Source: Candidatus Limnocylindrales bacterium (lineage in GTDB: Bacteria; Acidobacteriota; Terriglobia; Acidiferrales; UBA7541). Taken from it: a stretch of 64,000 nt of DNA. A program made the position numbers and the translations under genes. The stretch spans positions 16,421 through 80,420 of the forward strand of contig DATJWH010000011.1 of assembly GCA_035501415.1 (NCBI GenBank), given 5' to 3'. Positions 1 to 64,000 of this stretch are shown piece by piece (the stretch's first letter is position 1; the number at the start of each line of letters is the position of its first letter). The notes under the pieces were generated by a model that worked only from the letters and a program-made list of their open reading frames with translations, did not search any database and was not told the DNA's origin.

Positions 1-876
1 TGCTACATGTGTCCGGGAAACACGCGGGCCAGCGGCGCTAAGAATCCGGATTACAAGGATGTGCTTGTCTTCGACAACGATTTTCCGGCGGTGCGGATCG
101 ACACGCTGGATGGCGCGATGGAGGACGGCCTGTTGGTGGCGCGGGCGGAATCGGGAATCTGCCGCGTGGCGTGCTTTTCGCCGCGGCACGATTTGACGCT
201 GTCGCAGATGGAGGTGCCCGCGATACACAGAGTGGTGGACGTTTGGGCGAGCCAGTCGCAGGAACTGGGGGCGCGAAAGGAAATCCGGCACGTGCAGATT
301 TTCGAGAATCGCGGCGCCATGATGGGATGCAGCAACCCTCATCCGCATTGCCAGATTTGGGCGACCTCGAGCGTGCCGAATGAGCCCGCGAAGGAACTCG
401 AGGGCTTTGCGGGGCACCAGCGCGCGAAGAACACGTGTCTGCTCTGCGACTACCGCAAGCAGGAGGAAGCGGCGGGCGAACGTCTTGTGTGTGGAAACGA
501 GTTTTTCCTAGCTGTAGTTCCGTTTTGGGCCGTGTGGCCTTTTGAAACGCTGGTAATGCCAAAGCGGCATGTGGGATCGCTGGCCGATTTATCGAGTGAG
601 GAGCGCGAGGGGCTGGCAAGCTTGCTGAAGCGGCTCACAACGCGTTACGACAATCTTTTTGGAGTGCCGTTTCCGTATTCGATGGGGTTTCATCAGAGCC
701 CTACGGACAAAGTTGCCCATCCGGAATGGCACTTGCATGGGCATTACTACCCGCCGCTGCTGCGGTCGGCGACGATTCGGAAATTCATGGTGGGATTTGA
801 GATGCTGGGAAGCCCGCAGCGCGATTTGACGGCGGAGCAAGCCGCCGAAAGGCTGCGGGCGAGCCAGGAACGGTAA
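1..876 (+). CDS. galT: galactose-1-phosphate uridylyltransferase, 5' end cut by window edge
   Basis: Frame 1 is open from nt 1 (CYMCPGNTR precedes the first Met). Catalytic His-Pro-His motif [11 protein letters not shown] is present. Followed directly by galE. Confidence 0.9.
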
Positions 877-896
877 GGGGGAGGCAAAGGCAGAGC

Positions 897-1880
897 ATGT
901 CGATACTCGTGACGGGCGGCGCTGGATACATCGGCAGCGTGACGGTAGAACTGCTGCGCAAGAGAGGCGAGAAGGTAGTGGTGCTCGACGACGTGGCGCG
1001 CGGACATCGCGAAGCGCTCGAGCGGGACGTGCCGTTTTACAAGGGGAATGTGGGCGACCAGGCGCTGATTGCGAAAATCATGTCCGAGCACGAAATCGAG
1101 TCGTGCATTCACTTCGCGGCGCTGACATATGTCGGCGAATCCGTCGAGAAGCCCGCGATGTATTTCGAGAACAACGTGCAGCAGGGAATCGAGTTCATCG
1201 GGACGCTGGAGCGCGCTGGAATGCGGCGGATCGTTTTCTCATCGACGGCAGCAACGTACGGCGAGCCCAAGCGCATACCGATTCTGGAGAGCGATTCTCA
1301 GTGGCCGGAGAATCCGTATGGCTGGTCAAAGCTGCTGATGGAGCGGCTATTGAACGCATACGACCGAGCATACGGAACGAAGTTCGTGGCGCTGCGCTAT
1401 TTCAACGCGGCCGGAGCGACGGAGCGGTGCGGCGAGGATCACGATCCGGAGCCGCACCTGATTCCCAACATTCTCGCGGCTGCGGCCGGAGAGAAGAAAG
1501 AGATCGCCGTCTTCGGAAACTGCTATCCGACGCCGGACGGGACGGCGATTCGCGATTACGTGCACGTGACCGATTTGGCTGACGCGCACATTCTGGCGCT
1601 CGAACACCTGCGGCGTGGCGGCACGTCGGACTTTATGAACCTGGGAACAGGAGAGGGCCACTCGGTAATGGAAGTGATCGAAGCGGCGCGGAAGGTTACC
1701 GGTAGGGCGATTCCGACGCGAATCGAAGCTCCGCGCCCGGGCGATCCGGCGCGATTAGTGGCCGACCCGACGAGGGCGAAGAATGTTCTGAAGTGGAAGC
1801 CAGAAGCGGACCTCGAAGAAATCATCCGGTCGGCGTGGGAGTGGAAGCAACGGCATCCTCGGGGCTACGCAGCCTCCTGA
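897..1880 (+). CDS. galE: UDP-glucose 4-epimerase
   Basis: N-terminal Rossmann motif [12 protein letters not shown], catalytic YGWSK (YxxxK), 327 aa, adjacent to galT. Confidence 0.9.
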
Positions 1881-1927
1881 CGGACAACTGAGTTGCCTCG
1901 CAGTTGCCTCGCGCTCAGCCTGGTCCA

Positions 1928-1964
1928 CAAAGAAAAGAGCCCCGGCATGAACGGACCGGGGCTC
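1928..1964 (-). terminator. intrinsic terminator candidate for the 1984..2604 gene; also sits downstream of convergent galE
   Basis: 9-bp perfect stem GAGCCCCGG / CCGGGGCTC (1937-1945 / 1956-1964) with a 10-nt loop. On the minus strand it is followed by TTTTCTT. Confidence 0.55.
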
Positions 1965-1983
1965 CTGCGTGTTGGGGGAGGAA

Positions 1984-2604
1984 CTAGCGGACGCGCGCGT
2001 TGTGCTTCTTCGCGTAGATGTTGCGAGACGCTTTGTTCTGTTGCTGATTCACGGCGCGCTTATCGGCCTTCGTCAGCTTGCCACCGTTGGCTTGACGCAT
2101 GCCGCTCACTTCACGGTTGATACCCTGCTGCTGGTTTTCCAGCTTTGCAGTTTCACCGGGCCTAAGTTGGCCGCTCTTGACGCCCTGCGCGATGCGATCC
2201 TGCTGATTCTCGCGGCGCTGCCCGACTTCGTTGTTGCCATAGTGGGCGGTGTTGGCGTTGTGCTTGTCGTCATAAATCTTGTTGGAGAGCTTGTTCTGCT
2301 GGTTGTTGAGCTTGGCGCGATCGGCGGCGGTCAGATGGCCGTCGTCCTCGGAGCGCATCGTGTGCTCTTCCTTATTCATGCCTGCTTCCTTGGTTTCGAG
2401 ATTCTTCGTCTCGCCGGCGTTGAGCTGCCCGCTCTGAATGCCCTGGGAAATTCGCTCCTGCTGATTGTCTTTCCGCTGAGCAACCGTGGCCGGCTTATCC
2501 GGAGTTGCAGTTTGCGTAGTGCTGGGCTGCGACTGCGCCTTTGCTGACGGGACGCAAAGAGCTATTAGGGCCGCCGCACTCAAAATAAGTTCGCGTTTTC
2601 TCAT
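1984..2604 (-). CDS. secreted protein made of two ~78-aa tandem repeats, function unknown
   Basis: Signal peptide MRKRELILSAAALIALCVPSAKAQ. Repeat unit QR-x-NQQ-x-RI-x-QG-x-SGQL-x-GET...LT-x-AD...QQNK-x-S-x-IY-x-KHNA occurs twice. Confidence 0.6.
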   Translation of the reverse strand: MRKRELILSAAALIALCVPSAKAQSQPSTTQTATPDKPATVAQRKDNQQERISQGIQSGQLNAGETKNLETKEAGMNKEEHTMRSEDDGHLTAADRAKLNNQQNKLSNKIYDDKHNANTAHYGNNEVGQRRENQQDRIAQGVKSGQLRPGETAKLENQQQGINREVSGMRQANGGKLTKADKRAVNQQQNKASRNIYAKKHNARVR

Positions 2605-2807
2605 GAGCGTTTTCCTCTCGTTCTATTTCAAGTGTCAGCCCCCTAAGCTGGTGCGGAGGCCGTTCTGAAGGTGAAACACGGGGCGAGCGGAAGAGTTGCG
2701 AGGCGCGGGGAGATCGAGATGAGGTACGGCTCTAAACTATAGAGCCATAAGGACTTACTCGGCCTGGCCGATAGGACCCCGGCAAGACAAATCCGGGATG
2801 GGGAAAG

Positions 2808-4976
2808 TCAGGCTTTGGGAAGGCCGTTTGGGACCATGGGCATCGAGCGCAGGCGCACGCCGGCCGCGTCGAAGATGGCGTTGCCAATGGCCGGTGCGAT
2901 GCCCATCAGCGGCGATTCGCCGGCTCCGGCGGATGGGATGTCCTTGCGATCGAGCAGCACCGTTTCGAATGCGGGGATCTCGCTGAAGCGCGGAACGCGA
3001 TATTTCGCGAAGTGCGGATTCAGAATTTTTCCGTTTTCGAATTCGATGGACTCGAAGAGCGCTCCGCCCAGACCCATGATGTTGCCGCCTTCGATCTGAT
3101 TGCAAAGATTATCAGGATTCACGATGGCGCCGCATTCGAAGGCGGTGACGACACGCAGCACGCGCACATCGCCGGAGGCAGGGTCAGCGCTAACTTCCGC
3201 AAATGTGGCCACGTTGCCGCCCTTTTCGAATCCTCCGCCCATGCCGAAGCCGTGGCCCGGAGTCTTCGTGCGGCCCCAACCGAATTTCTTTGCCGCAGCC
3301 TCGAAGACTGCCCGCAGGCGGTCGTTCTTCAGATTCTTCAGCCGAAATTCGAGGGGATCCATTTTCACTTCGTGAGCGAGTTCGTCCATGAACGATTCGC
3401 GAGCGAAATGGTTGGCGGTGGCTGCGAGCGCTCGGTACGAACCTTGACGGAGCGGATAATCGGTTGCATGAAACTGAATGCGCTGATTGGGAACCTCGTA
3501 GAAGGTGCGAATACCTGAGCCCCCGGAATTGTAATTGTGGAATTCCCAAGCGGTGAGTGTGCCGTCGTTGCGGACGCCGGCGCTGACGTCCATCACGCCA
3601 ACCGGGCGGAAGTAAGCCCAGGTGAATTCTTCTTCCCGCGTCCAGACGAGCTTGACGGGTCGATTCGCGGCACGAGCGAGGCGAGCAGCCTCGACGGCGA
3701 CTTCACCGGTGTGCTTGCCGCCATATGCAGCACCCGTATCGGGCATCAGGACGCGGACGTTTTCCTCGGGAATGTGAAAAGCTTGTGCTAGTTCGCTGCG
3801 AACGCCGAAGGGCCGCTGCGTTCCGGTCCATACGGTGAGCGAGTCAGCGGACCATTGAGCGAGCGCGGCGCGAGGCTCCAGTGGAGCGTGAGCGATGTAC
3901 GCGACGGTATAGGTCTGATGCAAGCGGTGATCGGCTGCGCTGAGACCGCTTTCGATCGAGCCGACTTCAAAGGGAGTTTCGCCGCGTTCGCCCTCCGCGG
4001 GATGCGTCTTCAGGTAGTCGTAGATGTTCTTGCTGGACGGCTGATCAGGACCAGGCTTCCATTCGGCGCGAATCGATGCGAGCGCGCGGGATGCAGCTTC
4101 GGGCGAGAGCGCGGCCGCGCCGACGAAGTCTCCATCGTGAACGAAGGTGACATCGGTCATCGACGCCGCGTCGGGAGGAACCAGCGATGTAAGCGTGGCA
4201 CCGAACGAGGGAGCGCGCAGCACTTTGCCGTGGAGCATGCCAGTAAGTTTTTGATCGGAAGGGTACTTGTGCCTGCCCGTGACGAAATCGCGACCGTCGA
4301 TCTTTGAGATGGGCTGGCCTTCGATTTTCCAGTCCGTGGCGGGGGCGAGCGGATCCTGGGCGGGAATCAATTCGGTGAGCTGCTGATTCTTGACGAGCGC
4401 AGCGTATTCAACGTGTTGTTTGGTGGAGGGATCGCTGATCTCGCCGTCTGCGGCGACGAGGGCCTCCGGCTTCGTGTTCCATTGCTGCGCGGCGAGGCCG
4501 AGGAGCACGTCGCGTGCAGCCGCCGCAACCTGGCGCAAGTGAAGATTCATCGTCGGAGTAGTGCGGCTGCCGAACGTTCCCATGTCGTAAGGCGTAAGCT
4601 TCGTATCGCCCATCACCAGCTCGATCTTTTCGATCGGGAAGTGAAGTTCTTCCGCGACGGCCTGGCTGAGCGATGTGCGGATGTTCTGGCCAACTTCGAC
4701 TTTTCCTGTGTAAACCGTGACGATGCCGTTATCGCCGATGTGAAGCCAGGCGCTGATTTCACGAGGCAGAGATTCTTCGCTTCGACGACCGCGGCCCGAT
4801 TCCTGAGATGCGACGGCGTCTTTCAGCAAGCACGCGACGAGCAGACCGGCGCCAAGAAGCTTGAAGAAGTCGCGGCGCTGCAATACGAAATGATAGGTGG
4901 CGGGAGAGCGAAGCTCGTAGCGTTCCACTTCGATTTCGGGAGCGGCTGTCTCGGGCGGCAAGGGATGTTCGTTCAT
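2808..4976 (-). CDS. molybdopterin-binding oxidoreductase large subunit (xanthine dehydrogenase / IorB family), Tat-exported
   Basis: Start placed at MNEHPL (ATG 4976), which overlaps the stop of the upstream 2Fe-2S gene by ATGA. Twin-arginine motif QRRDFFKLLGAGLL. Long aldehyde-oxidase/XDH-like body. The track ORF extension to 5309 is an Arg/His-rich out-of-context read across the upstream gene. Confidence 0.8.
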   Translation of the reverse strand: MNEHPLPPETAAPEIEVERYELRSPATYHFVLQRRDFFKLLGAGLLVACLLKDAVASQESGRGRRSEESLPREISAWLHIGDNGIVTVYTGKVEVGQNIRTSLSQAVAEELHFPIEKIELVMGDTKLTPYDMGTFGSRTTPTMNLHLRQVAAAARDVLLGLAAQQWNTKPEALVAADGEISDPSTKQHVEYAALVKNQQLTELIPAQDPLAPATDWKIEGQPISKIDGRDFVTGRHKYPSDQKLTGMLHGKVLRAPSFGATLTSLVPPDAASMTDVTFVHDGDFVGAAALSPEAASRALASIRAEWKPGPDQPSSKNIYDYLKTHPAEGERGETPFEVGSIESGLSAADHRLHQTYTVAYIAHAPLEPRAALAQWSADSLTVWTGTQRPFGVRSELAQAFHIPEENVRVLMPDTGAAYGGKHTGEVAVEAARLARAANRPVKLVWTREEEFTWAYFRPVGVMDVSAGVRNDGTLTAWEFHNYNSGGSGIRTFYEVPNQRIQFHATDYPLRQGSYRALAATANHFARESFMDELAHEVKMDPLEFRLKNLKNDRLRAVFEAAAKKFGWGRTKTPGHGFGMGGGFEKGGNVATFAEVSADPASGDVRVLRVVTAFECGAIVNPDNLCNQIEGGNIMGLGGALFESIEFENGKILNPHFAKYRVPRFSEIPAFETVLLDRKDIPSAGAGESPLMGIAPAIGNAIFDAAGVRLRSMPMVPNGLPKA

Positions 4977-5443
4977 CGGGCTTCCTCCCGCGAGGCTTTC
5001 AGCACGGCCGCGACGATACGCGGGTGAGTGCCGCAGCGGCAGACATTCCCCTGCATGTATTGCGAGACTTCCTCGGGCGTCGGCCGCGGATTCGACTTCA
5101 GCATGGCGACGGCTGTCATGATCATCCCCGAGGTGCAATAGGCGCACTGCATCGCGCCTTCGTCGAGAAATGCGGCCTGCACCGGATGGAGGCGGCCGTT
5201 CTTCTCGAGGCCTTCGATGGTGGTGATTTGCCTTTTTCCTACGGAACTGACGGGCGTCACGCAAGAATGGCGGGGATTGCCGTCGATGAGGACGGTGCAA
5301 GCGCCGCATTGGCCCTCGCCGCAGCCGTACTTGCTGCCGGTCAGATCGAGCTGATCGCGCAGGACGGAAAGCAGGCTGGTCTGCGGATCGGTATCGACGG
5401 AATAGGACGTGCCGTTGATGCGCAATTGGAAGGTCTCAGACAT
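4973..5443 (-). CDS. (2Fe-2S)-binding small subunit of the oxidoreductase (IorA-like)
   Basis: Start at MSETFQLRINGT (ATG 5443). Cys clusters CGEGQCGACTV and CAYCTSG...CRCG are typical of XDH-family [2Fe-2S] subunits. 4-nt ATGA coupling to the large subunit. Confidence 0.85.
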   Translation of the reverse strand: MSETFQLRINGTSYSVDTDPQTSLLSVLRDQLDLTGSKYGCGEGQCGACTVLIDGNPRHSCVTPVSSVGKRQITTIEGLEKNGRLHPVQAAFLDEGAMQCAYCTSGMIMTAVAMLKSNPRPTPEEVSQYMQGNVCRCGTHPRIVAAVLKASREEAR

Positions 5444-5707
5444 GGGATCGCCTCGGAAAGCGCCGATTCGGAAGGGCATTGCCGTACCGAAGAGACATAT
5501 TTCACTGCCCTCGTCTACTAGGCTACATCCGGATGAGGGCGCGAGCATAGAGCTTTTGAGGCTTTGGCTGAAGGAGCGCGGACGGAGCCGTTCGGCATCA
5601 CAATTCGTGATAACCGCCATCGGGAAATTGGATTAGGATGTTCGGGCGACTGATGTAAAGTACCCGGTTTTTGAGTCTGAGAGTACCGACGGAGATCGAA
5701 AGCCAGT

Positions 5708-7168
5708 ATGAATAAGAGACTGATCCCGCGGTTGTTGCTTCTTCTTCTGTTTGTTTACCTCGCTCCGGTCCGAGCGCTTCCCGCACAGTCATCGGGAATG
5801 AGCCCTGCGCTCGATTCATCGGCAGTTCCTAGCCCGAGCCAGGAGAGTCACGACGCGCGGGTAACTGTGCTCGAATTGCAGGTCGCGGATGCGAAGAGTT
5901 CCGCCGACAACGCCTGGATGCTGGTGAGTTCAGCGCTTGTGCTGTTGATGACGGGGCCGGGTCTCGCGCTCTTTTACGGCGGACTCGTGCGGAAGAAGAA
6001 TGTGCTCGGAACGATGATGCAGAGCTTCGCGATGATGGGCATCATCACGGTGGTGTGGGCGATCGTCGGTTACAGCCTCGCGTTTGGCTCCGGGCATAGC
6101 TTTATCGGCGGATTCCACAATCTTTTCCTCAGAGGTGTTGGCCTCGCGCCCGATGGTGATTACGCCGCGACGATTCCTGCGGAAACATTCATGGTGTATC
6201 AGTTGATGTTCGCAATCATCACGCCCGCGCTGATTACGGGCGCGTTCGCGGAGAGAATGAAATTCAGCGCGATGCTGCTTTTCCTGACGCTCTGGTCGCT
6301 TTTCGTGTACGACCCGATGGCGCACATGGTCTGGGGCAAGGGCGGCTTGTTGAACGCGTCGCTTGGCGGCGCATTCCCGACACTCGATTTCGCAGGCGGA
6401 ACCGTCGTGCATGTCACCTCGGGAGTTTCGGCGCTGGTCTGCGCTCTCTATTTGGGCAAGAGAGTGGGATACCCAAAGAAGCCCATGCCGCCGCACAGCG
6501 TTGTTCTGAGTTTCATCGGCGCTTGCTTGCTGTGGGTGGGCTGGTTTGGATTCAACGCCGGAAGCGCGCTTGGTTCCGGCGGACTCGCGACTAGCGCATT
6601 TGTAGCGACGCACTTCGGTGCGGCCGCGGCGGCGATCGGATGGAGCGTCGCGGAGTGGATGCGCAACGGCAAGCCCAGCGCCCTCGGCGCTATATCCGGA
6701 TGTGTAGCCGGCTTGGTGGCCATCACGCCGGCTGCGGGATTTGTGACGCCGATGTCCGCATTGATTATCGGCTTGATCGCGGGCGCCTTCTGTTTCTGGA
6801 TGGTCACTGCGGTGAAATCGCGATTCGGATATGACGATTCGCTCGACGCGTTCGGTGTGCATGGCGCCGGAGGGACAATCGGAGCTTTGCTGACGGGCAT
6901 TTTCGCGTCGAGCCTCATCAATCCGATCTTCAAAGACACGAAGGGCAAGGTGCTTCCTTCGGGGCTGCTGGAGGGTAATGCACATCAGTTGGTGAATCAG
7001 TGCGTGGGCATTGCGATCGCATGGGTGCTCGCGATCGTGGGCACGCTCGTTCTGCTCTTCGTGGTTGACAAGGTCGTCGGCCTCCGTGTATCCGAAGAGC
7101 ATGAAGCGCAAGGGCTCGACCTCTCGCAACATGGCGAAGAGGGCTATTATTGGGAAACGCCCGCTTGA
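5708..7168 (+). CDS. amtB: ammonium transporter with signal peptide and N-terminal extension
   Basis: Multi-TM Amt/MEP-type sequence (AWMLVSSALVLLMTGPGLALFYGG, DFAGGTVVH, FGVHGAGG). Followed by glnK. Confidence 0.9.
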   Translation: MNKRLIPRLLLLLLFVYLAPVRALPAQSSGMSPALDSSAVPSPSQESHDARVTVLELQVADAKSSADNAWMLVSSALVLLMTGPGLALFYGGLVRKKNVLGTMMQSFAMMGIITVVWAIVGYSLAFGSGHSFIGGFHNLFLRGVGLAPDGDYAATIPAETFMVYQLMFAIITPALITGAFAERMKFSAMLLFLTLWSLFVYDPMAHMVWGKGGLLNASLGGAFPTLDFAGGTVVHVTSGVSALVCALYLGKRVGYPKKPMPPHSVVLSFIGACLLWVGWFGFNAGSALGSGGLATSAFVATHFGAAAAAIGWSVAEWMRNGKPSALGAISGCVAGLVAITPAAGFVTPMSALIIGLIAGAFCFWMVTAVKSRFGYDDSLDAFGVHGAGGTIGALLTGIFASSLINPIFKDTKGKVLPSGLLEGNAHQLVNQCVGIAIAWVLAIVGTLVLLFVVDKVVGLRVSEEHEAQGLDLSQHGEEGYYWETPA

Positions 7169-7197
7169 GGCTGCACTGTTCCGCGCAACCTCGTTAG

Positions 7198-7563
<366 letters not shown>

Positions 7564-7638
7564 CCATTCCTTCTTCCGGGGCGCCCCGCTAAGTGCGCCC
7601 AAATCTGAGCGGAACGTCACAGACGAAACGGCGCCTCG

Positions 7639-10227
7639 ATGAACGTGTCTCTAAGCCGTGAGTTGCGCGACCTCTACACTCAGGAATCACTGCGCATCCG
7701 TGAAAAGTTTCTTGCAGACGGGAACGGACGCGACGCGCTGGTGAGCCGCACCGCGCTGGTGGAGTCGATTGCACAGCGTCTGTGGAAAGATCTGATATCG
7801 GTCGACTTAAAGGGCCCGCGGGATTTCGCGCTCGTGGCGCTCGGCGGATTCGGCAGGCGCTGGCTTTTCCCCTATTCCGATGTCGACCTGCTGTTCCTCC
7901 ACGCGACCAGCGATACCGAGAGGGAGCTGAAGGATCGCATCGGGCAATTTTCACAAGAGATGTGGGATCTGCGTTTGCGGTTGAGCCCGGCGACGCGAAC
8001 TCTGGCCGAGTGCGACCACTTCGATCCCAACAATGCCGAGTTTTCGATTTCGCTCTTGGATTGCCGTTATCTGGCGGGCGATCCGGAAACATTTGCCCGA
8101 TTGCACGAGACTTTGCTTCCGAAGCTTATTGTGAGGCAGTCGCGGGTGATGCGGCAAAGCCTCGCGGATCTCGCCCGCGCGCGATACTCGAAGTTTGGCG
8201 ACACCGTTTTCCATCTGGAGCCCAACGTAAAGGACGGGCCTGGCGGACTCCGCGACTACAACCTGGTCTCCTGGCTCGAGTTGATCTCCTGGTTCGAAGC
8301 GCAGCGCGCGTGGCCCGATGGGGCCAGTCTTCTGCCGGCGACGATTCAATCCCAATTTCGACCGGCGCTGGAATTCCTGATCGCGGCGCGTTGCTTCCTG
8401 CATTTTCGCCAGTCGCGCGACGACAACGTCCTTGCCTGGGAGGCGCAGGATGAAGCCGCGTCGCGGCGGATCGGAGCGCCAAACTCCGATTCCCTGACGC
8501 CGGCCGAATGGATGCGCATCTACTTCGGTCATGCGCGCGCCATTCACCGCGTGTGCGTGCGCTGGCTCGACGAAGTTCCATCGGAGCGGCCGTCGTTATA
8601 CCGCCAGTTTCAGCACCTGCGCTCCCGCCTTTCGAACACGGAGTTTTCCGTCGTCGAAGGCCTCGTCTTTCTCCAGGATTCGAGCCCCATTCACGAGCCC
8701 GAACTCATCCTCCGGGCGTTCCGCTTCATCGCGCGACATGGATTGAAGCTGAGTTCGGCGGCGGAACGCCAGATTGAGCTCGCGTTGCCCCTGCTTGCTT
8801 CGCAGCCGCCGACCGGCGTTGAGCTATGGCATTACCTTCAGGAAATTCTTCTGGCCCCGCACGGCGCTGACGCGCTGCGCGAGATGCATTCTCTGCGATT
8901 GCTGACACTAATGATTCCAGAACTTGCCGGAATCGACTCGCTCGTGGTGCGCGATTATTCGCATCGATTTACCGTCGACGAGCACACGTTCGTGGCCATT
9001 GAAAATCTGCACCTGCTGCGCCAGTCGCAATCGAAATGGGACCAACGTTACGCCGAACTGCTCGAGGAGCTGGAGCAGCCCGATCTGCTGTACCTGGCGC
9101 TCTTGCTGCACGATACCGGCAAAGGCACCAAAAACGAAAGCCACGTGCAGGCGAGCGGCGCCATCGCCGAGAAATGCTTTGATCGGCTCGATCTCGACCC
9201 GCCGGATCGCGAGACGGTCTCTCTCCTGATTGCACGCCATCTGGAGATGAGCGCAGCTCTTCGCCGCGACATCTTCGATCCTATGACTGTGCGGCAGTTC
9301 TCAGAAAAGGTGGAAACGCCCGAGCACCTGAAGATGCTTTGCCTCCTGACCTACGCCGACATCAAAGCCGTCAATCCCGAGGCGCTCACTCCGTGGAAGG
9401 CGGAGAACATCTGGCAGCTCTACATTGGCACCGCGAATTATCTGATTCGCACGGTGGACGACCGCTTTCACGCGAACGTCGACGACGAGGTGATGGCACA
9501 CCTTCGCACGCTCGCGCCGGCCGCCGGAAAGAAGCTCGAGGGCTTTCTCGAGGGCCTGCCGCGGCGCTACCTGCGGACTCATGCCGCAAGCGAAATCATC
9601 GGCCACATGGAGATGGCGAGTCATCTTGGTGATGATGCAGTGCAGCTTGGTCTCTCGCGAGGGCGCCACTGGTACGAGCTGACACTGGTGACTCCCGATC
9701 GGCCTCTTCTCTTCGCGACGATGGCAGGCGTCCTGGCCGCCTGGGGAATGAACATCGTGAAGGCCGCCGCCTTTTCGAATCAGGCGGACATCGTGGTCGA
9801 CACCTTCTATTTCACGGACCGCTTTCGAACCTTGGAGCTGAACATTCCCGAATGGGAGCGCTTCAAGTCGAGCATTCACGACGTGCTGACCGGCAAGGCA
9901 GACCTGAACCGCATGCTGCGCGACCGCCTGCGCTCGCACAAGAACGCACCGCCGAAAGTAAAGGTCGAGCCGCAAGTTCAAATCGACGACTCATGCTCGG
10001 CGCAAAGCACGCTGATAGAGGTTCTCGCGCAGGATCAGCCCGGCCTTCTTCACCGCATCAGCTCCACATTTGCCCACGAAAACTGCAACATCGAAATCGC
10101 GCTGATCGAAACGGAAGGGCAGATGGCGATCGACGTTTTCTACCTGACGTCCTCGAGCGCAAAGCTCACCGAAGAGCGGCAGGAGCGCGTTCGCGTGGCA
10201 CTGCTGCGCGAGCTAACCTCGAAATAA
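7639..10227 (+). CDS. glnD: [protein-PII] uridylyltransferase / uridylyl-removing enzyme
   Basis: 862 aa. Nucleotidyltransferase region GGFGRRWLFPYSDVDLLFL, HD domain (LLLHDTGKG), two C-terminal ACT-like segments. Immediately downstream of glnK. Confidence 0.88.
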   Translation: MNVSLSRELRDLYTQESLRIREKFLADGNGRDALVSRTALVESIAQRLWKDLISVDLKGPRDFALVALGGFGRRWLFPYSDVDLLFLHATSDTERELKDRIGQFSQEMWDLRLRLSPATRTLAECDHFDPNNAEFSISLLDCRYLAGDPETFARLHETLLPKLIVRQSRVMRQSLADLARARYSKFGDTVFHLEPNVKDGPGGLRDYNLVSWLELISWFEAQRAWPDGASLLPATIQSQFRPALEFLIAARCFLHFRQSRDDNVLAWEAQDEAASRRIGAPNSDSLTPAEWMRIYFGHARAIHRVCVRWLDEVPSERPSLYRQFQHLRSRLSNTEFSVVEGLVFLQDSSPIHEPELILRAFRFIARHGLKLSSAAERQIELALPLLASQPPTGVELWHYLQEILLAPHGADALREMHSLRLLTLMIPELAGIDSLVVRDYSHRFTVDEHTFVAIENLHLLRQSQSKWDQRYAELLEELEQPDLLYLALLLHDTGKGTKNESHVQASGAIAEKCFDRLDLDPPDRETVSLLIARHLEMSAALRRDIFDPMTVRQFSEKVETPEHLKMLCLLTYADIKAVNPEALTPWKAENIWQLYIGTANYLIRTVDDRFHANVDDEVMAHLRTLAPAAGKKLEGFLEGLPRRYLRTHAASEIIGHMEMASHLGDDAVQLGLSRGRHWYELTLVTPDRPLLFATMAGVLAAWGMNIVKAAAFSNQADIVVDTFYFTDRFRTLELNIPEWERFKSSIHDVLTGKADLNRMLRDRLRSHKNAPPKVKVEPQVQIDDSCSAQSTLIEVLAQDQPGLLHRISSTFAHENCNIEIALIETEGQMAIDVFYLTSSSAKLTEERQERVRVALLRELTSK

Positions 10228-10326
10228 CTCCTCTCAAACAATCGCGTCCTTTTGAGGCCGTAGACATCCAATTTGCCCGTACGAGCGTATTATTATCAGG
10301 CGAAGAAAAATCGTGTGGAGGGAACG

Positions 10327-11298
10327 ATGCTCACCAAAAAGGCGCCAGACCTGACGTATAAGGACGTCACCCCCAAGGGCTTATACATGGGTCGGCGAAA
10401 TTTTCTGGCCGGCCTTCTGGTCACTACCGGTGCCGTCGCCGGCTACAAACGACTGCCTTCCTTGCTGGCGAGCCCGCCTACCGGGTCGGTTCCCCACAAG
10501 ATCGACGGCCTCGTGAAATGGCCGGGCAGCACCACGGAGCCCGTTACCTCCGAAAAAGACGTGACGCACTACAACAATTTCTACGAATTCGGCACCGACA
10601 AGGGCGATCCCGCCAAGAACGCAGGCAATTTCGTAACGTCGCCGTGGAGCGTCTCTGTCGAAGGCGAGGTGCAGAAGCCGCGCAAGTTCTCGATGGACGA
10701 AATTATGAAGCTGGCGCCGCTTGAGGAGCGAATCTACCGCCATCGGTGCGTGGAGGGCTGGTCGATCGTCGTTCCGTGGGTCGGCTACTCGTTCAACACA
10801 ATTGCGAAGCTCGCGCAGCCGAAGTCCAGCGCGAAATTTGTGGCCTTTGAGAGCTATTACGATCCGAAGCAGATGCCCTGGGGGTCGTCGGCGGGAATCG
10901 AATTGCCCTACGTGGAGGGCTTGCGGCTCGATGAAGCCATGCATCCCCTAACCCTTCTGTGCGTGGGAATGTACGGCGAGACCCTGCCCAATCAGGACGG
11001 CGCGCCCGTGCGTATGGTGATTCCGTGGAAGTACGGTTTCAAAAGCATTAAGTCGCTGGTGAAGATCCGCTTCGTCAAGGAGCAGCCGCCCACGACGTGG
11101 AACATCCAGAATGCGCACGAGTACGGTTTCTATTCGAATGTGAATCCAAACGTCGACCATCCTCGCTGGAGCCAGAAGACGGAGCATCGTCTCGGCGGCG
11201 GATTCTTCGCGCGCCCGATTCCCACACAAATGTTCAATGGCTACGGAGATCAGGTGGCCAGCATGTACGCGGGCATGGACCTGAGGAAATACTTTTGA
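10327..11298 (+). CDS. msrP: protein-methionine-sulfoxide reductase catalytic (molybdopterin) subunit
   Basis: Start at ATG 10327 (MLTKKAPDL). Tat-like RRNFLAGLLV. YedY-type motifs YNNFYEFG, HRCVEGWS, MVIPWKYGFKSIK. Confidence 0.85.
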   Translation: MLTKKAPDLTYKDVTPKGLYMGRRNFLAGLLVTTGAVAGYKRLPSLLASPPTGSVPHKIDGLVKWPGSTTEPVTSEKDVTHYNNFYEFGTDKGDPAKNAGNFVTSPWSVSVEGEVQKPRKFSMDEIMKLAPLEERIYRHRCVEGWSIVVPWVGYSFNTIAKLAQPKSSAKFVAFESYYDPKQMPWGSSAGIELPYVEGLRLDEAMHPLTLLCVGMYGETLPNQDGAPVRMVIPWKYGFKSIKSLVKIRFVKEQPPTTWNIQNAHEYGFYSNVNPNVDHPRWSQKTEHRLGGGFFARPIPTQMFNGYGDQVASMYAGMDLRKYF

Positions 11299-11960
11299 GG
11301 ATCCAAAGCCTGGTCAACGCAATCCTGACGAGCAAGTGGACGAAGGTCGTTGTCTTCCTGCTTTGCCTTGTTCCGCTCGGCGCCGTTTTGTGGCGTGGAT
11401 TTCATCAGGATCTGGGGCTGAATCCGGTGCAGTTTGTGGAGCATGCCACTGGCGACTGGATTCTCCGCTTCCTTGTGATCACGCTGGCGATCACGCCGCT
11501 GCGCAAGATTCTCCATCTGCCTCAACTGATCCGTTTTCGCCGAATGATGGGCCTCTTCGCCTTTTTCTATGCCTGCCTGCACTTTTCCACGTGGCTGGGA
11601 GTCGATCGCTATTTCGACTGGAACGGAATCCTGGACGATATCTCCAAGCGTCCTTTCATAACGGTTGGATTCACGGGATTCGTGCTGATGATTCCGCTCG
11701 CTGTTACGTCAACGGCCGGATGGATTCGCCGCATGGGCGGGAAGCGATGGCAGTTGCTCCATCGCGCTGTGTACTTCAGCGCGATCGCCGGCGTGATCCA
11801 TTACTACTGGCTGGTGAAGTCAGACGTTCGCAAGCCGCTCGAGTATGCGTTCCTGGTTGGTATTCTGCTTGCTTGGCGGCTGTGGGCATGGTTCTTCGAT
11901 CGCCGCAAGCCCGTCGCGGTTCGCCTCAAAGAAGGACCCACGACCGCGGAGACGGCCTGA
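11295..11960 (+). CDS. msrQ: protein-methionine-sulfoxide reductase heme-binding membrane subunit
   Basis: Ferric-reductase-like TM protein (HRxxG, conserved His in TM helices). Putative TTG start at 11295 overlaps the msrP stop. The start codon is uncertain: the track ORF starts upstream inside msrP. Confidence 0.7.
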   Translation: MRIQSLVNAILTSKWTKVVVFLLCLVPLGAVLWRGFHQDLGLNPVQFVEHATGDWILRFLVITLAITPLRKILHLPQLIRFRRMMGLFAFFYACLHFSTWLGVDRYFDWNGILDDISKRPFITVGFTGFVLMIPLAVTSTAGWIRRMGGKRWQLLHRAVYFSAIAGVIHYYWLVKSDVRKPLEYAFLVGILLAWRLWAWFFDRRKPVAVRLKEGPTTAETA

Positions 11961-12146
11961 TTCCAGCGATTCGCCGCATTCACCTGCATTGGATCACGCG
12001 GGCAAATTAAAGCAAAAACCTTGCATCTTTACTGTCTCCACTTTGTAATCTGATGCGTCAAACGAGTGGTGCAACGCGGGGCAACCCAGGCATCCTGCAA
12101 ACCCGCCTTGGTAATCCTAAACCCCAATCGGAGGAACCACGCTGCG

Positions 12147-13835
12147 ATGGAGCGCCCCCTGAAGATGAAGAAGTGGATGCTTGTTCTTGCCGCTGCTGTC
12201 GCTCTCGGGGTGCAAATGGTCGGTTGCAGCAGAAGCGCGCCAACCAGCGCCCCTGGCGTTTCCGCCCTCGCCTCCGGGACGGCAGGCGCGGCCGATCCAC
12301 ACTCGGCTGCTGATCCCCCGGCACTCGCCAATGTCCTGACGTTCCACAACGACAATATGCGCACCGGCCAGAATCTTAGTGAATCGATTCTCACACCGTC
12401 CAACGTCACCTCGGCTCACTTCGGCAAACTCACTTTCCTCGAAGTTCAGGGAAAAGTCGACGCGGAGCCTCTTCATGTTTCGGCCATGACCGTCGCCGGC
12501 AAGAAGCACAATGTGCTGTTCGTTGCCACGGAACACGATCTGGTCTACGCCTTCGACTCCGATTCATTCCACCAACTTTGGCGCGTCTCCGTGATCCCTC
12601 CTGGTGAAACGCCTAGCGACAAGCGCGACTGCGAACAAATTGAGCCCGAAATCGGGATCACGGCAACGCCGGTCATCGACTTGAAAGCGGGCCCTCACGG
12701 AACGATGTACGTCGTCGCGATGTCGAAAAACGCCGGCGGAAAATACATGCAACGGTTGCACTCGTTGGACATCACGACCGGCGAGGAGACGCATCCCGCG
12801 CAACTCATCACCGCGAGCTTTCCAGGGGGTGGGCCAAATAGCTCCAACGGCCGCATAAGCTTCGATCCGAAACAATACGAAGATCGAGCAGCACTTCTCC
12901 TTTCAAAGGGCGTGATCTACACCACGTGGGCTTCGCATTGTGATCACGAGCCGTACAATGGCTGGATGATCGGGCTGAGCCAGGAGACGCTCGCTCGCGT
13001 CAGCACGATTAATTTCACTCCGAATGGATCCGAGGGTGCCATCTGGATGACCGGCGACGGGCCCGCTGTCGATAACGCTGGCAACATCTATCTTCTCACC
13101 GGCAACGGCACGTTCGATTCATCGCTGAATGCCAGGGGGTTTCCTGTTGAGGGCGATTTCGGCAATTCGTTCTTGAGGCTCGCGGCGTCGGGCGGAAACC
13201 TCAGCATCTACGACTACTTTTCGATGCACAACAACGCCGCCGAATCCAATGGAGACGAAGACCTCGGCTCGGGCGGCGTGATGCTCCTGCCGGACTTGAA
13301 GGACGCGTCCGGCAAGGTGCGGCATCTCGCGGTGGGTGCCGGAAAGGATCAGGTGATCTATGTGGTCGACCGCGACTCCATGGGCAAGTTCAATCCAAAC
13401 TCCGATTCGGCCGTCTACCAGACGCTGCCGGATTCTCTGCGCGGTGCGGAGTTTGCCTCCCCGGCCTATTTCAACGGAACCGTCTACTACTGCGCCTATC
13501 TTTCCCAGCTGAAGGCATTTCCGATCGCGAACGCAATGCTTCCGGCAACGCCGTCGTCACAGAGCACAACCCGGTTCGATTATCCCGGCGCCACGCCGAG
13601 CATCTCTGCGGACGGCACCGCGAACGGGATTGTCTGGGCCGTCGAAAATGGCGCGAGCGGCGTCCTGCACGCGTATGACGCGTCGAATCTCGCGCATGAA
13701 CTGTACAACAGCAACCAGGCAGGACTGCGCGACCGCTTCACCGACAATAAATTCATCGCGCCGATGATCGCGAACGGTAAAGTCTTCGTCGGGACTCCGA
13801 CGGGGGTTGTCGTTTTCGGTCTACTTCGCCAATAA
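12147..13835 (+). CDS. secreted or lipoprotein beta-propeller protein (PQQ/BamB-like repeat), function unknown
   Basis: GGAGGA 12 nt upstream of ATG 12147. Signal MERPLKMKKWMLVLAAAVALGVQMVGC. Body LTFHNDNMRTGQN...VFVATEHDLVYAFD. Clear paralog of the next gene. Confidence 0.7.
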   Translation: MERPLKMKKWMLVLAAAVALGVQMVGCSRSAPTSAPGVSALASGTAGAADPHSAADPPALANVLTFHNDNMRTGQNLSESILTPSNVTSAHFGKLTFLEVQGKVDAEPLHVSAMTVAGKKHNVLFVATEHDLVYAFDSDSFHQLWRVSVIPPGETPSDKRDCEQIEPEIGITATPVIDLKAGPHGTMYVVAMSKNAGGKYMQRLHSLDITTGEETHPAQLITASFPGGGPNSSNGRISFDPKQYEDRAALLLSKGVIYTTWASHCDHEPYNGWMIGLSQETLARVSTINFTPNGSEGAIWMTGDGPAVDNAGNIYLLTGNGTFDSSLNARGFPVEGDFGNSFLRLAASGGNLSIYDYFSMHNNAAESNGDEDLGSGGVMLLPDLKDASGKVRHLAVGAGKDQVIYVVDRDSMGKFNPNSDSAVYQTLPDSLRGAEFASPAYFNGTVYYCAYLSQLKAFPIANAMLPATPSSQSTTRFDYPGATPSISADGTANGIVWAVENGASGVLHAYDASNLAHELYNSNQAGLRDRFTDNKFIAPMIANGKVFVGTPTGVVVFGLLRQ

Positions 13836-13889
13836 TTCGCCCGGATTCTCCCAGCCGGTCAGGCGTAGACTGCAAAAAAGGGGTCGCCT

Positions 13890-15815
13890 ATGCCAGACCA
13901 TGGCACCAATTGTACCCGGAGACAACTCTTGAGCTGGACCGGAGTGCGCCTGCTGGTTCTTCTGCTATTGCTGGTCGGCGCGTGTTTGCTGCAATACAGC
14001 TGCACAGGTGGCGGATCGGGTTCGTCTTCGCCGGTTGTTCCCACGATCACGGCGCAGCCGGCGGATCAGATGGTTTCCACTGGCCAAACCGCAACCTTCT
14101 CCGTAACCGCGACAGGCACTTCGCCCCTGGCATACCAGTGGCAGAAGAACGGCTCCAATGTCAGCGGCGCAACTGCTGCGAGCTATACGACTCCCGCCAC
14201 TTCATCGGGCGACACGGGCGAGCAGTTTAAGGTCGTCGTCAGCAATTCTGCCGGATCGGTTACGAGCCGCGCGGCGACTCTGACGGTGACGGGTTCCGGC
14301 GGTGGTGGCGGCGGTTCGACTGCAAGCGTCCTGACCTATCACAATGATATTGGGCGCACCGCGCAGAATCTGAATGAAACGGCGCTGACGACCAGCAACG
14401 TCAACACGTCCGGATTTGGCCGCGTCGGATTCCTCTCCGTTCAAGGCAAAGTCGACGCCGAGCCTCTGTACGCTTCCGGATTGATGATTTCAGGCGCGAC
14501 GCACAACGTCGTCTTCGTAGTGACCGAGCACGACCTCGTCTATGCCTTCGATGCCGACACGTTTGCGCAACTGTGGCAAACCTCCGTGCTGCCCTCAGGC
14601 GAGAGCACCAGCGACGATCATGGCTGCTCCCAGATAACGCCTGAGATTGGCATCACTGCGACTCCGGTGATCGACCTGCACGCCGGTGCACATGGCACGA
14701 TCTTCGTCGTTGCAATGTCAAAGGACACGAGCGGCAACTATCACCAGCGCCTGCACGCTCTGGACGTCACTAATGGAGCTGAACTGACCGGCAGCCCGAC
14801 GACCATCCAAGCCTCCTTCCCGAAGTCGGGCGGCACGGTGACGTTTCAGCCCGGCCAGTACGCGGAGCGCTCCGGACTGCTCCTCCTGAACGGCGTGATT
14901 TACATGGGCTGGACATCGCATTGCGACGCGAATCCCTATACCGGCTGGGTGATGGGCTACAGCGAATCCACTTTGCAGCAAGTCAGTGTCATCAACGTGA
15001 CGCCGAATGGTTCAGAGGGCTCGATTTGGATGGCAGGCGCGGGCCTTGCCGCGGACTCGTCGAATTTTATCTATTTCCTCGACGCCAACGGTACGTTCGA
15101 CACCACGCTGAATGGCAGCGGTTTTCCGGTGAACGGCGATTATGGCAACGCCTTCGTGAAGCTGTCGACCGCTGGCAATTCGCTGAGCGTCGCCGACTAC
15201 TTCACCATGCACAACACCACGAGCGAATCGAACTCCGACGAAGACCTCGGCTCGGGTGGGGCGCTCGTCCTGCCCGACGTAAAGGATGGCTCGGGGAACA
15301 CGGTGCATCTAGCCGTCGGAGCGGGAAAAGACGCCAACATTTACGTAGTGAATCGGGATTCGATGGGCAAATTCAATCCGAGTAACGACAATGCGATCTA
15401 TCAGGAGCTCGACGGCGCCGTCGGCGGGGGAGCCTGGTCGATGCCGGCATATTTCAACGGGACGGTCTACTATGCGGGCGTTAGTGACAACCTGAAGGCA
15501 TTTCCTGTCTCCAAAGCAAAATTGGCGACCAGCCCGTCGTCGAAGAGTTCCATCACGTATCCATATCCGGGCGCGACTCCGAGCATTTCCGCTAACGGCA
15601 CATCGAACGGCATCGTGTGGGTCGTCCAGAACAGCGGGGGAGGCGCTCTTCAAGCCTACGACACCACGAACCTCGCGAACAAACTCTACGACAGCAGCCA
15701 GACGAACGGGCGCGATCAGCTCACGGACAACAAATTTGTAACGCCGATGATCGCCAACGGCAAAGTTTACGTCGGCACTCCAACAGGAGTTGCTGTGTTC
15801 GGTCTTCTGCCATAG
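13890..15815 (+). CDS. secreted Ig-like domain + beta-propeller protein, paralog of 12147..13835
   Basis: Signal/TM LLVLLLLLVGACLL. Ig-like module ITAQPADQMVSTGQTATFSVTATG..YQWQKNG..LTVTG, then a Gly linker, then a region colinear with the previous gene (LTYHNDIGRTAQN...VFVVTEHDLVYAFD...ANGKVYVGTPTGVAVFGL). Confidence 0.7.
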   Translation: MPDHGTNCTRRQLLSWTGVRLLVLLLLLVGACLLQYSCTGGGSGSSSPVVPTITAQPADQMVSTGQTATFSVTATGTSPLAYQWQKNGSNVSGATAASYTTPATSSGDTGEQFKVVVSNSAGSVTSRAATLTVTGSGGGGGGSTASVLTYHNDIGRTAQNLNETALTTSNVNTSGFGRVGFLSVQGKVDAEPLYASGLMISGATHNVVFVVTEHDLVYAFDADTFAQLWQTSVLPSGESTSDDHGCSQITPEIGITATPVIDLHAGAHGTIFVVAMSKDTSGNYHQRLHALDVTNGAELTGSPTTIQASFPKSGGTVTFQPGQYAERSGLLLLNGVIYMGWTSHCDANPYTGWVMGYSESTLQQVSVINVTPNGSEGSIWMAGAGLAADSSNFIYFLDANGTFDTTLNGSGFPVNGDYGNAFVKLSTAGNSLSVADYFTMHNTTSESNSDEDLGSGGALVLPDVKDGSGNTVHLAVGAGKDANIYVVNRDSMGKFNPSNDNAIYQELDGAVGGGAWSMPAYFNGTVYYAGVSDNLKAFPVSKAKLATSPSSKSSITYPYPGATPSISANGTSNGIVWVVQNSGGGALQAYDTTNLANKLYDSSQTNGRDQLTDNKFVTPMIANGKVYVGTPTGVAVFGLLP

Positions 15816-17363
15816 CTATTTGTCGTCATCATCCTCGCCGAGATCGACGACTGCGTTGTTTCGCTCGCCGGCCTTCAGGGGATGAATGCAAAGCGCCGTC
15901 CAGGTCTCATCACTGCATTGGTAGACCTGGTAGGCTGGCAAGTCGTCCGGCTTCACAACGTACTCGCCCGTTTCAGTTTGAACTGCCAGGAGATAGTCGC
16001 TAAGCACATAAGGATTTCCAGCCACGGCCCGCACGCGAAACATTTTGCAGCCAGGTTCGTAGTTGCCGTAACTGAAGCAGTAGCCGATGCAGGCTCGATC
16101 GAGCATGTGCTGTATCGAAACGCGCGATTCGTCGGGCGGTAGAATCGTCCCCATTACGCGCTGATTGGGCGGCAGCGTGCGTACGAGCTTGACGATCGAC
16201 TCCTCCATTTTGTTCAGCGTTCCGGTGTCCTGGTACATGAATGAAAAAAAGACCGCCGCGATGGCCATCGACGCGGCAAGATGCCATTTGTGCGGCTTTG
16301 CGCCCCCAAGAACGCAACATAGAAGCACGGCCGACACGGACGTTAGCCGCTCCGTCAGGAGAGCCAGCGCGCCGATATGGTTCGGGATCCGAATTCCATT
16401 CGGCAGCAGGGGAACGGCTGCAAGCGCGAGCGCGTACATTTGAAGCGGAATGAAATAGCCCTTCCAGAAGCGCCTCTGGTGTCGCTGTTGGATTGCATCG
16501 ACCGCCACAACCGCCACGGCAAAAGCCAGTAGGGCGGACTCCACAATTCGGTATCGCTCGCCGAAGAGATACAGCTGATCCGCTCCAGAGTACAAGTAGA
16601 AGGGGTCCTCCTGCGCCTCGACCACATAGTGGTGCCACAGCAATTCGTGCACTCCAAAGAGACCGGCCAATGCCGCAAGGAGGAGCAGAAAATGGTAGCG
16701 AGGTGATATCCGCTCAGCTGCCACCACATAGACCGCCGCGCCGAGCAACCAAAAGAAGCCGAGAGGATGCGCCAGGATGACAAGCGGAACGATAGCGGCG
16801 GCGGCCAGCCATTCGCTGTGCTTTCCCCTCCATATGATGGCGATTGCGAAGAAGGAAAGTCCGATCGCCAGATAGTAATTGAAGAGCCCCATGCTGAATG
16901 TCCAGCCGTAAGTGAAGAGCGCGAAGCAGGGAACCAGATACCACGCAGCGCGTTCCGCCGCGCCGGAAACCAGCGCGAACATTCCCCAGAAGAAGATCAG
17001 CACCGCGAGCGACACTGCGATCTTTTCGCCCACATGGAGCCCGAAGAGGTCTCCGAATCCGCTGAGTAGGTAATCGAACAGGACGTTGTTCCAGCGATGA
17101 TCAATCCAGAGCCCGTGAACTTGGCCTCGATGGATCAGCTGAACCAGCCACGCGTTGTAAAGGTGGCTGCCGAGATCGTCAGCTTCGATCTCGCGATGCC
17201 AGTAGCAAGGAATGAGCAGAACAACGGAGACCGCCAGAATTCTAGCCCACCGCTCGCGGGTGAAGTTCCATGCCTCGGGGAGGACAGCAGGGCGCGACTC
17301 GGCACTGCGGGGTGCGGGTTCGCGGACAGCGCCTGTGATGCTGGAGTCGGATTTGCTCGCCAA
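15816..17363 (-). CDS. polytopic integral membrane protein, function unknown
   Basis: 515-aa ORF with about 12 hydrophobic helices and a C-terminal soluble Cys-containing domain. TTG start is assumed, so the start is uncertain. Its stop abuts the stop of the convergent upstream gene. Confidence 0.55.
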   Translation of the reverse strand: MASKSDSSITGAVREPAPRSAESRPAVLPEAWNFTRERWARILAVSVVLLIPCYWHREIEADDLGSHLYNAWLVQLIHRGQVHGLWIDHRWNNVLFDYLLSGFGDLFGLHVGEKIAVSLAVLIFFWGMFALVSGAAERAAWYLVPCFALFTYGWTFSMGLFNYYLAIGLSFFAIAIIWRGKHSEWLAAAAIVPLVILAHPLGFFWLLGAAVYVVAAERISPRYHFLLLLAALAGLFGVHELLWHHYVVEAQEDPFYLYSGADQLYLFGERYRIVESALLAFAVAVVAVDAIQQRHQRRFWKGYFIPLQMYALALAAVPLLPNGIRIPNHIGALALLTERLTSVSAVLLCCVLGGAKPHKWHLAASMAIAAVFFSFMYQDTGTLNKMEESIVKLVRTLPPNQRVMGTILPPDESRVSIQHMLDRACIGYCFSYGNYEPGCKMFRVRAVAGNPYVLSDYLLAVQTETGEYVVKPDDLPAYQVYQCSDETWTALCIHPLKAGERNNAVVDLGEDDDDK

Positions 17364-17514
17364 GGGCCGCTCGATCGCGCGCGTGTGGGCAATATACCAT
17401 GGGCCTCGAGCCCGGACGCCCTTGCAAGCAGTCAGCGGTGTGAACTTGAAAAGGGTGAGCAGCTACACGGTCATCCCAAAAAGCAGAGGGGCTAGGGTGC
17501 CCGCCGAGTGGATC

Positions 17515-17802
17515 CTAGCCGTTTGCTGCCTTGGCGACCTTTGCCTGGGAATGAACGAGCCGGAAGGCTCGCTCCGCGGAGAACCGGGGCCGTGGCGCGC
17601 CTTCGAACTCCGCGATATCGCGCGTCCGGTAGGGTTTTTCCCGCTCGCACACCCGGCATCGCAGATGGAAGCTACGCGCCGGAATTCCGGATTCGCGTTC
17701 GTTTGCCGCAATCTGGTCGACGATTCCGGGCAGGGGAATAGGCTGCCGGCAATATCCGCAGAGTACTCCGCGGTAGTGCTCGATCTTCGCTTCGGACATC
17801 AT
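17515..17802 (-). CDS. small zinc-ribbon-like protein, hypothetical
   Basis: 95 aa with paired CxxC motifs (CGYC ... CRVC). Isolated ORF in an otherwise non-coding stretch. Confidence 0.4.
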   Translation of the reverse strand: MMSEAKIEHYRGVLCGYCRQPIPLPGIVDQIAANERESGIPARSFHLRCRVCEREKPYRTRDIAEFEGAPRPRFSAERAFRLVHSQAKVAKAANG

Positions 17803-18055
17803 AAGAAACCTCGTGCAGCTGGGATGATTTGGTTTTCGTGAAGAAGGTGAATCATATCGTTGCGCGAGGACTGCGTCCAGTCTGAAATGGTCGAGCCCTG
17901 TGGAAAACGTCCAAAACCCCGGGGTTCTAGTACTCCGTCGTTCTCATTTCGATACACCGCTTCGAATTAATCTCTGCAAACTCTACAAAATGCAGGGTCT
18001 CATCCGGTCAAATAGATGGCGCCAAGGGGACGGTTCTGACCCCCCAAGCGAGGAG

Positions 18056-18811
18056 ATGATGGACGCCAATCCAGGAGTGCGGATCGGACCTTTCGAGGTT
18101 TTCTTTCCCCTGAAAGCGCCTGCCGCGCAGCGGACGCAGACCTCGCACGAATATCCCGGGCGGCTCTTTATCGTCGAGGGAATCGACGGCTCCGGCAAGT
18201 CCACGCAACTTAGCCTGCTTCACAAATGGCTCGAGGCGAAGGGTTACGGCGTGGTGTTCAGCGAGTGGAACTCGTCGCCGTTGGTCAAGGACACGACGAA
18301 GCATGGTAAGAAGAAAAAGATGCTGACCCCAGCGACTTTCTCCTTGATTCATGCAACGGATTTCGCCGACCGCACGGAGAGGAGCATCCTGCCCCTCCTG
18401 AAGGCCGGGGCCATCGTTCTTTGCGACCGCTACGCGTACACAGCGTTCGCGCGGGACGTTGCCCGCGGAATGGACCGCGAATGGGTGCGCAGCCTCTACG
18501 GCTTTGCGGCGAAACCGACGGTTGCCTTCTATTTCCGCGTGCCGCTCGAGACGGCGATTTCGCGGCTCGTAGGCGCGCGCGACGGCTTCAAGTACTACGA
18601 AGCCGGCCTCGACCTGGAGCTAAGCGACGACGCCGAGGAGAGCTTCCGCCTGTTTCAGGGCCGAATCATCGAGGAATACGAGAAGATGATCCCCGAGTTC
18701 AGCCTCACCGTGATCGACGCCACACTGCCGGTAGAAGCGCAGCAGGCCCATGTTCGCCACCTGGTTCGAAGCCATCTCGAGGACGCAAAGCATCTGAGGG
18801 TGAGGTCATGA
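18056..18811 (+). CDS. thymidylate-kinase-like nucleotide kinase (paralog 1, canonical P-loop)
   Basis: P-loop EGIDGSGKST and DRY motif (CDRYAYTAF). Start is uncertain: ATG 18056/18059 was chosen, while the track ORF begins at GTG 17900. ATGA overlap with paralog 2. Confidence 0.7.
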   Translation: MMDANPGVRIGPFEVFFPLKAPAAQRTQTSHEYPGRLFIVEGIDGSGKSTQLSLLHKWLEAKGYGVVFSEWNSSPLVKDTTKHGKKKKMLTPATFSLIHATDFADRTERSILPLLKAGAIVLCDRYAYTAFARDVARGMDREWVRSLYGFAAKPTVAFYFRVPLETAISRLVGARDGFKYYEAGLDLELSDDAEESFRLFQGRIIEEYEKMIPEFSLTVIDATLPVEAQQAHVRHLVRSHLEDAKHLRVRS

Positions 18812-19596
18812 GACATACTTACGGCAAGCAATTGCCCGGAATGACGCTGCCGAATCTTTCGGGCAAGCTCATCGTCATCGAAGGAACGGACGGCGCGGGC
18901 CGCACGACGCAAATCAACCTGCTGAAGCCGTGGCTCGAGGAGTTGGGCCACGCCGTGCTCGACACGGGAATGACGCGCTCCCCGCTTGCGGGGGAGGGAA
19001 TTCGCCGGGCGAAGGAAGGCAACAACCTGGGGCGCGTGACGCAGAGCCTCTTCTATGCGACGGACTTCGTTGACAGGCTCGAAAATGAGATAGTTCCGGC
19101 ACTCCGGGCCGGCTTCATCGTCCTCACCGACCGCTATATCTATTCTCTGATGGCGCGCGCCATCGTCCGCGGCATGGACGGCGCGTGGATTCGCAACATC
19201 TTTAGGGTCGCGCTCAAGCCGGACGCCGTTTTCTATATGCGGCTCGGCATAGACCAGTTGGTCCCCCGCGTGGTCTTCTCGCGCGGCTTTGACTACTGGG
19301 AATCGGGGATGGACCTGCACCCCGGCCAGAACATGTACGATAGCTTCTGCAGCTACCAGGCCGCGCTGCTTGCCGAATTTGATCGCCTGAGTGCCGAATA
19401 CAATTTCGAGGTCGTGGATGCCGCCGCGGACGCCCGCACCGTCTTCGCCCAGCTCAAGGTGAAGGTCCTGCAGCTCCTGGACCGCGACACGCGAAGCGAA
19501 TTCATCTCGCGCCAGAGTGCCGTCTCCCGCGATTGGGCTGCCGGCTGGACGGTTGAGAAGACGGAGAAGGTGCCAATCTCGGCGGCCTCGGACTAG
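18808..19596 (+). CDS. thymidylate-kinase-like protein (paralog 2, P-loop Lys replaced by Arg)
   Basis: Start ATG 18808 (MRHTYGKQL) overlaps the stop of paralog 1. EGTDGAGRTT in place of GxGK[ST]. TDRYIYSL. Colinear with paralog 1. The track extension to 18421 is an out-of-frame read across paralog 1. Confidence 0.7.
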   Translation: MRHTYGKQLPGMTLPNLSGKLIVIEGTDGAGRTTQINLLKPWLEELGHAVLDTGMTRSPLAGEGIRRAKEGNNLGRVTQSLFYATDFVDRLENEIVPALRAGFIVLTDRYIYSLMARAIVRGMDGAWIRNIFRVALKPDAVFYMRLGIDQLVPRVVFSRGFDYWESGMDLHPGQNMYDSFCSYQAALLAEFDRLSAEYNFEVVDAAADARTVFAQLKVKVLQLLDRDTRSEFISRQSAVSRDWAAGWTVEKTEKVPISAASD

Positions 19597-19681
19597 GCTC
19601 GACCCGCAATTCCCTCGCGAAATTTAACACTCTCGCCACCGCTCCACTTTTTGCTAGTATTCGCACTGGAAGCCCGAAAAA

Positions 19682-20419
19682 ATGCGTTTTTTGCCGTTTC
19701 TGCTTTCGTTGATTTTGGTTTCATCCGGCCCTGCTTCGGTCCCTCGTCCCGCCGACAAAGTCGCGCCCACGCGAACCCCTCCTGCAATTGTCATCGGCTT
19801 TGTGGGCGGCTTCATCAAGCACGACGACGTGGTTCACAGCGAAGTCGAGCTGGGGGCAATGCTACGAGCAGAATACGTCTCGGGTGTTCACGTGCAGGTA
19901 TTCGAGAATCACCGTGGCGATACCGCCTTTGACGAAGTATTGCGCCTGCTCGACACCAATGGCGACGGCCAGCTCTCACCGGACGAGAAGAGCGCCGCTC
20001 GAATCATTATTTACGGCCACAGCTGGGGCGCCTCGGAGACCGTGGCGCTCGCCCGGCGGCTCCAGAAGGCCAATATTCCCGTGCTGCTGACCATCCAGGT
20101 CGACAGCGTCCAAAAGCCCGGCGAGAACGACTCCGTGATTCCCTCGAATGTCGAGCAAGCGGTGAATTTCTATCAGACAGACGGGCTGCTGCACGGCCGC
20201 GAGCACATCCGTGCGGAAGACGCCGCGCGAACGCAGATCCTCGGCAATTTTCACCTCTCCTACAAGACTGCCCCTGCTGTCTGCCAGGGCTATCCTTGGT
20301 TCGCCTCGTTTTTCGAGAAGCCACACATCGAAATCGAGTGCGACCCCAATGTCTGGAATCAGGTCGGATCGCTGATCCGCGCGCGGCTGCCGCAACGATT
20401 CGAGTCGCACGGCTCGTAG
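19682..20419 (+). CDS. secreted alpha/beta-hydrolase-like protein with an EF-hand-type loop
   Basis: Signal peptide MRFLPFLLSLILVSS. Ca-binding-like loop DTNGDGQLSPDE. Nucleophile-elbow-like GHSWG. Confidence 0.55.
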   Translation: MRFLPFLLSLILVSSGPASVPRPADKVAPTRTPPAIVIGFVGGFIKHDDVVHSEVELGAMLRAEYVSGVHVQVFENHRGDTAFDEVLRLLDTNGDGQLSPDEKSAARIIIYGHSWGASETVALARRLQKANIPVLLTIQVDSVQKPGENDSVIPSNVEQAVNFYQTDGLLHGREHIRAEDAARTQILGNFHLSYKTAPAVCQGYPWFASFFEKPHIEIECDPNVWNQVGSLIRARLPQRFESHGS

Positions 20420-20517
20420 ACGGCATCCGTAAGCGGCTCCGCGGGAATGCCCCTGGAGAGCCCAAGCAGGCGAGCCTCCGGTAGCACATGTGCGTCGGCG
20501 AGGCTCAGAAAATTTGC

Positions 20518-20546
20518 TTGAAATAGGGCCGCGAACGTGCTACTTT
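20518..20546 (+). promoter_or_regulatory. sigma70-like promoter candidate for the cold-shock gene
   Basis: TTGAAA (20518-20523), 17-nt spacer, TACTTT (20541-20546). Would give a ~140-nt leader, which is typical of csp genes. Confidence 0.3.
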
Positions 20547-20594
20547 CCACTTGCGTTTGTCGCTCTTGTAACACCTTTAGATTCGATGGAAAAG

Positions 20595-20622
20595 GCTGCG
20601 AGTAACGCTCGCGGCTTTTTTT
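20595..20622 (+). terminator. terminator-like hairpin plus T7 run, either in the csp leader or serving as terminator of the upstream hydrolase gene
   Basis: GCTGCGAG / CTCGCGGC 8-bp stem (one G-U pair), 5-nt loop, followed by TTTTTTT (20616-20622). Confidence 0.45.
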
Positions 20623-20686
20623 GTGCTACGGCTGGAGGCGGTCGGAGAGCTGCAAATAGCTTAAAAAAGAAGAGAGATACAAAGAA

Positions 20687-20890
20687 GTGAAAGAACAAGG
20701 AACCGTGAAGTGGTTCAATGCCAGCAAGGGTTATGGTTTCATTCAGCGCGAGTCGGGCGAAGACGTTTTCGTCCACTTTTCCGCCATCCAGGCGGAAGGC
20801 TACAAGTCGCTGAACGAAGGCCAGGCTGTTGAATTCGAAGTGACCCGCGGCCCCAAGGGCCTGCAGGCAGCGAACGTCACAAGCCTCTAG
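20687..20890 (+). CDS. cspA: cold-shock protein (CspA family)
   Basis: 67 aa. RNP motifs KGYGFI and VFVHF. GTVKWFN N-terminus. GTG start. Confidence 0.92.
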
Positions 20891-20916
20891 TCGTTTAGCT
20901 TCTAGATTGCGAAAGG

Positions 20917-20946
20917 CGGCCCGCGAAAGCGGGCCGTCTTTTTTTT
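20917..20946 (+). terminator. rho-independent terminator of csp
   Basis: CGGCCCGC-GAAA-GCGGGCCG stem-loop followed by TCTTTTTTTT. Confidence 0.85.
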
Positions 20947-21070
20947 GTGTTGGCGCTCCTATCCTTGACGCCTGCTTTCGCATCCAAAGTGGACCATCGC
21001 CGCCGACCTTGGCGGAACGCAACTGCGAGCGCGCGGGCGGCGGAACTGGTAGATTGTCGAGAGAGCCCAT

Positions 21071-22015
21071 ATGCCAGCCGAAAGTCATCGCCCCACGTGG
21101 AAAGTCCTCCTGGCATTCGCCATCATTTATTTGGTTTGGGGCTCCACTTTTCTCGCGATTCGTATCGGAGTGCGCGAGGTTCCGCCCTTCCTGCTGGCTG
21201 CGATCCGCTTCCTGATTGCCGGAGCTGTCCTCTGCGGCTGGGTCGTCGTTCGCGGTGAACGCTTGCCTACCGCGCGGCAGTGGCTATCGGCATCGCTGCT
21301 CGCCGTTTTCATGTTCGCACTCGACTACGGCTTGCTCTTCTGGTCTGAGCAGCGCGTACCCTCAGGGCTCGCGGCCGTGATGCTGGCAACAATCCCGGTG
21401 TTCATGGCGCTCTCCGAGATTTTCTTCCTGGGAACTCAGCGCTTGACGCTCCGCCTAATCGTCGCGCTACTCATTGGAATTTGCGGAGTCGCCGTGCTGA
21501 TGAGCCGCTCGCTCGATTTTGGCAGCGCGCCGATCGACCGCCGGGGTGCCGCGGCGTTGATCGTCGCCAGCATCAGTTGGTCGATCGCCTCCGTCCTGAC
21601 GAAAAAGCTCAACCTGCCCAAGTCGAAGGTAATGAGTTCGGGCGCACAGATGTTGGCCGGCGGTGTATGGCTAACGCTGACGGCCGCGTTTTTCGGCGAA
21701 TTCCGTGGCTTTCACGCGTCGAGCGTCTCGCGCAGCGCTTGGCTCGCGCTCGCGTACCTTATCGTTGCCGGCTCGATCATCGGATTCACTGCCTATACGT
21801 GGTTGATTCATCACGAATCGCCGACGCGTGTCGGCACCTACGCATACGTGAATCCGGTGGTCGCCGTCTTGCTGGGATATTTCTTGGGCGGCGAAACGCT
21901 CGGCGCGCGAACCATTCTCGGCACGGCGTGTGTGCTGGCCAGTGTCGTCGTGATTACAACGATGCGCGCGAAGAAGGCTGCACCTGTAGTCGTCGCGGCC
22001 GAAGACGCCGGCTGA
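21071..22015 (+). CDS. EamA/DMT-family transporter
   Basis: 10-TM profile. N-terminus LLAFAIIYLVWGSTFLAIRIGV is typical of the EamA duplication family. Confidence 0.8.
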   Translation: MPAESHRPTWKVLLAFAIIYLVWGSTFLAIRIGVREVPPFLLAAIRFLIAGAVLCGWVVVRGERLPTARQWLSASLLAVFMFALDYGLLFWSEQRVPSGLAAVMLATIPVFMALSEIFFLGTQRLTLRLIVALLIGICGVAVLMSRSLDFGSAPIDRRGAAALIVASISWSIASVLTKKLNLPKSKVMSSGAQMLAGGVWLTLTAAFFGEFRGFHASSVSRSAWLALAYLIVAGSIIGFTAYTWLIHHESPTRVGTYAYVNPVVAVLLGYFLGGETLGARTILGTACVLASVVVITTMRAKKAAPVVVAAEDAG

Positions 22016-22058
22016 GCGGCAAAATCCGCCTCGAAACGCGAAGGAGCAGAAAGGTCGC

Positions 22059-22712
22059 ATGAAAATACTCCTGTTTGGCGCGAGCGGGACGGCTGGTGGC
22101 GCGGTCTTCGAAGCGTGCGTCAACGCTCCCGCAGTGGACGAATTGCGCGCGATCGTGCGCCGGCCGCTCGGGCGAACGCACGCGAAGCTCCACGAATTCA
22201 TCCAAGCGAATTTTGCCGATTACGATGCCGTGAAGGATGTCTTTCGCGGCGTCGACGCCTGTCTTTTCTGTCTGGGCACCTCTGTGACGCAAGTCAGCCG
22301 GGAAGACTTCATGAAGATTTCGCGCGACTATCCAATCGCAGCCGCAAACGCGGTGAAAGCCGAAAGTCCCGGTGCTGCGTTCCACTACATCAGCGGCGCA
22401 GGAACCCGCGCGGAGAGCCGCACTTTCTGGTCGAAGGTAAAGGGCGAAACCGAAAACGAATTGATGCAACTCGTGGGCGCCGTTTGCTGGCGTCCGGCAT
22501 TCATCGACGCCGCACCTTCCGCGACCATCCCGAGGGTGTACGCGACGCTTCGGCCAGTCCTCCGCCTCCTGAAGCCGTTTCGATCGATGTATATCGCAGG
22601 CGAGGACTTAGGCCTCGCGATGCTCGAAGCCACGCGTGAGAATCTGCGTCACCGCGTGATCGAGAACGCCGAAATCCGCGAGCTCGCTCGGCGATTTCGC
22701 GCGAACGCCTGA
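22059..22712 (+). CDS. NAD(P)H-binding (atypical SDR / NmrA-like) protein
   Basis: MKILLFGASGTAGGAV Rossmann N-terminus, 217 aa. Confidence 0.65.
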   Translation: MKILLFGASGTAGGAVFEACVNAPAVDELRAIVRRPLGRTHAKLHEFIQANFADYDAVKDVFRGVDACLFCLGTSVTQVSREDFMKISRDYPIAAANAVKAESPGAAFHYISGAGTRAESRTFWSKVKGETENELMQLVGAVCWRPAFIDAAPSATIPRVYATLRPVLRLLKPFRSMYIAGEDLGLAMLEATRENLRHRVIENAEIRELARRFRANA

Positions 22713-22844
22713 GCCTGCCGGCGCTGCGAATCCCCGCTACGCCCACAAATCAGGGATTGCCCGGCTCGAATCGCGAGTATCATAAGGTGTTGTCTCCGCA
22801 TCTCAGGCCGGTCCCGCTCGAGACACACACTTCGGAGGTTCTTC

Positions 22845-24479
22845 ATGGCCAAGAAAATTCTGATCGCTGTCGGCATCGTCGTCGTCGTGCTGATCATCGT
22901 GGCGCTCGCGCTGCCCATGTTCATCAACGTGAACAAGTTCAAGCCGGTGCTTGAGACCGATCTGACGAACGCGCTGGGCCGCAAAGTTGCCATCGGAAAC
23001 ATCAATCTCTCGGTCTTCTCCGGCGGCATCACCGTTGACGACGTCTCCATCGGGGACGATCCCGCCTTTAGCCAGTCGCCTTTCCTCAGCGCCAAACAAT
23101 TGACTGTCGGCGTCGCTCTTCTGCCGCTGATCTTCTCCCAGCGGCTCGAAGTCAGCTCCTTCACCCTCTCCGACCCGCAGGTCACGCTGCTGCGCTCTCC
23201 GGCGGGCAAATGGAATTTCTCGAGCCTTGGCGCCAATGCGGGCAAATCGACGCCGACAAGCTCCAGCGCAGGCGCCGCAAATTTCTCTGTTCAGAAACTG
23301 ACGATCTCGAACGGCACGCTAACCGTTGGCACGGCCGGCGCGCCCGGAAAGACCAAGCATTACCAGGGCGTTGACCTCGAAGCGTCCGATTTGTCCTACA
23401 CAACTCAATTCCCGTTTGAGCTCACCGCGAAAACTCCAGGTGGCGGCAGCATAAAGCTCACCGGAAAGGCCGGGCCGGTGAATCCCAGTGATGCTTCGCT
23501 CACTCCGATGACCGCCACCGTGGCCGTCGAGAATCTCGATCTCGCTTCCACCGGATTCATCGACGCTTCTTCGGGGTTGGGTGGCTCCATCGACTTCAAC
23601 GGCGACGTCAATTCAGACGGCCAAACCGCGACCTCGAAGGGCACCGTGAAAGCCAGCAACATCAAGCTCGTTCCCGCAGGATCGCCGTCCAAAGTTCCTG
23701 TGAACATCGACTACGCCACCAGCTACGACCTGAAGCGCGAGACGGGCGCAGTGACGCAGGGAAATGTCCATATCGGCAAAGCGCTCGCGACTCTCGCTGG
23801 CACGTACGATATGACTGGCGCAGCCACCTCGCTGCAAATGAAGCTCGAAGGCAAAGCCATGCCGGTGCCGGATCTGGAAGGCGTGCTGCCGGCGGTTGGC
23901 GTGAACTTGCCGTCGGGCGCATCGCTGCAGACCGGCACGCTGGATACCACGCTCGCGATCAACGGACCGGTCGATAAGCTCGTCATCACGGGTCCCGTGC
24001 ATCTCGCGAACGCAAAGCTCGCGGGCTTCAATCTTCTGGGCAAGCTGGGCGCGCTGGCTTCGTTTGCGGGAATGAAGAGCGCGGGCGGATCGGACACGGA
24101 AATTCAGACGCTCAGCACGAATGTGCGCGTTGACGCGACCGGCACGCATCTGCAGGATTTGAATCTGGTTGTGCCGTCGATTGGGTCGATTACCGGCGAC
24201 GGCAACATTGGCCCGACCGGTCAGCTCGATTGCAAAATGAATGCGAAGCTGGGCAACGCGAGCAGCGCGACCGGCGTGATGACCTCGGCCTTCTCGCAGA
24301 TCGCGAGCGGCGGAGCGAAAAACGGCATTCCGTTCAAGATCACGGGAACCACGTCGAGCCCGATTTTCGAGCCCGATCTCACTGGCATGGCCAAAGGTGC
24401 CGTCAGCTCGCCGAAAAACGCGGCAAGTGCGGCCTCCGGCATTCTCGGCGGACTGCTGAAGAAGAAAAAGAATCAGTAG
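22845..24479 (+). CDS. AsmA-family outer-membrane biogenesis protein
   Basis: N-terminal anchor KKILIAVGIVVVVLIIVALALP followed by FKPVLETDLTNALGRKVAIGNINLSVFSGGITVDDVSIGD (AsmA N-domain pattern). Ser/Thr/Gly-rich beta-rich body. Confidence 0.75.
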   Translation: MAKKILIAVGIVVVVLIIVALALPMFINVNKFKPVLETDLTNALGRKVAIGNINLSVFSGGITVDDVSIGDDPAFSQSPFLSAKQLTVGVALLPLIFSQRLEVSSFTLSDPQVTLLRSPAGKWNFSSLGANAGKSTPTSSSAGAANFSVQKLTISNGTLTVGTAGAPGKTKHYQGVDLEASDLSYTTQFPFELTAKTPGGGSIKLTGKAGPVNPSDASLTPMTATVAVENLDLASTGFIDASSGLGGSIDFNGDVNSDGQTATSKGTVKASNIKLVPAGSPSKVPVNIDYATSYDLKRETGAVTQGNVHIGKALATLAGTYDMTGAATSLQMKLEGKAMPVPDLEGVLPAVGVNLPSGASLQTGTLDTTLAINGPVDKLVITGPVHLANAKLAGFNLLGKLGALASFAGMKSAGGSDTEIQTLSTNVRVDATGTHLQDLNLVVPSIGSITGDGNIGPTGQLDCKMNAKLGNASSATGVMTSAFSQIASGGAKNGIPFKITGTTSSPIFEPDLTGMAKGAVSSPKNAASAASGILGGLLKKKKNQ

Positions 24480-24511
24480 CTGTCACGCGAGGCAGGCGCC
24501 GTCGCTGCGAA

Positions 24512-25141
24512 TCAGTCCCGCTGGCCGTCGATTGCGCGGCGCGAATCCGCGAAAAGGTCGCGCAAGGCCCCAAGGACGTACCGCGCCATAATGACGATGA
24601 GCACGAGCATCACCCCGACAATCGCGGCGGATGCGTAGGGGTGCCGCGTTGCAAGCCACGTCAGCAGCACCACTGCAAAATCTTCCCCTAGGCTCAGTGC
24701 GGCGTTCGAAAAGGGTTCTGGCGAGTGCGTCACCGCTGCCCGGGCGGTGATTTTTCCGCTGTGCGCCGCGAATGCAATCAGGGCCCCCAGCAAGCTTGCC
24801 AGCAGCCGCTCTCCTTGGGGCAATTGTGCTGTTGCGCCGTACGTAAGAAGCGCCGCTACGGGAATCCGCACGAATGTGTGCAAGGCGTTCCACAGCAGGT
24901 CGAAGAGCGGAATCTTGTCTCCGATGAATTCGATAGCGAAAAGCACGATGCAGATCGCGATGACATACCAGTCTTCGACGGGCCGCACCGCAGGCGGCAG
25001 CGTCAAGGCTCCCGTCCGCGACAGGATTCCGAGCATGCCCACGGTCGCGTAGACGTTGAGTCCCGCCGAAAAGCACACGACGACGAGAAGCGCGGTGAGT
25101 TCCGTTCCCTTGGGAATCTGCGGTATCAGCGACGCGAGCAT
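24512..25141 (-). CDS. DUF4126-family membrane protein
   Basis: Four or five TM helices. Motif EFIGDKIPLFDLLWNALHTFVRIP resembles the DKIP..D...D..HTF signature I associate with DUF4126. Confidence 0.6.
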   Translation of the reverse strand: MLASLIPQIPKGTELTALLVVVCFSAGLNVYATVGMLGILSRTGALTLPPAVRPVEDWYVIAICIVLFAIEFIGDKIPLFDLLWNALHTFVRIPVAALLTYGATAQLPQGERLLASLLGALIAFAAHSGKITARAAVTHSPEPFSNAALSLGEDFAVVLLTWLATRHPYASAAIVGVMLVLIVIMARYVLGALRDLFADSRRAIDGQRD

Positions 25142-25183
25142 GGTGGCGCTTGGGTTTCGGGGTGTGTTGTCGGCGGCGGACCG

Positions 25184-25852
25184 TCAATCGGCAGCGTGAG
25201 TTTCGGGGAAGCGCTTCGCGAGCCACGCCCGCACTTCCTCCGGATGATAGTTGAAAGGGCCCAGCCCGCCCTGGTAGACGATTTTCCCTGAGTCGATCAC
25301 GTAGAGCCGTTCGGGCCAGCCGCCGTAGATGTGGTCGGCCAGATCGGTCATCCCATCGATTCCGAGCGGCAGCGGAAAATGGAACCGCTGCGTGAAATCG
25401 TTCGCAATGGCGATTCGCTGCGCCAGCGTTTTCGGCTGCGGGTAGCAGACGTTCTCGTCGAGATTCTTCTTCATTTCCCATTCATCCAGCGGATGCGCTT
25501 CGCGGATGTAGACGGCGAGGAAGTCGGCCCGGTCTTTGTAGTCGTTGTACATCTTCACCAGATCCCCGATCTGGCGGCGGAACGGCGGTCAAGTGTAGCT
25601 GCCGAAAACCAGCACCAGAGGACGCGCTCCGAGGCGATCGTGAAGATAGAAGTTCGATTGGCCGTCGAGCGAAATCAGGCGAATGTCGGGCGGCGCCTCC
25701 CCCACATGCAGGTTGCCGCGATGCCACTGCGGCAGCGCATAGCGCAGGAAGCCGTAGAGGTCGCGCGGCCCTCCCATGAAGTAGCAGCCCACGCCGACGG
25801 CAATGGCGAGAACAATCGCCAGCGAAATGCCCGTCCATTTGAGCGCGCGCAC
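25184..25852 (-). CDS. iodothyronine-deiodinase-like thioredoxin-fold selenoprotein; in-frame TGA at 25589..25591 read as Sec
   Basis: Track ORFs 25589..25852 and 25184..25558 are in the same frame and separated only by TGA. The joined sequence reads LVLVFGSYT-U-PPFRRQIGDLVKMYNDY, which matches the deiodinase active-site pattern FGS-x-T-U-PPF. N-terminal TM anchor. SECIS-like hairpin lies 12 nt after the TGA. 222 aa in total. Confidence 0.8.
25556..25576 (-). promoter_or_regulatory. bacterial SECIS-like hairpin for the deiodinase-like gene
   Basis: mRNA CGCCAGAUC-GGG-GAUCUGGUG: 9-bp stem (one G-U) with a G-rich apical loop, starting 12 nt 3' of the UGA. Confidence 0.65.
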
Positions 25853-25988
25853 CTGATCGTCTCAACGGGCACAGAATAACTCAGCGCTGCCGGCACATCA
25901 ACCGCGTCAGCGTGAGGACGTCGCCCGCGTAGTTTTCGTTTGCAAAGACGACTCGTCCCGCTCGACCCCGTCGCTTCCGTTGCTGAGG

Positions 25989-28900
25989 TTACTGGAGGGT
26001 CACGCTCACGTTAACGGCGCGAACGAGCGTGCTCGTTTCAGCAAACACAGCTTGAGTTGCGTTTCCCGTGACCGTGATGTCGAGATTGCCGCTCTGCGAA
26101 CCTAAATTGTTGGGATCGCCAGAGTACAGTGCCGAAATGGCGTATGTACCCGGACCATAGGGACTTGGATTAGTGATCAGCGATTGAGCTGTGCCGCCGC
26201 TTATGTTTGCGCTGCCGAAGTAAGCAGCATTGTTAACGTCAAACTGCACGATCCCCGTGATCGACTGTGCTGACGACGTAACCGTCGCGATGAGAGTTGC
26301 GCTCGACCCAGGCCCGAGCTTCGTGCTCGAAGCGGATAGAGTCGTCACCGTGGGGACGGGGTTGTTCTGTCCACCACCACCACCACCTCCTCCTCCCCCT
26401 CCGCCACTTCCGCTAGCGCCACCCCCACAACTAATCGCGAAGATCAGCACAGAGAGAAGCCCTAGTCCCACAGCGGGCTGGAGGAATCGCCTCCTGTTTG
26501 GCGGCGCAAACAACATCAACGAGGCAAGACCTGCGACAGCGCTCAAAGCCCACCAAGCGTAGCGAGCATCCTGAACCGGACGCAACCTGGGCGTTTGGGT
26601 GGGTATAGTCACGGCGGTTAGGACGGTGGAGGGCGCAAGAGTTGCGATTGAAAGGGTTGCTGTGGCGGGCGCACCGTTGCTGAGGGTTATGGATGACGGC
26701 GAGATGCTGCATGTCTCACCGAAGAGCACGAGCCCATTGCAGCTCAGAGCAACCGTGCTGGTGTTGTTTGTTGTCGGTGTGACGGTCAAGACGGTCGTAG
26801 CGGTCTGGCCGGCAGTGATGACGAGAGACGTAGGAGTTGCGGAAATACTAAAATCGGGAATGTTCACCGTGACGTGAGTGTAGACGTAGGACGATGCATA
26901 ATTCGAGTCACCCGGATAGACCACAGTAATGGTTTCGCTGGCCTGTGGGATCGTCGTTACGGTCGCTTGCAGTACCCAGTTCCCGCCGGAGTCTTGGCCC
27001 GTCGTCGTTGTAATAGGGCCCGTGATGGGAGTGAAGTCCGAACTAAAAGAAATACTACCCGTCGGCTTGAGCAACGCGTTGCTGGCGGGATTACCGGTGC
27101 TGATAGTAGCGGTGAGTGTCACGGTGCCGCCCAAGACGACGTTGTTTGGCGTTGCCGTTGCGTTAGTCGCAGTGGGATAAACGGCATACACGGTGAGCGG
27201 AGAGGACACGGAGCTAGCGTAATTTGTGTCACCCGTGTAGTGAACGGTGAGCGTGTGCGTCCCGGACGGTGCTGCAATCGCGATCTGGACGCTTCCGCTT
27301 AAGGACGCCCCACTCGATGCCGAACCGGCCGTGCCATTCACGGAAGCAGTGCCGGAAATCTGAGTCGCCCCGTCGAAGACTGTATATGTGCCGCCAGGGG
27401 CCGCTCCCGAGCTGCCAGATGACGTTTGGGCATAAACGTACAAAGGTGCTCCGATAGTCTCCTGCGGGGCGGAACCCTGCGGCGGCGCAGGGCTAAGGAT
27501 CGTAGTAGTCGTGGCAGCCGGAGTGACCGTAACCACATCGCTCCCGGAGCTCCCGCTGTAGCTGGCATCGCCGCCGTAGCTGGCAGCGAGGGTATGCAAG
27601 CCACCCGCCAGTTGGATGGTCTGATATTCAGCGTATCCCTGACTGTTCAGGTCAAACGTCCCTGGTCCCAAAGCATTTCCATTGTCAGTAAGGGTAATGG
27701 TGCCGGTGGGGCAGCCCTGGGCTCCGTGGCCGTTTTGAGAGCACGCTGAACCGGAGATGCTGTCGACGTTGACGCGCGAGAGATATGGTGAGCCGTAAGC
27801 AAACGTCGCGGCGTTACCACTCGTTATCTGGCCGGTGTTGGAATCGAATGTCACGATCTCGACCCGTGTTTTACTCGCCTCGGGATTCACGGTCACCTGC
27901 TGCGGTGCGGAATCGCTTGCGCCGAAGGTGCTGTCGCCCGGATAGTGCGCAATGACGTTGTAAGAGGTGCCGCCCGGCAAAATATTCGTGGTGCCCATTG
28001 CGACGGCGCATGGCGAACCCGAGCAAGTGCTGCTGGTCAATGAGAAGGTGCCCGCATCCTGCTGCGCGCCCGCGCCGGTATTCGCAATCAGTGACACGGC
28101 CCCAGTCGGCACGCTGGCCCCACTCTGCGCTTTCACGTTGATCGTCACGTTGACCGAAGTCCCGTGCGTCAGACTCGCCGGCGAAAGTGACACAATCGTC
28201 GTCGAGCTTCCCTGAAATGAGCCTTGCGGCCATTGGCTTACCAGGTTTGCCACGTTGACCGTCCCGAGGCCCGTTGCCAAGTCATATCCAGTCGTCGTGC
28301 TGTATCCCGATAAGACGCCGTAGGTATCGGCCTGATTTGTGACGCTGCAGTTCTTGCTGCCCTTAAGACAAGGCACGGCAATCGTGGAACCCGTCGGAAT
28401 ATCGTAGAAAACGCAAGAGGCCGCCGGGCTCGGCGCGGACGTGCACGTCTTGCCCGACTGGCCGGCGAGACCGTACAAGACGTAGTTCGCGTTGCCCTGT
28501 CGGCCATATCTCTGGTTGATCAGTGCCATGATTCCCGCGAACGCAGGCGAGGCTACCGAAGTGCCTCCGTAGCCGGCGAAATCCTGGTAAGGCGAGTTCA
28601 GGTCGCACGTATTGAACGTCTTGTCCCGCTCGCAGACAACGTAGAAGGTGTCGTTGAATCCGTTGCTCGCGAAAAGTGCAACATCGGGTACGTCCCGCTT
28701 GCCATCGGCCGGAACGCCCGTGCCTCGTTGCCAGGAAGGCTTCGTATACCCGCCGGAGCAGGTGCTCAGGAGTTGTCCCGTGGAAATCGTGCAGTTGCTG
28801 GCGCCTCCGCTGCCTGCAGTTGTGTTAAGCAGTCCGTAATTATAGATTGCGGACGCATTGTTGCAGACCTGCTCGGCGGTTGTGTCGCCGAAGAACGAGA

Positions 28901-30341
28901 AGACTTCCGAGTTGGTGCACGAGTCGTTCCACGTCACCTCGGGGATGTACTTCAGAGCGGACGATTGGTTCGACGAGTTGCCTGACACGGTCCAGTACAA
29001 GTCGAAGCTGTTGACGTCGTTGAAGTCGGTTCCCCCGACGGAGATGTTGTAAGGCGTAGAGGCAAAGCCGTTGGCCGCCAGGCCAAACTGCGCGTACGGT
29101 TGCCCGCCGTCGCAGACCGCCGAGCCCTGGTCGCCCGACGATACGAACACCGTGATTCCTTGGGCAGAGGCTTGCTGCCAGAGTTGATTGAAGAACTGAT
29201 TCCCAGCCGTTCCCAAGCCAAGCTCACATTCGCCATAACTCTCGCTCATTACCGATGCGAGGTTATTGTCGACGATGTACTCAGCCGAAAGATCGACTCC
29301 AAATGTGGTCTCGGTCGATTCATCCACCACGAAATCGACTGTAGCGCCGGGGGCGACAGCGCTCGACCACTGCGTGTCGATATCCGCCTCCCCTTCGTCG
29401 TCGACAATACCCGGATCGGACCCGTCGTGGATCACGTTTAGTGTCGAGGCTGGAAGCCCGAACAGAGTGTGAAAGTCGTTAAAGTCCTGCGGATCGATGT
29501 CAGTCTCAGCGACAATCGCGATGGACTGACCTGTGCCATTGTTGCCGGCGGTCGTTAGGGACGGGACGTTGTAGATCGTCGCCAGATCCCAGGGACCCAG
29601 CGCGAAGATACAGAATGGCTCGGAACCGTTGGTTGTCGAACAGGGAATTGGAAAAGTGAATTGGGTTTGCAGGGGCGTGATCTTGCCCGTCGCCTTCTCA
29701 CGGCGGAAACTTCCCACCATCTGGTTCATCGGACGTCGCGGAAAATTGTTCAGCGATTCGATGCCGCCAACCACGGACGCCAGCGCGGCGGGAATCTGCG
29801 GGTCGCTTGAATTCGCCCAATGTTCCTCGCCCTGCACAGCATACCTGTGCATTTCCGTGTGAAAGGTGCTCTTGAGCTGTCCGGCCGTGCCGGAAAACTC
29901 GATGGCGATGCGCCCCTTCGCAACGCGGCTCACTTGGAAGCCATGCGAAGTCAGCCACGCTGTCACCGCTTGAATGTCCTGGTCCGAAGGACCGAACTGC
30001 TGCCCGAATTGCTCCGGCGTCATCCATTGGTGGTAGTTCGGCGTCGCCTTTTCCTGCTGTTGATCCAGCAGCGTATCGAGCGCGATCTCCTGTTCTGCGC
30101 TGCGCGTCAGCACCAACAGCATGCGGTCCAGCGGGAGATCGGGCGGTGCCGGGCCGCGGTCGTACTGTGGACGTGCCAGGGGATGCACGTTGCCCTTGAG
30201 GACCACCAGATTCGTTTCATCGATTGGGCGGGTGATACGGGAGGGAACGGGGCTTTGCTGTGCTGCCGCCGAAACCGCGAACGCCGCTGGCAGCAAACAC
30301 CCCAGCAGAATCCTGCGAACGACCATGTGACCGGGTAGCAT
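25989..30341 (-). CDS. secreted sedolisin (peptidase S53) with pro-kumamolisin activation domain, Ig-like repeats, internal hydrophobic hairpin and poly-Gly linker
   Basis: Signal MLPGHMVVRRILLGCLLPAAFAVSAAAQ (ATG 30341 or 30326). Propeptide region ATPNYHQWMTPEQFGQQFGPS. Catalytic-Ser motif YGGTSVASPAFAG. More than 5 Ig-like repeats with GDxxYxxS. 12-Gly run. Confidence 0.8.
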   Translation of the reverse strand: MLPGHMVVRRILLGCLLPAAFAVSAAAQQSPVPSRITRPIDETNLVVLKGNVHPLARPQYDRGPAPPDLPLDRMLLVLTRSAEQEIALDTLLDQQQEKATPNYHQWMTPEQFGQQFGPSDQDIQAVTAWLTSHGFQVSRVAKGRIAIEFSGTAGQLKSTFHTEMHRYAVQGEEHWANSSDPQIPAALASVVGGIESLNNFPRRPMNQMVGSFRREKATGKITPLQTQFTFPIPCSTTNGSEPFCIFALGPWDLATIYNVPSLTTAGNNGTGQSIAIVAETDIDPQDFNDFHTLFGLPASTLNVIHDGSDPGIVDDEGEADIDTQWSSAVAPGATVDFVVDESTETTFGVDLSAEYIVDNNLASVMSESYGECELGLGTAGNQFFNQLWQQASAQGITVFVSSGDQGSAVCDGGQPYAQFGLAANGFASTPYNISVGGTDFNDVNSFDLYWTVSGNSSNQSSALKYIPEVTWNDSCTNSEVFSFFGDTTAEQVCNNASAIYNYGLLNTTAGSGGASNCTISTGQLLSTCSGGYTKPSWQRGTGVPADGKRDVPDVALFASNGFNDTFYVVCERDKTFNTCDLNSPYQDFAGYGGTSVASPAFAGIMALINQRYGRQGNANYVLYGLAGQSGKTCTSAPSPAASCVFYDIPTGSTIAVPCLKGSKNCSVTNQADTYGVLSGYSTTTGYDLATGLGTVNVANLVSQWPQGSFQGSSTTIVSLSPASLTHGTSVNVTINVKAQSGASVPTGAVSLIANTGAGAQQDAGTFSLTSSTCSGSPCAVAMGTTNILPGGTSYNVIAHYPGDSTFGASDSAPQQVTVNPEASKTRVEIVTFDSNTGQITSGNAATFAYGSPYLSRVNVDSISGSACSQNGHGAQGCPTGTITLTDNGNALGPGTFDLNSQGYAEYQTIQLAGGLHTLAASYGGDASYSGSSGSDVVTVTPAATTTTILSPAPPQGSAPQETIGAPLYVYAQTSSGSSGAAPGGTYTVFDGATQISGTASVNGTAGSASSGASLSGSVQIAIAAPSGTHTLTVHYTGDTNYASSVSSPLTVYAVYPTATNATATPNNVVLGGTVTLTATISTGNPASNALLKPTGSISFSSDFTPITGPITTTTGQDSGGNWVLQATVTTIPQASETITVVYPGDSNYASSYVYTHVTVNIPDFSISATPTSLVITAGQTATTVLTVTPTTNNTSTVALSCNGLVLFGETCSISPSSITLSNGAPATATLSIATLAPSTVLTAVTIPTQTPRLRPVQDARYAWWALSAVAGLASLMLFAPPNRRRFLQPAVGLGLLSVLIFAISCGGGASGSGGGGGGGGGGGGQNNPVPTVTTLSASSTKLGPGSSATLIATVTSSAQSITGIVQFDVNNAAYFGSANISGGTAQSLITNPSPYGPGTYAISALYSGDPNNLGSQSGNLDITVTGNATQAVFAETSTLVRAVNVSVTLQ

Positions 30342-30586
30342 GGCGCCCCTACGAAGGATCCTGGGTCCCAAGAATTCCAGCACCACCCCGCGGCCGCTTT
30401 CAATCCTCCGGCAACTCCCCGGTCGGACTTGTGTGCGAGCCGCTTAGCGTGCCGGTCATATTGCCGCCCGGGAAAACAGGCGTCAAGCGGTATTTCCACT
30501 GTGTTACGAGTCAGGAAAGCGAATGTCCAGCGAATTTTGGCGCAGCATTCGGCGGCAGGCGAAACTCGAAGGAGACGCCGCTTCGC

Positions 30587-33265
30587 CTATTCCACCATCT
30601 GCCGCAGCACGTAATGCAGGATCCCCCCGTTCTGGTAGTACGCCACTTCAAAAGGAGTATCAACGCGCGCCGTCGCCGTGAACGTGGTTTCCTTCCCGTC
30701 GGCGCTCCGTGCGCGCACCTTCATCTTCTTGCGCGGCTCGAATTTCTCCGCGAGGCCTTCGATGTCGAACATCTCATGTCCCGTCAAGCCGAGCGTCTTC
30801 AAATTCTCGCCCTCATTGAACTCCAGCGGCAGCACGCCCATGCCCACCAGGTTGCTTCGATGGATGCGCTCGAAGCTCTCCGCGAGCACCGCGCGAATCC
30901 CGAGCAGGATCGTCCCCTTCGCGGCCCAGTCGCGCGACGATCCCGACCCGTATTCCTTTCCCGCAATCACGATCAGCGGCACGTGCTCGTCGCGATACTT
31001 CATCGCCGCATCGTAGATCGTCATCTTCTCGCCGCTCGGCTGATGCGTTGTCCACCCGCCTTCTGTGCCGGGCGCAAGCTGGTTGCGCAGCCGGATGTTC
31101 GCAAACGTCCCGCGCATCATCACTTCATGATTCCCGCGCCGTGCGCCGTAGGAATTGAAATCCTTCGGCTGTACGCCGTGTGCGATCAGGTATTTGCCTG
31201 CGGGAGAATCCGGAGGAATGGACCCCGCCGGCGAAATGTGGTCGGTCGTGACGCTGTCGCCCAGCACCGCGATTGGCCTCAGCCCCCGCAAGTCCGAAAG
31301 CGCCCCAGGCGTCCGCGGCATCGCCTCGAAATACGGCGGATTCTTGATGTACGTCGACTTCCCATCCCAGCTGTAGAGATCGCCCTCGGGAATCGGCAGC
31401 GCTCGCCACTGCGCATCGCCCGTAAACACGTCCGCATATTCCTTGCGGAACATGTCGCTCGAAACCGAGCTCCGCATCGTCGTTTCCACTTCCTGCGGCG
31501 TCGGCCAGATGTCTCGCAGATACACCGGCTGGCCCGACTTGTCCTTGCCCAGCGGTTCGTTGACGATGTCCACGTCCATCCGCCCGGCCAGCGCGTACGC
31601 CACCACCAGCGGCGGCGACGCCAGGTAATTCGCCCTGCACAGCGCGTTGATTCGCCCCTCAAAGTTCCGGTTTCCGCTCAGCACCGAAACCGCCACCAGG
31701 TTGTTTTCCTTGATCGCTTTTCCAATCGCCTCCGGCAGCGGCCCGCTGTTGCCGATGCACGTCGTGCATCCATATCCCACCAGGTGAAAACGCAGCGATT
31801 CCAGGTACGGCCACAGTCCCGCCTTCTCGATATAGTCCGTCACCACCTTCGAGCCCGGTGCGAAGCTCGTCTTCACCCACGGCTTCGTCTCGAGCCCGCG
31901 CTCCACCGCCTTCTTCGCCAGCAATCCCGCGCCCAGCATCAGCGACGGATTCGACGTGTTCGTGCAGCTCGTGATCGCCGCAATCACCACGCTCCCATCG
32001 CCCAAATCGAACCTGTCCCCATTATTCTGCACGCTCACATGCTTCGGCTGCGCTTCGAGCGATTTCTGGAACGCCGCCTTCGCCTGCGTCAGCGGCACGC
32101 TGTCCTGCGGCCGCTTCGGTCCCGCCATCGTCGGCACCACGGTTGAGAGGTCCAGCTCCAGCCGGTCCGAGAAAACCGGATCGGCCGTCGCGTCCGTGCG
32201 GAACAGCCCCTGCTCCTTCGTGTACGCCTCCACCAGCTTTACGCGATCCTCGTTCCGCCCCGTGAACCGCAGGTAAGCCAGCGTTTCCGAATCCACCGGG
32301 AAGAAGCCCATCGTCGCGCCGTACTCCGGCGCCATGTTCGCAATCGTCGCGCGGTCCGGCAGCGTCAGGCTTGAAAGTCCCGTGCCGTAAAACTCCACAA
32401 ATTTCCCCACCACTCCCTTCTTGCGCAGCATCTGCGTCACGGTCAGCACCAGGTCCGTCGCCGTCGAGCCTTCCGCCAACCGCCCATGCAGCTTGAATCC
32501 CACCACTGCCGGGATCAGCATCGAGAGCGGCTGCCCCAGCATCGCCGCCTCGGCTTCGATTCCGCCCACGCCCCAGCCAAACACGCCCAGCCCGTTGACC
32601 ATCGTCGTGTGCGAATCCGTCCCCACCAGCGAATCCGGAAACGCCGTCATCTCGCCGTTCTGCTTCTCGCTGAACACCACCCGCGCCAGATACTCCAGGT
32701 TCACCTGATGGCAAATCCCAGTGTCCGGCGGCACCACCTTGAAATTTTGGAATCCCTTCTGCCCCCATCGCAAGAACGCGTACCGCTCGATGTTTCGCTG
32801 CATTTCCAGCTCTGCGTTGAACGCGAACACATTCGGCGCGCCGAACTTGTCCACCTGCACCGAGTGGTCGATCACCAGTTCCGCCGGCAGCAGCGGATTG
32901 ATCTTCTTCGGGTCGCCGCCCAGATGCCGCATCGCGTCGCGCATCGCCGCCAGATCCACTACCGCCGGCACGCCCGTGAAATCCTGCAGCAGCACGCGCG
33001 CCGGCATGAACGAAATTTCCTTCTCCGCTCCCGCCGCCGCCGACGGATCCCACGACGCCAGCGCGCGAATGTCCGCCGCGTGCACGAACCGGTCGTCCTC
33101 GTGCCTCAGCAGATTCTCGAGCAGCACCTTCAGCGAAAATGGCAGCCGCGAAACATTCCCCGCGCCGCCGCGCTCCACTGCATCCAGCCGGTAAATTGCG
33201 AATGAATCGCCGCCTGCGCGCAGTGTCGATCGTGCCGAAAAGGAGTTCTTGGAGGATGAGCTCAT
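30587..33265 (-). CDS. acnA: aconitate hydratase A
   Basis: 892 aa. [18 protein letters not shown], Fe-S ligand motifs [10 protein letters not shown] and [11 protein letters not shown]-terminal swivel domain. Confidence 0.93.
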
Positions 33266-33304
33266 GCGGGAACCATTCTCCTCTAATGGGCCAGGAACAA
33301 TCCT

Positions 33305-33313
33305 AGTATATCA
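33305..33313 (-). promoter_or_regulatory. extended -10 promoter candidate for acnA
   Basis: The minus strand reads TGATATACT (TGn + TATACT) about 40 nt upstream of the ATG, and GAGGAG sits 12 nt before the start. No good -35 element. Confidence 0.3.
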
Positions 33314-33358
33314 AGCGGACGGTACTTCGCGTACTTGCGACGAGCCTCGACACGATGA

Positions 33359-34249
33359 TTACCGGATTAAGGCGATCTCGACTCGCCTCAGGATGTTGTG
33401 CGGTTTCGCTCCACCGCACCTGGTAAGTGCGGCGTCCTCGCACTCGCGCTCGATCAGTGTCACTGGATTGGTCATCGTGCCGGACAAAATCTTCCCGTCG
33501 TCGAGACTCACCTTGAGTTCGACATCAAAGGTTTCTTTGCCCACCGCCGCGCGATAGTGGCCGTTCTCAGTTTTGTCGACTTCCACGTGATTGTTGGGAG
33601 TGTTGGCTACCGGCGCGCGCATCCACTCTGCCGGAAGCTTGATTTCGGGCTTTTGGGGAGGCACGTGACGCACCAGCAACGTCGCCGTCTTATCGGATTG
33701 GTTGATGCTCGTAAGAGTGAAGTCGAAATCGATCGAGCTTTCCCCAAGGATCACGCGATTGCCGTCTGCCCATGAATTAGGTGTGCCGCGCTTGAAATAG
33801 AAATGATCTCCGGTGTGAACGAGCTGCCCTGTTTTGTTGGCCAGCCACAGGTCGACATAAAACGTCAGGAAGTCGGTGATCGGCCCGATAAGCTTGCGAT
33901 CGACCCGGCTCAGGTCCGGCATACGAGGAGGGCGGTTCGGATCGAGCGATACTTGTTGCCGAAAATCCTCGGTTGCGCCCGGCAGCTTTATCCTCTTCCC
34001 GTTGGAAACGAAATTTACCCAGCGATACTCTTCGAAAAAGGTTCCGTCCGCGTCCTCCTTGACCACACCATCGGCTTCAACCTCGTAGCGCCACGATTCG
34101 TTAACGCCCTTCATCAGGTAAGCAAGTTTTTCGCCATCACGGTATTGGCGCGTCAGAGGGCCCCGGCTCTCCACGGTGGTTTGAGCGAGAAGAAACGAAA
34201 TTCCGACGCAGAAGACGACTGCTTTGGTCAGCACCGTCATGGCCCTCAT
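33359..34249 (-). CDS. secreted hypothetical protein
   Basis: Signal-like N-terminus MRAMTVLTKAVVFCVGISFLLAQ. 296 aa with no recognisable motif. Confidence 0.55.
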   Translation of the reverse strand: MRAMTVLTKAVVFCVGISFLLAQTTVESRGPLTRQYRDGEKLAYLMKGVNESWRYEVEADGVVKEDADGTFFEEYRWVNFVSNGKRIKLPGATEDFRQQVSLDPNRPPRMPDLSRVDRKLIGPITDFLTFYVDLWLANKTGQLVHTGDHFYFKRGTPNSWADGNRVILGESSIDFDFTLTSINQSDKTATLLVRHVPPQKPEIKLPAEWMRAPVANTPNNHVEVDKTENGHYRAAVGKETFDVELKVSLDDGKILSGTMTNPVTLIERECEDAALTRCGGAKPHNILRRVEIALIR

Positions 34250-34312
34250 CTTACGGCCAACCGCAAGAATCCGTCAGCAGGCAGCAATGAATACTAGGCT
34301 TCTCCGAGATAG

Positions 34313-34966
34313 CTAAGGCAGATGAGGGAAGCCCGTGGATTCGAGGTCGCGGCGGAGTTGCGGCACAGAGCTGAACTGAAACGCCGCGATGCCCAGCCGC
34401 CGCGCCGCTGCTACGTTCTCCTCGCGGTCGTCTACGAAGATCGCGGAAGGCGCGTCCACGCCAAGCTGCTCCAGGCATCGGCGGTAAATCGCCTCGTCCG
34501 GCTTGATGCAGCGCACTTCGGCGGAAAAGATTTGGTGATCGAAATCACCGAGCCACGCAAAACTCGCCCGCACGTGTTCGATCATGTCGTGCTGCATATT
34601 CGAAAGCAGCGCCGTCTGGAATCCGGCCCCGCGCAGGCCCGCCAGCCATTCCTTCATTGGCTGGTTCACTCGGCTCCACATCTCCATGTCCCAGCGCCGC
34701 AGTTGCTCGATCGTTTCCGGCGTCAGCTCTACACTCGCCTTGCGCGCCACGCTCTCCCAGTATTCCGTCGTCGTCAGGTCGCCCCGGTCGTAGCTGCCGC
34801 GTTCATGGGCGTACAGCGCCGGAAATTGTGCCGCCGCTACGCCGAAGATGCGCGCCATCCGCTCAATCTCATGCGGCAGCGGCCCGTGACAAAGCACCGC
34901 GCCATAATCCAGTATCACCGCTTCGTATCGGGCCGTACCTCTGTTGTTCCCGGTCATCGCTTCCAA
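34313..34966 (-). CDS. HAD-superfamily hydrolase (haloacid-dehalogenase-like subfamily)
   Basis: Motif I variant VILDYGAVL (DxYG), motif IV-like FVDDREENV, 217 aa. Confidence 0.7.
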   Translation of the reverse strand: MEAMTGNNRGTARYEAVILDYGAVLCHGPLPHEIERMARIFGVAAAQFPALYAHERGSYDRGDLTTTEYWESVARKASVELTPETIEQLRRWDMEMWSRVNQPMKEWLAGLRGAGFQTALLSNMQHDMIEHVRASFAWLGDFDHQIFSAEVRCIKPDEAIYRRCLEQLGVDAPSAIFVDDREENVAAARRLGIAAFQFSSVPQLRRDLESTGFPHLP

Positions 34967-35062
34967 ACAAGAGCCTCCATTCCATGATAATCGACGACCG
35001 CCCTCCGCACAGGCCTTGGTTCCAGGGCTGTCACGCTGTTATCGTCAATGTGAGCCTCGCGC

Positions 35063-36577
35063 ATGAACGTCGTATTGATCTCGACCTATGAACTTGGCCG
35101 CCAGCCCTTCGGTTTGGCATCACCTGCCGCATGGCTGCGAGAGTGCGGCATGGCTGTCACCTGCGCCGATGTTTCGCGCGAGCCGCTCCCTGACGAAGCC
35201 GTCCGCTTGGCGGATTTGGTCGCCTTCTACGTTCCCATGCACACGGCTACTCGCCTTGCCGTGGCGCTCCTTCCCGCAATTCGCGAAATGAATCCCCGCG
35301 CGCATCTTTGCTTCTACGGCCTCTATGCTCCCGTGAACGAAGTGTATCTGCGCCGTTTGGGCGTCGGTACCATTCTCGGTGGCGAATTCGAGGAAGGGCT
35401 AACAAATCTGGCCGCAAGCCTCGACCCAGCGGACGGCAAAGTTCGGTTTTCAGGAGGTGGGAGCTTTAGCTCCCACGTAACCGGCACTCAATCGGGTGGG
35501 GCTTTAGCCCCTGAAGCCAAGCCTGCTTCAATTTCCCTCGCTCGCCAGCATTTTCGCGTCCCCGACCGCGCTGGCCTCCCACCCCTCGAAAAATATGCGC
35601 GTCTGATCACGCCCAAGGGCGAATCCCGCACCGTTGGCTACACGGAAGCCAGCCGCGGCTGCAAACATCTTTGCCGCCACTGCCCGATCGTTCCCGTCTA
35701 CAACGGCACATTCCGCATCGTCGATCGCGACGTCGTCCTCGAGGATATTCGCCGTCAGGTCGCCTCCGGCGCGCAGCACATCACCTTTGGCGACCCCGAT
35801 TTCTTCAATGGCCCCGGCCACGCCATTCCGCTTGTCGAAGCGCTCCATCGCGAGTTTCCGCGCCTGACTTACGACGTTACCATCAAAGTCGAGCACCTTC
35901 TCCAGCATCGCGACGCGCTCCCAAAGCTTCGCGACACCGGCTGCCTCTTCGTTACCAGCGCCGTCGAATCCGTCGACGACGCCATCCTCGACCGCCTCGC
36001 CAAGAATCACACCCGGGCCGACTTTCTCCGTGTCGTCGACCTCTTCCACGAAGTCGGCCTCACGCTCGCTCCCACCTTCGTTGCCTTCACTCCGTGGACC
36101 ACCCTCGCTGGCTTCTACGACCTGCTCGAAGTCATCCGCGAGCGCGGTCTCATCGAAAATGTCGCGCCCATTCAATTCGCCATTCGTCTCCTCATCCCCG
36201 CGGGCTCGCGCCTCCTCGACTTGCCCGAGGTCCGCAGCCTCGTCGGCCCGTTTGACGATGCCGCCCTCGTCCATCCCTGGCGCCATGACGATCCGCGCGT
36301 CGACGCCCTCTGCGAACGCTTGCAGGAAGTGGTCCACTCCGGCGAGAAAATGAACCGCCCGCGCGCCCGCATCTTCGAGCTCATCGAGCAGGCCGCCTGC
36401 CAGGCCGTCGGCCGCGCCGAGCAACCGCCGCGCCCTACCCTGCCCGTGCTCGCCTCTCGGGCCACCATCCCTTACCTGAATGAGCCTTGGTACTGTTGAG
36501 CCGAGCCCACCGGGGACCAGTTGGTTCCCATCGTCCAGGCCCGGAAGAACCTCAAGCAGGCTGACACTTTCGTCTGA
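35063..36577 (+). CDS. B12-binding-domain radical SAM selenoprotein with C-U-A-E-P tail; TGA at 36497..36499 read as Sec
   Basis: Radical SAM cluster motif ASRGCKHLCRHCP (CxxxCxxC) after an N-terminal Rossmann-like domain. The ORF track stops at ...NEPWYC-TGA, but the frame continues GCC GAG CCC to give CUAEP plus 22 codons, up to TGA 36575..36577. A hairpin starts 12 nt after the TGA. Confidence 0.75.
36512..36529 (+). promoter_or_regulatory. bacterial SECIS-like hairpin for the radical SAM gene
   Basis: GGGGACC-AGUU-GGUUCCC: 7-bp stem (one G-U), apical loop containing GU, starting 12 nt 3' of the UGA. Confidence 0.6.
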
Positions 36578-36684
36578 CCGGGCGAATCGCGCCCCCGAAT
36601 CTTGCTCGGTATTGTAAGCATTTTGTTCGCGGGATCTACCGCTCGGCGATTCTGTGCTATGAACTAAGATGGGAGGGTTCTGCA

Positions 36685-36810
36685 ATGGGCGCGGTTGAGG
36701 CAGCACTGGAAGGGAACCCGGCAGCGAAAGTCAGGCAAAGCTTAATCTACGGTACGGGGATTAAAAATTGGGCTAAGTTGTTGAAAACAAACGGCCGGAG
36801 CCCTCGTTAA
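36685..36810 (+). CDS. candidate small ORF (41 aa) between the radical SAM and ATP-grasp genes
   Basis: ATG 36685 is preceded by GGGAGGG with a 7-nt spacer. Encodes MGAVEAALEGNPAAKVRQSLIYGTGIKNWAKLLKTNGRSPR and ends at TAA 36808..36810. Below the ORF-track length cut-off. Third-position GC is about 59 percent by my count, which looks lower than the GC-rich wobble positions of neighbouring genes, so coding status is uncertain. Confidence 0.3.
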   Translation: MGAVEAALEGNPAAKVRQSLIYGTGIKNWAKLLKTNGRSPR

Positions 36811-36867
36811 TATACGGTTGCACGGGGGCGCATTAGAGACAGCCGAAGAACGGATCGAGCGAAGAGC

Positions 36868-38190
36868 GTGACGCAGGAAAGGTCAAATACGGGCCGGACG
36901 GCGAGCACCCGCAAACGCCTGCTTATACTTGCAAGCAAGCTTGGCTACCAGACGCGCGGCTTCGCCGACGCCGCCGAAACCCTGGGTGTCGAAGTCCTCT
37001 TCGGAACCGACCGCTGCCACAAGCTCGATGACCCCTGGGGCGACCGCGCCCTCGCGCTCCATTTCGAAAAACCCCGCGAGGCCGCCGACGAGATCGTTCG
37101 CCAGACCAAGGCCACTCCGCCCGACGCCATTCTCGCGTTGGGCGACCGGCCGACCTTGACCGCCGCCTTTGCCGCCGAAACCCTCGGAATCACCGGTAAT
37201 CCCCCCGTTGCCGTCGCAGCCTGCCGTAATAAGGCCCTCCAGCGCGCAGCGCTGTCGAAAGCAGGTGTCCGCGTCCCGGATTTCTTTTCATTCAACGCAA
37301 GCGACAAAATCTCGCGGGTCTTGCCTCGGGTCAAATTCCCCTGCGTCGTCAAGCCCACCGTCCTTGCCGCCAGCCAGGGCGTGATTCGTGCGAACGACGC
37401 CTCGGAATTCCACAGCGCTGTCGACCGGATTCTCGCTCTCCTCGAATCGCCCGAAATTCAGGTCTTGCGCGAACCGGGTCTCGATCAATTGCTCGTCGAG
37501 GCCTACATTCCTGGAAGGGAAGTTGCCCTCGAAGGCCTCCTCGAAAATGGCCGGCTCCGCGTCCTCGCGATTTTCGATAAGCCTGATCCACTCGACGGCC
37601 CATACTTTGAGGAAACGATTTACGTCACCCCGTCGCGGCTGCCTGTGGCGACACAGCGCGCCATCGAAGAGTGCTCGGAAGAATGCGTCGCCGCTCTGGG
37701 CCTCGTCACTGGCCCGCTTCACGCCGAATTTCGGCTCAATGAATCGGGCGTGTGGCCGCTGGAAATCGCGCCTCGCCCCATCGGCGGGTTGTGTTCGCGG
37801 GCGCTGCGCTTCGGTGCGAATAAGATGTCGCTCGAAGAGCTGCTTCTGCGCCACGCGCTCGGCATGACGGAAAGCATCGCGAAACGAGAAACCGACGCCT
37901 CCGGCGTCATGATGATTCCCGTGCCGCGCAGCGGAATCTTCGACAGTGTCGATGGGATTGACGCTGCGGAGAACGTGCCGGGCGTCACCGAAATTCGCAT
38001 CACCGCGCGCCTTCGCGATTACGTCGCGGCTTGGCCCGAAGGCTCGAGTTACCTCGGCTTCATCTTCGCCCGTGCCACATCGCCAGATGAAGTCGAGCAG
38101 GCCCTTCGCAGCGCCCACGCTGCCATGCGATTCAATTTCTCACCGCGGCTTTCCGTAGAACATCCGTTGACGCGAAAGCTAGCCACATGA
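36868..38190 (+). CDS. ATP-grasp domain ligase (carboxylate-amine/L-amino-acid-ligase-like size class)
   Basis: 440 aa. Pre-ATP-grasp N-domain (RLLILASKLGYQTRGF) and FPCVVKPTVLAASQGVIRAN ATP-grasp core. GTG start. Confidence 0.7.
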   Translation: MTQERSNTGRTASTRKRLLILASKLGYQTRGFADAAETLGVEVLFGTDRCHKLDDPWGDRALALHFEKPREAADEIVRQTKATPPDAILALGDRPTLTAAFAAETLGITGNPPVAVAACRNKALQRAALSKAGVRVPDFFSFNASDKISRVLPRVKFPCVVKPTVLAASQGVIRANDASEFHSAVDRILALLESPEIQVLREPGLDQLLVEAYIPGREVALEGLLENGRLRVLAIFDKPDPLDGPYFEETIYVTPSRLPVATQRAIEECSEECVAALGLVTGPLHAEFRLNESGVWPLEIAPRPIGGLCSRALRFGANKMSLEELLLRHALGMTESIAKRETDASGVMMIPVPRSGIFDSVDGIDAAENVPGVTEIRITARLRDYVAAWPEGSSYLGFIFARATSPDEVEQALRSAHAAMRFNFSPRLSVEHPLTRKLAT

Positions 38191-38264
38191 CCCGCGCAAA
38201 ACGAAGTTTCTCCGTGGCGCGCTCGCGTCCACGCGCCGCCTCTTCGCTGCCGATGGATGGGCCG

Positions 38265-38603
38265 CTAGCCCTTCGTCTTGGGGGGAACGTAGCCTTCGGG
38301 GAGCTTCGCGCCTTCGCCGAAGAAAAACTGCTCCATCTGTTCTTCCATGATCTTCTGCGAATTCGGGTCGAGGGGATTCAGCCGGAATTCGTTCATGACC
38401 ATCTTCGAGTGCTCGAGCCACATCTTCCAGGCTTCCTTCGACACGTTCTCGAAGACCCGCTTCCCCAGTTCGCCCTTCCACGGAATGCGGTCCAGCCCCG
38501 GCATTTCCTTGCCGAATTTCACGCACTTCACCATGCGCACGTTCTGTCCCGGCGCGGGCGGAGCGGCTTGTTGCGGAGCGTCTGAGCACTTCTCGTCGGC
38601 CAT
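38265..38603 (-). CDS. yggX: Fe(2+)-trafficking / oxidative-damage protection protein
   Basis: Core MVKCVKFGKEMPGLDRIPWKGELGKRVFENVSKEAWKMWLEHSKMVMNEFRLNP matches the YggX pattern. The start is either ATG 38603 or the internal ATG 38534. Confidence 0.8.
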   Translation of the reverse strand: MADEKCSDAPQQAAPPAPGQNVRMVKCVKFGKEMPGLDRIPWKGELGKRVFENVSKEAWKMWLEHSKMVMNEFRLNPLDPNSQKIMEEQMEQFFFGEGAKLPEGYVPPKTKG

Positions 38604-38804
38604 GAATGTCTCCGGTATGCGATTCCAAGATACTGCAAGCGCGCGCGAAATTCCACACGGGAGCGCGCGTCGCATGAAGCCGGGCCTCGCGCCGAAGCAT
38701 CTTTATGGAGTGGCATCTATGATAGGCTCTTGCGGGACGCGCAAGCCTCGACCGAACGCCAGATCTGCATCCGGCCCGCAGGCGTCGAACTCCGGAGACC
38801 GAAC

Positions 38805-40343
38805 GTGAACACACAATCTGCAGCTACTGCCGCCGCTTCCCACCACGATGCTTACTACTGCGAAATGCCGTCGGATCCTTGCGTCATCGTTATGTTTGGC
38901 GCCTCCGGCGACCTGGCGCGCAGGAAGCTTCTGCCCGCTTTGTACGACCTTGCCCGCCACGCATGCCTGGCTCCGCGTTTCCGCCTCCTCGGCTTCGCAC
39001 GCACCGAGATGAACGACGATGCCTTCCGGGAGCACGCGAGCGAATTCCTTCCCAAGGACGCCCATTCCGTCAGCGGATACACGCAGCAGGATTTCGAGAA
39101 GCAGCTCGTCTACTTCAGCGGCAATTACGACGACCCGCAAGCCTACCAGCGGCTCGCCCAGCGCCTCGGTGAACTCGACCGCGAAGGACGCCTTGGCGGC
39201 AACCGCCTTTTCTACCTTGCAGTTCCTCCGAGCGTGTACACCGGGATCATCGAGCAGCTCGGCAAAGCCGGCCTGAACAAGCCCTCGAGCGAAAAGTCTT
39301 GGACGCGCGTGATTATCGAGAAACCTTTCGGGCACGATTTGGCGTCGTGCCGCGAATTGAATGCCAAGGTCCTGGACGTCTTCGACGAATCGCAGGTTTA
39401 CCGCATCGATCACTACCTCGGCAAGGAGACTGTGCAGAACCTGCTCGTCTTCCGCTTCGGCAACGGCATCTTCGAGCCGCTCTGGAATCGCAACTACATC
39501 GACTCCGTCCAGATCACTGCGGGCGAATCCCTCGGCGTCGAAGCCCGCGCGGCATTCTACGAATCGGCCGGTGCCTTGCGCGACATGGTCCAGAGCCACA
39601 TGCTTCAACTCACGTCTCTCGTGGCGATCGAGGCTCCCGCGACCTTCGGCGCCACGGCCGTCCGAAACGAGAAAATCAAAGTCCTGCAATCGATTCGCCC
39701 GTTCACAAACGAGAGCATCTGGAAGTCGGTCGTGCGCGGCCAGTACGGCCCTGGAAGGATCGACGGAAAGCCGGTGCCCGGCTATCGCCAGGAACCTGGC
39801 GTCAAACCCGACTCCGCCACCGAAACATACGTCGCCCTCAAACTCTACGTCGACAACTGGCGCTGGAACGGCGTCCCATTCTATCTGCGCACCGGCAAGC
39901 GGCTCGCCAAGCCGCACACCGAGATCGCCATTCAGTTCAAGCAGGCCCCCCACATGGTTTTCGCCGGCCAGAATTCGAACCCGAACTCTTTGGTTCTGAA
40001 TATCCAGCCAGACGAAGGCATCTCTCTTTCGTTCGGCGCCAAAGCGCCCGGCGCGCAGATGCAAATTAGTCCTGTGACGATGGATTTTGGCTATCGCCAA
40101 ACGTTCGGTGGCGAGTCACGCGACGCTTACGCAACTCTGCTCAACGATTGCATACGCGGTGACGCGACGCTCTTCGATCGCGCTGACGGCGTCGAGGCCG
40201 CATGGCAGCTCATCGATCCGATTCTTGAAGCCTGGCGCACGGCGTCCGCGCCGCCTTTCCCGAATTATCCTGCCGGCAGCGACGGGCCGCGCGCTGCGGA
40301 CGATTTGACAGGTACGGACAGCCGCCGTTGGAGGGCGATCTGA
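38805..40343 (+). CDS. zwf: glucose-6-phosphate 1-dehydrogenase
   Basis: FGASGDLARRKL NADP motif, active-site RIDHYLGKE, EKPFG. The start is either GTG 38805 (GGAGA 6 nt upstream) or ATG 38865. Confidence 0.9.
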   Translation: MNTQSAATAAASHHDAYYCEMPSDPCVIVMFGASGDLARRKLLPALYDLARHACLAPRFRLLGFARTEMNDDAFREHASEFLPKDAHSVSGYTQQDFEKQLVYFSGNYDDPQAYQRLAQRLGELDREGRLGGNRLFYLAVPPSVYTGIIEQLGKAGLNKPSSEKSWTRVIIEKPFGHDLASCRELNAKVLDVFDESQVYRIDHYLGKETVQNLLVFRFGNGIFEPLWNRNYIDSVQITAGESLGVEARAAFYESAGALRDMVQSHMLQLTSLVAIEAPATFGATAVRNEKIKVLQSIRPFTNESIWKSVVRGQYGPGRIDGKPVPGYRQEPGVKPDSATETYVALKLYVDNWRWNGVPFYLRTGKRLAKPHTEIAIQFKQAPHMVFAGQNSNPNSLVLNIQPDEGISLSFGAKAPGAQMQISPVTMDFGYRQTFGGESRDAYATLLNDCIRGDATLFDRADGVEAAWQLIDPILEAWRTASAPPFPNYPAGSDGPRAADDLTGTDSRRWRAI

Positions 40344-40400
40344 GCGGCTCGCGGAGCAATTCCGGTTTGAGAACGCGCTAAACTACGTGCGGAGGAATCG

Positions 40401-41360
40401 ATGATTCTGGCGGGCGACTTGGGCGGGACCAAGACGAACCTCGGGCTGTTCGACGTAAAGAACGGCAAGCTGGTCCAGGTCACGTACAAGCGCTACACGA
40501 GCCACGAATATTCCGGCCTGCACGACATCGCGAAGGATTTCCTCAGCCAGAACGGCGCGAAAGTCACTGCTGCCTCGTTCGGCATCGCTGGCCCCGTCGT
40601 CAACAACACGGTGCATGCGACGAATCTACCGTGGGTTGTCGACGGCAGCGTCATGGCGAAATTTCTCGGCCTGCCGCACGTGCGTCTGCTGAACGACCTC
40701 GAAGCCACCGCGTATGGGATCCGCGTCCTCGAACCGGCCGATCTCGAGACAATTTACCCCGGCGTCCCCGCGCCTGATGCGACGCAGGTCGTCATCGCCG
40801 CTGGCACTGGACTCGGCGAGGGCATCCTCTTCTGGAACGGCAAGGAGCATATCCCGGTCGCCACCGAGGCCGGTCACGCCGATTTTTCGCCCAGCACCGA
40901 CCAGCAGGCCAATCTCTGGAAGTTCCTCAAAAAGCGCAACGACTTCGTGAGTTCGGAGATCATCCTCTCCGGCCGCGGATTTCAGAGCATCCACGAATTT
41001 CTCAGCCCCTACGACAAGCACCCGGGCTTCGATCCCACCACGGATCCCGCCCCTGAAATCACGCGCAGGGCGCTCGCCGGGGAATGTCCCGTGTGCGTCG
41101 CCACACTGGAACTCTGGCTGGATATCTACGGCGCCGAAGCCGGAAATTTCGCGCTGCGTACGCTGGCCCGCGGCGGCATTTTCATCGCGGGCGGCATCGC
41201 CGTCAAAGTCCTCGCGAAATTGAAGGACGGCCGCTTCGCCGCCGCCGTGCGACACAAGGAAAAGCTCGAAGACTTCCTCGCTAAGATTCCGATCAAGGTG
41301 ATCTTGAACGAAGAATGCCCGCTCATGGGCGCTGCGTTCGTCGCGTGGAAAGCTTCTTGA
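40401..41360 (+). CDS. glk: glucokinase
   Basis: MILAGDLGGTKTNLGLF ATP-binding N-terminus, 319 aa, downstream of zwf. Confidence 0.85.
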   Translation: MILAGDLGGTKTNLGLFDVKNGKLVQVTYKRYTSHEYSGLHDIAKDFLSQNGAKVTAASFGIAGPVVNNTVHATNLPWVVDGSVMAKFLGLPHVRLLNDLEATAYGIRVLEPADLETIYPGVPAPDATQVVIAAGTGLGEGILFWNGKEHIPVATEAGHADFSPSTDQQANLWKFLKKRNDFVSSEIILSGRGFQSIHEFLSPYDKHPGFDPTTDPAPEITRRALAGECPVCVATLELWLDIYGAEAGNFALRTLARGGIFIAGGIAVKVLAKLKDGRFAAAVRHKEKLEDFLAKIPIKVILNEECPLMGAAFVAWKAS

Positions 41361-41433
41361 TCCACCGCATCCACGGCCGCGATCGGCGGCCTCGAAGCGC
41401 CTCATCGCGAAGCTCGCGCTTGCCCCCGCCAGC

Positions 41434-44400
41434 CTAGAACTTCGGGTGATACACCGGATATGCCGGCCGCTTGTACGTCGGCAGCGGATGCTCCTTCAGC
41501 GATTCAAGCATTACCTCCACCGCCTTCTCCAGTTGCGGATCGTGCCCCTCGCGAACCAGCTTCGGATCGAGCTCGACCTCCACATCTGGCGCGATTCCAT
41601 GGTTCTCCACTTCCCATTCGCCCTGCGTGCCGTAGATGGCCCATCGCGGCGCGGTGACGTTGCCGCCATCGATCAGTTGAGGATAATTCCCGATGCCGAC
41701 CAGCCCGCCCCAAGTCCGCATCCCGACCAGCGGCCCAATACCCGCCTTGCGGAAGTACCACGGCATCGCGTCGCCGCCCGATCCCGCGAATTCATTGATG
41801 ATCATCGTCTTCGGGCCGTAGATCGCTTCCTGCGGCTCCGAATACGTTTCGCCCTCGCGCGTTTGCACGAAGCTCATCACCGGCCTGCGCAGGTAATCGA
41901 TGATGTAGTCAGCCAGGTCGCCGCCGCCGTTGAACCGCTCATCGAGCACCGCTCCTTCCTTCCCCACCTGGGCGAAATAGTAGCGATTGAAATTCGTGTA
42001 GCCCGCGCCCGCTGTGTTGGGCAGGTAGACATACGCAAGCTTCCCGCCGCTCAGCTTGTCCACTTTGCGCCGGTTGCCCTCAATCCAGTCGAGATTCCGC
42101 AGTGCGGTTTCGCTCTCGACGGGAACCACCGTCACATCGCGTGATCCGCTGCCGTCCGCGTTTGGCCCCACCTTCAGCACTATCTGCTGCCCGGCCGTCT
42201 CCTGGAAGAAGCTGTAGACGTTGTCGGACGCATGCAGCTCGCGCCCGTTCACTTCGAGCAGATATTCGCCTTCCTTCACGTTCACGCCCGGCTGCGTCAG
42301 CGGCGCGTGAAGCTGCGGGTTCCAGTTCTCGCCGCTGTAAATATGCGTGAAGCGGTAGCGCCCGTTTTCGATCGAGTAATCGGCGCCCAGCAGCCCCACC
42401 TTCACTTTCTTCAGATCCGGCTGCGTGCCGCCTCCCACGAACATGTGCAGCACGTTCAGGTTGCCGAGCATGTCGCCGAACAGATAATCCAGATCGGCGC
42501 GGCTCGTGATCCCCGCAAGGAATGGTTCGTAGGCCGCTTCCGCCGCCTTCAAGTTCAAGCCGTGGAAATGCGGATCGTAGAAGAAGTCGCGCTCGATGCG
42601 CCACACTTCGCGGTACATCTGGTTCCACTCGGCCCGCGGATCGACGCGCACTTCCATGTCTTCCGTCTTCAGCTGGCCTTCGCCCGGCTTCAGCGATTTG
42701 TCCGCCGGAGCGATGGACCATTTATGGCCCTGCTCATACAGCATCTTTTCGCCGTTCGCCGAAATCGCAAAATTCTCCACGCCGTCCGCGATCTTCTCCG
42801 TCTTGCGCGTCTTCAAATCGAAGCGCTGGATCGCGGCGTGTGGCGGACCCTGCGGGGTGACCTCTGGTCCCTCTGCGAGATAGAGGATTCCTTCCTTGCC
42901 GGCGAACATGCCGTAATAATTGTGCTCGGCAATCGGCAGCGCCAGAATCCGCTGGCCGAGACCTTCGAAATCGATGGTGACCTTCGGCGGCTCCTTTTCC
43001 TTCTCCTTCTTTTCCTCATCCTTGCCTTTGTTCTGGTCCGCCGCTTGATCCGGCTTCTTGTCCTTCGACTCGGCCGCCTTCTCGTCATCGCTTTCGGGCG
43101 CGATCGGCGACGGCAAGTCCTTGCGCAGCACCGCGACATACACCGCGCGCGTCACGGGATGGTCGATGCTGGTCATGTCGAGCCAGCCGGTTGAGAGACC
43201 CGTATTCGTGCTCGCCGTGAAGTACAGATATTTTCCGTCCTTGTCGAAATTGGGATACATCGCGTCGCTCATGCCGTCGGTTACTTGCGTCGCCTTCTTG
43301 TCGTCGAGCGAATACACAAAGACGGCTCGCAGATGGTTTTGAAGCTGCATCGTGTAGGTCAGCCACGCGCTGTCGGGCGACCACATCACGTCAAACTCGT
43401 GAAGCGGCGAATCGAACCGGTCGGTGTCCACCTTCACCGGCGTTGGATGATCGAGGTCGACGTACCAGAGGTTCAGGCGCTTGTCGCTGTAGGCGATCTT
43501 CTTGCTGTCGGGCGACCACGTCGGTGTGTAGAAATACGACGGCGGCTCTCCCAGGTCGATTTTTCGCGGTTTCGCGAGTCCTTCTTGCGGAGTGATGTAG
43601 AGCGCGTATTCGCCCGACTCATCGGAAAAGTACGCGATCGATTTTCCGTCGGGGGACCACGCCGGATCGCGGTCTGCCGCCCCGGGGCTGTGCGTGAGAT
43701 TGCGAATGTCGCCTTTTTCCGCTGGCACGGTCAGAATCTCGCCGTGCGCCTCGAACACCGCCCGCTGCCCGGTCGGCGAAATCTGCGCGTTCGCAATGTG
43801 ATCGCCCACCTTTTCGAAGTGCGGGAGAACTTGCGGCATGTCAGCCGCGATGTGGACTTCGATTCGGTGCGCGCTTCCCGTGGCGGGATCGTACAGATGC
43901 AGCGAGCCAAGCTGTTCGTAGACGATTCCTCCCGGGCCAGCTGACGCCGACTTGAAATCAAAACTTTCGTTCTTCACCACTTCGCGCACGGCCTTGGTTT
44001 TCGTGTCATAGGCGAAAAGCGCAAAGCTGCCCTCGCGGTCCGAAATGAAATAGATCGTGTCTCCCACCCACATCGGATTGAAGTCGTTGGAATTGTCGCG
44101 CGGCAACTTTACGATGTTGGAATCCGAAAGGTCGGCGATCCAGATGGGCGAGGTCATGCCTCCGCGATAGTGCCGGATCGAGATGTAGTTGTCTCCGGCG
44201 CCAAGGCGGCGATTCCACAGCGGCACGTAGGCGAGGTGAGATCCATCCGCCGAGTACGATGCTTCGACGCCCATTGGCAGAGGCAGCTCCGCGGGCAATC
44301 CGCCGTTCACTGAAACCGTGAAAAGCTTCTCGAAGCGCGAATAGCCGTCGCGCGTCGAGCGGAAGAGAACATTCTTGCCGTCAGGAGTCCAGCCGATGGC

Positions 44401-44730
44401 GACGTCGGTGCCGGGATGATAGGTCAAGCGGTGCGGCTCGCCTCCTGAAGCGGAGACGACGTACACGTCCTGGTTTCCGTCGTAGTCTCCCGTGTAGGCG
44501 ATCATCGATCCGTCCGGCGAGAAGACAGGGCCGCTTTCGAGGCCCGTGCCGGTCACGACCCGCCGCGCATCGCCGCCGTTGCGATCGACTTCCCAGATGT
44601 CGCCGCCGTACGCGAACGCGATTTGAGTCTTGCTCAGCGTCGGGCTTTGCAGCAGCAACGGTTTCGACTCCTGCGCGCGGCACAGTCCCGCGACGACAAG
44701 CAGAGAAAGAACCAGTGCAGCTTTCTTCAT
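41434..44730 (-). CDS. tricorn-like S41 protease with N-terminal TolB/WD40-like beta-propellers
   Basis: 1098 aa. Signal MKKAALVLSLLVVAGLCRAQ, repeated PxFSPDG/WSPDG propeller motifs, C-terminal S41 region NEFAGSGGDAMPWYF. Confidence 0.8.
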   Translation of the reverse strand: MKKAALVLSLLVVAGLCRAQESKPLLLQSPTLSKTQIAFAYGGDIWEVDRNGGDARRVVTGTGLESGPVFSPDGSMIAYTGDYDGNQDVYVVSASGGEPHRLTYHPGTDVAIGWTPDGKNVLFRSTRDGYSRFEKLFTVSVNGGLPAELPLPMGVEASYSADGSHLAYVPLWNRRLGAGDNYISIRHYRGGMTSPIWIADLSDSNIVKLPRDNSNDFNPMWVGDTIYFISDREGSFALFAYDTKTKAVREVVKNESFDFKSASAGPGGIVYEQLGSLHLYDPATGSAHRIEVHIAADMPQVLPHFEKVGDHIANAQISPTGQRAVFEAHGEILTVPAEKGDIRNLTHSPGAADRDPAWSPDGKSIAYFSDESGEYALYITPQEGLAKPRKIDLGEPPSYFYTPTWSPDSKKIAYSDKRLNLWYVDLDHPTPVKVDTDRFDSPLHEFDVMWSPDSAWLTYTMQLQNHLRAVFVYSLDDKKATQVTDGMSDAMYPNFDKDGKYLYFTASTNTGLSTGWLDMTSIDHPVTRAVYVAVLRKDLPSPIAPESDDEKAAESKDKKPDQAADQNKGKDEEKKEKEKEPPKVTIDFEGLGQRILALPIAEHNYYGMFAGKEGILYLAEGPEVTPQGPPHAAIQRFDLKTRKTEKIADGVENFAISANGEKMLYEQGHKWSIAPADKSLKPGEGQLKTEDMEVRVDPRAEWNQMYREVWRIERDFFYDPHFHGLNLKAAEAAYEPFLAGITSRADLDYLFGDMLGNLNVLHMFVGGGTQPDLKKVKVGLLGADYSIENGRYRFTHIYSGENWNPQLHAPLTQPGVNVKEGEYLLEVNGRELHASDNVYSFFQETAGQQIVLKVGPNADGSGSRDVTVVPVESETALRNLDWIEGNRRKVDKLSGGKLAYVYLPNTAGAGYTNFNRYYFAQVGKEGAVLDERFNGGGDLADYIIDYLRRPVMSFVQTREGETYSEPQEAIYGPKTMIINEFAGSGGDAMPWYFRKAGIGPLVGMRTWGGLVGIGNYPQLIDGGNVTAPRWAIYGTQGEWEVENHGIAPDVEVELDPKLVREGHDPQLEKAVEVMLESLKEHPLPTYKRPAYPVYHPKF

Positions 44731-44930
44731 GATTGCCTCTCGACGTGCAGATTTCTTCCGTGTGGTCGTTGATTCGGCCGGGTGAATCCTACCACGGTGA
44801 CGCTTTGCCGGGGCGCGATTGCTTGAGATTCGAAGCGTTCAGCGCCGACCCGAAGCATTGTAGAATTGCGTCCGCGCGGTTCCGGCGGTCAGGCGCGCGT
44901 AGTATCCTGGCGCACCGAAAAGGGGAAACG

Positions 44931-45365
44931 ATGCCGAATGGGAAGAAAGTCGCTGCGAAGCAGCCGCGGGGCAAGAGTCCCGCGGTTGTCATCGACCGCT
45001 ATCTGGAGAGGCGAAATCCCGTGCTGAAGCAGGTCGCCAACGGCCTGCGGTCGCTTGTGAAGAAGGCTGTGCCGCAATCCCGCGAGGACGTCAATCCCTG
45101 GGGCATCCCGGTATTCGATTTTCACGGCCCGTTCTGCCTGCTGATGGCCGGAAAGAATCACATCACGTTCGGCTTCACGCGCGGCACATCGCTTGCTGAT
45201 CCTGGCAAGCTGCTCGAAGGCACGGGCAAGAATTTGCGCCATGTGAAGGTGAAGGAGAAGGAGCAGTTGCGCGATACGAATTTGCGTCAACTGATTCGAA
45301 ATGCGGCTGCGCTGAATCGCGAGACGCCCTTGACTTCGACGATGCGCGTGAAGAAGCCTGGCTGA
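44931..45365 (+). CDS. DUF1801-like (YdhG-like) small protein
   Basis: ATG 44931 preceded by AAGGGGA. 144 aa. The pattern EDVNPWGIPVFDFHGPFCLLMAGKNHITFGFTRG resembles the DUF1801 family. Confidence 0.55.
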   Translation: MPNGKKVAAKQPRGKSPAVVIDRYLERRNPVLKQVANGLRSLVKKAVPQSREDVNPWGIPVFDFHGPFCLLMAGKNHITFGFTRGTSLADPGKLLEGTGKNLRHVKVKEKEQLRDTNLRQLIRNAAALNRETPLTSTMRVKKPG

Positions 45366-45377
45366 GGCGGCGACGAA

Positions 45378-47027
45378 ATGCGAAGCAAGGCCCTGAAACT
45401 CGATGCACGCGACAATGTGCTGATCGCGCTCGTGGATTTGAAGCGGGGCGAAACGGTCGCTTTCGACGGCGCCACGTTCGAACTTGCTTCCGACGTTCCG
45501 GCGAAGCACAAGTTCGCCACAAAGGACCTGGGCGCCGGCGCCGAAGTGATCATGTACGGCGTGCTCGTCGGCAAGACCATGGAGTCGGTGCGGCGCGGCG
45601 AAGCCATCACGACGCGGAATCTGCATCATGAAAGCAGCGCGTTTCGCGACAAGGCGCGAGAGTATCGCTGGCAGGCGCCGGACGTCTCGCGCTGGGCCTC
45701 GCGCACATTTCAGGGATTCAAGCGCCCGGATGGGCAGGTGGGCACGCGCAATCACTGGCTGGTTGTCCCGCTCGTCTTCTGCGAGAACCGCAACATCGCC
45801 GTGCTGAAGCAGGCGTTCGAGGAGGAGCTCGGCTTCGCGCGGCCGCAGGTGTACCGGAGCCAGGTGGCGGAGTTGGCGCGGCTCTATCGCGAGGGGCGCG
45901 CGGACGAAATCCGCGACCAAAAGCAATCGGCGCCGGCGGGCGGCGCGCCGCGGTCGCACATCTTCGAGCACATCGACGGAATCAAGTTTCTGATGCATGA
46001 AGGCGGCTGCGGCTGCACGCGCGAGGATGCACGCAACCTGTGCGGCTTGATCGCGGGCTACATCCACCATCCCAACGTCGCGGGCGCCACGGTGCTGAGC
46101 CTTGGATGCCAGCATTCGCAGATCGCCATCCTGCGCGAGGAGATTCGGAAGCGCGACCCGCATCTTGCCAAACCGCTGCTGATTTTCGAGCAGCAGCGCG
46201 CGGGGACTGAATTCGACATGCTGTCCGCGGCGGTGCGCGAAACGTTTCTCGGGCTGATCGAGGCGGAGAAGGCGCGGCGCGAGCCGGCGCCGCTCTCGCA
46301 TCTCACGCTGGGATTGAAGTGCGGCGGCTCCGATGGATTTTCGGGCATCTCCGCGAATCCGGCGATCGGCCACACGGCGGATTTGGTTGCAGCGCTGGGA
46401 GGGCGGGGAATTCTTTCCGAGTTTCCGGAGCTTTGCGGCGTCGAGCAGGAATTGATCGACCGCAGCACGAATAAGGAAGTAGGCAACCGCTTCATTGAGT
46501 TGATGCGCGATTATGCGGCCCGCGCGAAAGCCGTTCATTCCGGATTCGACATGAACCCCTCGCCGGGAAACATTCGCGATGGATTGATCACGGACGCGAT
46601 GAAATCGGCCGGCGCAGCGAAGAAAGGCGGCACGTCGCCGGTCACAGCTGTGCTCGATTATCCGGAGTATTCGTCGACGCCCGGATTGAATCTTCAATGC
46701 ACGCCCGGCAGCGACGTGGAGTGCGTTTCGGCGCAAGTTGGAGCTGGCGCGAACGTGGTGCTGTTCACGACGGGGCTGGGCACGCCGACGGGCAATGCGA
46801 TTGCGCCGGTGGTGAAGCTCGCCACGAATTCGGAGCTCGCAGCGCGGATGAACGACATCATCGATGTCGATACCGGCGCGGTCGTTCGTGGAGAATCCAC
46901 GATCGAGCAGATGGGCGAAGCGATTCTCGAATTCGTGATCAAGGTCGCGAGCGGCGAGGCGAAGACCAAGGCCGAGCTGCTGGGCCAGGACGATTTCATC
47001 CCGTGGAAGCGCGGAGTTTCGCTGTGA
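45378..47027 (+). CDS. UxaA-family sugar-acid dehydratase (altronate/galactarate-dehydratase-like)
   Basis: N-terminal SAF domain (LDARDNVLIALVDLKRGE), central Cys-rich HEGGCGC and GLKCGGSDGFSG motifs, 549 aa. Confidence 0.8.
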   Translation: MRSKALKLDARDNVLIALVDLKRGETVAFDGATFELASDVPAKHKFATKDLGAGAEVIMYGVLVGKTMESVRRGEAITTRNLHHESSAFRDKAREYRWQAPDVSRWASRTFQGFKRPDGQVGTRNHWLVVPLVFCENRNIAVLKQAFEEELGFARPQVYRSQVAELARLYREGRADEIRDQKQSAPAGGAPRSHIFEHIDGIKFLMHEGGCGCTREDARNLCGLIAGYIHHPNVAGATVLSLGCQHSQIAILREEIRKRDPHLAKPLLIFEQQRAGTEFDMLSAAVRETFLGLIEAEKARREPAPLSHLTLGLKCGGSDGFSGISANPAIGHTADLVAALGGRGILSEFPELCGVEQELIDRSTNKEVGNRFIELMRDYAARAKAVHSGFDMNPSPGNIRDGLITDAMKSAGAAKKGGTSPVTAVLDYPEYSSTPGLNLQCTPGSDVECVSAQVGAGANVVLFTTGLGTPTGNAIAPVVKLATNSELAARMNDIIDVDTGAVVRGESTIEQMGEAILEFVIKVASGEAKTKAELLGQDDFIPWKRGVSL

Positions 47028-47815
47028 GTTCAAACGGCGCGGCTCCTTTTCGACTCGACGGCAAGACCGCCGTGGTTACCGGCGGCGGAAGCGGCATCGG
47101 ACGGGCGATCGCGAACCGGTTCGCGGAGCAGGGCGCGGCAGTTTTTATTCTGGATGTAAATCGCGGCGCGGGAGAAGAGGTGGCGCGCGAGGTCGCGGCA
47201 AAGCAGGGCCGCGCGAAGGCCATTGCGTGCGACATTTCGGATCAGCAGCAGGCCAAGGCCGCGTTCGACGAAATCGCGCGCGAAGGACCAATCCAGATCC
47301 TGGTGAACAACGCAGGCATCTCGCAGATCGGCTCGCTCGAAAAAACGGCGGAGAGCGATTTCGACCGCATCTTCCGCGTGAACGTGAAGGGCATGTACAA
47401 CTGCATGCTCGCGTGCGCCGAGCGGATGAAGGCGCATGGCGGCGTGATCCTGAACATGGCGTCGATTGCGGGCTCGGCAGGGCTCGCGGACCGCTTCGCG
47501 TATTCGATGAGCAAGGGCGCGGTGATTGCGATGACCTATTCGGTGGCGCGAGACTATCTGGCCTACAAAATCCGCTGCAATTGCATTTCGCCGGCGCGCG
47601 TGCACACGCCGTTCGTGGACGACTATCTGCGGAAGAATTATCCCGGGCACGAGCGGGAAATGTTCGAGAAGCTCTCGCAGGCGCAGCCCATCGGCCGCAT
47701 GGCGCAGCCCTCCGAAGTGGCGGATTTCGCGCTTTTTCTGTGCTCGGATCAGGCAGCCTTCATTACTGGCGTCGATTACCCGATCGATGGGGGCTTCACG
47801 AATCTTCATGGCTGA
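47024..47815 (+). CDS. SDR-family oxidoreductase
   Basis: GTG 47024 overlaps the uxaA-like stop (GTGA). TGGGSGIG, NNAG, YSMSK (YxxxK). Confidence 0.8.
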   Translation: MSSNGAAPFRLDGKTAVVTGGGSGIGRAIANRFAEQGAAVFILDVNRGAGEEVAREVAAKQGRAKAIACDISDQQQAKAAFDEIAREGPIQILVNNAGISQIGSLEKTAESDFDRIFRVNVKGMYNCMLACAERMKAHGGVILNMASIAGSAGLADRFAYSMSKGAVIAMTYSVARDYLAYKIRCNCISPARVHTPFVDDYLRKNYPGHEREMFEKLSQAQPIGRMAQPSEVADFALFLCSDQAAFITGVDYPIDGGFTNLHG

Positions 47816-47821
47816 CATGCC

Positions 47822-48676
47822 TTGAGAATCGATTCCCACCAACATTTCTGGAAATACGATCCGCGGCGGGACGCGTGGATCACGGACGAGATGGCCGTCC
47901 TGAAGCGTGATTTTCTGCCGGAGGAACTGATGCCGGAGCTTCGGGAGAACGGCATCGGCGGCAGCGTCGCGGTGCAGGCCGCGCATTCCGAGAATGAGAC
48001 GCGATTCCTGCTCGAACTGGCGGACCAGCATCCGGAAATTCTCGGTGTCGTCGGATGGGTGGACCTGCGGCAACCGGACGCGGCCGGGCGGTTGGAATTC
48101 TTTTCTCGATTTGCGAAGTTTCGCGGAGTGCGGCACGTGGTCCAGGCGGAGCCGGACGACCGTTTTTTGCTGAGCGAGGATTTCTGCCGCGGCATCTCGC
48201 TTCTTCGGCGGTTTGGATTCACGTACGACATTTTGATTTATCCGAAGCACCTTCCGGCGGCGTGCGAATTCGTCGCCAAATTTCCCGAGCAGCGATTTGT
48301 GGTCGACCATCTGGCAAAGCCGCCGATTCGCGAGAAGAATCTCGGGGCCTGGGCGAAGGGGATGCGCGCCATCGCGGCGCAACCGAACGTATTCTGCAAA
48401 CTCTCGGGACTGATTACGGAAGCGGACTGGCGCTCCTGGCGGCCGGACGATTGCAAGCCGTGCCTGGACGTGGCGTTCGAAGCGTTTGGCGCAGACCGGC
48501 TCATGTTCGGCTCCGATTGGCCCGTGTGCCTGTTGGCGGGGACGTACCGGCAGGTGAAGGATTTGATCGCGGGCTACGTTTGCCGTCTCTCAGCGGCCGA
48601 GCAGGAAAAAATCTTCGGTTTGAATGCGGCGCGATTTTATGGTTTAAGGACTCCTCGTCATGGACCTGCAACTTAA
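47822..48676 (+). CDS. amidohydrolase-2 (COG3618-type sugar lactonase, L-fucono-1,5-lactonase-like)
   Basis: RIDSHQHFW metal-binding N-terminus, GSDWPV near the C-terminus. TTG start assumed. Confidence 0.75.
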   Translation: MRIDSHQHFWKYDPRRDAWITDEMAVLKRDFLPEELMPELRENGIGGSVAVQAAHSENETRFLLELADQHPEILGVVGWVDLRQPDAAGRLEFFSRFAKFRGVRHVVQAEPDDRFLLSEDFCRGISLLRRFGFTYDILIYPKHLPAACEFVAKFPEQRFVVDHLAKPPIREKNLGAWAKGMRAIAAQPNVFCKLSGLITEADWRSWRPDDCKPCLDVAFEAFGADRLMFGSDWPVCLLAGTYRQVKDLIAGYVCRLSAAEQEKIFGLNAARFYGLRTPRHGPAT

Positions 48677-49442
48677 AGACAAAGTGGTGATCGTCACGGG
48701 CGGCGCGAAGGGGATTGGCGCGTCGATCGCGCGCGCATGCGGCGAAGAGGGCGCGATCCCGGTGATTGTGGGGCGCGGAGCAGAGGCGGCCGAGCGATTG
48801 CAATCGGAGCTTCATCGCGGCGGCGCGATGAGCCATTTCATCGAGGCGGAGCTGGCTGAGCCGGCGAATTGCGCGAAGGCGGTGGAGGAAACGATACGGA
48901 CGTTCGGCCATATCGACGCGTTGGTGAACAACGCCGGGCGGAACGATGGAGTGGGATTGGAGCGCGGCGACCCGGAGCGGTTTGTGGCGTCTGTGAAAAG
49001 CAATCTGGTGCATTACTACGCGATGGCGCATTACGCCCTGCCGTACCTGAAGCGGAGCCGGGGAAGCATCGTCAACATAAGTTCGAAGGTGGCCGTGACG
49101 GGGCAGGGCGGGACGTCCGGCTACGCCGCGTCGAAGGGCGGAATTTTCGCGTTGACGCGCGAGTGGGCGGCGGAGCTGCTGCCGTACGGCATCCGCGTGA
49201 ACAACGTGGTGCCCGCCGAGGTGATGACGCCGCTCTACGAATCGTGGCTGAAGACATTTCCGAATCCGCAGGAAAAGCTGAACACGATTCTCACGAAGAT
49301 TCCCTTCGAGAAGCGAATGACGAAAGGCGAGGAAATCGCGGCGATGACGGTGTTCCTGATTTCCGCCCAGTCGGAACATACGACGGGCCAGCATGTTTAT
49401 GTCGACGGCGGTTACGTGCATCTGGATCGCGCTCTCACGTAG
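48660..49442 (+). CDS. SDR-family oxidoreductase (second copy)
   Basis: VTGGAKGIG, NNAG, YAASK. 17-nt overlap with the lactonase gene. Confidence 0.8.
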   Translation: MDLQLKDKVVIVTGGAKGIGASIARACGEEGAIPVIVGRGAEAAERLQSELHRGGAMSHFIEAELAEPANCAKAVEETIRTFGHIDALVNNAGRNDGVGLERGDPERFVASVKSNLVHYYAMAHYALPYLKRSRGSIVNISSKVAVTGQGGTSGYAASKGGIFALTREWAAELLPYGIRVNNVVPAEVMTPLYESWLKTFPNPQEKLNTILTKIPFEKRMTKGEEIAAMTVFLISAQSEHTTGQHVYVDGGYVHLDRALT

Positions 49443-49466
49443 CGCACGGCGCACCCGCGGAGACTC

Positions 49467-50762
49467 ATGGCCAAACGATCGTCGCCCCTTACCGAACGGC
49501 AATATGTGGTGCCGCTGGTTCTCGTCACCAGCCTTTTCTTCCTCTGGGCGCTGGGCGTCAACCTGAACGACATTCTGATTCCGCAGTTCAAGAAAGCGTT
49601 CCGGCTGACGGATTTTCAGTCGTCGCTCATCCAGTCTGCGTTTTTCGGCGCGTACTTTCTGGCCGCGTTTCCGGCCGGGCGGCTGATGGAGCGAATCGGG
49701 TACAAGAAGGGAATTCTGGTCGGGCTGCTGACGTGCGCGTTCGGCGCGTTCCTCTTCATTCCCGCCTCGACGGTGCGGCTCTACGTCTTTTTTCTTGCAG
49801 CGCTTTTCATCATGGCGTGCGGGCAAAGCGTCTTGGAAGTTGCCGCCAATCCCTATGTGACGATTCTCGGTCCGCCTGAAACGTCGGAGCTGCGGCTGAA
49901 TCTGGCGCAATCGTTCAACGCAGTGGGCGCGGTGGTGACGCCGATCATCGGGCGGACATTCATTCTTTCGGGCGTGGAATATTCGAGCGCGGCGCTGGCG
50001 GCGATGAGCACCGAGCAGTGGCGGGCGTATTCGGCTTCGGAAGCGGCGCGCGTGCGGGGGCCGTATCTCGCGATCACCGGACTGTTTCTGCTGGTGGCGG
50101 CGCTGATTTATTTTTCGAAGCTGCCGGAAATTCGCGGGCACGCCGAGCAGGCGGCCGAGGGTTCGGAGCCCGCGAAGCAGGAGCTGCGGCATATTTTGCG
50201 GTATCCGCATCTGGTGAAGGGCGTAGTGGCTCAATTTTTTTATGTGGGCGCGCAAGTGGGAGTGACGAGCTTCGTGATTCGCTTCGTGCAGCACGCAGCG
50301 CCGGGGACTCCCGAGAGGAGCGCGGCGGACTTTTTGAAGTGGCATCTGGTGGGATTCATGGTGGGCCGCTTCGCGGGGTCGGGAATGATGAAGAAAATTG
50401 CGCCGCCGAAGCTGTTGGCGCTTTTCGCGGGGGCGGCGTTCGCGTGCACGGTGGTGGCGGTGACGACGACGGGGTCGGCGCCGATCTGGGCCGTGGTGCT
50501 GATCGGCTTCTTCCACTCGATCATGTTCCCGACGATCTTTGCGCTGAGCCTGAAGAACCTGGGGCCGTACACGAAGCTGGGATCCTCGCTGCTGGTTATG
50601 TCGATCATCGGAGGCGCGATTTGCCCGGCGATCATGGGGTATATCTCCGACTTGAGCTCGATCCGGGCGGCCTTTGTGGTGCCGCTGGTGTGCTACGCGT
50701 ATGTGTTTTACTTTGGGAGCCGCGGGTACCGGCCGGGGGCGCAGGCGCAGCCGGTGGCATAG
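49467..50762 (+). CDS. fucP: MFS L-fucose:H+ symporter-family permease
   Basis: 431 aa, 12 TM helices. FucP-like N-terminus VPLVLVTSLFFLWALGVNLNDILIPQFKKAF. Confidence 0.8.
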   Translation: MAKRSSPLTERQYVVPLVLVTSLFFLWALGVNLNDILIPQFKKAFRLTDFQSSLIQSAFFGAYFLAAFPAGRLMERIGYKKGILVGLLTCAFGAFLFIPASTVRLYVFFLAALFIMACGQSVLEVAANPYVTILGPPETSELRLNLAQSFNAVGAVVTPIIGRTFILSGVEYSSAALAAMSTEQWRAYSASEAARVRGPYLAITGLFLLVAALIYFSKLPEIRGHAEQAAEGSEPAKQELRHILRYPHLVKGVVAQFFYVGAQVGVTSFVIRFVQHAAPGTPERSAADFLKWHLVGFMVGRFAGSGMMKKIAPPKLLALFAGAAFACTVVAVTTTGSAPIWAVVLIGFFHSIMFPTIFALSLKNLGPYTKLGSSLLVMSIIGGAICPAIMGYISDLSSIRAAFVVPLVCYAYVFYFGSRGYRPGAQAQPVA

Positions 50763-50810
50763 AGAGCAAGGAAGTACGAAGACTGGATGAGAAAAAAAAG
50801 GCCCGGGTTT

Positions 50811-50888
50811 TGTATAGATTAGAAAAATGTAAGTGGCTGATTCGGCGTGGGTTGCGGCGATTTCTAATCTTCGGTGTATAGATTAGAA
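50811..50888. repeat. 14-bp direct repeat pair plus inverted copy in an AT-rich spacer
   Basis: TGTATAGATTAGAA occurs at 50811-50824 and 50875-50888. The inverted copy TTTCTAATCT at 50861-50870 forms a 9-bp/9-nt-loop palindrome with the second repeat. Confidence 0.6.
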
Positions 50889-51273
50889 TTTTGGTGGAAA
50901 GCGCCCGGCGGTTGGGAGGAGAGGGTCGCCGGAGCATCCGATTTGTGTCCTCTAGTCTCTCATTTTCCTACTGACACTATTTTATCATGCGTGGCAACTT
51001 GACACGTGTGCTCCAAGCCTGCAAACCACAGGAAGGATTGGAGTTACGAAATTGTGGTTTGTGGTCAGGAACCGAGGGAAATTGAAGAAAAATGAAAAAA
51101 GTTTGGAGATTTTTTGGGAACCACGACGCTAGAGGCAGCTGCAAAGAGAAGAGAGATCCCCGCCTGCGGCAGGCAGGCCTCCGCTGCGTCCCGCGACCGC
51201 GCTGCACGCGGGAAGAAACGAAGACGCGGGACTTCGGTCGGATGACAAGCTCCACGTGTTCGGTGCGGCCTGT

Positions 51274-54120
51274 CTAGGCGGGGAGAAGGAGAGCGACGGG
51301 GAACGCGTCGAAGGCGTCGCCGAGAGACAGGCGGCCGTTGACCGAAGAGATTGCGGCGGCATCTCTGCCGGCGAGGGCGTTGATCCAGTTCGACGGCGCG
51401 TTGGGCGGCAGCGTGAGCGCCGTATCCTGCCAGAACTTGCGGCGGCCTTCGCCGATGACAGGAGCCGCCACGCTCGCGACACATCGCGGAAATGCAACAA
51501 CGGCCCAGCTGAATTCGTGGGAACGCGCGAAAGCGATGGCGCGTTCGCGATGCTCGCCATGGAGCTCAAGCGGATGATAGCCGCCAACGGAGAAAAGGTC
51601 CGCGTTGCGGCGGCGAGCATTCAAGACGCGAGCGAGGACGTGGAGTTTCACGCGGCCATCGGGCCAGGATGCGAGAAGCGCCTGAGCGTGGCGGGCGCAA
51701 TCGCGATCGGGCGCGCCGAGAAGAGAATCGAGAGCGGCGACGCGCGCTGAGAAATCGATAGGGCCACGATTATCGGGATCGACGAGGCGAAAATCCCAGA
51801 GTTCTGAGCCCTGATAGCAGTCCGGCACGCCGGGACAGGCGACGCGGAGCACGGTCTGGGCAAGCCCATTCAACATTCCATAGAGTGCAGTGCGCTGCTG
51901 GAAGGCGTCAAAGGCGACGCAGAATGCGGAATTTTCGCGGCGATCGAGAACGGCCGCAACGAAATCGCGGAGAGCGGCTTCGTGCGGGGGATTGGGTCGC
52001 GACCAGCGAGTGTGGACCTTGGCCTCGCGCGTTGCTTTGACGAGGTAATCCTGGAGACGCGGGACGAGCGAGGGCCAATCGGCTTCAGCGAGAGGCCACG
52101 TGCCGATGAGCGTCTGATAGAAAAGATATTCTTCGTTGCGGTCGGGAACGTGGCGGCCGTCGACGCGCGCGACGTGGCGCTCATTGCTGGCGGACCATTC
52201 GCGCATGGCGCGCTCCCAATCTTCGGGAATTTCGGAAAGGACGGCGATGCGCGCACGCGTGTCTTCGGAGCGCTTCGTGTCGTGGGTGGTGGTGGCGTTC
52301 ATGCTGTGAGGCCAGGCAGCCTGGCGCTGGGCGACGAAAGCATGGAAGGAAAGAGGGTCGCAATCGATGCCGCGCGGGTCGCCGCCAACTTCATTGAGCG
52401 AGGCGAGAGGGAAGTAGACGTATAGCGCCGTATCCTCGAAGCCCTTGGCCATGATGGAGCCGGTGAATTGCTGCCAGCGCGTGACGAAGGCGAGGCGCGC
52501 TTCGCGCTGGTCCGGGCGAACATGCTGGGGAGCGGCGAGGAGAAGCACGTCGGACAGAAAATCGAAGCAAACAGAAGGGACCGAAGGGCCGCGAACGCGA
52601 GCAGCGGCGATGGCGCCGGACAACGCTTTACGGTCGGCCTCGGGAACGTCGAGAGTCTGAATGTAGGTGCGGTAGACGCCGAGGCAGGCGGTGACTTCGA
52701 TGAGAGCGTCGGTGAGGGCGGCGGGATCGAATTCGCGGGCGTAGCGGTCGTCGGATGCAAGTTCGGCGAGGGCGCGTCCAAGAGCGCGCATTTCGACGGC
52801 GAGCAGCACGCGCATGACGAACCGCTTCTTCTGGTAGACGATGTCGTCGAAATTGGACTGGGCGCCGGTCCAGCGTGAATAGAAGTCAACCAGGGTCGCG
52901 ATACGACGCTCATCGACGAGGAGGCGATTGGCGAAATTGAGGTAATCATAGCCAGTGGTGCCGTCGATGGGCCAATCGGAGGGGAGCGATTCGTGGCGCT
53001 CGAGAATTTTTTCGACGACGAGGTAGCCGGCGGCGTGGTCCGGGTCGCGCTGGGCAAGAAGTTCGCGAAGGCGGTTCAGGTAGCCGCGGGGATCGCGGAG
53101 GCCGTCGATGTGGTCGATGCGAAGGCCGGTGGAATGCGGATCGAAGGCGAGGCGGATGATGGGTTCGTGGGTGGCCGCGAAGACGGAGGGATCTTCCACG
53201 CGCACGCCGACGAGGTCAGTGATCGAGAAGAAACGGCGATAGTTGATGGCGTCGCTGGCGGTTTGCCAGAAGGCGAGACGATAGTGCTGGGCAGCGAGAA
53301 TGCGCTCGAGGCCGAAGAAGCTGCGAGGATCGCCGGCGACACCGTTGACAGAGCGAAGCGCGGCTTCGAGAAACGCAGCAATTTCCGGGGAGGCGGCCAG
53401 CAACTGGCGGAGGCGTTCGCGGACGCGGTCGAATTTCGTGCGGCGCTCCGCGGCGGCCTGCGCGCCGGGGGTGCGATCGGAAGCAAGGGCCTCGGCGGCG
53501 GCGGCGATGCCGCGCCATTCGTGAGCGGCGGGAGAATCGCTTTCGACGGCGTCGCGCAAATCGACTTCGGCGTAGCGCAGGATCGAGGCATAGGATTCCG
53601 GCGCGATGGGGAAGATCTGCTCGCCGAAGCGGAGGCGGAAGGAACCGTCGTCGAATTCGATTTGAAACTCGCCGGCATCGAGTGCTTCGCCGAAAGGCTT
53701 GTCGAGAAATGGGAGAAGAATCTTGTTTTCGAGATCGCGCGAGGGGGGACGCCAGTTGACGTCGAAATAGGACGCGAAGGGAGATTCGGGGCCGAATTCG
53801 AGGACGTCCATCCACCAGTGATTTTCGCTGCTGGCGGCCATGTGGTTGGGGACGATGTCGAGGAGCAGGCCCATGCCGCGGGCGTCGAGGGCTTCGCGAA
53901 AGGCGATGAAGGTTTCCTCGCCGCCGAGATCGGGATCGATGCGCGTGGGATCGGTGACGTCGTAGCCGTGGCCGCTGCCGCGACGACTGGTGAGAATCGG
54001 CGAGGCGTAAACGTGGGAGATGCCGAGGCCGCGAAGGTAGTCGAGGATGCCGATGGCGTCGCGAAAGCCGAAGTTCGAGCTGAACTGGAGGCGATAGGTG
54101 GCGAGCGGACGCGAGGTCAT
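51274..54120 (-). CDS. treY: malto-oligosyltrehalose synthase
   Basis: Start ATG 54120 (MTSRPLATYRLQF) overlaps the stop of the GH57 gene (ATGA). GISHVYASPIL, DIVPNHMA. Confidence 0.88.
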   Translation of the reverse strand: MTSRPLATYRLQFSSNFGFRDAIGILDYLRGLGISHVYASPILTSRRGSGHGYDVTDPTRIDPDLGGEETFIAFREALDARGMGLLLDIVPNHMAASSENHWWMDVLEFGPESPFASYFDVNWRPPSRDLENKILLPFLDKPFGEALDAGEFQIEFDDGSFRLRFGEQIFPIAPESYASILRYAEVDLRDAVESDSPAAHEWRGIAAAAEALASDRTPGAQAAAERRTKFDRVRERLRQLLAASPEIAAFLEAALRSVNGVAGDPRSFFGLERILAAQHYRLAFWQTASDAINYRRFFSITDLVGVRVEDPSVFAATHEPIIRLAFDPHSTGLRIDHIDGLRDPRGYLNRLRELLAQRDPDHAAGYLVVEKILERHESLPSDWPIDGTTGYDYLNFANRLLVDERRIATLVDFYSRWTGAQSNFDDIVYQKKRFVMRVLLAVEMRALGRALAELASDDRYAREFDPAALTDALIEVTACLGVYRTYIQTLDVPEADRKALSGAIAAARVRGPSVPSVCFDFLSDVLLLAAPQHVRPDQREARLAFVTRWQQFTGSIMAKGFEDTALYVYFPLASLNEVGGDPRGIDCDPLSFHAFVAQRQAAWPHSMNATTTHDTKRSEDTRARIAVLSEIPEDWERAMREWSASNERHVARVDGRHVPDRNEEYLFYQTLIGTWPLAEADWPSLVPRLQDYLVKATREAKVHTRWSRPNPPHEAALRDFVAAVLDRRENSAFCVAFDAFQQRTALYGMLNGLAQTVLRVACPGVPDCYQGSELWDFRLVDPDNRGPIDFSARVAALDSLLGAPDRDCARHAQALLASWPDGRVKLHVLARVLNARRRNADLFSVGGYHPLELHGEHRERAIAFARSHEFSWAVVAFPRCVASVAAPVIGEGRRKFWQDTALTLPPNAPSNWINALAGRDAAAISSVNGRLSLGDAFDAFPVALLLPA

Positions 54121-56549
54121 GAGCTGGGTCCTCGAATGCGGAGGCGCTCGCGGACGGCGTTGAGCTCGCGAGTCCATTCTTCGCGAAGAGATGCGTCGCC
54201 AGGATTGGCGGCAGGATCGAGACGCGGAAGATCGGCGCGCGTGAGAGGCGCGAAGCAGAGATTCTGAACCTCCCAGAGAGTGACGGGGCTCGGCAGCGCG
54301 ACGGCGATGTCGAGCATGGAGTGAAGGCGCTTGAGGGCGTCGAGGCTCTCGGGATGTTCGGCGAAGACGGCGGCCTGCGCCTCGAGGCGTTTGCGCATGG
54401 CGTATTCGAGAGTGGTGGCGTCGAGCGTGACGCGAGTCGTGCGCGCTTCGCGGAGGAGGCTGTCGACGGATGCGGCGTCCAGATCAGGGCGCTCCAGGGC
54501 CTGGATCAACTGGCTATTGAGCGCAATGCCCGCGACGGAGAGAAGAGCGCCGGGCACGGGAATACCGAGGGCGCTGAGAAAACGCATGAGGGCCGCCTGA
54601 TTTTCGTAGATGCCGCGAAACGAGGCAGAGATGGAGCCGAGCATGTCCTGCAAAATCAGGTTGACGATGTGGCGCTGCTCATCGCGGAAGAGAGAGCCGA
54701 GCGAAAATGTGCTCTTGAACTGCTCGTCGAGGATGCGAATTACCTCGGCGATGTCCGCGCGCGGAAAAGCGGCGCCGACCTTCTGCCCCAGTTCCTGAAA
54801 ACGAGACTCATCCTCGAAGCGGCGGACGCCGCCCGTAATGTTGTGATCGCCGAGATGCAGGACGCCGAAGCTGAGAGTGTCCTCCTCGGTGGTGATGTTG
54901 GATTTAACGAGTGCGCGGCCGATTGCGAGCCGAACCCGGCCTTCGGCTTCAACGCTGTATTCCTGGCGGTCGACGGTGTAGCAATAGATTTTGGTCTTCT
55001 CGCCGTAATTTTCGAAGAGCGAGCTGACGGCATAGTGGCCCGCGACCTTTTCCATGGTGACGACGGAGGGCGTGACCCACTTCTTGTAGATTTCCTCGCC
55101 GTCGCGATGTTCGGCGATATTGCTCTTCGCTTCGCGGAGCCGTTCGGCGAATTGCGACTCGAGATCGGCTCCGGTGATCTCGCGAGCAAGCTGAATCGCG
55201 CGCCCCGCATACTGAATCACCTGAACGGTTTCGAGGCCGGAAAGCTCGTCGAAGAACCAGCCGCAACTGGTGTACATCAGCATCGCGTTGCGCTGCATTT
55301 CGAGCAGCTTCAGCGCGCGGACGCGCTCTTCGTGATTCAAATCGCTTGTGGCGTGTTCCTTGAAGAAGGCGTCGAGACTCGCGCCGGATCGGTCGAGGAC
55401 CACGCTGATATAGCCGTTGCGTGCAGCCCATGGATCCTTGAGCAGACCCGCGGAGCGCTCCTCGAAAGCGCCGGCGAGCGAATCGCGCAGCCAATCGAGA
55501 GAAGCGCGAAGAGGAGCGCGCCACTCCTGGTTCCATTCAGGATGACCGCCGGAATTGCAGCCACAATTCGATTTCCATCGCTCGACGCCATGGACGCAGC
55601 TCCAGGAACTGTTGTCGATGATCTCGACCCAATGATCCGGCGGATAAAGTTCGAGGAAGTGTCCGTAATTGCTGAGCTGAGCCTCGCCGCCGGTTTCAAT
55701 GCGGTGAAGCGCATAGGCGAGAGCCATTTCACCATGGCGGTGATGATGGCCATAGCTCTCGCCATCGGTGGCGATGTGGGAGAGCTGCGGCCACGTCCGC
55801 TCGGTGGAAAATCCGCCGAGCAGGCGTTCCGCGAAGCGATTTCCATCGTCGAGCAAGCCTTCGAACGCGACCGCCTGCGAGATGGGACCGTCGTAGAAGA
55901 AGACTGAGATGGTTTTCTTCGATGGCAGGCGGACCTGATAGGCGCGGCTGGGATCGATACGAGCGCCGGAAACGTCCTTCCAGGTGCGGCCGTTATTGCG
56001 GCGAACGCGCTTGGCCTGCGAGGGAGCGAGAATCGTGAAGCGGATGCCGTGATTCGCGAGGACTTCGAGCGTCGCGGTATCGACGGCGGTTTCCGGCAGC
56101 CACATGCCTTCCGGCTGGCGTCCGAAGCGCGCGACGAAATCGCGAATGCCCCAGATGACCTGCGTTTCCTTATCGCGAGGATGAGCGAGGGGAAGAATCA
56201 TGTGGTTGTAGCCCTGCGCGATTGCGGAGCCGTGCCCGCCGTAACGCTCGCGGCTGAGCTGGTCGGCGCGCTGAATCGCTTCGAGGACGCGGCGCGCGTT
56301 CTGCTCCATCCAAACGAGAAGAGTGGGGCCGAAATTGAAGCTGATCCGGGAGTAGTTGTTGACGATCTCGACGATGCGCTGCTGCTCATCGAGAAGGCGG
56401 GCGGTGGCGTTGGGGGCGTAGCACTCGGCGGTGATGCGCTCGTTCCAATCGTGATACGGGTACGCGGAGTCCTGCAGCTCGATGGCTTCTAGGGAGGGAT
56501 TCTCCCGCGGCGGCTGATAGAAATGGCCGTGGATACAGACGTAGTTCAT
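54117..56549 (-). CDS. glycoside hydrolase family 57 protein with long C-terminal (DUF3536-like) extension
   Basis: MNYVCIHGHFYQPPREN GH57 N-terminal signature. 810 aa. ATGA-coupled to both treZ and treY. Confidence 0.8.
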   Translation of the reverse strand: MNYVCIHGHFYQPPRENPSLEAIELQDSAYPYHDWNERITAECYAPNATARLLDEQQRIVEIVNNYSRISFNFGPTLLVWMEQNARRVLEAIQRADQLSRERYGGHGSAIAQGYNHMILPLAHPRDKETQVIWGIRDFVARFGRQPEGMWLPETAVDTATLEVLANHGIRFTILAPSQAKRVRRNNGRTWKDVSGARIDPSRAYQVRLPSKKTISVFFYDGPISQAVAFEGLLDDGNRFAERLLGGFSTERTWPQLSHIATDGESYGHHHRHGEMALAYALHRIETGGEAQLSNYGHFLELYPPDHWVEIIDNSSWSCVHGVERWKSNCGCNSGGHPEWNQEWRAPLRASLDWLRDSLAGAFEERSAGLLKDPWAARNGYISVVLDRSGASLDAFFKEHATSDLNHEERVRALKLLEMQRNAMLMYTSCGWFFDELSGLETVQVIQYAGRAIQLAREITGADLESQFAERLREAKSNIAEHRDGEEIYKKWVTPSVVTMEKVAGHYAVSSLFENYGEKTKIYCYTVDRQEYSVEAEGRVRLAIGRALVKSNITTEEDTLSFGVLHLGDHNITGGVRRFEDESRFQELGQKVGAAFPRADIAEVIRILDEQFKSTFSLGSLFRDEQRHIVNLILQDMLGSISASFRGIYENQAALMRFLSALGIPVPGALLSVAGIALNSQLIQALERPDLDAASVDSLLREARTTRVTLDATTLEYAMRKRLEAQAAVFAEHPESLDALKRLHSMLDIAVALPSPVTLWEVQNLCFAPLTRADLPRLDPAANPGDASLREEWTRELNAVRERLRIRGPSS

Positions 56550-58363
56550 TCTGCCGCCTCGCTATTCGACGCGAACACGAGAAACGAACGGCGCTCGAAT
56601 GGGAAGTTATCGAGTGCAACCGACGCGGGGCGGGCGAGCGCATTCGTCGCGCTGAATTCGGAGGAGTTGAGGATCAGCGAACACTCGCCGATGCCGGGCT
56701 GCAACGAAATGCGTGCGGGCTCGTCTCCGAAGTAGAAAACGGCGGCGAGGGAGGAGACCGCGGAGCGATAGGAGAGAGTGAGGGTGTGGTGAGCGGCGTC
56801 GCAGCGGACGTCGGGCTTTTGCCCGGCGAGCGCAAACTTTTTTCGCAGCGAGATGAGCCGCTTGTAGAGCGCCCAGATGGTTGCATGGGGTTCGCGGTGA
56901 CGCTGCTCGTAATCGAGAATGCAGCGGCGGAAGGTGGCTTCGTCCTGCGGATCGGGGATTTCACCGGTCCAGCCGAAGGCGGCAAACTCGGCGCGGCGTC
57001 CGCGGCGAACGGCGTCAGCGAGGGCGGGATCGGTGTGGCTGGTGAAGTAGAGGAAAGGGCGCGTCTCGCCGTATTCCTCCCCCATGAAGAGCAGAGGGAC
57101 GAAAGGCGCGAGCAGGGTGACGCCAGCGGCGAGCTTGATGCTTTCGAAGTCGGTGATTTGAGCGAGGCGGTCACCGAGGGCGCGATTGCCAACTTGATCG
57201 TGATTCTGGCTGAAGACGACGAAGCGCTCGTTGGGGATTCCGGCAGGCGAATTGCCGTGGACGCGGCGACGGTAGCGCGAATGCTGGCCGGAGTAGCGCC
57301 AACCTTCGCGGAAGACGACGCAGAGATCCTCGAGGGAGCCGAAATCCTGATAGTAGCCGGCGGTTTCGTGAGTGAGAAGAGTGTGGAGCGAGTGGTGAAA
57401 GTCGTCGGTCCACTGCGCGTCGAGCGCATAGCCGCCGCGATCGGGCGAGTGCAGGAGGCGGGAATCGTTGAGGTCGCTTTCGGCGATGACGTGGAGCGGG
57501 CGCTGCAGGCGCGCGGAGAGAGTCGAGACGCGCTCGGCGATTTCGGCGAGGATGTGGTGCGCGCTGAAATCGAAGATGCCGTGAACGGCGTCGAGGCGGA
57601 GCGCGTCGATGTGAAATTCCTCGAGCCAATAGAGCGCGTTCTGAACGAAGAAATTGCGGACCGGATCGCTATCGGCCTCGTCGAAATTGACGGCCTGTCC
57701 CCACGGCGTGTGATAGCGATCCGTGAAAAATGGACCGAAGGCGCCGAGATAATTGCCCTCGGGGCCGAGATGGTTGTAGACAACATCGAGGACGACGGAG
57801 AGGCCGCGGGCGTGAGCGGCGTCAACGAACTGCTGAAGGCCGGCGGGGCCGCCGTATGAATTTTGAACGGCGAAGGGATAGGCGCCGTCGTAGCCCCAGT
57901 TGCGGCGCCCGGGAAACTGAGCGACAGGCATGAGCTCGACGGCGGTGATGCCGAGATCGACGAGAGCATCGAGGCGGGAGATGGCGCCGGCGAACGTGCC
58001 GTCCGCGGTGAAAGTGCCGACATGCAGCTCGTAAATGATGAGGTCGCGGAGGGCGTGGCCCTTGAAGGCGGAGTCAGTCCAGCGAAACGCGCGCGTGTCG
58101 ACAACTTCGGAAGCGGCGTGGATGCCGTCCGGCTGGAAGCGCGACGCGGGATCGGGAAGCTCGCGGCCGTCGGGGAAGCGGAAGAGGTAGCGGGTTCCGG
58201 CGGGAGCGTCGATTTCAGCGGTGTGAAATCCACAGTGGAAATTCATGGGGACGACTTGCTTGCGGTCGAGGCCGACGACGAGAGACAGGTGGGGGACCGC
58301 GGGAGCCCACGCGACAAAGCGACAACGATGATCGGGAAGCAGAACTGCTCCCAAAGATTCCAT
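56546..58363 (-). CDS. treZ: malto-oligosyltrehalose trehalohydrolase
   Basis: GH13 regions IYELHVGTFT, LDVVYNHLGPEGNYL, DALRLDAVH, FSQNHDQVGNR. 605 aa. Confidence 0.88.
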   Translation of the reverse strand: MESLGAVLLPDHRCRFVAWAPAVPHLSLVVGLDRKQVVPMNFHCGFHTAEIDAPAGTRYLFRFPDGRELPDPASRFQPDGIHAASEVVDTRAFRWTDSAFKGHALRDLIIYELHVGTFTADGTFAGAISRLDALVDLGITAVELMPVAQFPGRRNWGYDGAYPFAVQNSYGGPAGLQQFVDAAHARGLSVVLDVVYNHLGPEGNYLGAFGPFFTDRYHTPWGQAVNFDEADSDPVRNFFVQNALYWLEEFHIDALRLDAVHGIFDFSAHHILAEIAERVSTLSARLQRPLHVIAESDLNDSRLLHSPDRGGYALDAQWTDDFHHSLHTLLTHETAGYYQDFGSLEDLCVVFREGWRYSGQHSRYRRRVHGNSPAGIPNERFVVFSQNHDQVGNRALGDRLAQITDFESIKLAAGVTLLAPFVPLLFMGEEYGETRPFLYFTSHTDPALADAVRRGRRAEFAAFGWTGEIPDPQDEATFRRCILDYEQRHREPHATIWALYKRLISLRKKFALAGQKPDVRCDAAHHTLTLSYRSAVSSLAAVFYFGDEPARISLQPGIGECSLILNSSEFSATNALARPASVALDNFPFERRSFLVFASNSEAAE

Positions 58364-58574
58364 GGCGACGACCTAAGAGAGTAAGGGGCAGGAATCGCGA
58401 ATTTCCAGGGACTCCATGACCTCTCGAGAAGAAACGATCACGAACCTTCCGCAAAAACGAACGACCGCGCGGAGCGATTCGCTCTAATCAATTATAACGG
58501 CTTTCGAGGGCGGGGTGCGCGGAATCGATCGAATCCGCAGGCTTCGATTCGCGAACTGGATTTACAATGGAAAT

Positions 58575-60416
58575 ATGCCCTGCGCGATTGAAGATTACGC
58601 CCTGATCGGAAATTGTGAAACGGCGGCGCTCGTCGGGAAGGACGGCTCGATCGATTGGCTGTGCTTGCCGAGGTTCGATTCCGGTGCATGCTTTGCGGCG
58701 ATTTTGGGGAGCGCGGAGAACGGCCGCTGGCAAATCACGCCGAAGGAGAAGGCGCGCGTGAGCCGCTGCTACCGCGAGAAAACGCTGATTCTGGAGACGC
58801 GCTTCGAAACGGCGAGCGGAACGGCGACGTTGATCGACTTCATGCCGATTCGGCGCGGGCACAACGAGATCATTCGCATGGTGCGCGGCGATCGCGGCAA
58901 AGTGGCGATGCGAATGGATTTGGTGGTGCGGTTTGATTACGGCAGGTCGATCCCGTGGGTGACGCGCCAGGATGACGGACGGCTGGTGGCGATTGCCGGG
59001 CCGAATCTGCTGGCGCTGCGGACGGCGGTTCCGACGCGCGGCGAAGGGATGACGACGGTCAGCGAGTTCACGGTGGAAGCGGGACATCCGATGTGCTTTG
59101 GGCTGGCGTACGCGCCGTCGTTCGGGCGCCCACCGAAGGGGATGAACTTCGCGTCGGAGCTGCGGCGCACGGAGCAATGGTGGCGGAAATGGATTTCGCG
59201 CTGCAAGTACAGCGGGCCCGCCGCGGATGCGGTGGAGCGGTCGCTGATCACGTTGAAGGCGCTGACGTACGAACCGACGGGAGGGATTCTGGCGGCGCCG
59301 ACCACGTCTCTGCCGGAGCAGCCGGGCGGCAGCCGCAACTGGGATTACCGGTTCTGCTGGCTGCGCGACGCGACATTCACGCTGCTGGCCCTGATGCACG
59401 CGGGCTATCACGGCGAAGCCAAGAGGTGGAGGAGTTGGCTGGTGCGCGCGGTGGCCGGCACACCCGATCAATTGCAAATCATGTATGGCGTGGCGGCGGA
59501 ACGGCAAATCGTGGAGTTGGAGGCGCCATGGCTTTCCGGCTATAAGGGTGCGTCGCCGGTGCGAATCGGCAACGCAGCCGCGCGGCAATTGCAGCTTGAC
59601 GTCTACGGAGAGATTGGCGACGTATTGCATCAGGCGGGCGCTCACCGGAAGAACAAGGCGGAAGCCGCGTTCGATCTTCAGCGCGAGCTGCTTGCGCACC
59701 TCGGCAAAATCTGGCGCAAACCCGATCACGGCATCTGGGAGGTGCGCGGCAGGCCGCAGCATTTCACTCACTCAAAAGTGATGGCGTGGGTGGCGTTCGA
59801 CCGCGCGGTCAAGACGTGCGAGCAATTCAAGCTCGACGGGCCGGTGGATCAGTGGCGCGCGGTGCGGGAGGAGATTCACGAGGAAGTCTGCCGGTCGGGC
59901 TTCAACGCGGAGCTGGGAACATTCGTTCAGCACTATGGCTCGAAGGAAGTGGACGCGAGCCTGCTGCAGATTCCGCTGGTGGGCTTTCTGCCGGCGTCCG
60001 ATCCGCGAGTGAAAGGCACCGTGAGGCAGATCGAAGAGAAGCTGATTCGCAACGGGCTCGTGCTGCGCTACGACACAAAACGCGTGGAGGATGGACTGAA
60101 TCAAGGCGAAGGGGCGTTTCTGGCGTGCAGCTGCTGGCTGGCCGACGTATATGTGCTGCTGGGCGAATTCGAGAAGGCGGAGCGGCTGCTGCAGCGCGTG
60201 CTGAGCCTGCGAAATGACGTTGGGCTGCTGGCGGAGGAGTACCACGTGGGCGAAAAAGCGTTTGCGGGAAATTTCCCGCAGGCATTTTCGCACGTGGGCC
60301 TGGTGAACACGATCCTCAGCCTGCACACGGGGCGCGGGCCGGCGCATCAACGCGCGGGGCACATGAATCACAAGCGTCGCGCGCCGGAGCGAGGGGAACC
60401 GATGGCAAAGGCCTGA
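58575..60416 (+). CDS. glycoside hydrolase family 15 protein (glucoamylase/trehalase type)
   Basis: IEDYALIGNCETAALVGKDGSIDWLCLPRFDS N-terminus, RNWDYRFCWLRDA, C-terminal (alpha/alpha)6 region. Start at ATG 58575. Confidence 0.85.
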   Translation: MPCAIEDYALIGNCETAALVGKDGSIDWLCLPRFDSGACFAAILGSAENGRWQITPKEKARVSRCYREKTLILETRFETASGTATLIDFMPIRRGHNEIIRMVRGDRGKVAMRMDLVVRFDYGRSIPWVTRQDDGRLVAIAGPNLLALRTAVPTRGEGMTTVSEFTVEAGHPMCFGLAYAPSFGRPPKGMNFASELRRTEQWWRKWISRCKYSGPAADAVERSLITLKALTYEPTGGILAAPTTSLPEQPGGSRNWDYRFCWLRDATFTLLALMHAGYHGEAKRWRSWLVRAVAGTPDQLQIMYGVAAERQIVELEAPWLSGYKGASPVRIGNAAARQLQLDVYGEIGDVLHQAGAHRKNKAEAAFDLQRELLAHLGKIWRKPDHGIWEVRGRPQHFTHSKVMAWVAFDRAVKTCEQFKLDGPVDQWRAVREEIHEEVCRSGFNAELGTFVQHYGSKEVDASLLQIPLVGFLPASDPRVKGTVRQIEEKLIRNGLVLRYDTKRVEDGLNQGEGAFLACSCWLADVYVLLGEFEKAERLLQRVLSLRNDVGLLAEEYHVGEKAFAGNFPQAFSHVGLVNTILSLHTGRGPAHQRAGHMNHKRRAPERGEPMAKA

Positions 60417-60443
60417 AGCGGACGGCCCTTTCCGCGTTCTACG

Positions 60444-61148
60444 CTACAGATGCCTAAAGGGCTCGTCCACGGTTTCCGGCGATGCCTTCTTCGAGTCGCG
60501 CTCCAACGACTTGCTGACCAGCTCCTTCGATCCGAGCCCGACGGCGAGCGCCAAAGCAAATACAATTCCGCCGAAAAGAATCCCGAAAGCCAGCTCGACG
60601 ATTCCGACGGCGATCTTCAAGTGTTCCAAGGCCATCGCCACGGTCAGCACCATGACCAGCCACCGCGTGCCGACGCTGAGCAAGCGCGCATACTCAAGAT
60701 TCAGATTGACCGCTCCAATCAGCACGCTGCGCGAGAGAAAGCGGGCCACCACAGTTCCGACGAGCAGGACGAAAATCGCGCCGATGATGTTGGGCACATA
60801 CCCGACCACGCTCCGCACGAGCGAAGACGTCATTTCGGAGTCGAACGCCGCGATTCCGATCAGCAATCCAGCCAGAATGATCGCGCACGCCACGATCGTG
60901 GAAACCAGCAGAGAAGGGCTCTTCCGCGGCGACCATTCGGAAATCGACGTGAGGCCCCAGTGCGACAGGCGTTCGTCAAAGCGCATGCCTACGAGCAACC
61001 GGCGCAGTATGGCCGCAACAATCCACGCGAGGATGAGGGAAATCAACAGAGCCAGGATGAGGGCGACAACGCCGGGCAGAAGGCTGGCGAGCCTCGTGAT
61101 GAATCCCTGCGCCGATTGATTCAATGCCTGCCTCACTTGCTGCCACAT
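60444..61148 (-). CDS. membrane protein with conserved-TM-helix repeats (mechanosensitive-channel-associated type)
   Basis: AAGGAGGGA precedes ATG 61148. MWQQVRQALNQSAQGFITRLASLLPGVVALILALLI and repeated helix units. Confidence 0.55.
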   Translation of the reverse strand: MWQQVRQALNQSAQGFITRLASLLPGVVALILALLISLILAWIVAAILRRLLVGMRFDERLSHWGLTSISEWSPRKSPSLLVSTIVACAIILAGLLIGIAAFDSEMTSSLVRSVVGYVPNIIGAIFVLLVGTVVARFLSRSVLIGAVNLNLEYARLLSVGTRWLVMVLTVAMALEHLKIAVGIVELAFGILFGGIVFALALAVGLGSKELVSKSLERDSKKASPETVDEPFRHL

Positions 61149-61168
61149 AGATCCCTCCTTGTAACGGG

Positions 61169-62419
61169 CTAAGGGTTGAAGCGGTCCGGCCAACGCCAGC
61201 GCGAGACCAGATACGGCTTTTCGGCCTCGTAGGCGAGCGAAAGGCGCTCAAGCTGCTTTTCAACTGCGACCGTCCCACTCGTCTCGAACTCGCGCGAATA
61301 GGAAGCAATCCATCCGAGATAGAGCGGAGTGAGCGAGCGAAGCAGATGATCGCGGTTGATGGTTCGGAGACGATGCGCCAGCGCAAAGTCGTAAACGATG
61401 CGGCTCCACAGCGAATCCGGGAAAAGAAACTGCTCGGGAGCGAGGCGCGAAATCTTGCGGATCTCGAGCAGACTGGCCGGCGGCAGCACAAGGCCCCAGA
61501 TTTCCTGCAGGTCGCGCGTGCCTTGCTGAAACGAACTCAATAGGCGATCCAATTCCACGGTCGCCGCAGTTTGCTCCGGCGGCGGAGGATTGTTGAGAGC
61601 CTTCACCTGCATGGAATTTCGCGTCTTCTGCCAGCACGCGGCGTTTCGCTCGACCGTGAGAAAGACGGGCCCGAGAATCTCGGCAAGCAGGGAGCTGACA
61701 CTCGTCCAGTCGACCGGCGGATAGGTTCGCGAGCCCAGATAAAGCTGAGCGACCTGGAAATTCTCGCAGCAGGCCAGCGGAGCGACCGATGCAAGGAGAT
61801 GAAGGCCGCCGGCCGGCTTGCCCTCCTGATTGGCCAGCAGCCTCTGAAGGAAGCGTTGCGAAATCCCGAGGTCCGGCCCCATCGGATTTTGAATGCGGCG
61901 GCCGTAGAGGCTTCGCGAAAGCGGGTAGACGATGCTGTTGTTCAGCAGGCCTTCGAATTTATGCCGGGTGTAGCACGGCGCGATGAAATCGAGGGAGCCG
62001 TCGAGAAGCGGCCCACTGAGACGCTGAACCCACTGCGGATCGGCGCGTTCGAGGCGCGAGGCGATGACGCAGCAGCCCCGCGCACCGAGCCGGTCGGCCG
62101 TGCGAAAAACGGATTCGTACGCCGCGACGATGCTCGCAATCGGTCCCGGCGCGCCGGGGTCCTGCAGTTGCAATGGGATCAGCGATACGGAATCGCCTTC
62201 AGGCGTGGCCGGCTGCTCGGCAGTGGCCGGTTCCGAATGCGGAGCGGCGCGATGGTACAAAACCATCGCGCGCGGAGTTCCCGGGAGCGCTCGAAGGGAA
62301 TCGCACACGCCGGCGATCGAGGGCTGATCCAGCTCGGCCAGAATGCCGACAACAAGGTCGGCGCTCTGAATCTCTTCGACATTTTGCCGGGCTGGTTGCG
62401 GAACAGCGTCGACTGCCAA
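61169..62419 (-). CDS. hypothetical protein, possibly a GT-A-like glycosyltransferase
   Basis: 416 aa. TTG start with GAGG 8 nt upstream. N-terminal ADLVVGILAELD and central YTRHKFEGLLNNSIVYPLSRSLYG resemble nucleotide-sugar transferase-like proteins. The functional call is weak. Confidence 0.45.
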   Translation of the reverse strand: MAVDAVPQPARQNVEEIQSADLVVGILAELDQPSIAGVCDSLRALPGTPRAMVLYHRAAPHSEPATAEQPATPEGDSVSLIPLQLQDPGAPGPIASIVAAYESVFRTADRLGARGCCVIASRLERADPQWVQRLSGPLLDGSLDFIAPCYTRHKFEGLLNNSIVYPLSRSLYGRRIQNPMGPDLGISQRFLQRLLANQEGKPAGGLHLLASVAPLACCENFQVAQLYLGSRTYPPVDWTSVSSLLAEILGPVFLTVERNAACWQKTRNSMQVKALNNPPPPEQTAATVELDRLLSSFQQGTRDLQEIWGLVLPPASLLEIRKISRLAPEQFLFPDSLWSRIVYDFALAHRLRTINRDHLLRSLTPLYLGWIASYSREFETSGTVAVEKQLERLSLAYEAEKPYLVSRWRWPDRFNP

Positions 62420-62511
62420 GATAGAAACCTCATGCGCAAGAATGATGTTTCAGAGCCGCCAGCCGCACTCGCTTGCGTGCGGCGTGCCGCCAACAGCGTG
62501 AGTTCCCCGGG

Positions 62512-64000
62512 TCAAGATTGCAAGGAGCTGATGCCGATCAGCGGGATTCGAACCCAGGCCGGGCGGCTGTTCAACTCGTAGAGCAGTTCGTACAGCACTT
62601 TGTCGAGCAGAAAAATCTCGAGGAGCCAGCGCCGGTCGCTCGCGGCGGGCGGTACGAATTCCGCAGCCTCGCACGTTTGCCAGTAAGCGCGCAGAAATTC
62701 CGCCGAAACGGAGCGCTCCCACAATTTCGCCCAAGGCTCGAGTTTCGCATAGGCATCCGGATGCCGGGCGACGTAATTGATCAAGCTTGCGTACGCGGCG
62801 TAGCTGAACGAGCGAATCATTCCCGCGACATCCTTCAGCGGACTCTGTTTCGAGCGCCGGTAGTCGAGCGACCTCGACGGCTCGCCTTCGAAATCGAGTA
62901 TGACGAAATCTGTCTTCACGCGGAGCAGCTGGCCCAGATGATAGTCGCCATGAATGCGCGTCTTCTGCGCTCGAATCGCCGATGCGTTTCCGGTCATTTC
63001 CATTTTGTCGAGGATTCTCTTCCGGCGCGTCAGAACGGACGCCGCTGTTTCGATGACTTCGTCGGCGAGGTGCGGCACGCGCTCGCGCAGGACCTCAAAA
63101 GCCGTCGACGCATTCTGGCGGACTTCCGCGACCAGCGTTTCCAAATCTTTTCCGGCCAGCGGCTCGGGCGCGAATGCGGGATTGTCGGTGGGGGATGCCA
63201 GCGCGAGGTGCATCTCGGCGGTGCGGCGCCCAAGAGTCGCGGCGGCGTCCAGATAGATGCCAACGTGGTCCCGCGCCAATTGGGAGAGCGGCCGATCGAC
63301 AAGTTCGAAGATATCCGCGGGCTCGCCGGAGTCCTGCGGGAAAGGTTGAGGCGAGGACATCTCGTAATAGCGATCCAGTTCCTCGATTGTCCACTTCCAG
63401 CCATCGCCTTCGTTGACGACCAGGCCCTGCAGCATCGCGAGAGTCATCGCGCTGCCGTTGCCCGTGGGAGCGTATTCGATCGAGCCGGCGAACGGGGGAA
63501 TGCGGTCGAAACCCGCCTTCTCCGTGAGGTACTTGCCGATTTCGCAGTCCGGATTCACGCCTTCTTCGAGTCGCCGGAAAAGCTTCAGGATGAGGCGGTC
63601 GCCATACAAGATCGAGGTATTGCTTTGCTCGGCGGATGTACGCCGGACTTGCAGGGGAAGCTCGCTCGCGTCCAGGATCGGCCGCAAAGCCGCACCCGGG
63701 ACGCCGCGGATCGTTCCGTTGCGCGTTTGAATTTCCTTCCCGCTTTCGATGAGCGAGAGCACGGCCTGGCACGTGCTGTCATCAAAGAGCGCATCGTGAA
63801 GAAGGCCCGAAACTCCGCGCACGAAAATCGGCGCGATGATGGAGTTCGGATTCGAGTGGCGCAGTTCCTCCGCGGCCTGCTCATCCAGAGTGGCCCCGAG
63901 CGGCAGCAGATACACGTCGGACGGTCCAGCGGCGTATTGAACCTCGACGATGGCCAGCGCCGATTTCCACGTCTCGAGCACCGCCCAATCGAGGACGCGC
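62512..64000 (-). CDS. mak: maltokinase (Mak/Pep2-like, aminoglycoside-phosphotransferase fold), 5' end beyond window
   Basis: Kinase-like motifs RIHGDYHLGQLL and DFEGEP. The frame stays open upstream of the GTG at 63981 up to the window edge, so the gene may be longer or fused to treS. Confidence 0.75.
   Translation of the reverse strand, partial: RVLDWAVLETWKSALAIVEVQYAAGPSDVYLLPLGATLDEQAAEELRHSNPNSIIAPIFVRGVSGLLHDALFDDSTCQAVLSLIESGKEIQTRNGTIRGVPGAALRPILDASELPLQVRRTSAEQSNTSILYGDRLILKLFRRLEEGVNPDCEIGKYLTEKAGFDRIPPFAGSIEYAPTGNGSAMTLAMLQGLVVNEGDGWKWTIEELDRYYEMSSPQPFPQDSGEPADIFELVDRPLSQLARDHVGIYLDAAATLGRRTAEMHLALASPTDNPAFAPEPLAGKDLETLVAEVRQNASTAFEVLRERVPHLADEVIETAASVLTRRKRILDKMEMTGNASAIRAQKTRIHGDYHLGQLLRVKTDFVILDFEGEPSRSLDYRRSKQSPLKDVAGMIRSFSYAAYASLINYVARHPDAYAKLEPWAKLWERSVSAEFLRAYWQTCEAAEFVPPAASDRRWLLEIFLLDKVLYELLYELNSRPAWVRIPLIGISSLQS

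Follow-up and report, generated by a model that had tools for sequence, protein, structure and literature searches.

A TGA-split gene of soil Acidobacteriota very probably encodes a membrane-anchored selenoprotein of the iodothyronine deiodinase family

In 2005, Zhang, Fomenko and Gladyshev reported deiodinase-like selenoproteins of bacteria from the Sargasso Sea, together with homologs containing Cys and SECIS elements of the bacterial type (PMC1088965); current reviews list these proteins as uncharacterised (PMC9312934, PMC13188914). The gene considered here lies in a 64-kb stretch of DNA (the window) and agrees with that family in the thioredoxin fold of PF00837, the UGA at the catalytic position, the existence of Cys homologs and a hairpin of bacterial SECIS type, with a G in its loop, directly past the UGA. 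It departs from that family in several respects: the motif is U-P-P-F, without a Cys at +3 and thus like that of Dio2 and Dio3, whereas reviews give UxxC for the bacterial proteins; its source is soil Acidobacteriota, represented by MAGs of Ca. Acidiferrales / Acidoferrum, rather than marine plankton; and the species-level orthologs (59/59) are all predicted Sec forms with an N-terminal transmembrane anchor and a Cys at position 136. The vertebrate enzymes Dio1-3 (4TR3, 9H48) have in common with the protein a single N-terminal transmembrane anchor, a thioredoxin fold with loop-D, the motif S-x-T-U-P-P-F and the conserved relay Ser/Thr/Tyr/Glu/His together with Glu259 and Trp207, but they are decoded with a eukaryotic SECIS in the 3'-UTR, while the hairpin here is bacterial and situated in the coding region. 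Another related group, NF038285 "deiodinase_rel", shares the C-terminal Dio-like domain, but its model of 347 positions includes an additional N-terminal region, which the protein described here lacks.

The initial annotation had proposed that two minus-strand ORFs, 25589..25852 (87 codons, GTG start) and 25184..25558, lie in one frame that is interrupted by a single TGA (25589..25591), and that translation through this codon gives the deiodinase signature FGSYT-U-PPF. The first proposal is borne out by the reading frame, and the second by the translation and by its alignment to Dio2 and Dio3. The features needed for what follows are these:

25184..25852, minus strand: complete gene for a predicted deiodinase-like selenoprotein, delimited by the single frame, PF00837, the alignment to 4tr3 and the shared N-terminus.
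25775..25831, minus strand: N-terminal transmembrane anchor, residues 8-26, GISLAIVLAIAVGVGCYFM, from Kyte-Doolittle hydropathy and the helix of the ortholog model.
25580..25606, minus strand: active-site motif F-G-S-Y-T-U-P-P-F, residues 83-91, from its invariance and its identity with Dio2/Dio3.
25589..25591, minus strand: in-frame TGA, predicted Sec88, aligned with the catalytic Sec170 of mouse Dio3.

The gene comprises 222 codons, starts with GTG (25850..25852), carries the Sec-UGA as codon 88 and ends at a genuine TGA stop (25184..25186). Its read-through product of 222 aa runs MRALKW...LVLVFGSYT-U-PPFRRQIGDLVKMYNDYKDR...ETHAAD, with the motif in the context ...LVLVFGSYT-U-PPFRRQIGDLV..., and the MRxxKW N-terminus is common to the window protein and its orthologs. 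As had been predicted, gene callers split it: the source JGI metagenome (3300032954, contig Ga0335083_10000106, 151 kb) contains an 87-aa gene without a Pfam match and a 122-aa T4_deiodinase gene. The analysis confirms that both "fragment" ORFs belong to a single gene, which codes for a membrane-anchored enzyme of the deiodinase family and in which the in-frame TGA very probably encodes selenocysteine, as judged from sequence comparison.

The family assignment is firm because a Pfam search, a search of PDB sequences and a structural comparison of an ortholog model all lead to the deiodinases. When Sec was written as Cys, the window protein scored 145.7 bits with PF00837 (T4_deiodinase; cut-off 27, E 1.8e-42), and the match extends from residue 48 to residue 214, a span that crosses the TGA and thereby supports the earlier statement that a complete fold continues past it; AhpC-TSA, Redoxin and Thioredoxin_8 gave weak secondary matches. 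Mouse Dio3 (4tr3, E 1.3e-30) and Dio2 (9h48, E 1e-26) were the sole matches in the PDB sequence search, and identity to mouse Dio3 in the catalytic domain amounts to 39% over 163 residues, compared with 43% between Dio2 and Dio3 themselves and 14-20% for structures of peroxiredoxins and ResA. NF038285 was matched with 179 bits in its C-terminal half, and membership in that family was rejected since the score is under the 250-bit cut-off and that half alone was aligned. The structure was modelled with AlphaFold2 for an ortholog (P0005), not for the window protein itself, and this model (mean pLDDT 84, pTM 0.80) consists of a transmembrane helix, a juxtamembrane helix and a thioredoxin fold, with a low-confidence loop at the place of Dio loop-D. 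Foldseek comparison of the model with the PDB placed Dio2 first (TM 0.82) and then Dio3 (TM 0.78), with E-values approximately five orders of magnitude better than those of the next structural neighbors, ResA/TlpA-like proteins and peroxiredoxins. The membrane anchor that had been noted upstream of the TGA is likewise found: the 19-residue Kyte-Doolittle maximum is 2.26 at residues 8-26, and a helix spans residues 3-27 of the ortholog model. The flanking charges, +2.0 on the N side and +1.2 on the C side, favor an N-in orientation only weakly.

Comparison with the mammalian enzymes can be carried into the active site, for which the following further features are of importance:

25490..25501, minus strand: E118-A-H120-P, the start of the Dio-specific insertion (loop-D), from its invariance.
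25445..25447, minus strand: codon (TGC) of Cys136 in N-V-C-Y-P-Q-P, at the C-terminal edge of loop-D, a candidate resolving Cys.
Residue 86: Tyr86 in place of Dio3 Cys168.
Residue 140: Pro140 in place of Dio3 His219, the distal relay His.
Residue 161: Leu161 in place of Dio3 Cys239.
Residue 197: Leu/Met197 in place of Dio3 Arg275, the carboxylate clamp.

FGSYT-U-PPF aligns residue for residue with FGSCT-(U)C-PPF of 4tr3 and FGSAT-C-PPF of 9h48, the UGA column being that of the Sec-to-Cys residue in both structures, and S85, T87, U88, P89, P90 and F91 are invariant in the 59 Sec forms and identical in Dio2 and Dio3. The tetrapeptide E118-A-H120-P is invariant in the 59 Sec forms, in 9 Cys forms and in Dio2 and Dio3, as part of an invariant loop-D stretch, E118-A-H120-P-L-D-E-W125. 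In Dio3, Glu200 and His202, which correspond to E118 and H120, have been proposed to take part in a proton relay and in the substrate site (PMC11592359). Five of the six residues of that relay (PMC11592359) are invariant here, namely, Ser85, Thr87, Tyr115, Glu118 and His120, and so are the equivalents of Dio3 Glu259 and Trp207. The thyronine-related residues His219, Cys239 and Arg275 of Dio3 are not conserved, while the equivalent of His202 is retained, and thyroid hormones would not be expected as substrates. Position 136 is occupied by Cys in all of the Sec forms (59/59) and by Val or Ile in all of the Cys forms (9/9); however, the Cys forms constitute a single monophyletic sister clade, so that the association of Sec with Cys136 represents one evolutionary event, and their co-occurrence was rejected as statistical evidence because it reflects a single phylogenetic split. 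Cys136 may be the resolving thiol for an Se-S intermediate.

If the homology to deiodinases extends to catalysis, the selenolate of Sec88 in S-x-T-U-P-P-F, backed by a hydrogen-bond relay of Ser85, Thr87, Tyr115, Glu118 and His120, would attack an electrophile, which could be a peroxide or, by analogy with the deiodinases, a halogen on an aromatic substrate. Cys136 of loop-D might then resolve the oxidised selenium, present as Se-X or Se-OH, to give a selenenyl-sulfide, which a thiol reductant could reduce; these last two steps are speculative. One possibility is that the protein is a selenoprotein and yet a generic peroxiredoxin- or TlpA-like thiol/selenol oxidoreductase at the membrane, without dehalogenase chemistry. 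This seems a serious candidate, though one that falls short of being probable, considering the weak secondary matches to AhpC-TSA and Redoxin, the ResA/TlpA-like proteins and peroxiredoxins that follow Dio2 and Dio3 among the structural neighbors, the CMD/AhpD-like redox genes that sometimes adjoin Cys-form relatives, the loss of the residues equivalent to Dio3 Arg275 and His219, and the redox function suggested by the authors of 2005 (PMC1088965). A peroxidase or oxidoreductase role is thus kept alive by the lost thyronine clamp, the Prx/TlpA-like neighbors and the redox-gene neighborhood of some Cys forms. The Dio-specific loop-D, by contrast, is kept, with E-A-H-P-x-D-E-W invariant; it borders the substrate site in Dio and is no feature of ordinary Prx or TlpA proteins, from which the window protein is also set apart by its far higher identity to Dio3. 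It is this retained insertion at the substrate site that favors deiodinase-like chemistry on an aromatic halide. Weighing both sides, we regard dehalogenation as a tentative assignment that is rather unlikely to be right, a generic peroxidase or oxidoreductase as having somewhat better prospects, and other functions as making up the rest. Another, more far-reaching possibility is that the protein is a genuine selenium-dependent reductive dehalogenase of natural halogenated phenolics from the organic matter of soil, in which Cys136 would be the resolving residue, and is the closest prokaryotic relative, or partner in horizontal gene transfer, of the animal deiodinases. The constant presence of predicted Sec, the S-x-T-U-P-P-F motif, the transmembrane anchor, loop-D and the 39% identity to Dio3 all point in this direction, but taken as a whole the proposal is improbable.

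The decoding of the UGA can be judged from its relatives. When one GTDB genome per species was scanned, 65 loci were obtained, nearly all from MAGs of Acidobacteriota that bear the label Ca. Acidiferrales or Ca. Acidoferrum, and since the best of these is only 87% identical, the window's own genome is evidently absent among the species representatives. All of the 59 motif-bearing loci, each from a species-level genome and with 56-87% protein identity, have TGA at the Sec column, within the motif FGSYT*PPF or its rare L or F variants, and a further locus (L071) likewise has TGA there. The full-length relatives found in databases are of two kinds, having either Cys or "W" at this position. The Cys forms carry FGSFT-C-PPFRRN and are about 57-61% identical to the window protein; Cys occupies the Sec column in each of the nine full-length homologs examined, encoded by TGC or TGT in the three loci whose DNA was read. 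The "W" of one entry (P0001) proved, when its DNA was checked, to be TGA translated with code 4. More than 100 further database matches are C-terminal fragments of 120-170 aa beginning with MYNDYK, as is characteristic of Sec genes that have been split. The 61 Sec forms are free of any further in-frame stop, and one distant locus (L059) is frameshifted. Against 13 orthologs, substitutions at the three codon positions number 205/113/392 upstream of the TGA and 207/101/570 downstream of it, and this third-position bias indicates that both flanks evolve under purifying selection in one frame. The comparison recommended with the initial annotation, whether orthologs have TGA or Cys at this column, thus gave TGA throughout the 59 orthologous loci and Cys in the nine Cys-form homologs, and the frame past the TGA persists under purifying selection. 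TGA also terminates 16 of the 25 Pfam-supported genes in the window, this gene included. Genome-wide reassignment of TGA was rejected on this count; the genetic code is standard and the recoding is local, because TGA is a normal stop in the window. The conserved TGA, the selection on its two sides and the use of TGA as a stop together exclude a sequencing error and genome-wide reassignment, and they equally exclude a pseudogene and two independent genes.

In the SECIS of E. coli fdhF, a spacer of roughly 11-13 nt leads to the SelB-binding upper stem, and an essential G stands in the small apical loop. The hairpin that was proposed to begin 12 nt past the UGA, with a 9-bp stem and a GGG loop, is present on the minus strand at 25556..25576:

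25556..25576, minus strand: SECIS-like hairpin, CGCCAGAUC-GGG-GAUCUGGUG, recognised by its register, covariation, invariant loop G and loss in Cys forms.
25568..25576, minus strand: 5' arm of the hairpin.
25565..25567, minus strand: loop GGG.
25556..25564, minus strand: 3' arm.

It resembles the fdhF-type element in its position immediately 3' of the UGA inside the ORF, its similar spacer and its loop G, a feature of bacterial SECIS elements (PMC1088965), and differs from it in having no obvious bulged U and a loop of 3 nt (GGN), or of 5 nt in some orthologs. The window hairpin has nine pairs, one of them G-U, and a free energy of -13.4 kcal/mol when folded alone. The conserved core comprises 8 bp (25557..25575), starting 13 nt past the UGA, while the ninth, outer C-G pair is confined to the window and a few close relatives, five distinct sequences in total. 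In a single sequence such a hairpin is weak evidence: in the window, with its 61% GC, 2.2% of the positions are followed at a distance of 8-20 nt by a hairpin with 8 bp or more, the 71-nt context of the noted hairpin does not exceed dinucleotide shuffles in stability (z = -0.45), and the minimum free energy structure of that context is other than the noted hairpin. Thermodynamic stability was accordingly rejected as evidence, and covariation was used in its place.

What raises the hairpin beyond chance is its conservation and covariation across orthologs. Its register is identical in 38 sequences of the window's clade (alignment A1), in which 88.6% of the cells are paired for the noted structure a share that falls to 32-50% after shifting the 3' partner by 1-3 columns; compensatory double changes are seen in four of the nine pairs (44 cells), and the covariation score was reached by none of 500 shuffles. 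Column 25, the first base of the loop, is G without exception. A change from Gln to Glu (CAG to GAG), for example, is matched by a synonymous change of a Leu codon (CUG to CUC) in the opposite arm, and the triplets Ile-Gly-Asp, Val-Gly-Tyr and Ile-Gly-Asn replace one another with AUC/GAU, GUA/UAC and AUU/AAU maintaining complementarity. Because residue triplets interchange in such a way that the arms stay complementary, the RNA structure constrains the protein sequence at this site. A 28-nt segment folds with a mean of -10.0 kcal/mol (range -7.3 to -13.4) in 61 Sec forms, whereas in three independent Cys-form genes the corresponding segment gives only -2.6 to -4.8 kcal/mol, with four of the nine pairs left, and the hairpin is thus absent from the Cys-form genes (three examined). 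The hairpin is therefore conserved in the Sec orthologs with compensatory changes and missing from the Cys forms, in line with what would be expected of the element first proposed. The more distant Sec clade B, with 58-62% identity, favors a hairpin in a shifted position, (G)UCGCC-AGGUY-GGCGA(C); as this hairpin is almost invariant and has no covariation, it neither supports nor contradicts the structure. Searches of Rfam in both gathering and E-value modes left the bacterial SECIS families unmatched and returned chance hits alone. We infer from the comparison that the covarying hairpin acts as a bacterial SECIS.

During translation, UGA88 would then be read through rather than as a stop: the hairpin of 8-9 bp, located 12-13 nt downstream with its invariant apical-loop G, would serve as the SECIS and recruit SelB-GTP-Sec-tRNA(Sec) to the ribosome, by which selenocysteine would be inserted. 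Within the 64-kb window, Pfam scans of about 40 ORFs detected none of selA, selB and selD, ARAGORN gave no tRNA at all, tRNA-Sec included, and a survey of TGA-split ORFs gave no convincing candidate for a second selenoprotein gene; the only tRNAs among the ortholog loci are tRNA-Phe in two of them (L015 and L033). Acidobacteria do include Sec-decoding genomes (PMC1794560), and a conserved, covarying, Sec-specific signal in 59 genomes would be hard to explain without Sec decoding. The UGA could instead be decoded as another residue (Cys, Ser, Trp or others) by a suppressor tRNA, or be subject to leaky read-through. Candidates for such decoding are the allo-tRNAs that Acidobacteria carry, which are possible nonsense suppressors, and SelB-dependent tRNA-Cys of the selC* type, which can use SECIS and SelB in some bacteria (PMC5389517). 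A position-specific, covarying hairpin with SECIS geometry, however, argues for local recoding of the SelB type and not for general suppression, which would be costly where TGA is the main stop; the reports of selC* concern anaerobic Firmicutes, Thermodesulfobacteria, Nitrospirae and Proteobacteria and do not extend to Acidobacteria (PMC5389517); and the aligned residue is Sec in the animal deiodinases, in what is an established selenoprotein family (PMC1088965). We therefore consider decoding as a residue other than Sec to be very unlikely. That the ORFs are merely a fragment pair, arising from a nonsense mutation in a Cys-type gene or being two small back-to-back genes, could be read from the two genes annotated by gene callers, the more than 100 C-terminal fragments in databases and the frameshift of L059, but this explanation is effectively refuted, and almost beyond belief, given the TGA at an identical column in 59/59 species-level genomes with 56-87% identity, the third-position-biased substitutions on either side of it, and a Pfam domain and thioredoxin fold that span it such that neither fragment is a full fold. 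The reading that we prefer, and hold to be highly likely, is one intact gene for a membrane-anchored, deiodinase-family protein of 222 residues, whose UGA88 is recoded by way of the SECIS-like hairpin.

The original call is thus correct, yet the family and its mechanism were already established, and current concepts are unchanged. Relatives are numerous: a query with the C-terminal 134 aa matched 2661 clusters at 50% identity with E <=1e-3, FGNFT-C-GPFR is the motif of most bacterial relatives of full length, and fragments account for many of the entries. Against this background, the particulars of the clade appear to be U-P-P-F, the transmembrane anchor, exclusive use of predicted Sec (59 genomes), Cys136 and high identity to mammalian deiodinases. 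Our literature search found no paper that ties deiodinase-like selenoproteins to Acidobacteria. The splitting of the gene in the source metagenome and the more than 100 clusters that hold the C-terminal fragment alone indicate that the family is systematically mis-annotated in Acidobacteriota, a dominant phylum of soil. The maintenance of Sec in 59 species-level genomes would imply that Sec is actively decoded, and selenium required, throughout the Acidiferrales/Acidoferrum lineage. In addition, the clade is unusually close to the animal enzymes, and its function would bear on the evolutionary origin of the thyroid-hormone deiodinases.

The surroundings of the gene were also considered, and one neighbor is of particular note:

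24512..25141, minus strand: gene for a DUF4126 membrane protein (PF13548, E 3.6e-42), co-directional and 42 nt past the stop of the deiodinase-like gene.

This gene is possibly co-transcribed with the deiodinase-like gene, but its product is probably not a functional partner. A 1465-aa peptidase of the S53/kumamolisin type with Big_3_5 repeats is encoded upstream, and an AsmA-family gene follows the DUF4126 gene in convergent orientation. Synteny with DUF4126 is kept in the closest relatives alone (L001-L004, L016, L060 and L063), and more distant clades have different neighbors around the Sec gene. A conserved operon partner was rejected because the DUF4126/AsmA/S53 synteny is limited to these closest relatives, and a functional partner cannot be deduced where the neighbors differ from clade to clade. 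As anecdotal observations, CMD/AhpD-like genes stand next to some Cys forms, and a glutaredoxin gene lies upstream of one Sec form.

In clade B, the more distant clade of Sec forms (58-62% identity), where the hairpin after the UGA is shifted relative to that of the window's clade, pairs were counted in alignment A2 (loci L034-L061; 22 distinct sequences; columns 13-31 after the UGA). Pair 13-31 (C-G) is formed in 10 of the 22 distinct sequences, and pair 15-29 (U-A) in 11. The two look like alternatives, an exclusivity that was read off the aligned sequences and not counted, as was the observation that T15 accompanies A31 and C/G15 accompanies G31. Such a pattern resembles the alternative stabilisation of one shifted hairpin.

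Sec-form loci in other genomes include the following.
L059, 3001..3596: Sec-form match in a 'delta proteobacterium' MAG
L071, 69..338 and 501..1535: features of a short JGI contig with a Sec-form gene

L059 is the sole non-acidobacterial Sec-form match with the full motif, and its reading frame is lost after YIK; the locus is either a genuine pseudogene or carries a frameshift introduced by error in a long-read assembly. The L071 gene was translated with code 4, in which TGA is read as Trp, and the product is therefore 344 aa long, with a spurious 107-aa N-terminal extension in which a second TGA is also read through. Upstream of this gene is one for a glutaredoxin.

The neighbourhoods of the Cys forms, which make up the sister clade, were seen at two loci.
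L066, 2622..3827: Cys-form neighbourhood
L069, 2795..5302: Cys-form neighbourhood

At both, the deiodinase-like gene has two or three CMD/AhpD-like genes (PF02627) as neighbours, together with one of class-V aminotransferase / cysteine-desulfurase-like type, which suggests a redox gene cluster. No such CMD/AhpD-like and aminotransferase cluster was seen around the Sec forms.

Other genes of the window are listed below.
25989..30386, minus: S53 peptidase gene directly upstream of the selenoprotein gene (1465 aa)
17900..18811 and 18421..19596, plus: overlapping ORFs in different frames
35063..38190, plus: radical-SAM gene, then ATP-grasp / L-amino-acid-ligase gene (LAL_C2 domain)

The S53 peptidase gene product is a very large sedolisin-type protease, probably anchored at the surface. 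It combines a pro-kumamolisin activation domain with five Big_3_5 Ig-like repeats; it also has a stretch of ~13 Gly, and a hydrophobic segment lies close to its C-terminal third. Each ORF of the overlapping pair contains a thymidylate-kinase domain; the pair is either a duplication with a frameshift or two Tmk-like genes in tandem. No Pfam match was obtained for several long ORFs on the minus strand within 44889..50516 (714, 450 and 671 aa); these are overlapped by long plus-strand ORFs, and either strand may be the coding one here. The radical-SAM and ligase genes could compose a small peptide-modification or ligase cluster.

Follow-up and report, generated by a model that had tools for sequence, protein, structure and literature searches.

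A CUAEP-tail radical SAM gene with an in-frame UGA, very probably read as selenocysteine, and its relationship to ArsL

The gene at positions 35063..36577 of the window, the whole 64-kb stretch of DNA analysed here, very probably encodes a selenoprotein of the family NF040546, in which the UGA at 36497..36499 would be recoded as selenocysteine together with the hairpin at 36512..36529. From the comparison of related loci we put the probability of this reading at about 0.9. The feature is already known, since the family is curated, it is listed in a preprint, which gives it as uncharacterized (Haft, 2022; bioRxiv 10.1101/2022.07.06.499078), and NCBI already names the identical protein CUAEP/CCAEP-tail radical SAM (seleno)protein, at 478 rather than 504 aa.

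Results

The gene and the features at its 3' end are the following.
35063..36577, forward strand: CUAEP-tail radical SAM gene, 504-aa read-through product (translation)
36494..36499, forward strand: Cys478 (TGT 36494..36496) and predicted Sec479 (TGA 36497..36499), forming a vicinal Cys-Sec dyad
36500..36577, forward strand: predicted post-Sec extension (AEPTGDQLVPIVQARKNLKQADTFV, 25 codons), closed by the true stop TGA at 36575..36577
36512..36529, forward strand: SECIS-like hairpin with a 7-bp stem (fold, covariation)

The initial annotation had described a 478-aa open reading frame (35063..36499) that closes with TGT-TGA and then continues with GCC GAG CCC and 22 further codons, and this is exact in the sequence. 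The start codon, ATG at 35063, is backed by aligned homologs that begin MNVVLISTYELG. The ORF track was said to overlook the Cys-Sec pair, and indeed every public call of the protein ends at 478 aa. In the window sequence alone, with its 60.6% GC, a run of 25 codons without a stop is nothing unusual, and the z-score of the 67-nt fold is no lower than -1.45; by itself, this sequence is weak evidence for recoding. A scan of the window for further genes interrupted by one in-frame TGA gave only GC-rich shadow-ORF noise. The small ORF at 36685..36810, which had been brought forward as a possibly conserved neighbour, has a counterpart in 0/80 of the first 80 related loci and is therefore not regarded as a gene.

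Related loci speak more clearly. Of 155 related loci, 111 have TGA directly after W-Y-C and the other 44 have TGC or TGT; TAA and TAG never occur there, and AEP follows this column in frame in all 155. Aligning CCAEP with C-TGA-AEP homologs, as had been suggested, thus places both types at one column with AEP always kept, and in the Cys-type homologs this extension is ordinary protein. At their true ends, the TGA-type genes use all three stops in a normal mix (54 TGA, 35 TAG, 22 TAA). Entropy per codon position is 0.64/0.35/1.20 in the extension versus 0.84/0.70/1.43 in an upstream coding control, and it is 1.93/1.90/1.92 past the true stop. A lack of coding conservation downstream had been named as an argument against recoding; the codon-position pattern is coding-like, and on this evidence the post-Sec extension evolves as coding sequence. 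The UGA could be a genuine stop, with a 478-aa protein ending in WYC and a downstream similarity that is a relic, and all automatic gene calls, those of NCBI included, end there. However, the internal stop column is TGA in 111/111 cases while all three stops occur at the true ends, no locus has an in-frame stop within the extension, and the amino-acid conservation of the extension equals that of the Cys-type homologs. This reading is hardly credible and is already contradicted by the comparative data.

The hairpin lies 12 nt past the UGA where it had been placed, with GGGGACC at 36512..36518, the loop AGUU at 36519..36522 and GGUUCCC at 36523..36529, in a segment that also codes for G-D-Q-L-V-P. 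With Rfam, neither the whole window at gathering thresholds nor positions 36400..36900 under permissive settings yielded a SECIS or another RNA family of relevance. Rfam has no useful model of bacterial SECIS elements, and covariation was counted directly instead. Among 59 TGA loci (alignment A1) the hairpin positions are 86.2% paired with 24 double-change cells, which 0/500 shuffles matched, and compensatory changes occur at four stem pairs. The apical loop is AGUU or AGGU in 59/59 of these loci. Among 20 Cys loci (alignment A2) pairing is 54.3%, equalled by 456/500 shuffles. The SECIS role first proposed for the hairpin thus finds support: because its conservation and compensatory changes are limited to TGA-type loci, the hairpin behaves, as far as covariation can tell, as a bacterial SECIS.

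The UGA might also be read through without selenocysteine, for example by an opal-suppressing allo-tRNA that inserts Cys or Ser. Acidobacteria have unusual 8/4 and 9/3 tRNAs that have been proposed as missense or nonsense suppressors, and the 64-kb window holds no tRNA-Sec, nor any tRNA whatever. Genes for selA, selB, selC and selD were found neither in the window nor in the related loci, which are a small share of each genome. In a tblastn search with E. coli SelD, SelA and SelB against the window and 162 loci (2.1 Mb), the one match was a DgaE-family PLP lyase in locus L083, not SelA. A hairpin that is fixed in position and compensated in TGA-type loci only is nevertheless what SelB/SECIS decoding predicts. 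The same arrangement of UGA and hairpin also occurs outside the Acidobacteria, in the cultured Thermomicrobium roseum and in Chloroflexota loci; in a search of a plasmid collection with SelD, the T. roseum megaplasmid was not among the matches listed. Moreover, curation lists this family among the selenoproteins, and selenoproteins have been reported for the phylum Acidobacteria. Read-through by other means is therefore very improbable, and selenocysteine remains the preferred reading.

The family itself had been named as the CUAEP/CCAEP-tail radical SAM (seleno)protein, and an HMM search bears this out: the 504-aa product belongs to NF040546 with 646.5 bits (cutoff 500; E=2.2e-194), residues 3-487 aligning to profile positions 1-466 of 468. 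All defining traits of the family are present, with no difference. Family matches are carried by at least 578 species-level genomes and are very common among soil Acidobacteriota. Two domains precede the C-terminal part.
35063..35422, forward strand: N-terminal Rossmann-type, B12-binding-like domain, about residues 1-120 (model, Foldseek)
35651..36064, forward strand: radical SAM core PF04055, residues 197-334, enclosing C200-x3-C204-x2-C207 (49.9 bits)

As a structure model we used the AF2 prediction of P0007, a natural Cys-type homolog 77% identical to the window protein, in which strands alternate with helices over residues 2-118. The B12-binding-like domain of the initial annotation holds as a likeness at fold level, the top Foldseek matches in the PDB being AprD4, OxsB and TsrM; PF02310 is precomputed for several homologs, while the window protein shows no match to it at E<=0.01. 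With these three enzymes and MgmA the two-domain fold is held in common (E 4e-14 to 1e-9, query-normalised TM-score about 0.6), but identity is just 14-17%, none has a Cys-Sec tail, and the likeness is one of fold only. A PDB search with the protein sequence gave 0 matches. The N-terminal domain is followed by an interdomain linker (residues ~121-158) whose length varies among homologs and which holds a clade-variable insert in the window protein. The CxxxCxxC motif had been read as CKHLCRHC; it is located at C200-C207 (35660..35683), and its three cysteines are invariant across 32 homologs. C34, C83 and C294 are extra invariant cysteines, specific to the family. The C-terminal part consists of a helical domain and then a poorly ordered, Pro-rich linker with the invariant EPWY-C-U-AEP. 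In the AF2 model, pLDDT is low across WYCCAEP and its linker, which is consistent with a mobile arm.

By sequence, the closest characterized relative of the window protein is ArsL, the enzyme that forms the C-As bond in the biosynthesis of the arsenic antibiotic arsinothricin. The ArsL model NF040542 is the second-best family with 289.6 bits over residues 4-424, all others reaching at most 38, although the ArsL cutoff of 450 bits is not reached. The window protein and an RCCLKC-tail protein are 34% identical over residues 1-427 (E=4e-87). Both kinds of protein have the same Rossmann-like N-domain, radical SAM core and C-terminal helical domain over about 425 residues, both have a vicinal Cys dyad on the C-terminal tail, and both tend toward a Lal-type ATP-grasp companion; some members of each have a methylating partner, transporters and acetyltransferases. 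The tails differ. ArsL-type proteins end in MKRCCLKC, whereas the window tail reads EPWYCUAEPTGDQ and continues, with the motif about 50 residues further from the core; the family has C-U-A-E-P plus 11 to 32 more residues in place of the terminal RCCLKC, and its tail would offer two ligand atoms (S, Se) instead of three S. The window family also lies outside ars islands and has its three extra cysteines, which ArsL lacks. In ArsL, the Cys-rich C-terminal tail binds As(III) and is needed for product but dispensable for SAM cleavage. ArsL makes an ACP (3-amino-3-carboxypropyl) species without an auxiliary cluster, and its proposed mechanism requires only nucleophile attack on an Fe-ACP species.

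The neighbouring genes on the 3' side are the following.
36868..38190, forward strand: ATP-grasp ligase of the L-amino-acid-ligase type, 440 aa (Pfam ATP-grasp_4, LAL_C2, ATPgrasp_N)
38265..38534, reverse strand: yggX, Fe(2+)-trafficking / oxidative damage protection protein, 89 aa (NF003817, 125.1 bits versus a cutoff of 74)

The ATP-grasp gene had been singled out for comparison across genomes, and it is a conserved partner (100 of 120 informative loci), lying directly 3' of the radical SAM gene in 88/90 long-tail and 12/30 short-tail loci. Three ArsL-type ars islands also contain ATP-grasp genes of equal architecture. The gene yggX (PF04362 in public gene calls) is convergent with the window's ATP-grasp gene; it adjoins the gene pair in 66/80 and 35/80 loci and stands upstream of the radical SAM gene, co-directional with it, in some short-tail loci. 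A 132-aa forward-strand ORF at 38187..38585 had the appearance of a third operon member (66/80 loci) and was rejected because it is an antisense shadow of yggX. Five loci of the short-tail sister clade have the radical SAM gene, with or without DUF169, then CpaM and then an HgcAB-like fusion, an adjacency that is not present at the window locus; 13/30 short-tail loci have neither the ATP-grasp nor the CpaM/HgcAB-like partner. A literature search for work on CpaM and the HgcAB-like fusion gave nothing relevant. The window gene pair is surrounded by the housekeeping genes acnA, yggX, zwf and glk and is near-universal within its acidobacterial clade, a setting that suggests core physiology rather than a specialised antibiotic cluster. 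In T. roseum the neighbours are MFS, GNAT and PLP-enzyme genes, which may recall how export and self-resistance are provided for in arsinothricin clusters. ArsM, ArsN1, ArsR, ArsD and MIP are absent from the ~160 CUAEP loci, and ACR3 with ArsC occurs in one of them only (L130), possibly by chance.

Discussion

We tentatively propose, at somewhat less than even odds and by analogy with the characterized relative, that the CUAEP-tail enzyme works in an ArsL-like manner, with the tail as a substrate-holding arm for a soft thiophilic atom, a joining step of the ACP type and processing of the product by a partner. The flexible tail would be the arm, and its vicinal thiolate/selenolate dyad would bind the soft, thiophilic atom, from a metalloid, metal or chalcogen species, and bring it to the [4Fe-4S]/SAM site. 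At this site the atom would receive a group derived from SAM, most likely 3-amino-3-carboxypropyl as in ArsL, and an unusual amino acid would result. In the clade of the window, the adjacent L-amino-acid-ligase-type ATP-grasp enzyme might then ligate this product to a second amino acid; in another clade, the corrinoid HgcAB-like/CpaM module might methylate it, in parallel to the succession of ArsL and ArsM. We know of no sequence signature for the noncanonical SAM cleavage to MTA and an ACP species. Arsenic was rejected as the default substrate because ars genes are missing from the CUAEP loci save L130, and the acceptor atom is probably not arsenic. CU dyads have been argued to mark heavy-atom binding (Haft, 2022), and the rare Cys-Sec dipeptide is common to the window protein and to the CU selenoproteins described there (MerB-like SAO proteins, HgcA and MerT variants), although the folds of these organometallic proteins are unrelated to that of the window protein. 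A more specific version, also drawn by analogy and in our view rather less probable, is that CUAEP-tail enzymes are ArsL-like transferases that put 3-amino-3-carboxypropyl on Sb, Se, Te or Hg species.

A vicinal Cys-Sec pair is the chemistry of thioredoxin reductase. The pair might accordingly act as a selenenylsulfide/selenolthiol shuttle that feeds reducing equivalents to the radical SAM site and re-reduces it after turnover, comparable to the tail of thioredoxin reductase or to the paired C-terminal cysteines of class I ribonucleotide reductase. As in thioredoxin reductase, the adjacent residues lie on a low-confidence, presumably flexible C-terminal segment with natural Sec/Cys variants; redox-active residues typically alternate between Sec and Cys at a single column, and C34, C83 and C294 could be partners awaiting reduction. 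However, the FAD/NADPH fold of thioredoxin reductase is absent from this radical SAM protein, which has no flavin or NAD(P)H disulfide-reductase domain, and no thioredoxin-like or other redox partner gene is found nearby. What accompanies the gene in genomes is instead a ligase or a module for corrinoid methylation. While GCUG is penultimate in thioredoxin reductase, the CU dyad of the window protein lies ~25-26 residues from the C-terminus, and 11 to 32 conserved residues follow it across the family. The equivalent tail of ArsL, finally, binds substrate and can be dispensed with for SAM cleavage. We regard the redox shuttle as unlikely.

A further possibility is that the dyad ligates an auxiliary Fe-S or metal site with C34, C83 and C294, or that the selenolate itself accepts the SAM-derived group in a self-modification or single turnover. 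The three extra invariant cysteines missing from ArsL would fit either, the structural neighbours include MiaB-type enzymes, which have an auxiliary cluster in a Rossmann-like domain at the N-terminus, and in an ArsL-type mechanism the selenolate could be the nucleophile that attacks the Fe-ACP species. Yet ArsL does without an auxiliary cluster, and just 2/3 of the extra cysteines are in the N-terminal domain, which is therefore not the MiaB pattern. Self-modification leaves the conserved ligase partner unexplained. Together these points make both variants improbable, and the ArsL-like function with a substrate-holding tail is the one that we favour.

The window gene is an example of a curated selenoprotein family that is still routinely cut at the UGA in public records; here, the selenocysteine and 25 residues are lost. 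The sister tie to ArsL, the common L-amino-acid-ligase partner and the HgcAB-like/CpaM adjacency were not found in the literature searched. Together they lead to a testable hypothesis on carbon-heteroatom bond formation through noncanonical radical SAM chemistry. If the version with Sb, Se, Te or Hg were true, the product would be an organo-element amino acid not known before, which the partner ligase would incorporate into a dipeptide or which, in other clades, corrinoid proteins of the HgcAB-like/CpaM kind would methylate. The enigmatic HgcAB-like fusion proteins that do not methylate mercury would thereby gain a function, and the pathway would be widespread in soil Acidobacteriota.

Recoding of the in-frame UGA codon

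The initial annotation described a radical SAM gene read through an in-frame UGA codon to give a C-terminal Cys-Sec pair; this observation is confirmed and its core interpretation is right. The frame, motif, TGT-TGA, extension and hairpin that it described match the window exactly on re-reading:

35063 (+): ATG start of the radical SAM frame, 478 codons to the first TGA
C200, C204 and C207, inside the 478-codon frame: radical SAM motif CKHLCRHC
36494..36496 (+): TGT, Cys478
36497..36499 (+): in-frame TGA, directly after the Cys478 codon
GCC GAG CCC and 22 further codons (AEPTGDQLVPIVQARKNLKQADTFV) to TGA 36575..36577 (+): post-TGA extension
36512..36529 (+): hairpin GGGGACC-AGUU-GGUUCCC, beginning 12 nt past the UGA

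Taken without comparison, the window sequence is weak evidence for read-through. A run of 25 codons without a stop is nothing unusual at 60.6% GC, and the local fold near the UGA is only 1.45 SD better than shuffled sequence. Of the top 120 protein homologs, 110 stop at ...EPWYC and nine read ...EPWYCCAEPTG[DE]Q..., with the same extension of about 25 residues, often finishing ...ADTFV as in the window. At the DNA level, the sample was 80 loci of species-representative genomes plus 80 metagenomic ones, and codons were counted in the 155 loci with the motif and a downstream stop on the contig. After W-[YF]-C, 111 of these have TGA and 44 have TGC or TGT; TAA or TAG occurs in none (0/155), and AEP follows in frame in all 155. 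The true stops of the same genes are an ordinary mix (54 TGA, 35 TAG, 22 TAA). In 60 distinct Sec-type (TGA) genes with the 25-codon extension, the variability of the extension per codon position is 0.64/0.35/1.20 bits, similar to an upstream coding control (0.84/0.70/1.43 bits) and unlike the sequence past the true stop (1.93/1.90/1.92 bits). Conservation of AEP and coding-like variability therefore settle, in favour of read-through, two doubts raised in the initial annotation, namely that homologs might end at ...WYC with no conserved AEP extension or that the downstream codons might lack coding conservation.

The hairpin is conserved with compensatory changes. Aligned without gaps, 59 TGA-type loci keep the proposed 7-bp helix paired in 86.2% of cells, with compensatory changes at four helix pairs (24 cells); these pairing values were reached by 0/500 shuffles, and all slid registers are worse than the proposed one. 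Stem variants include GGCGACC/GGUUGCC, GGAGACC/GGUUUCC, ACCGGCC/GGCCGGC and CGGAGC/GCUCUG; every one of the 59 has AGUU or AGGU as its apical loop. The corresponding columns of 20 Cys-type (TGC/TGT) loci pair in 54.3% of cells, no better than shuffles. Over the 54 nt that follow the codon, folding energy averages -17.1 kcal/mol in TGA-type versus -12.9 kcal/mol in Cys-type loci. The stem constrains the protein: Sec-type genes encode ...DQLVP..., the 3' arm being made by CCC, and Cys-type genes mostly ...DQ[LF]VS... at this position. Thermomicrobium roseum, a cultured species, has an annotated family member (ESWFC-TGA-AEP) on its megaplasmid, with the hairpin GGACCC-GUC-GGGUCC at the same offset as in the window. 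Judged from these alignments, the hairpin behaves as expected of a bacterial SECIS, which counts against plain termination and general opal suppression alike. True termination at the UGA, also opposed by the comparative data, is scarcely credible. Suppression of the UGA without Sec insertion, an idea based on unusual tRNAs reported from Acidobacteria, is very improbable, as the comparative data are unfavourable and the SECIS-like behaviour is limited to TGA-type loci. No tRNA or sel genes were found within the 64-kb window, which is part of a 3.1-Mb contig.

Family membership and protein anatomy

The read-through product (504 aa, Sec entered as Cys) scores 646.5 bits, above the cutoff of 500, on the NCBIfam profile NF040546 "CUAEP/CCAEP-tail radical SAM (seleno)protein", and its alignment spans nearly the entire profile. 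The family named in the initial annotation is therefore real and the window protein belongs to it. The 478-aa ORF already has a 100% identical counterpart in public databases, and public gene calls of the window protein all terminate at the UGA. The only mention of the family found in the literature is a preprint that places NF040546 among the rare "CU" selenoproteins, with structure and function not well known (Haft, 2022; bioRxiv 10.1101/2022.07.06.499078). The CUAEP feature is already known and curated.

An AlphaFold2 model of a Cys-type homolog 77% identical to the window protein (P0007; pTM 0.78, mean pLDDT 74.2) shows, from the N-terminus on, a domain of alternating strands and helices, the radical SAM core and C-terminal helices. 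The linker before WYCCAEP is of low confidence (pLDDT ~55), and WYCCAEP itself (pLDDT <50) is followed by a weakly predicted helix. The closest structural matches, AprD4, OxsB, TsrM, MgmA and MiaB, support at the level of a model the proposed B12-binding-like domain plus radical SAM; no PDB relative of the window protein was found at the sequence level.

Gene neighbourhood

The order in the window is acnA (-), 296-aa hypothetical (-), HAD hydrolase (-), radical SAM (+), ATP-grasp (+), yggX (-), zwf (+), glk (+). Two genes lie between acnA and the radical SAM gene:

33359..34249 (-): 296-aa protein, no family match, signal-peptide-like N-terminus
34313..34966 (-): HAD-family hydrolase

acnA and the radical SAM gene are immediate divergent neighbours in most related genomes, ~85-150 nt apart. 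In the ATP-grasp protein, ATPgrasp_N, ATP-grasp_4 and LAL_C2 domains make up an L-amino-acid-ligase architecture. At 290 nt, the spacer from the true stop to the ATP-grasp start (36578..36867) is longer than the ~0-170 nt seen in the majority of related loci. Searches of it turned up neither a promoter or terminator consensus nor an Rfam family, the 41-aa ORF within it is not conserved, and the small ORF pointed out earlier (36685..36810) is without a homolog in related loci. At 38187..38585 (+), overlapping the stop codon of the ATP-grasp gene (ATGA), a 132-aa ORF seemed conserved at first, but it only shadows yggX on the opposite strand, 38265..38534 (-).

Downstream partners of the radical SAM gene in 120 loci, each with 1.5 kb or more of sequence beyond the gene, by tail type
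Tail; n; ATP-grasp downstream; CpaM then HgcAB-like; neither
Long; 90; 88; 0; 2
Short; 30; 12 (5 with DUF169 alongside); 5; 13

In five short-tail loci (L080, 10363..16175; L090; L105; L112; L146) the radical SAM gene is followed by the corrinoid-protein-associated methyltransferase CpaM (NF043040, 244.9 bits, cutoff 180) and then an HgcAB-like fusion protein (NF043039, 332.2 bits, cutoff 285); DUF169 precedes them in 2/5. In L080 a B12-binding radical SAM protein and a VioD-like PLP enzyme come after these genes. DUF169 and a UbiE-type methyltransferase have been drawn adjoining HgcA-like genes of Nitrospina. Since HgcAB-like fusions reportedly do not methylate mercury, their position beside the CUAEP gene may indicate their real role.

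The YggX protein (oxidative damage protection/Fe(2+)-trafficking; 125 bits on NF003817) is linked in two arrangements: in the long-tail clade its gene lies convergent, past the ATP-grasp gene, and in some short-tail loci (L068, L071, L091, L096, L104, L115) it stands immediately upstream of the radical SAM gene in the same direction. This is a hint that YggX may be functionally connected with the Fe-S cluster of the enzyme. The proximity of acnA, zwf and glk looks like lineage synteny. The radical SAM gene is near-universal in the window's clade, and this together with the housekeeping setting argues for a physiological rather than a sporadic antibiotic role.

Two large ORFs with signal-peptide-like N-termini flank the region, 25989..30386 (-; 1465 aa) and 41434..44730 (-; 1098 aa); on visual inspection they resemble secreted peptidases or beta-propeller-type proteins. 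NCBI labels the MAG that carries the identical protein (P0001) 'Candidatus Limnocylindrales' (Chloroflexota), and several near-identical syntenic loci of the same SMAG TPA series (L003, L036, L043, L061, L063, L076) are labelled Dormiibacterota, Methylomirabilota, Verrucomicrobiia, Baltobacteraceae or Binatia. The remaining close relatives (acnA 74-89% identical) are all Acidobacteriota (Acidiferrales/Acidoferrum/Terriglobia). The taxonomic labels of this series seem unreliable; the window most likely comes from an acidobacterium.

Relationship to ArsL and possible function

After NF040546, the window protein scores best on ArsL (NF040542 "RCCLKC-tail", 289.6 bits), with no other radical SAM family above 38 bits; identity to an RCCLKC-tail protein is 34% over residues 1-427 (E=4e-87). 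ArsL binds As(III) by three tail cysteines and has no auxiliary cluster; deletion or mutation of the tail abolishes product formation while SAM cleavage is kept, and the bound arsenic has been proposed to attack an Fe-ACP organometallic intermediate. The methyltransferase ArsM follows ArsL, a partner logic that parallels the CUAEP loci. Three Bacillota ArsL-type ars islands (L082, Alicyclobacillus pAACI01; L165, B. cereus pAH820_272; L166, Priestia pBEH3) each hold a carboxymuconolactone-decarboxylase-family gene and a Lal-type ATP-grasp gene, the latter with the same three Pfam domains and 24-25% identical to the window's. Their neighbours are ArsN1/GNAT, MIP or MFS, a GTP-binding protein, ArsR and ACR3/ArsB. 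Such islands may thus make arsinothricin-like products in peptide form. The T. roseum CUAEP gene is flanked by an MFS transporter, a GNAT acetyltransferase and a PLP enzyme. Arsenic is not indicated as the CUAEP substrate, because ArsM, ArsN1, ArsR, ArsD and MIP genes are missing from ~160 CUAEP loci; only L130 has arsenic genes, ACR3 and thioredoxin-type ArsC at about 12278..13737 (-), ~3-4 kb downstream of the radical SAM gene, which may be coincidence.

On the strength of the ArsL relationship and the parallel partner logic we tentatively favour, at a probability of roughly 40%, a substrate-holding Cys-Sec arm for carbon-heteroatom bond formation. The dyad on the flexible arm would bind a soft atom and present it to the SAM/cluster site, where the carbon-heteroatom bond would form; the resulting amino acid would be ligated by the ATP-grasp enzyme in the window's type and methylated by the corrinoid module in the sister clade. 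The initial annotation suggested that the dyad is a redox shuttle resembling the tail of thioredoxin reductase. Sec/Cys exchange and the flexible tail fit this, and the C-terminal cysteine pairs of ribonucleotide reductase, which shuttle electrons, are a precedent; however, neither a reductase domain nor a redox partner is present, the dyad is not penultimate and the tail of the ArsL homolog binds substrate, and we regard a shuttle as rather unlikely. The CUAEP family has three further invariant cysteines besides the cluster triad and Cys478, namely C34 (35162..35164), C83 (35309..35311) and C294 (35942..35944), whereas the ArsL-type sequence compared has none of them. They could give a third ligand for a tail-bound atom, an auxiliary site or redox partners. 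They also leave some room for the dyad as an auxiliary-cluster ligand or for self-alkylation, which we nevertheless consider improbable.

The selenoprotein itself will be unsurprising to a specialist, but the functional lead might be of interest: with its sisterhood to ArsL, a ligase partner and HgcAB-like/CpaM adjacency, the substrate-holding arm is a specific hypothesis on the function of the family.
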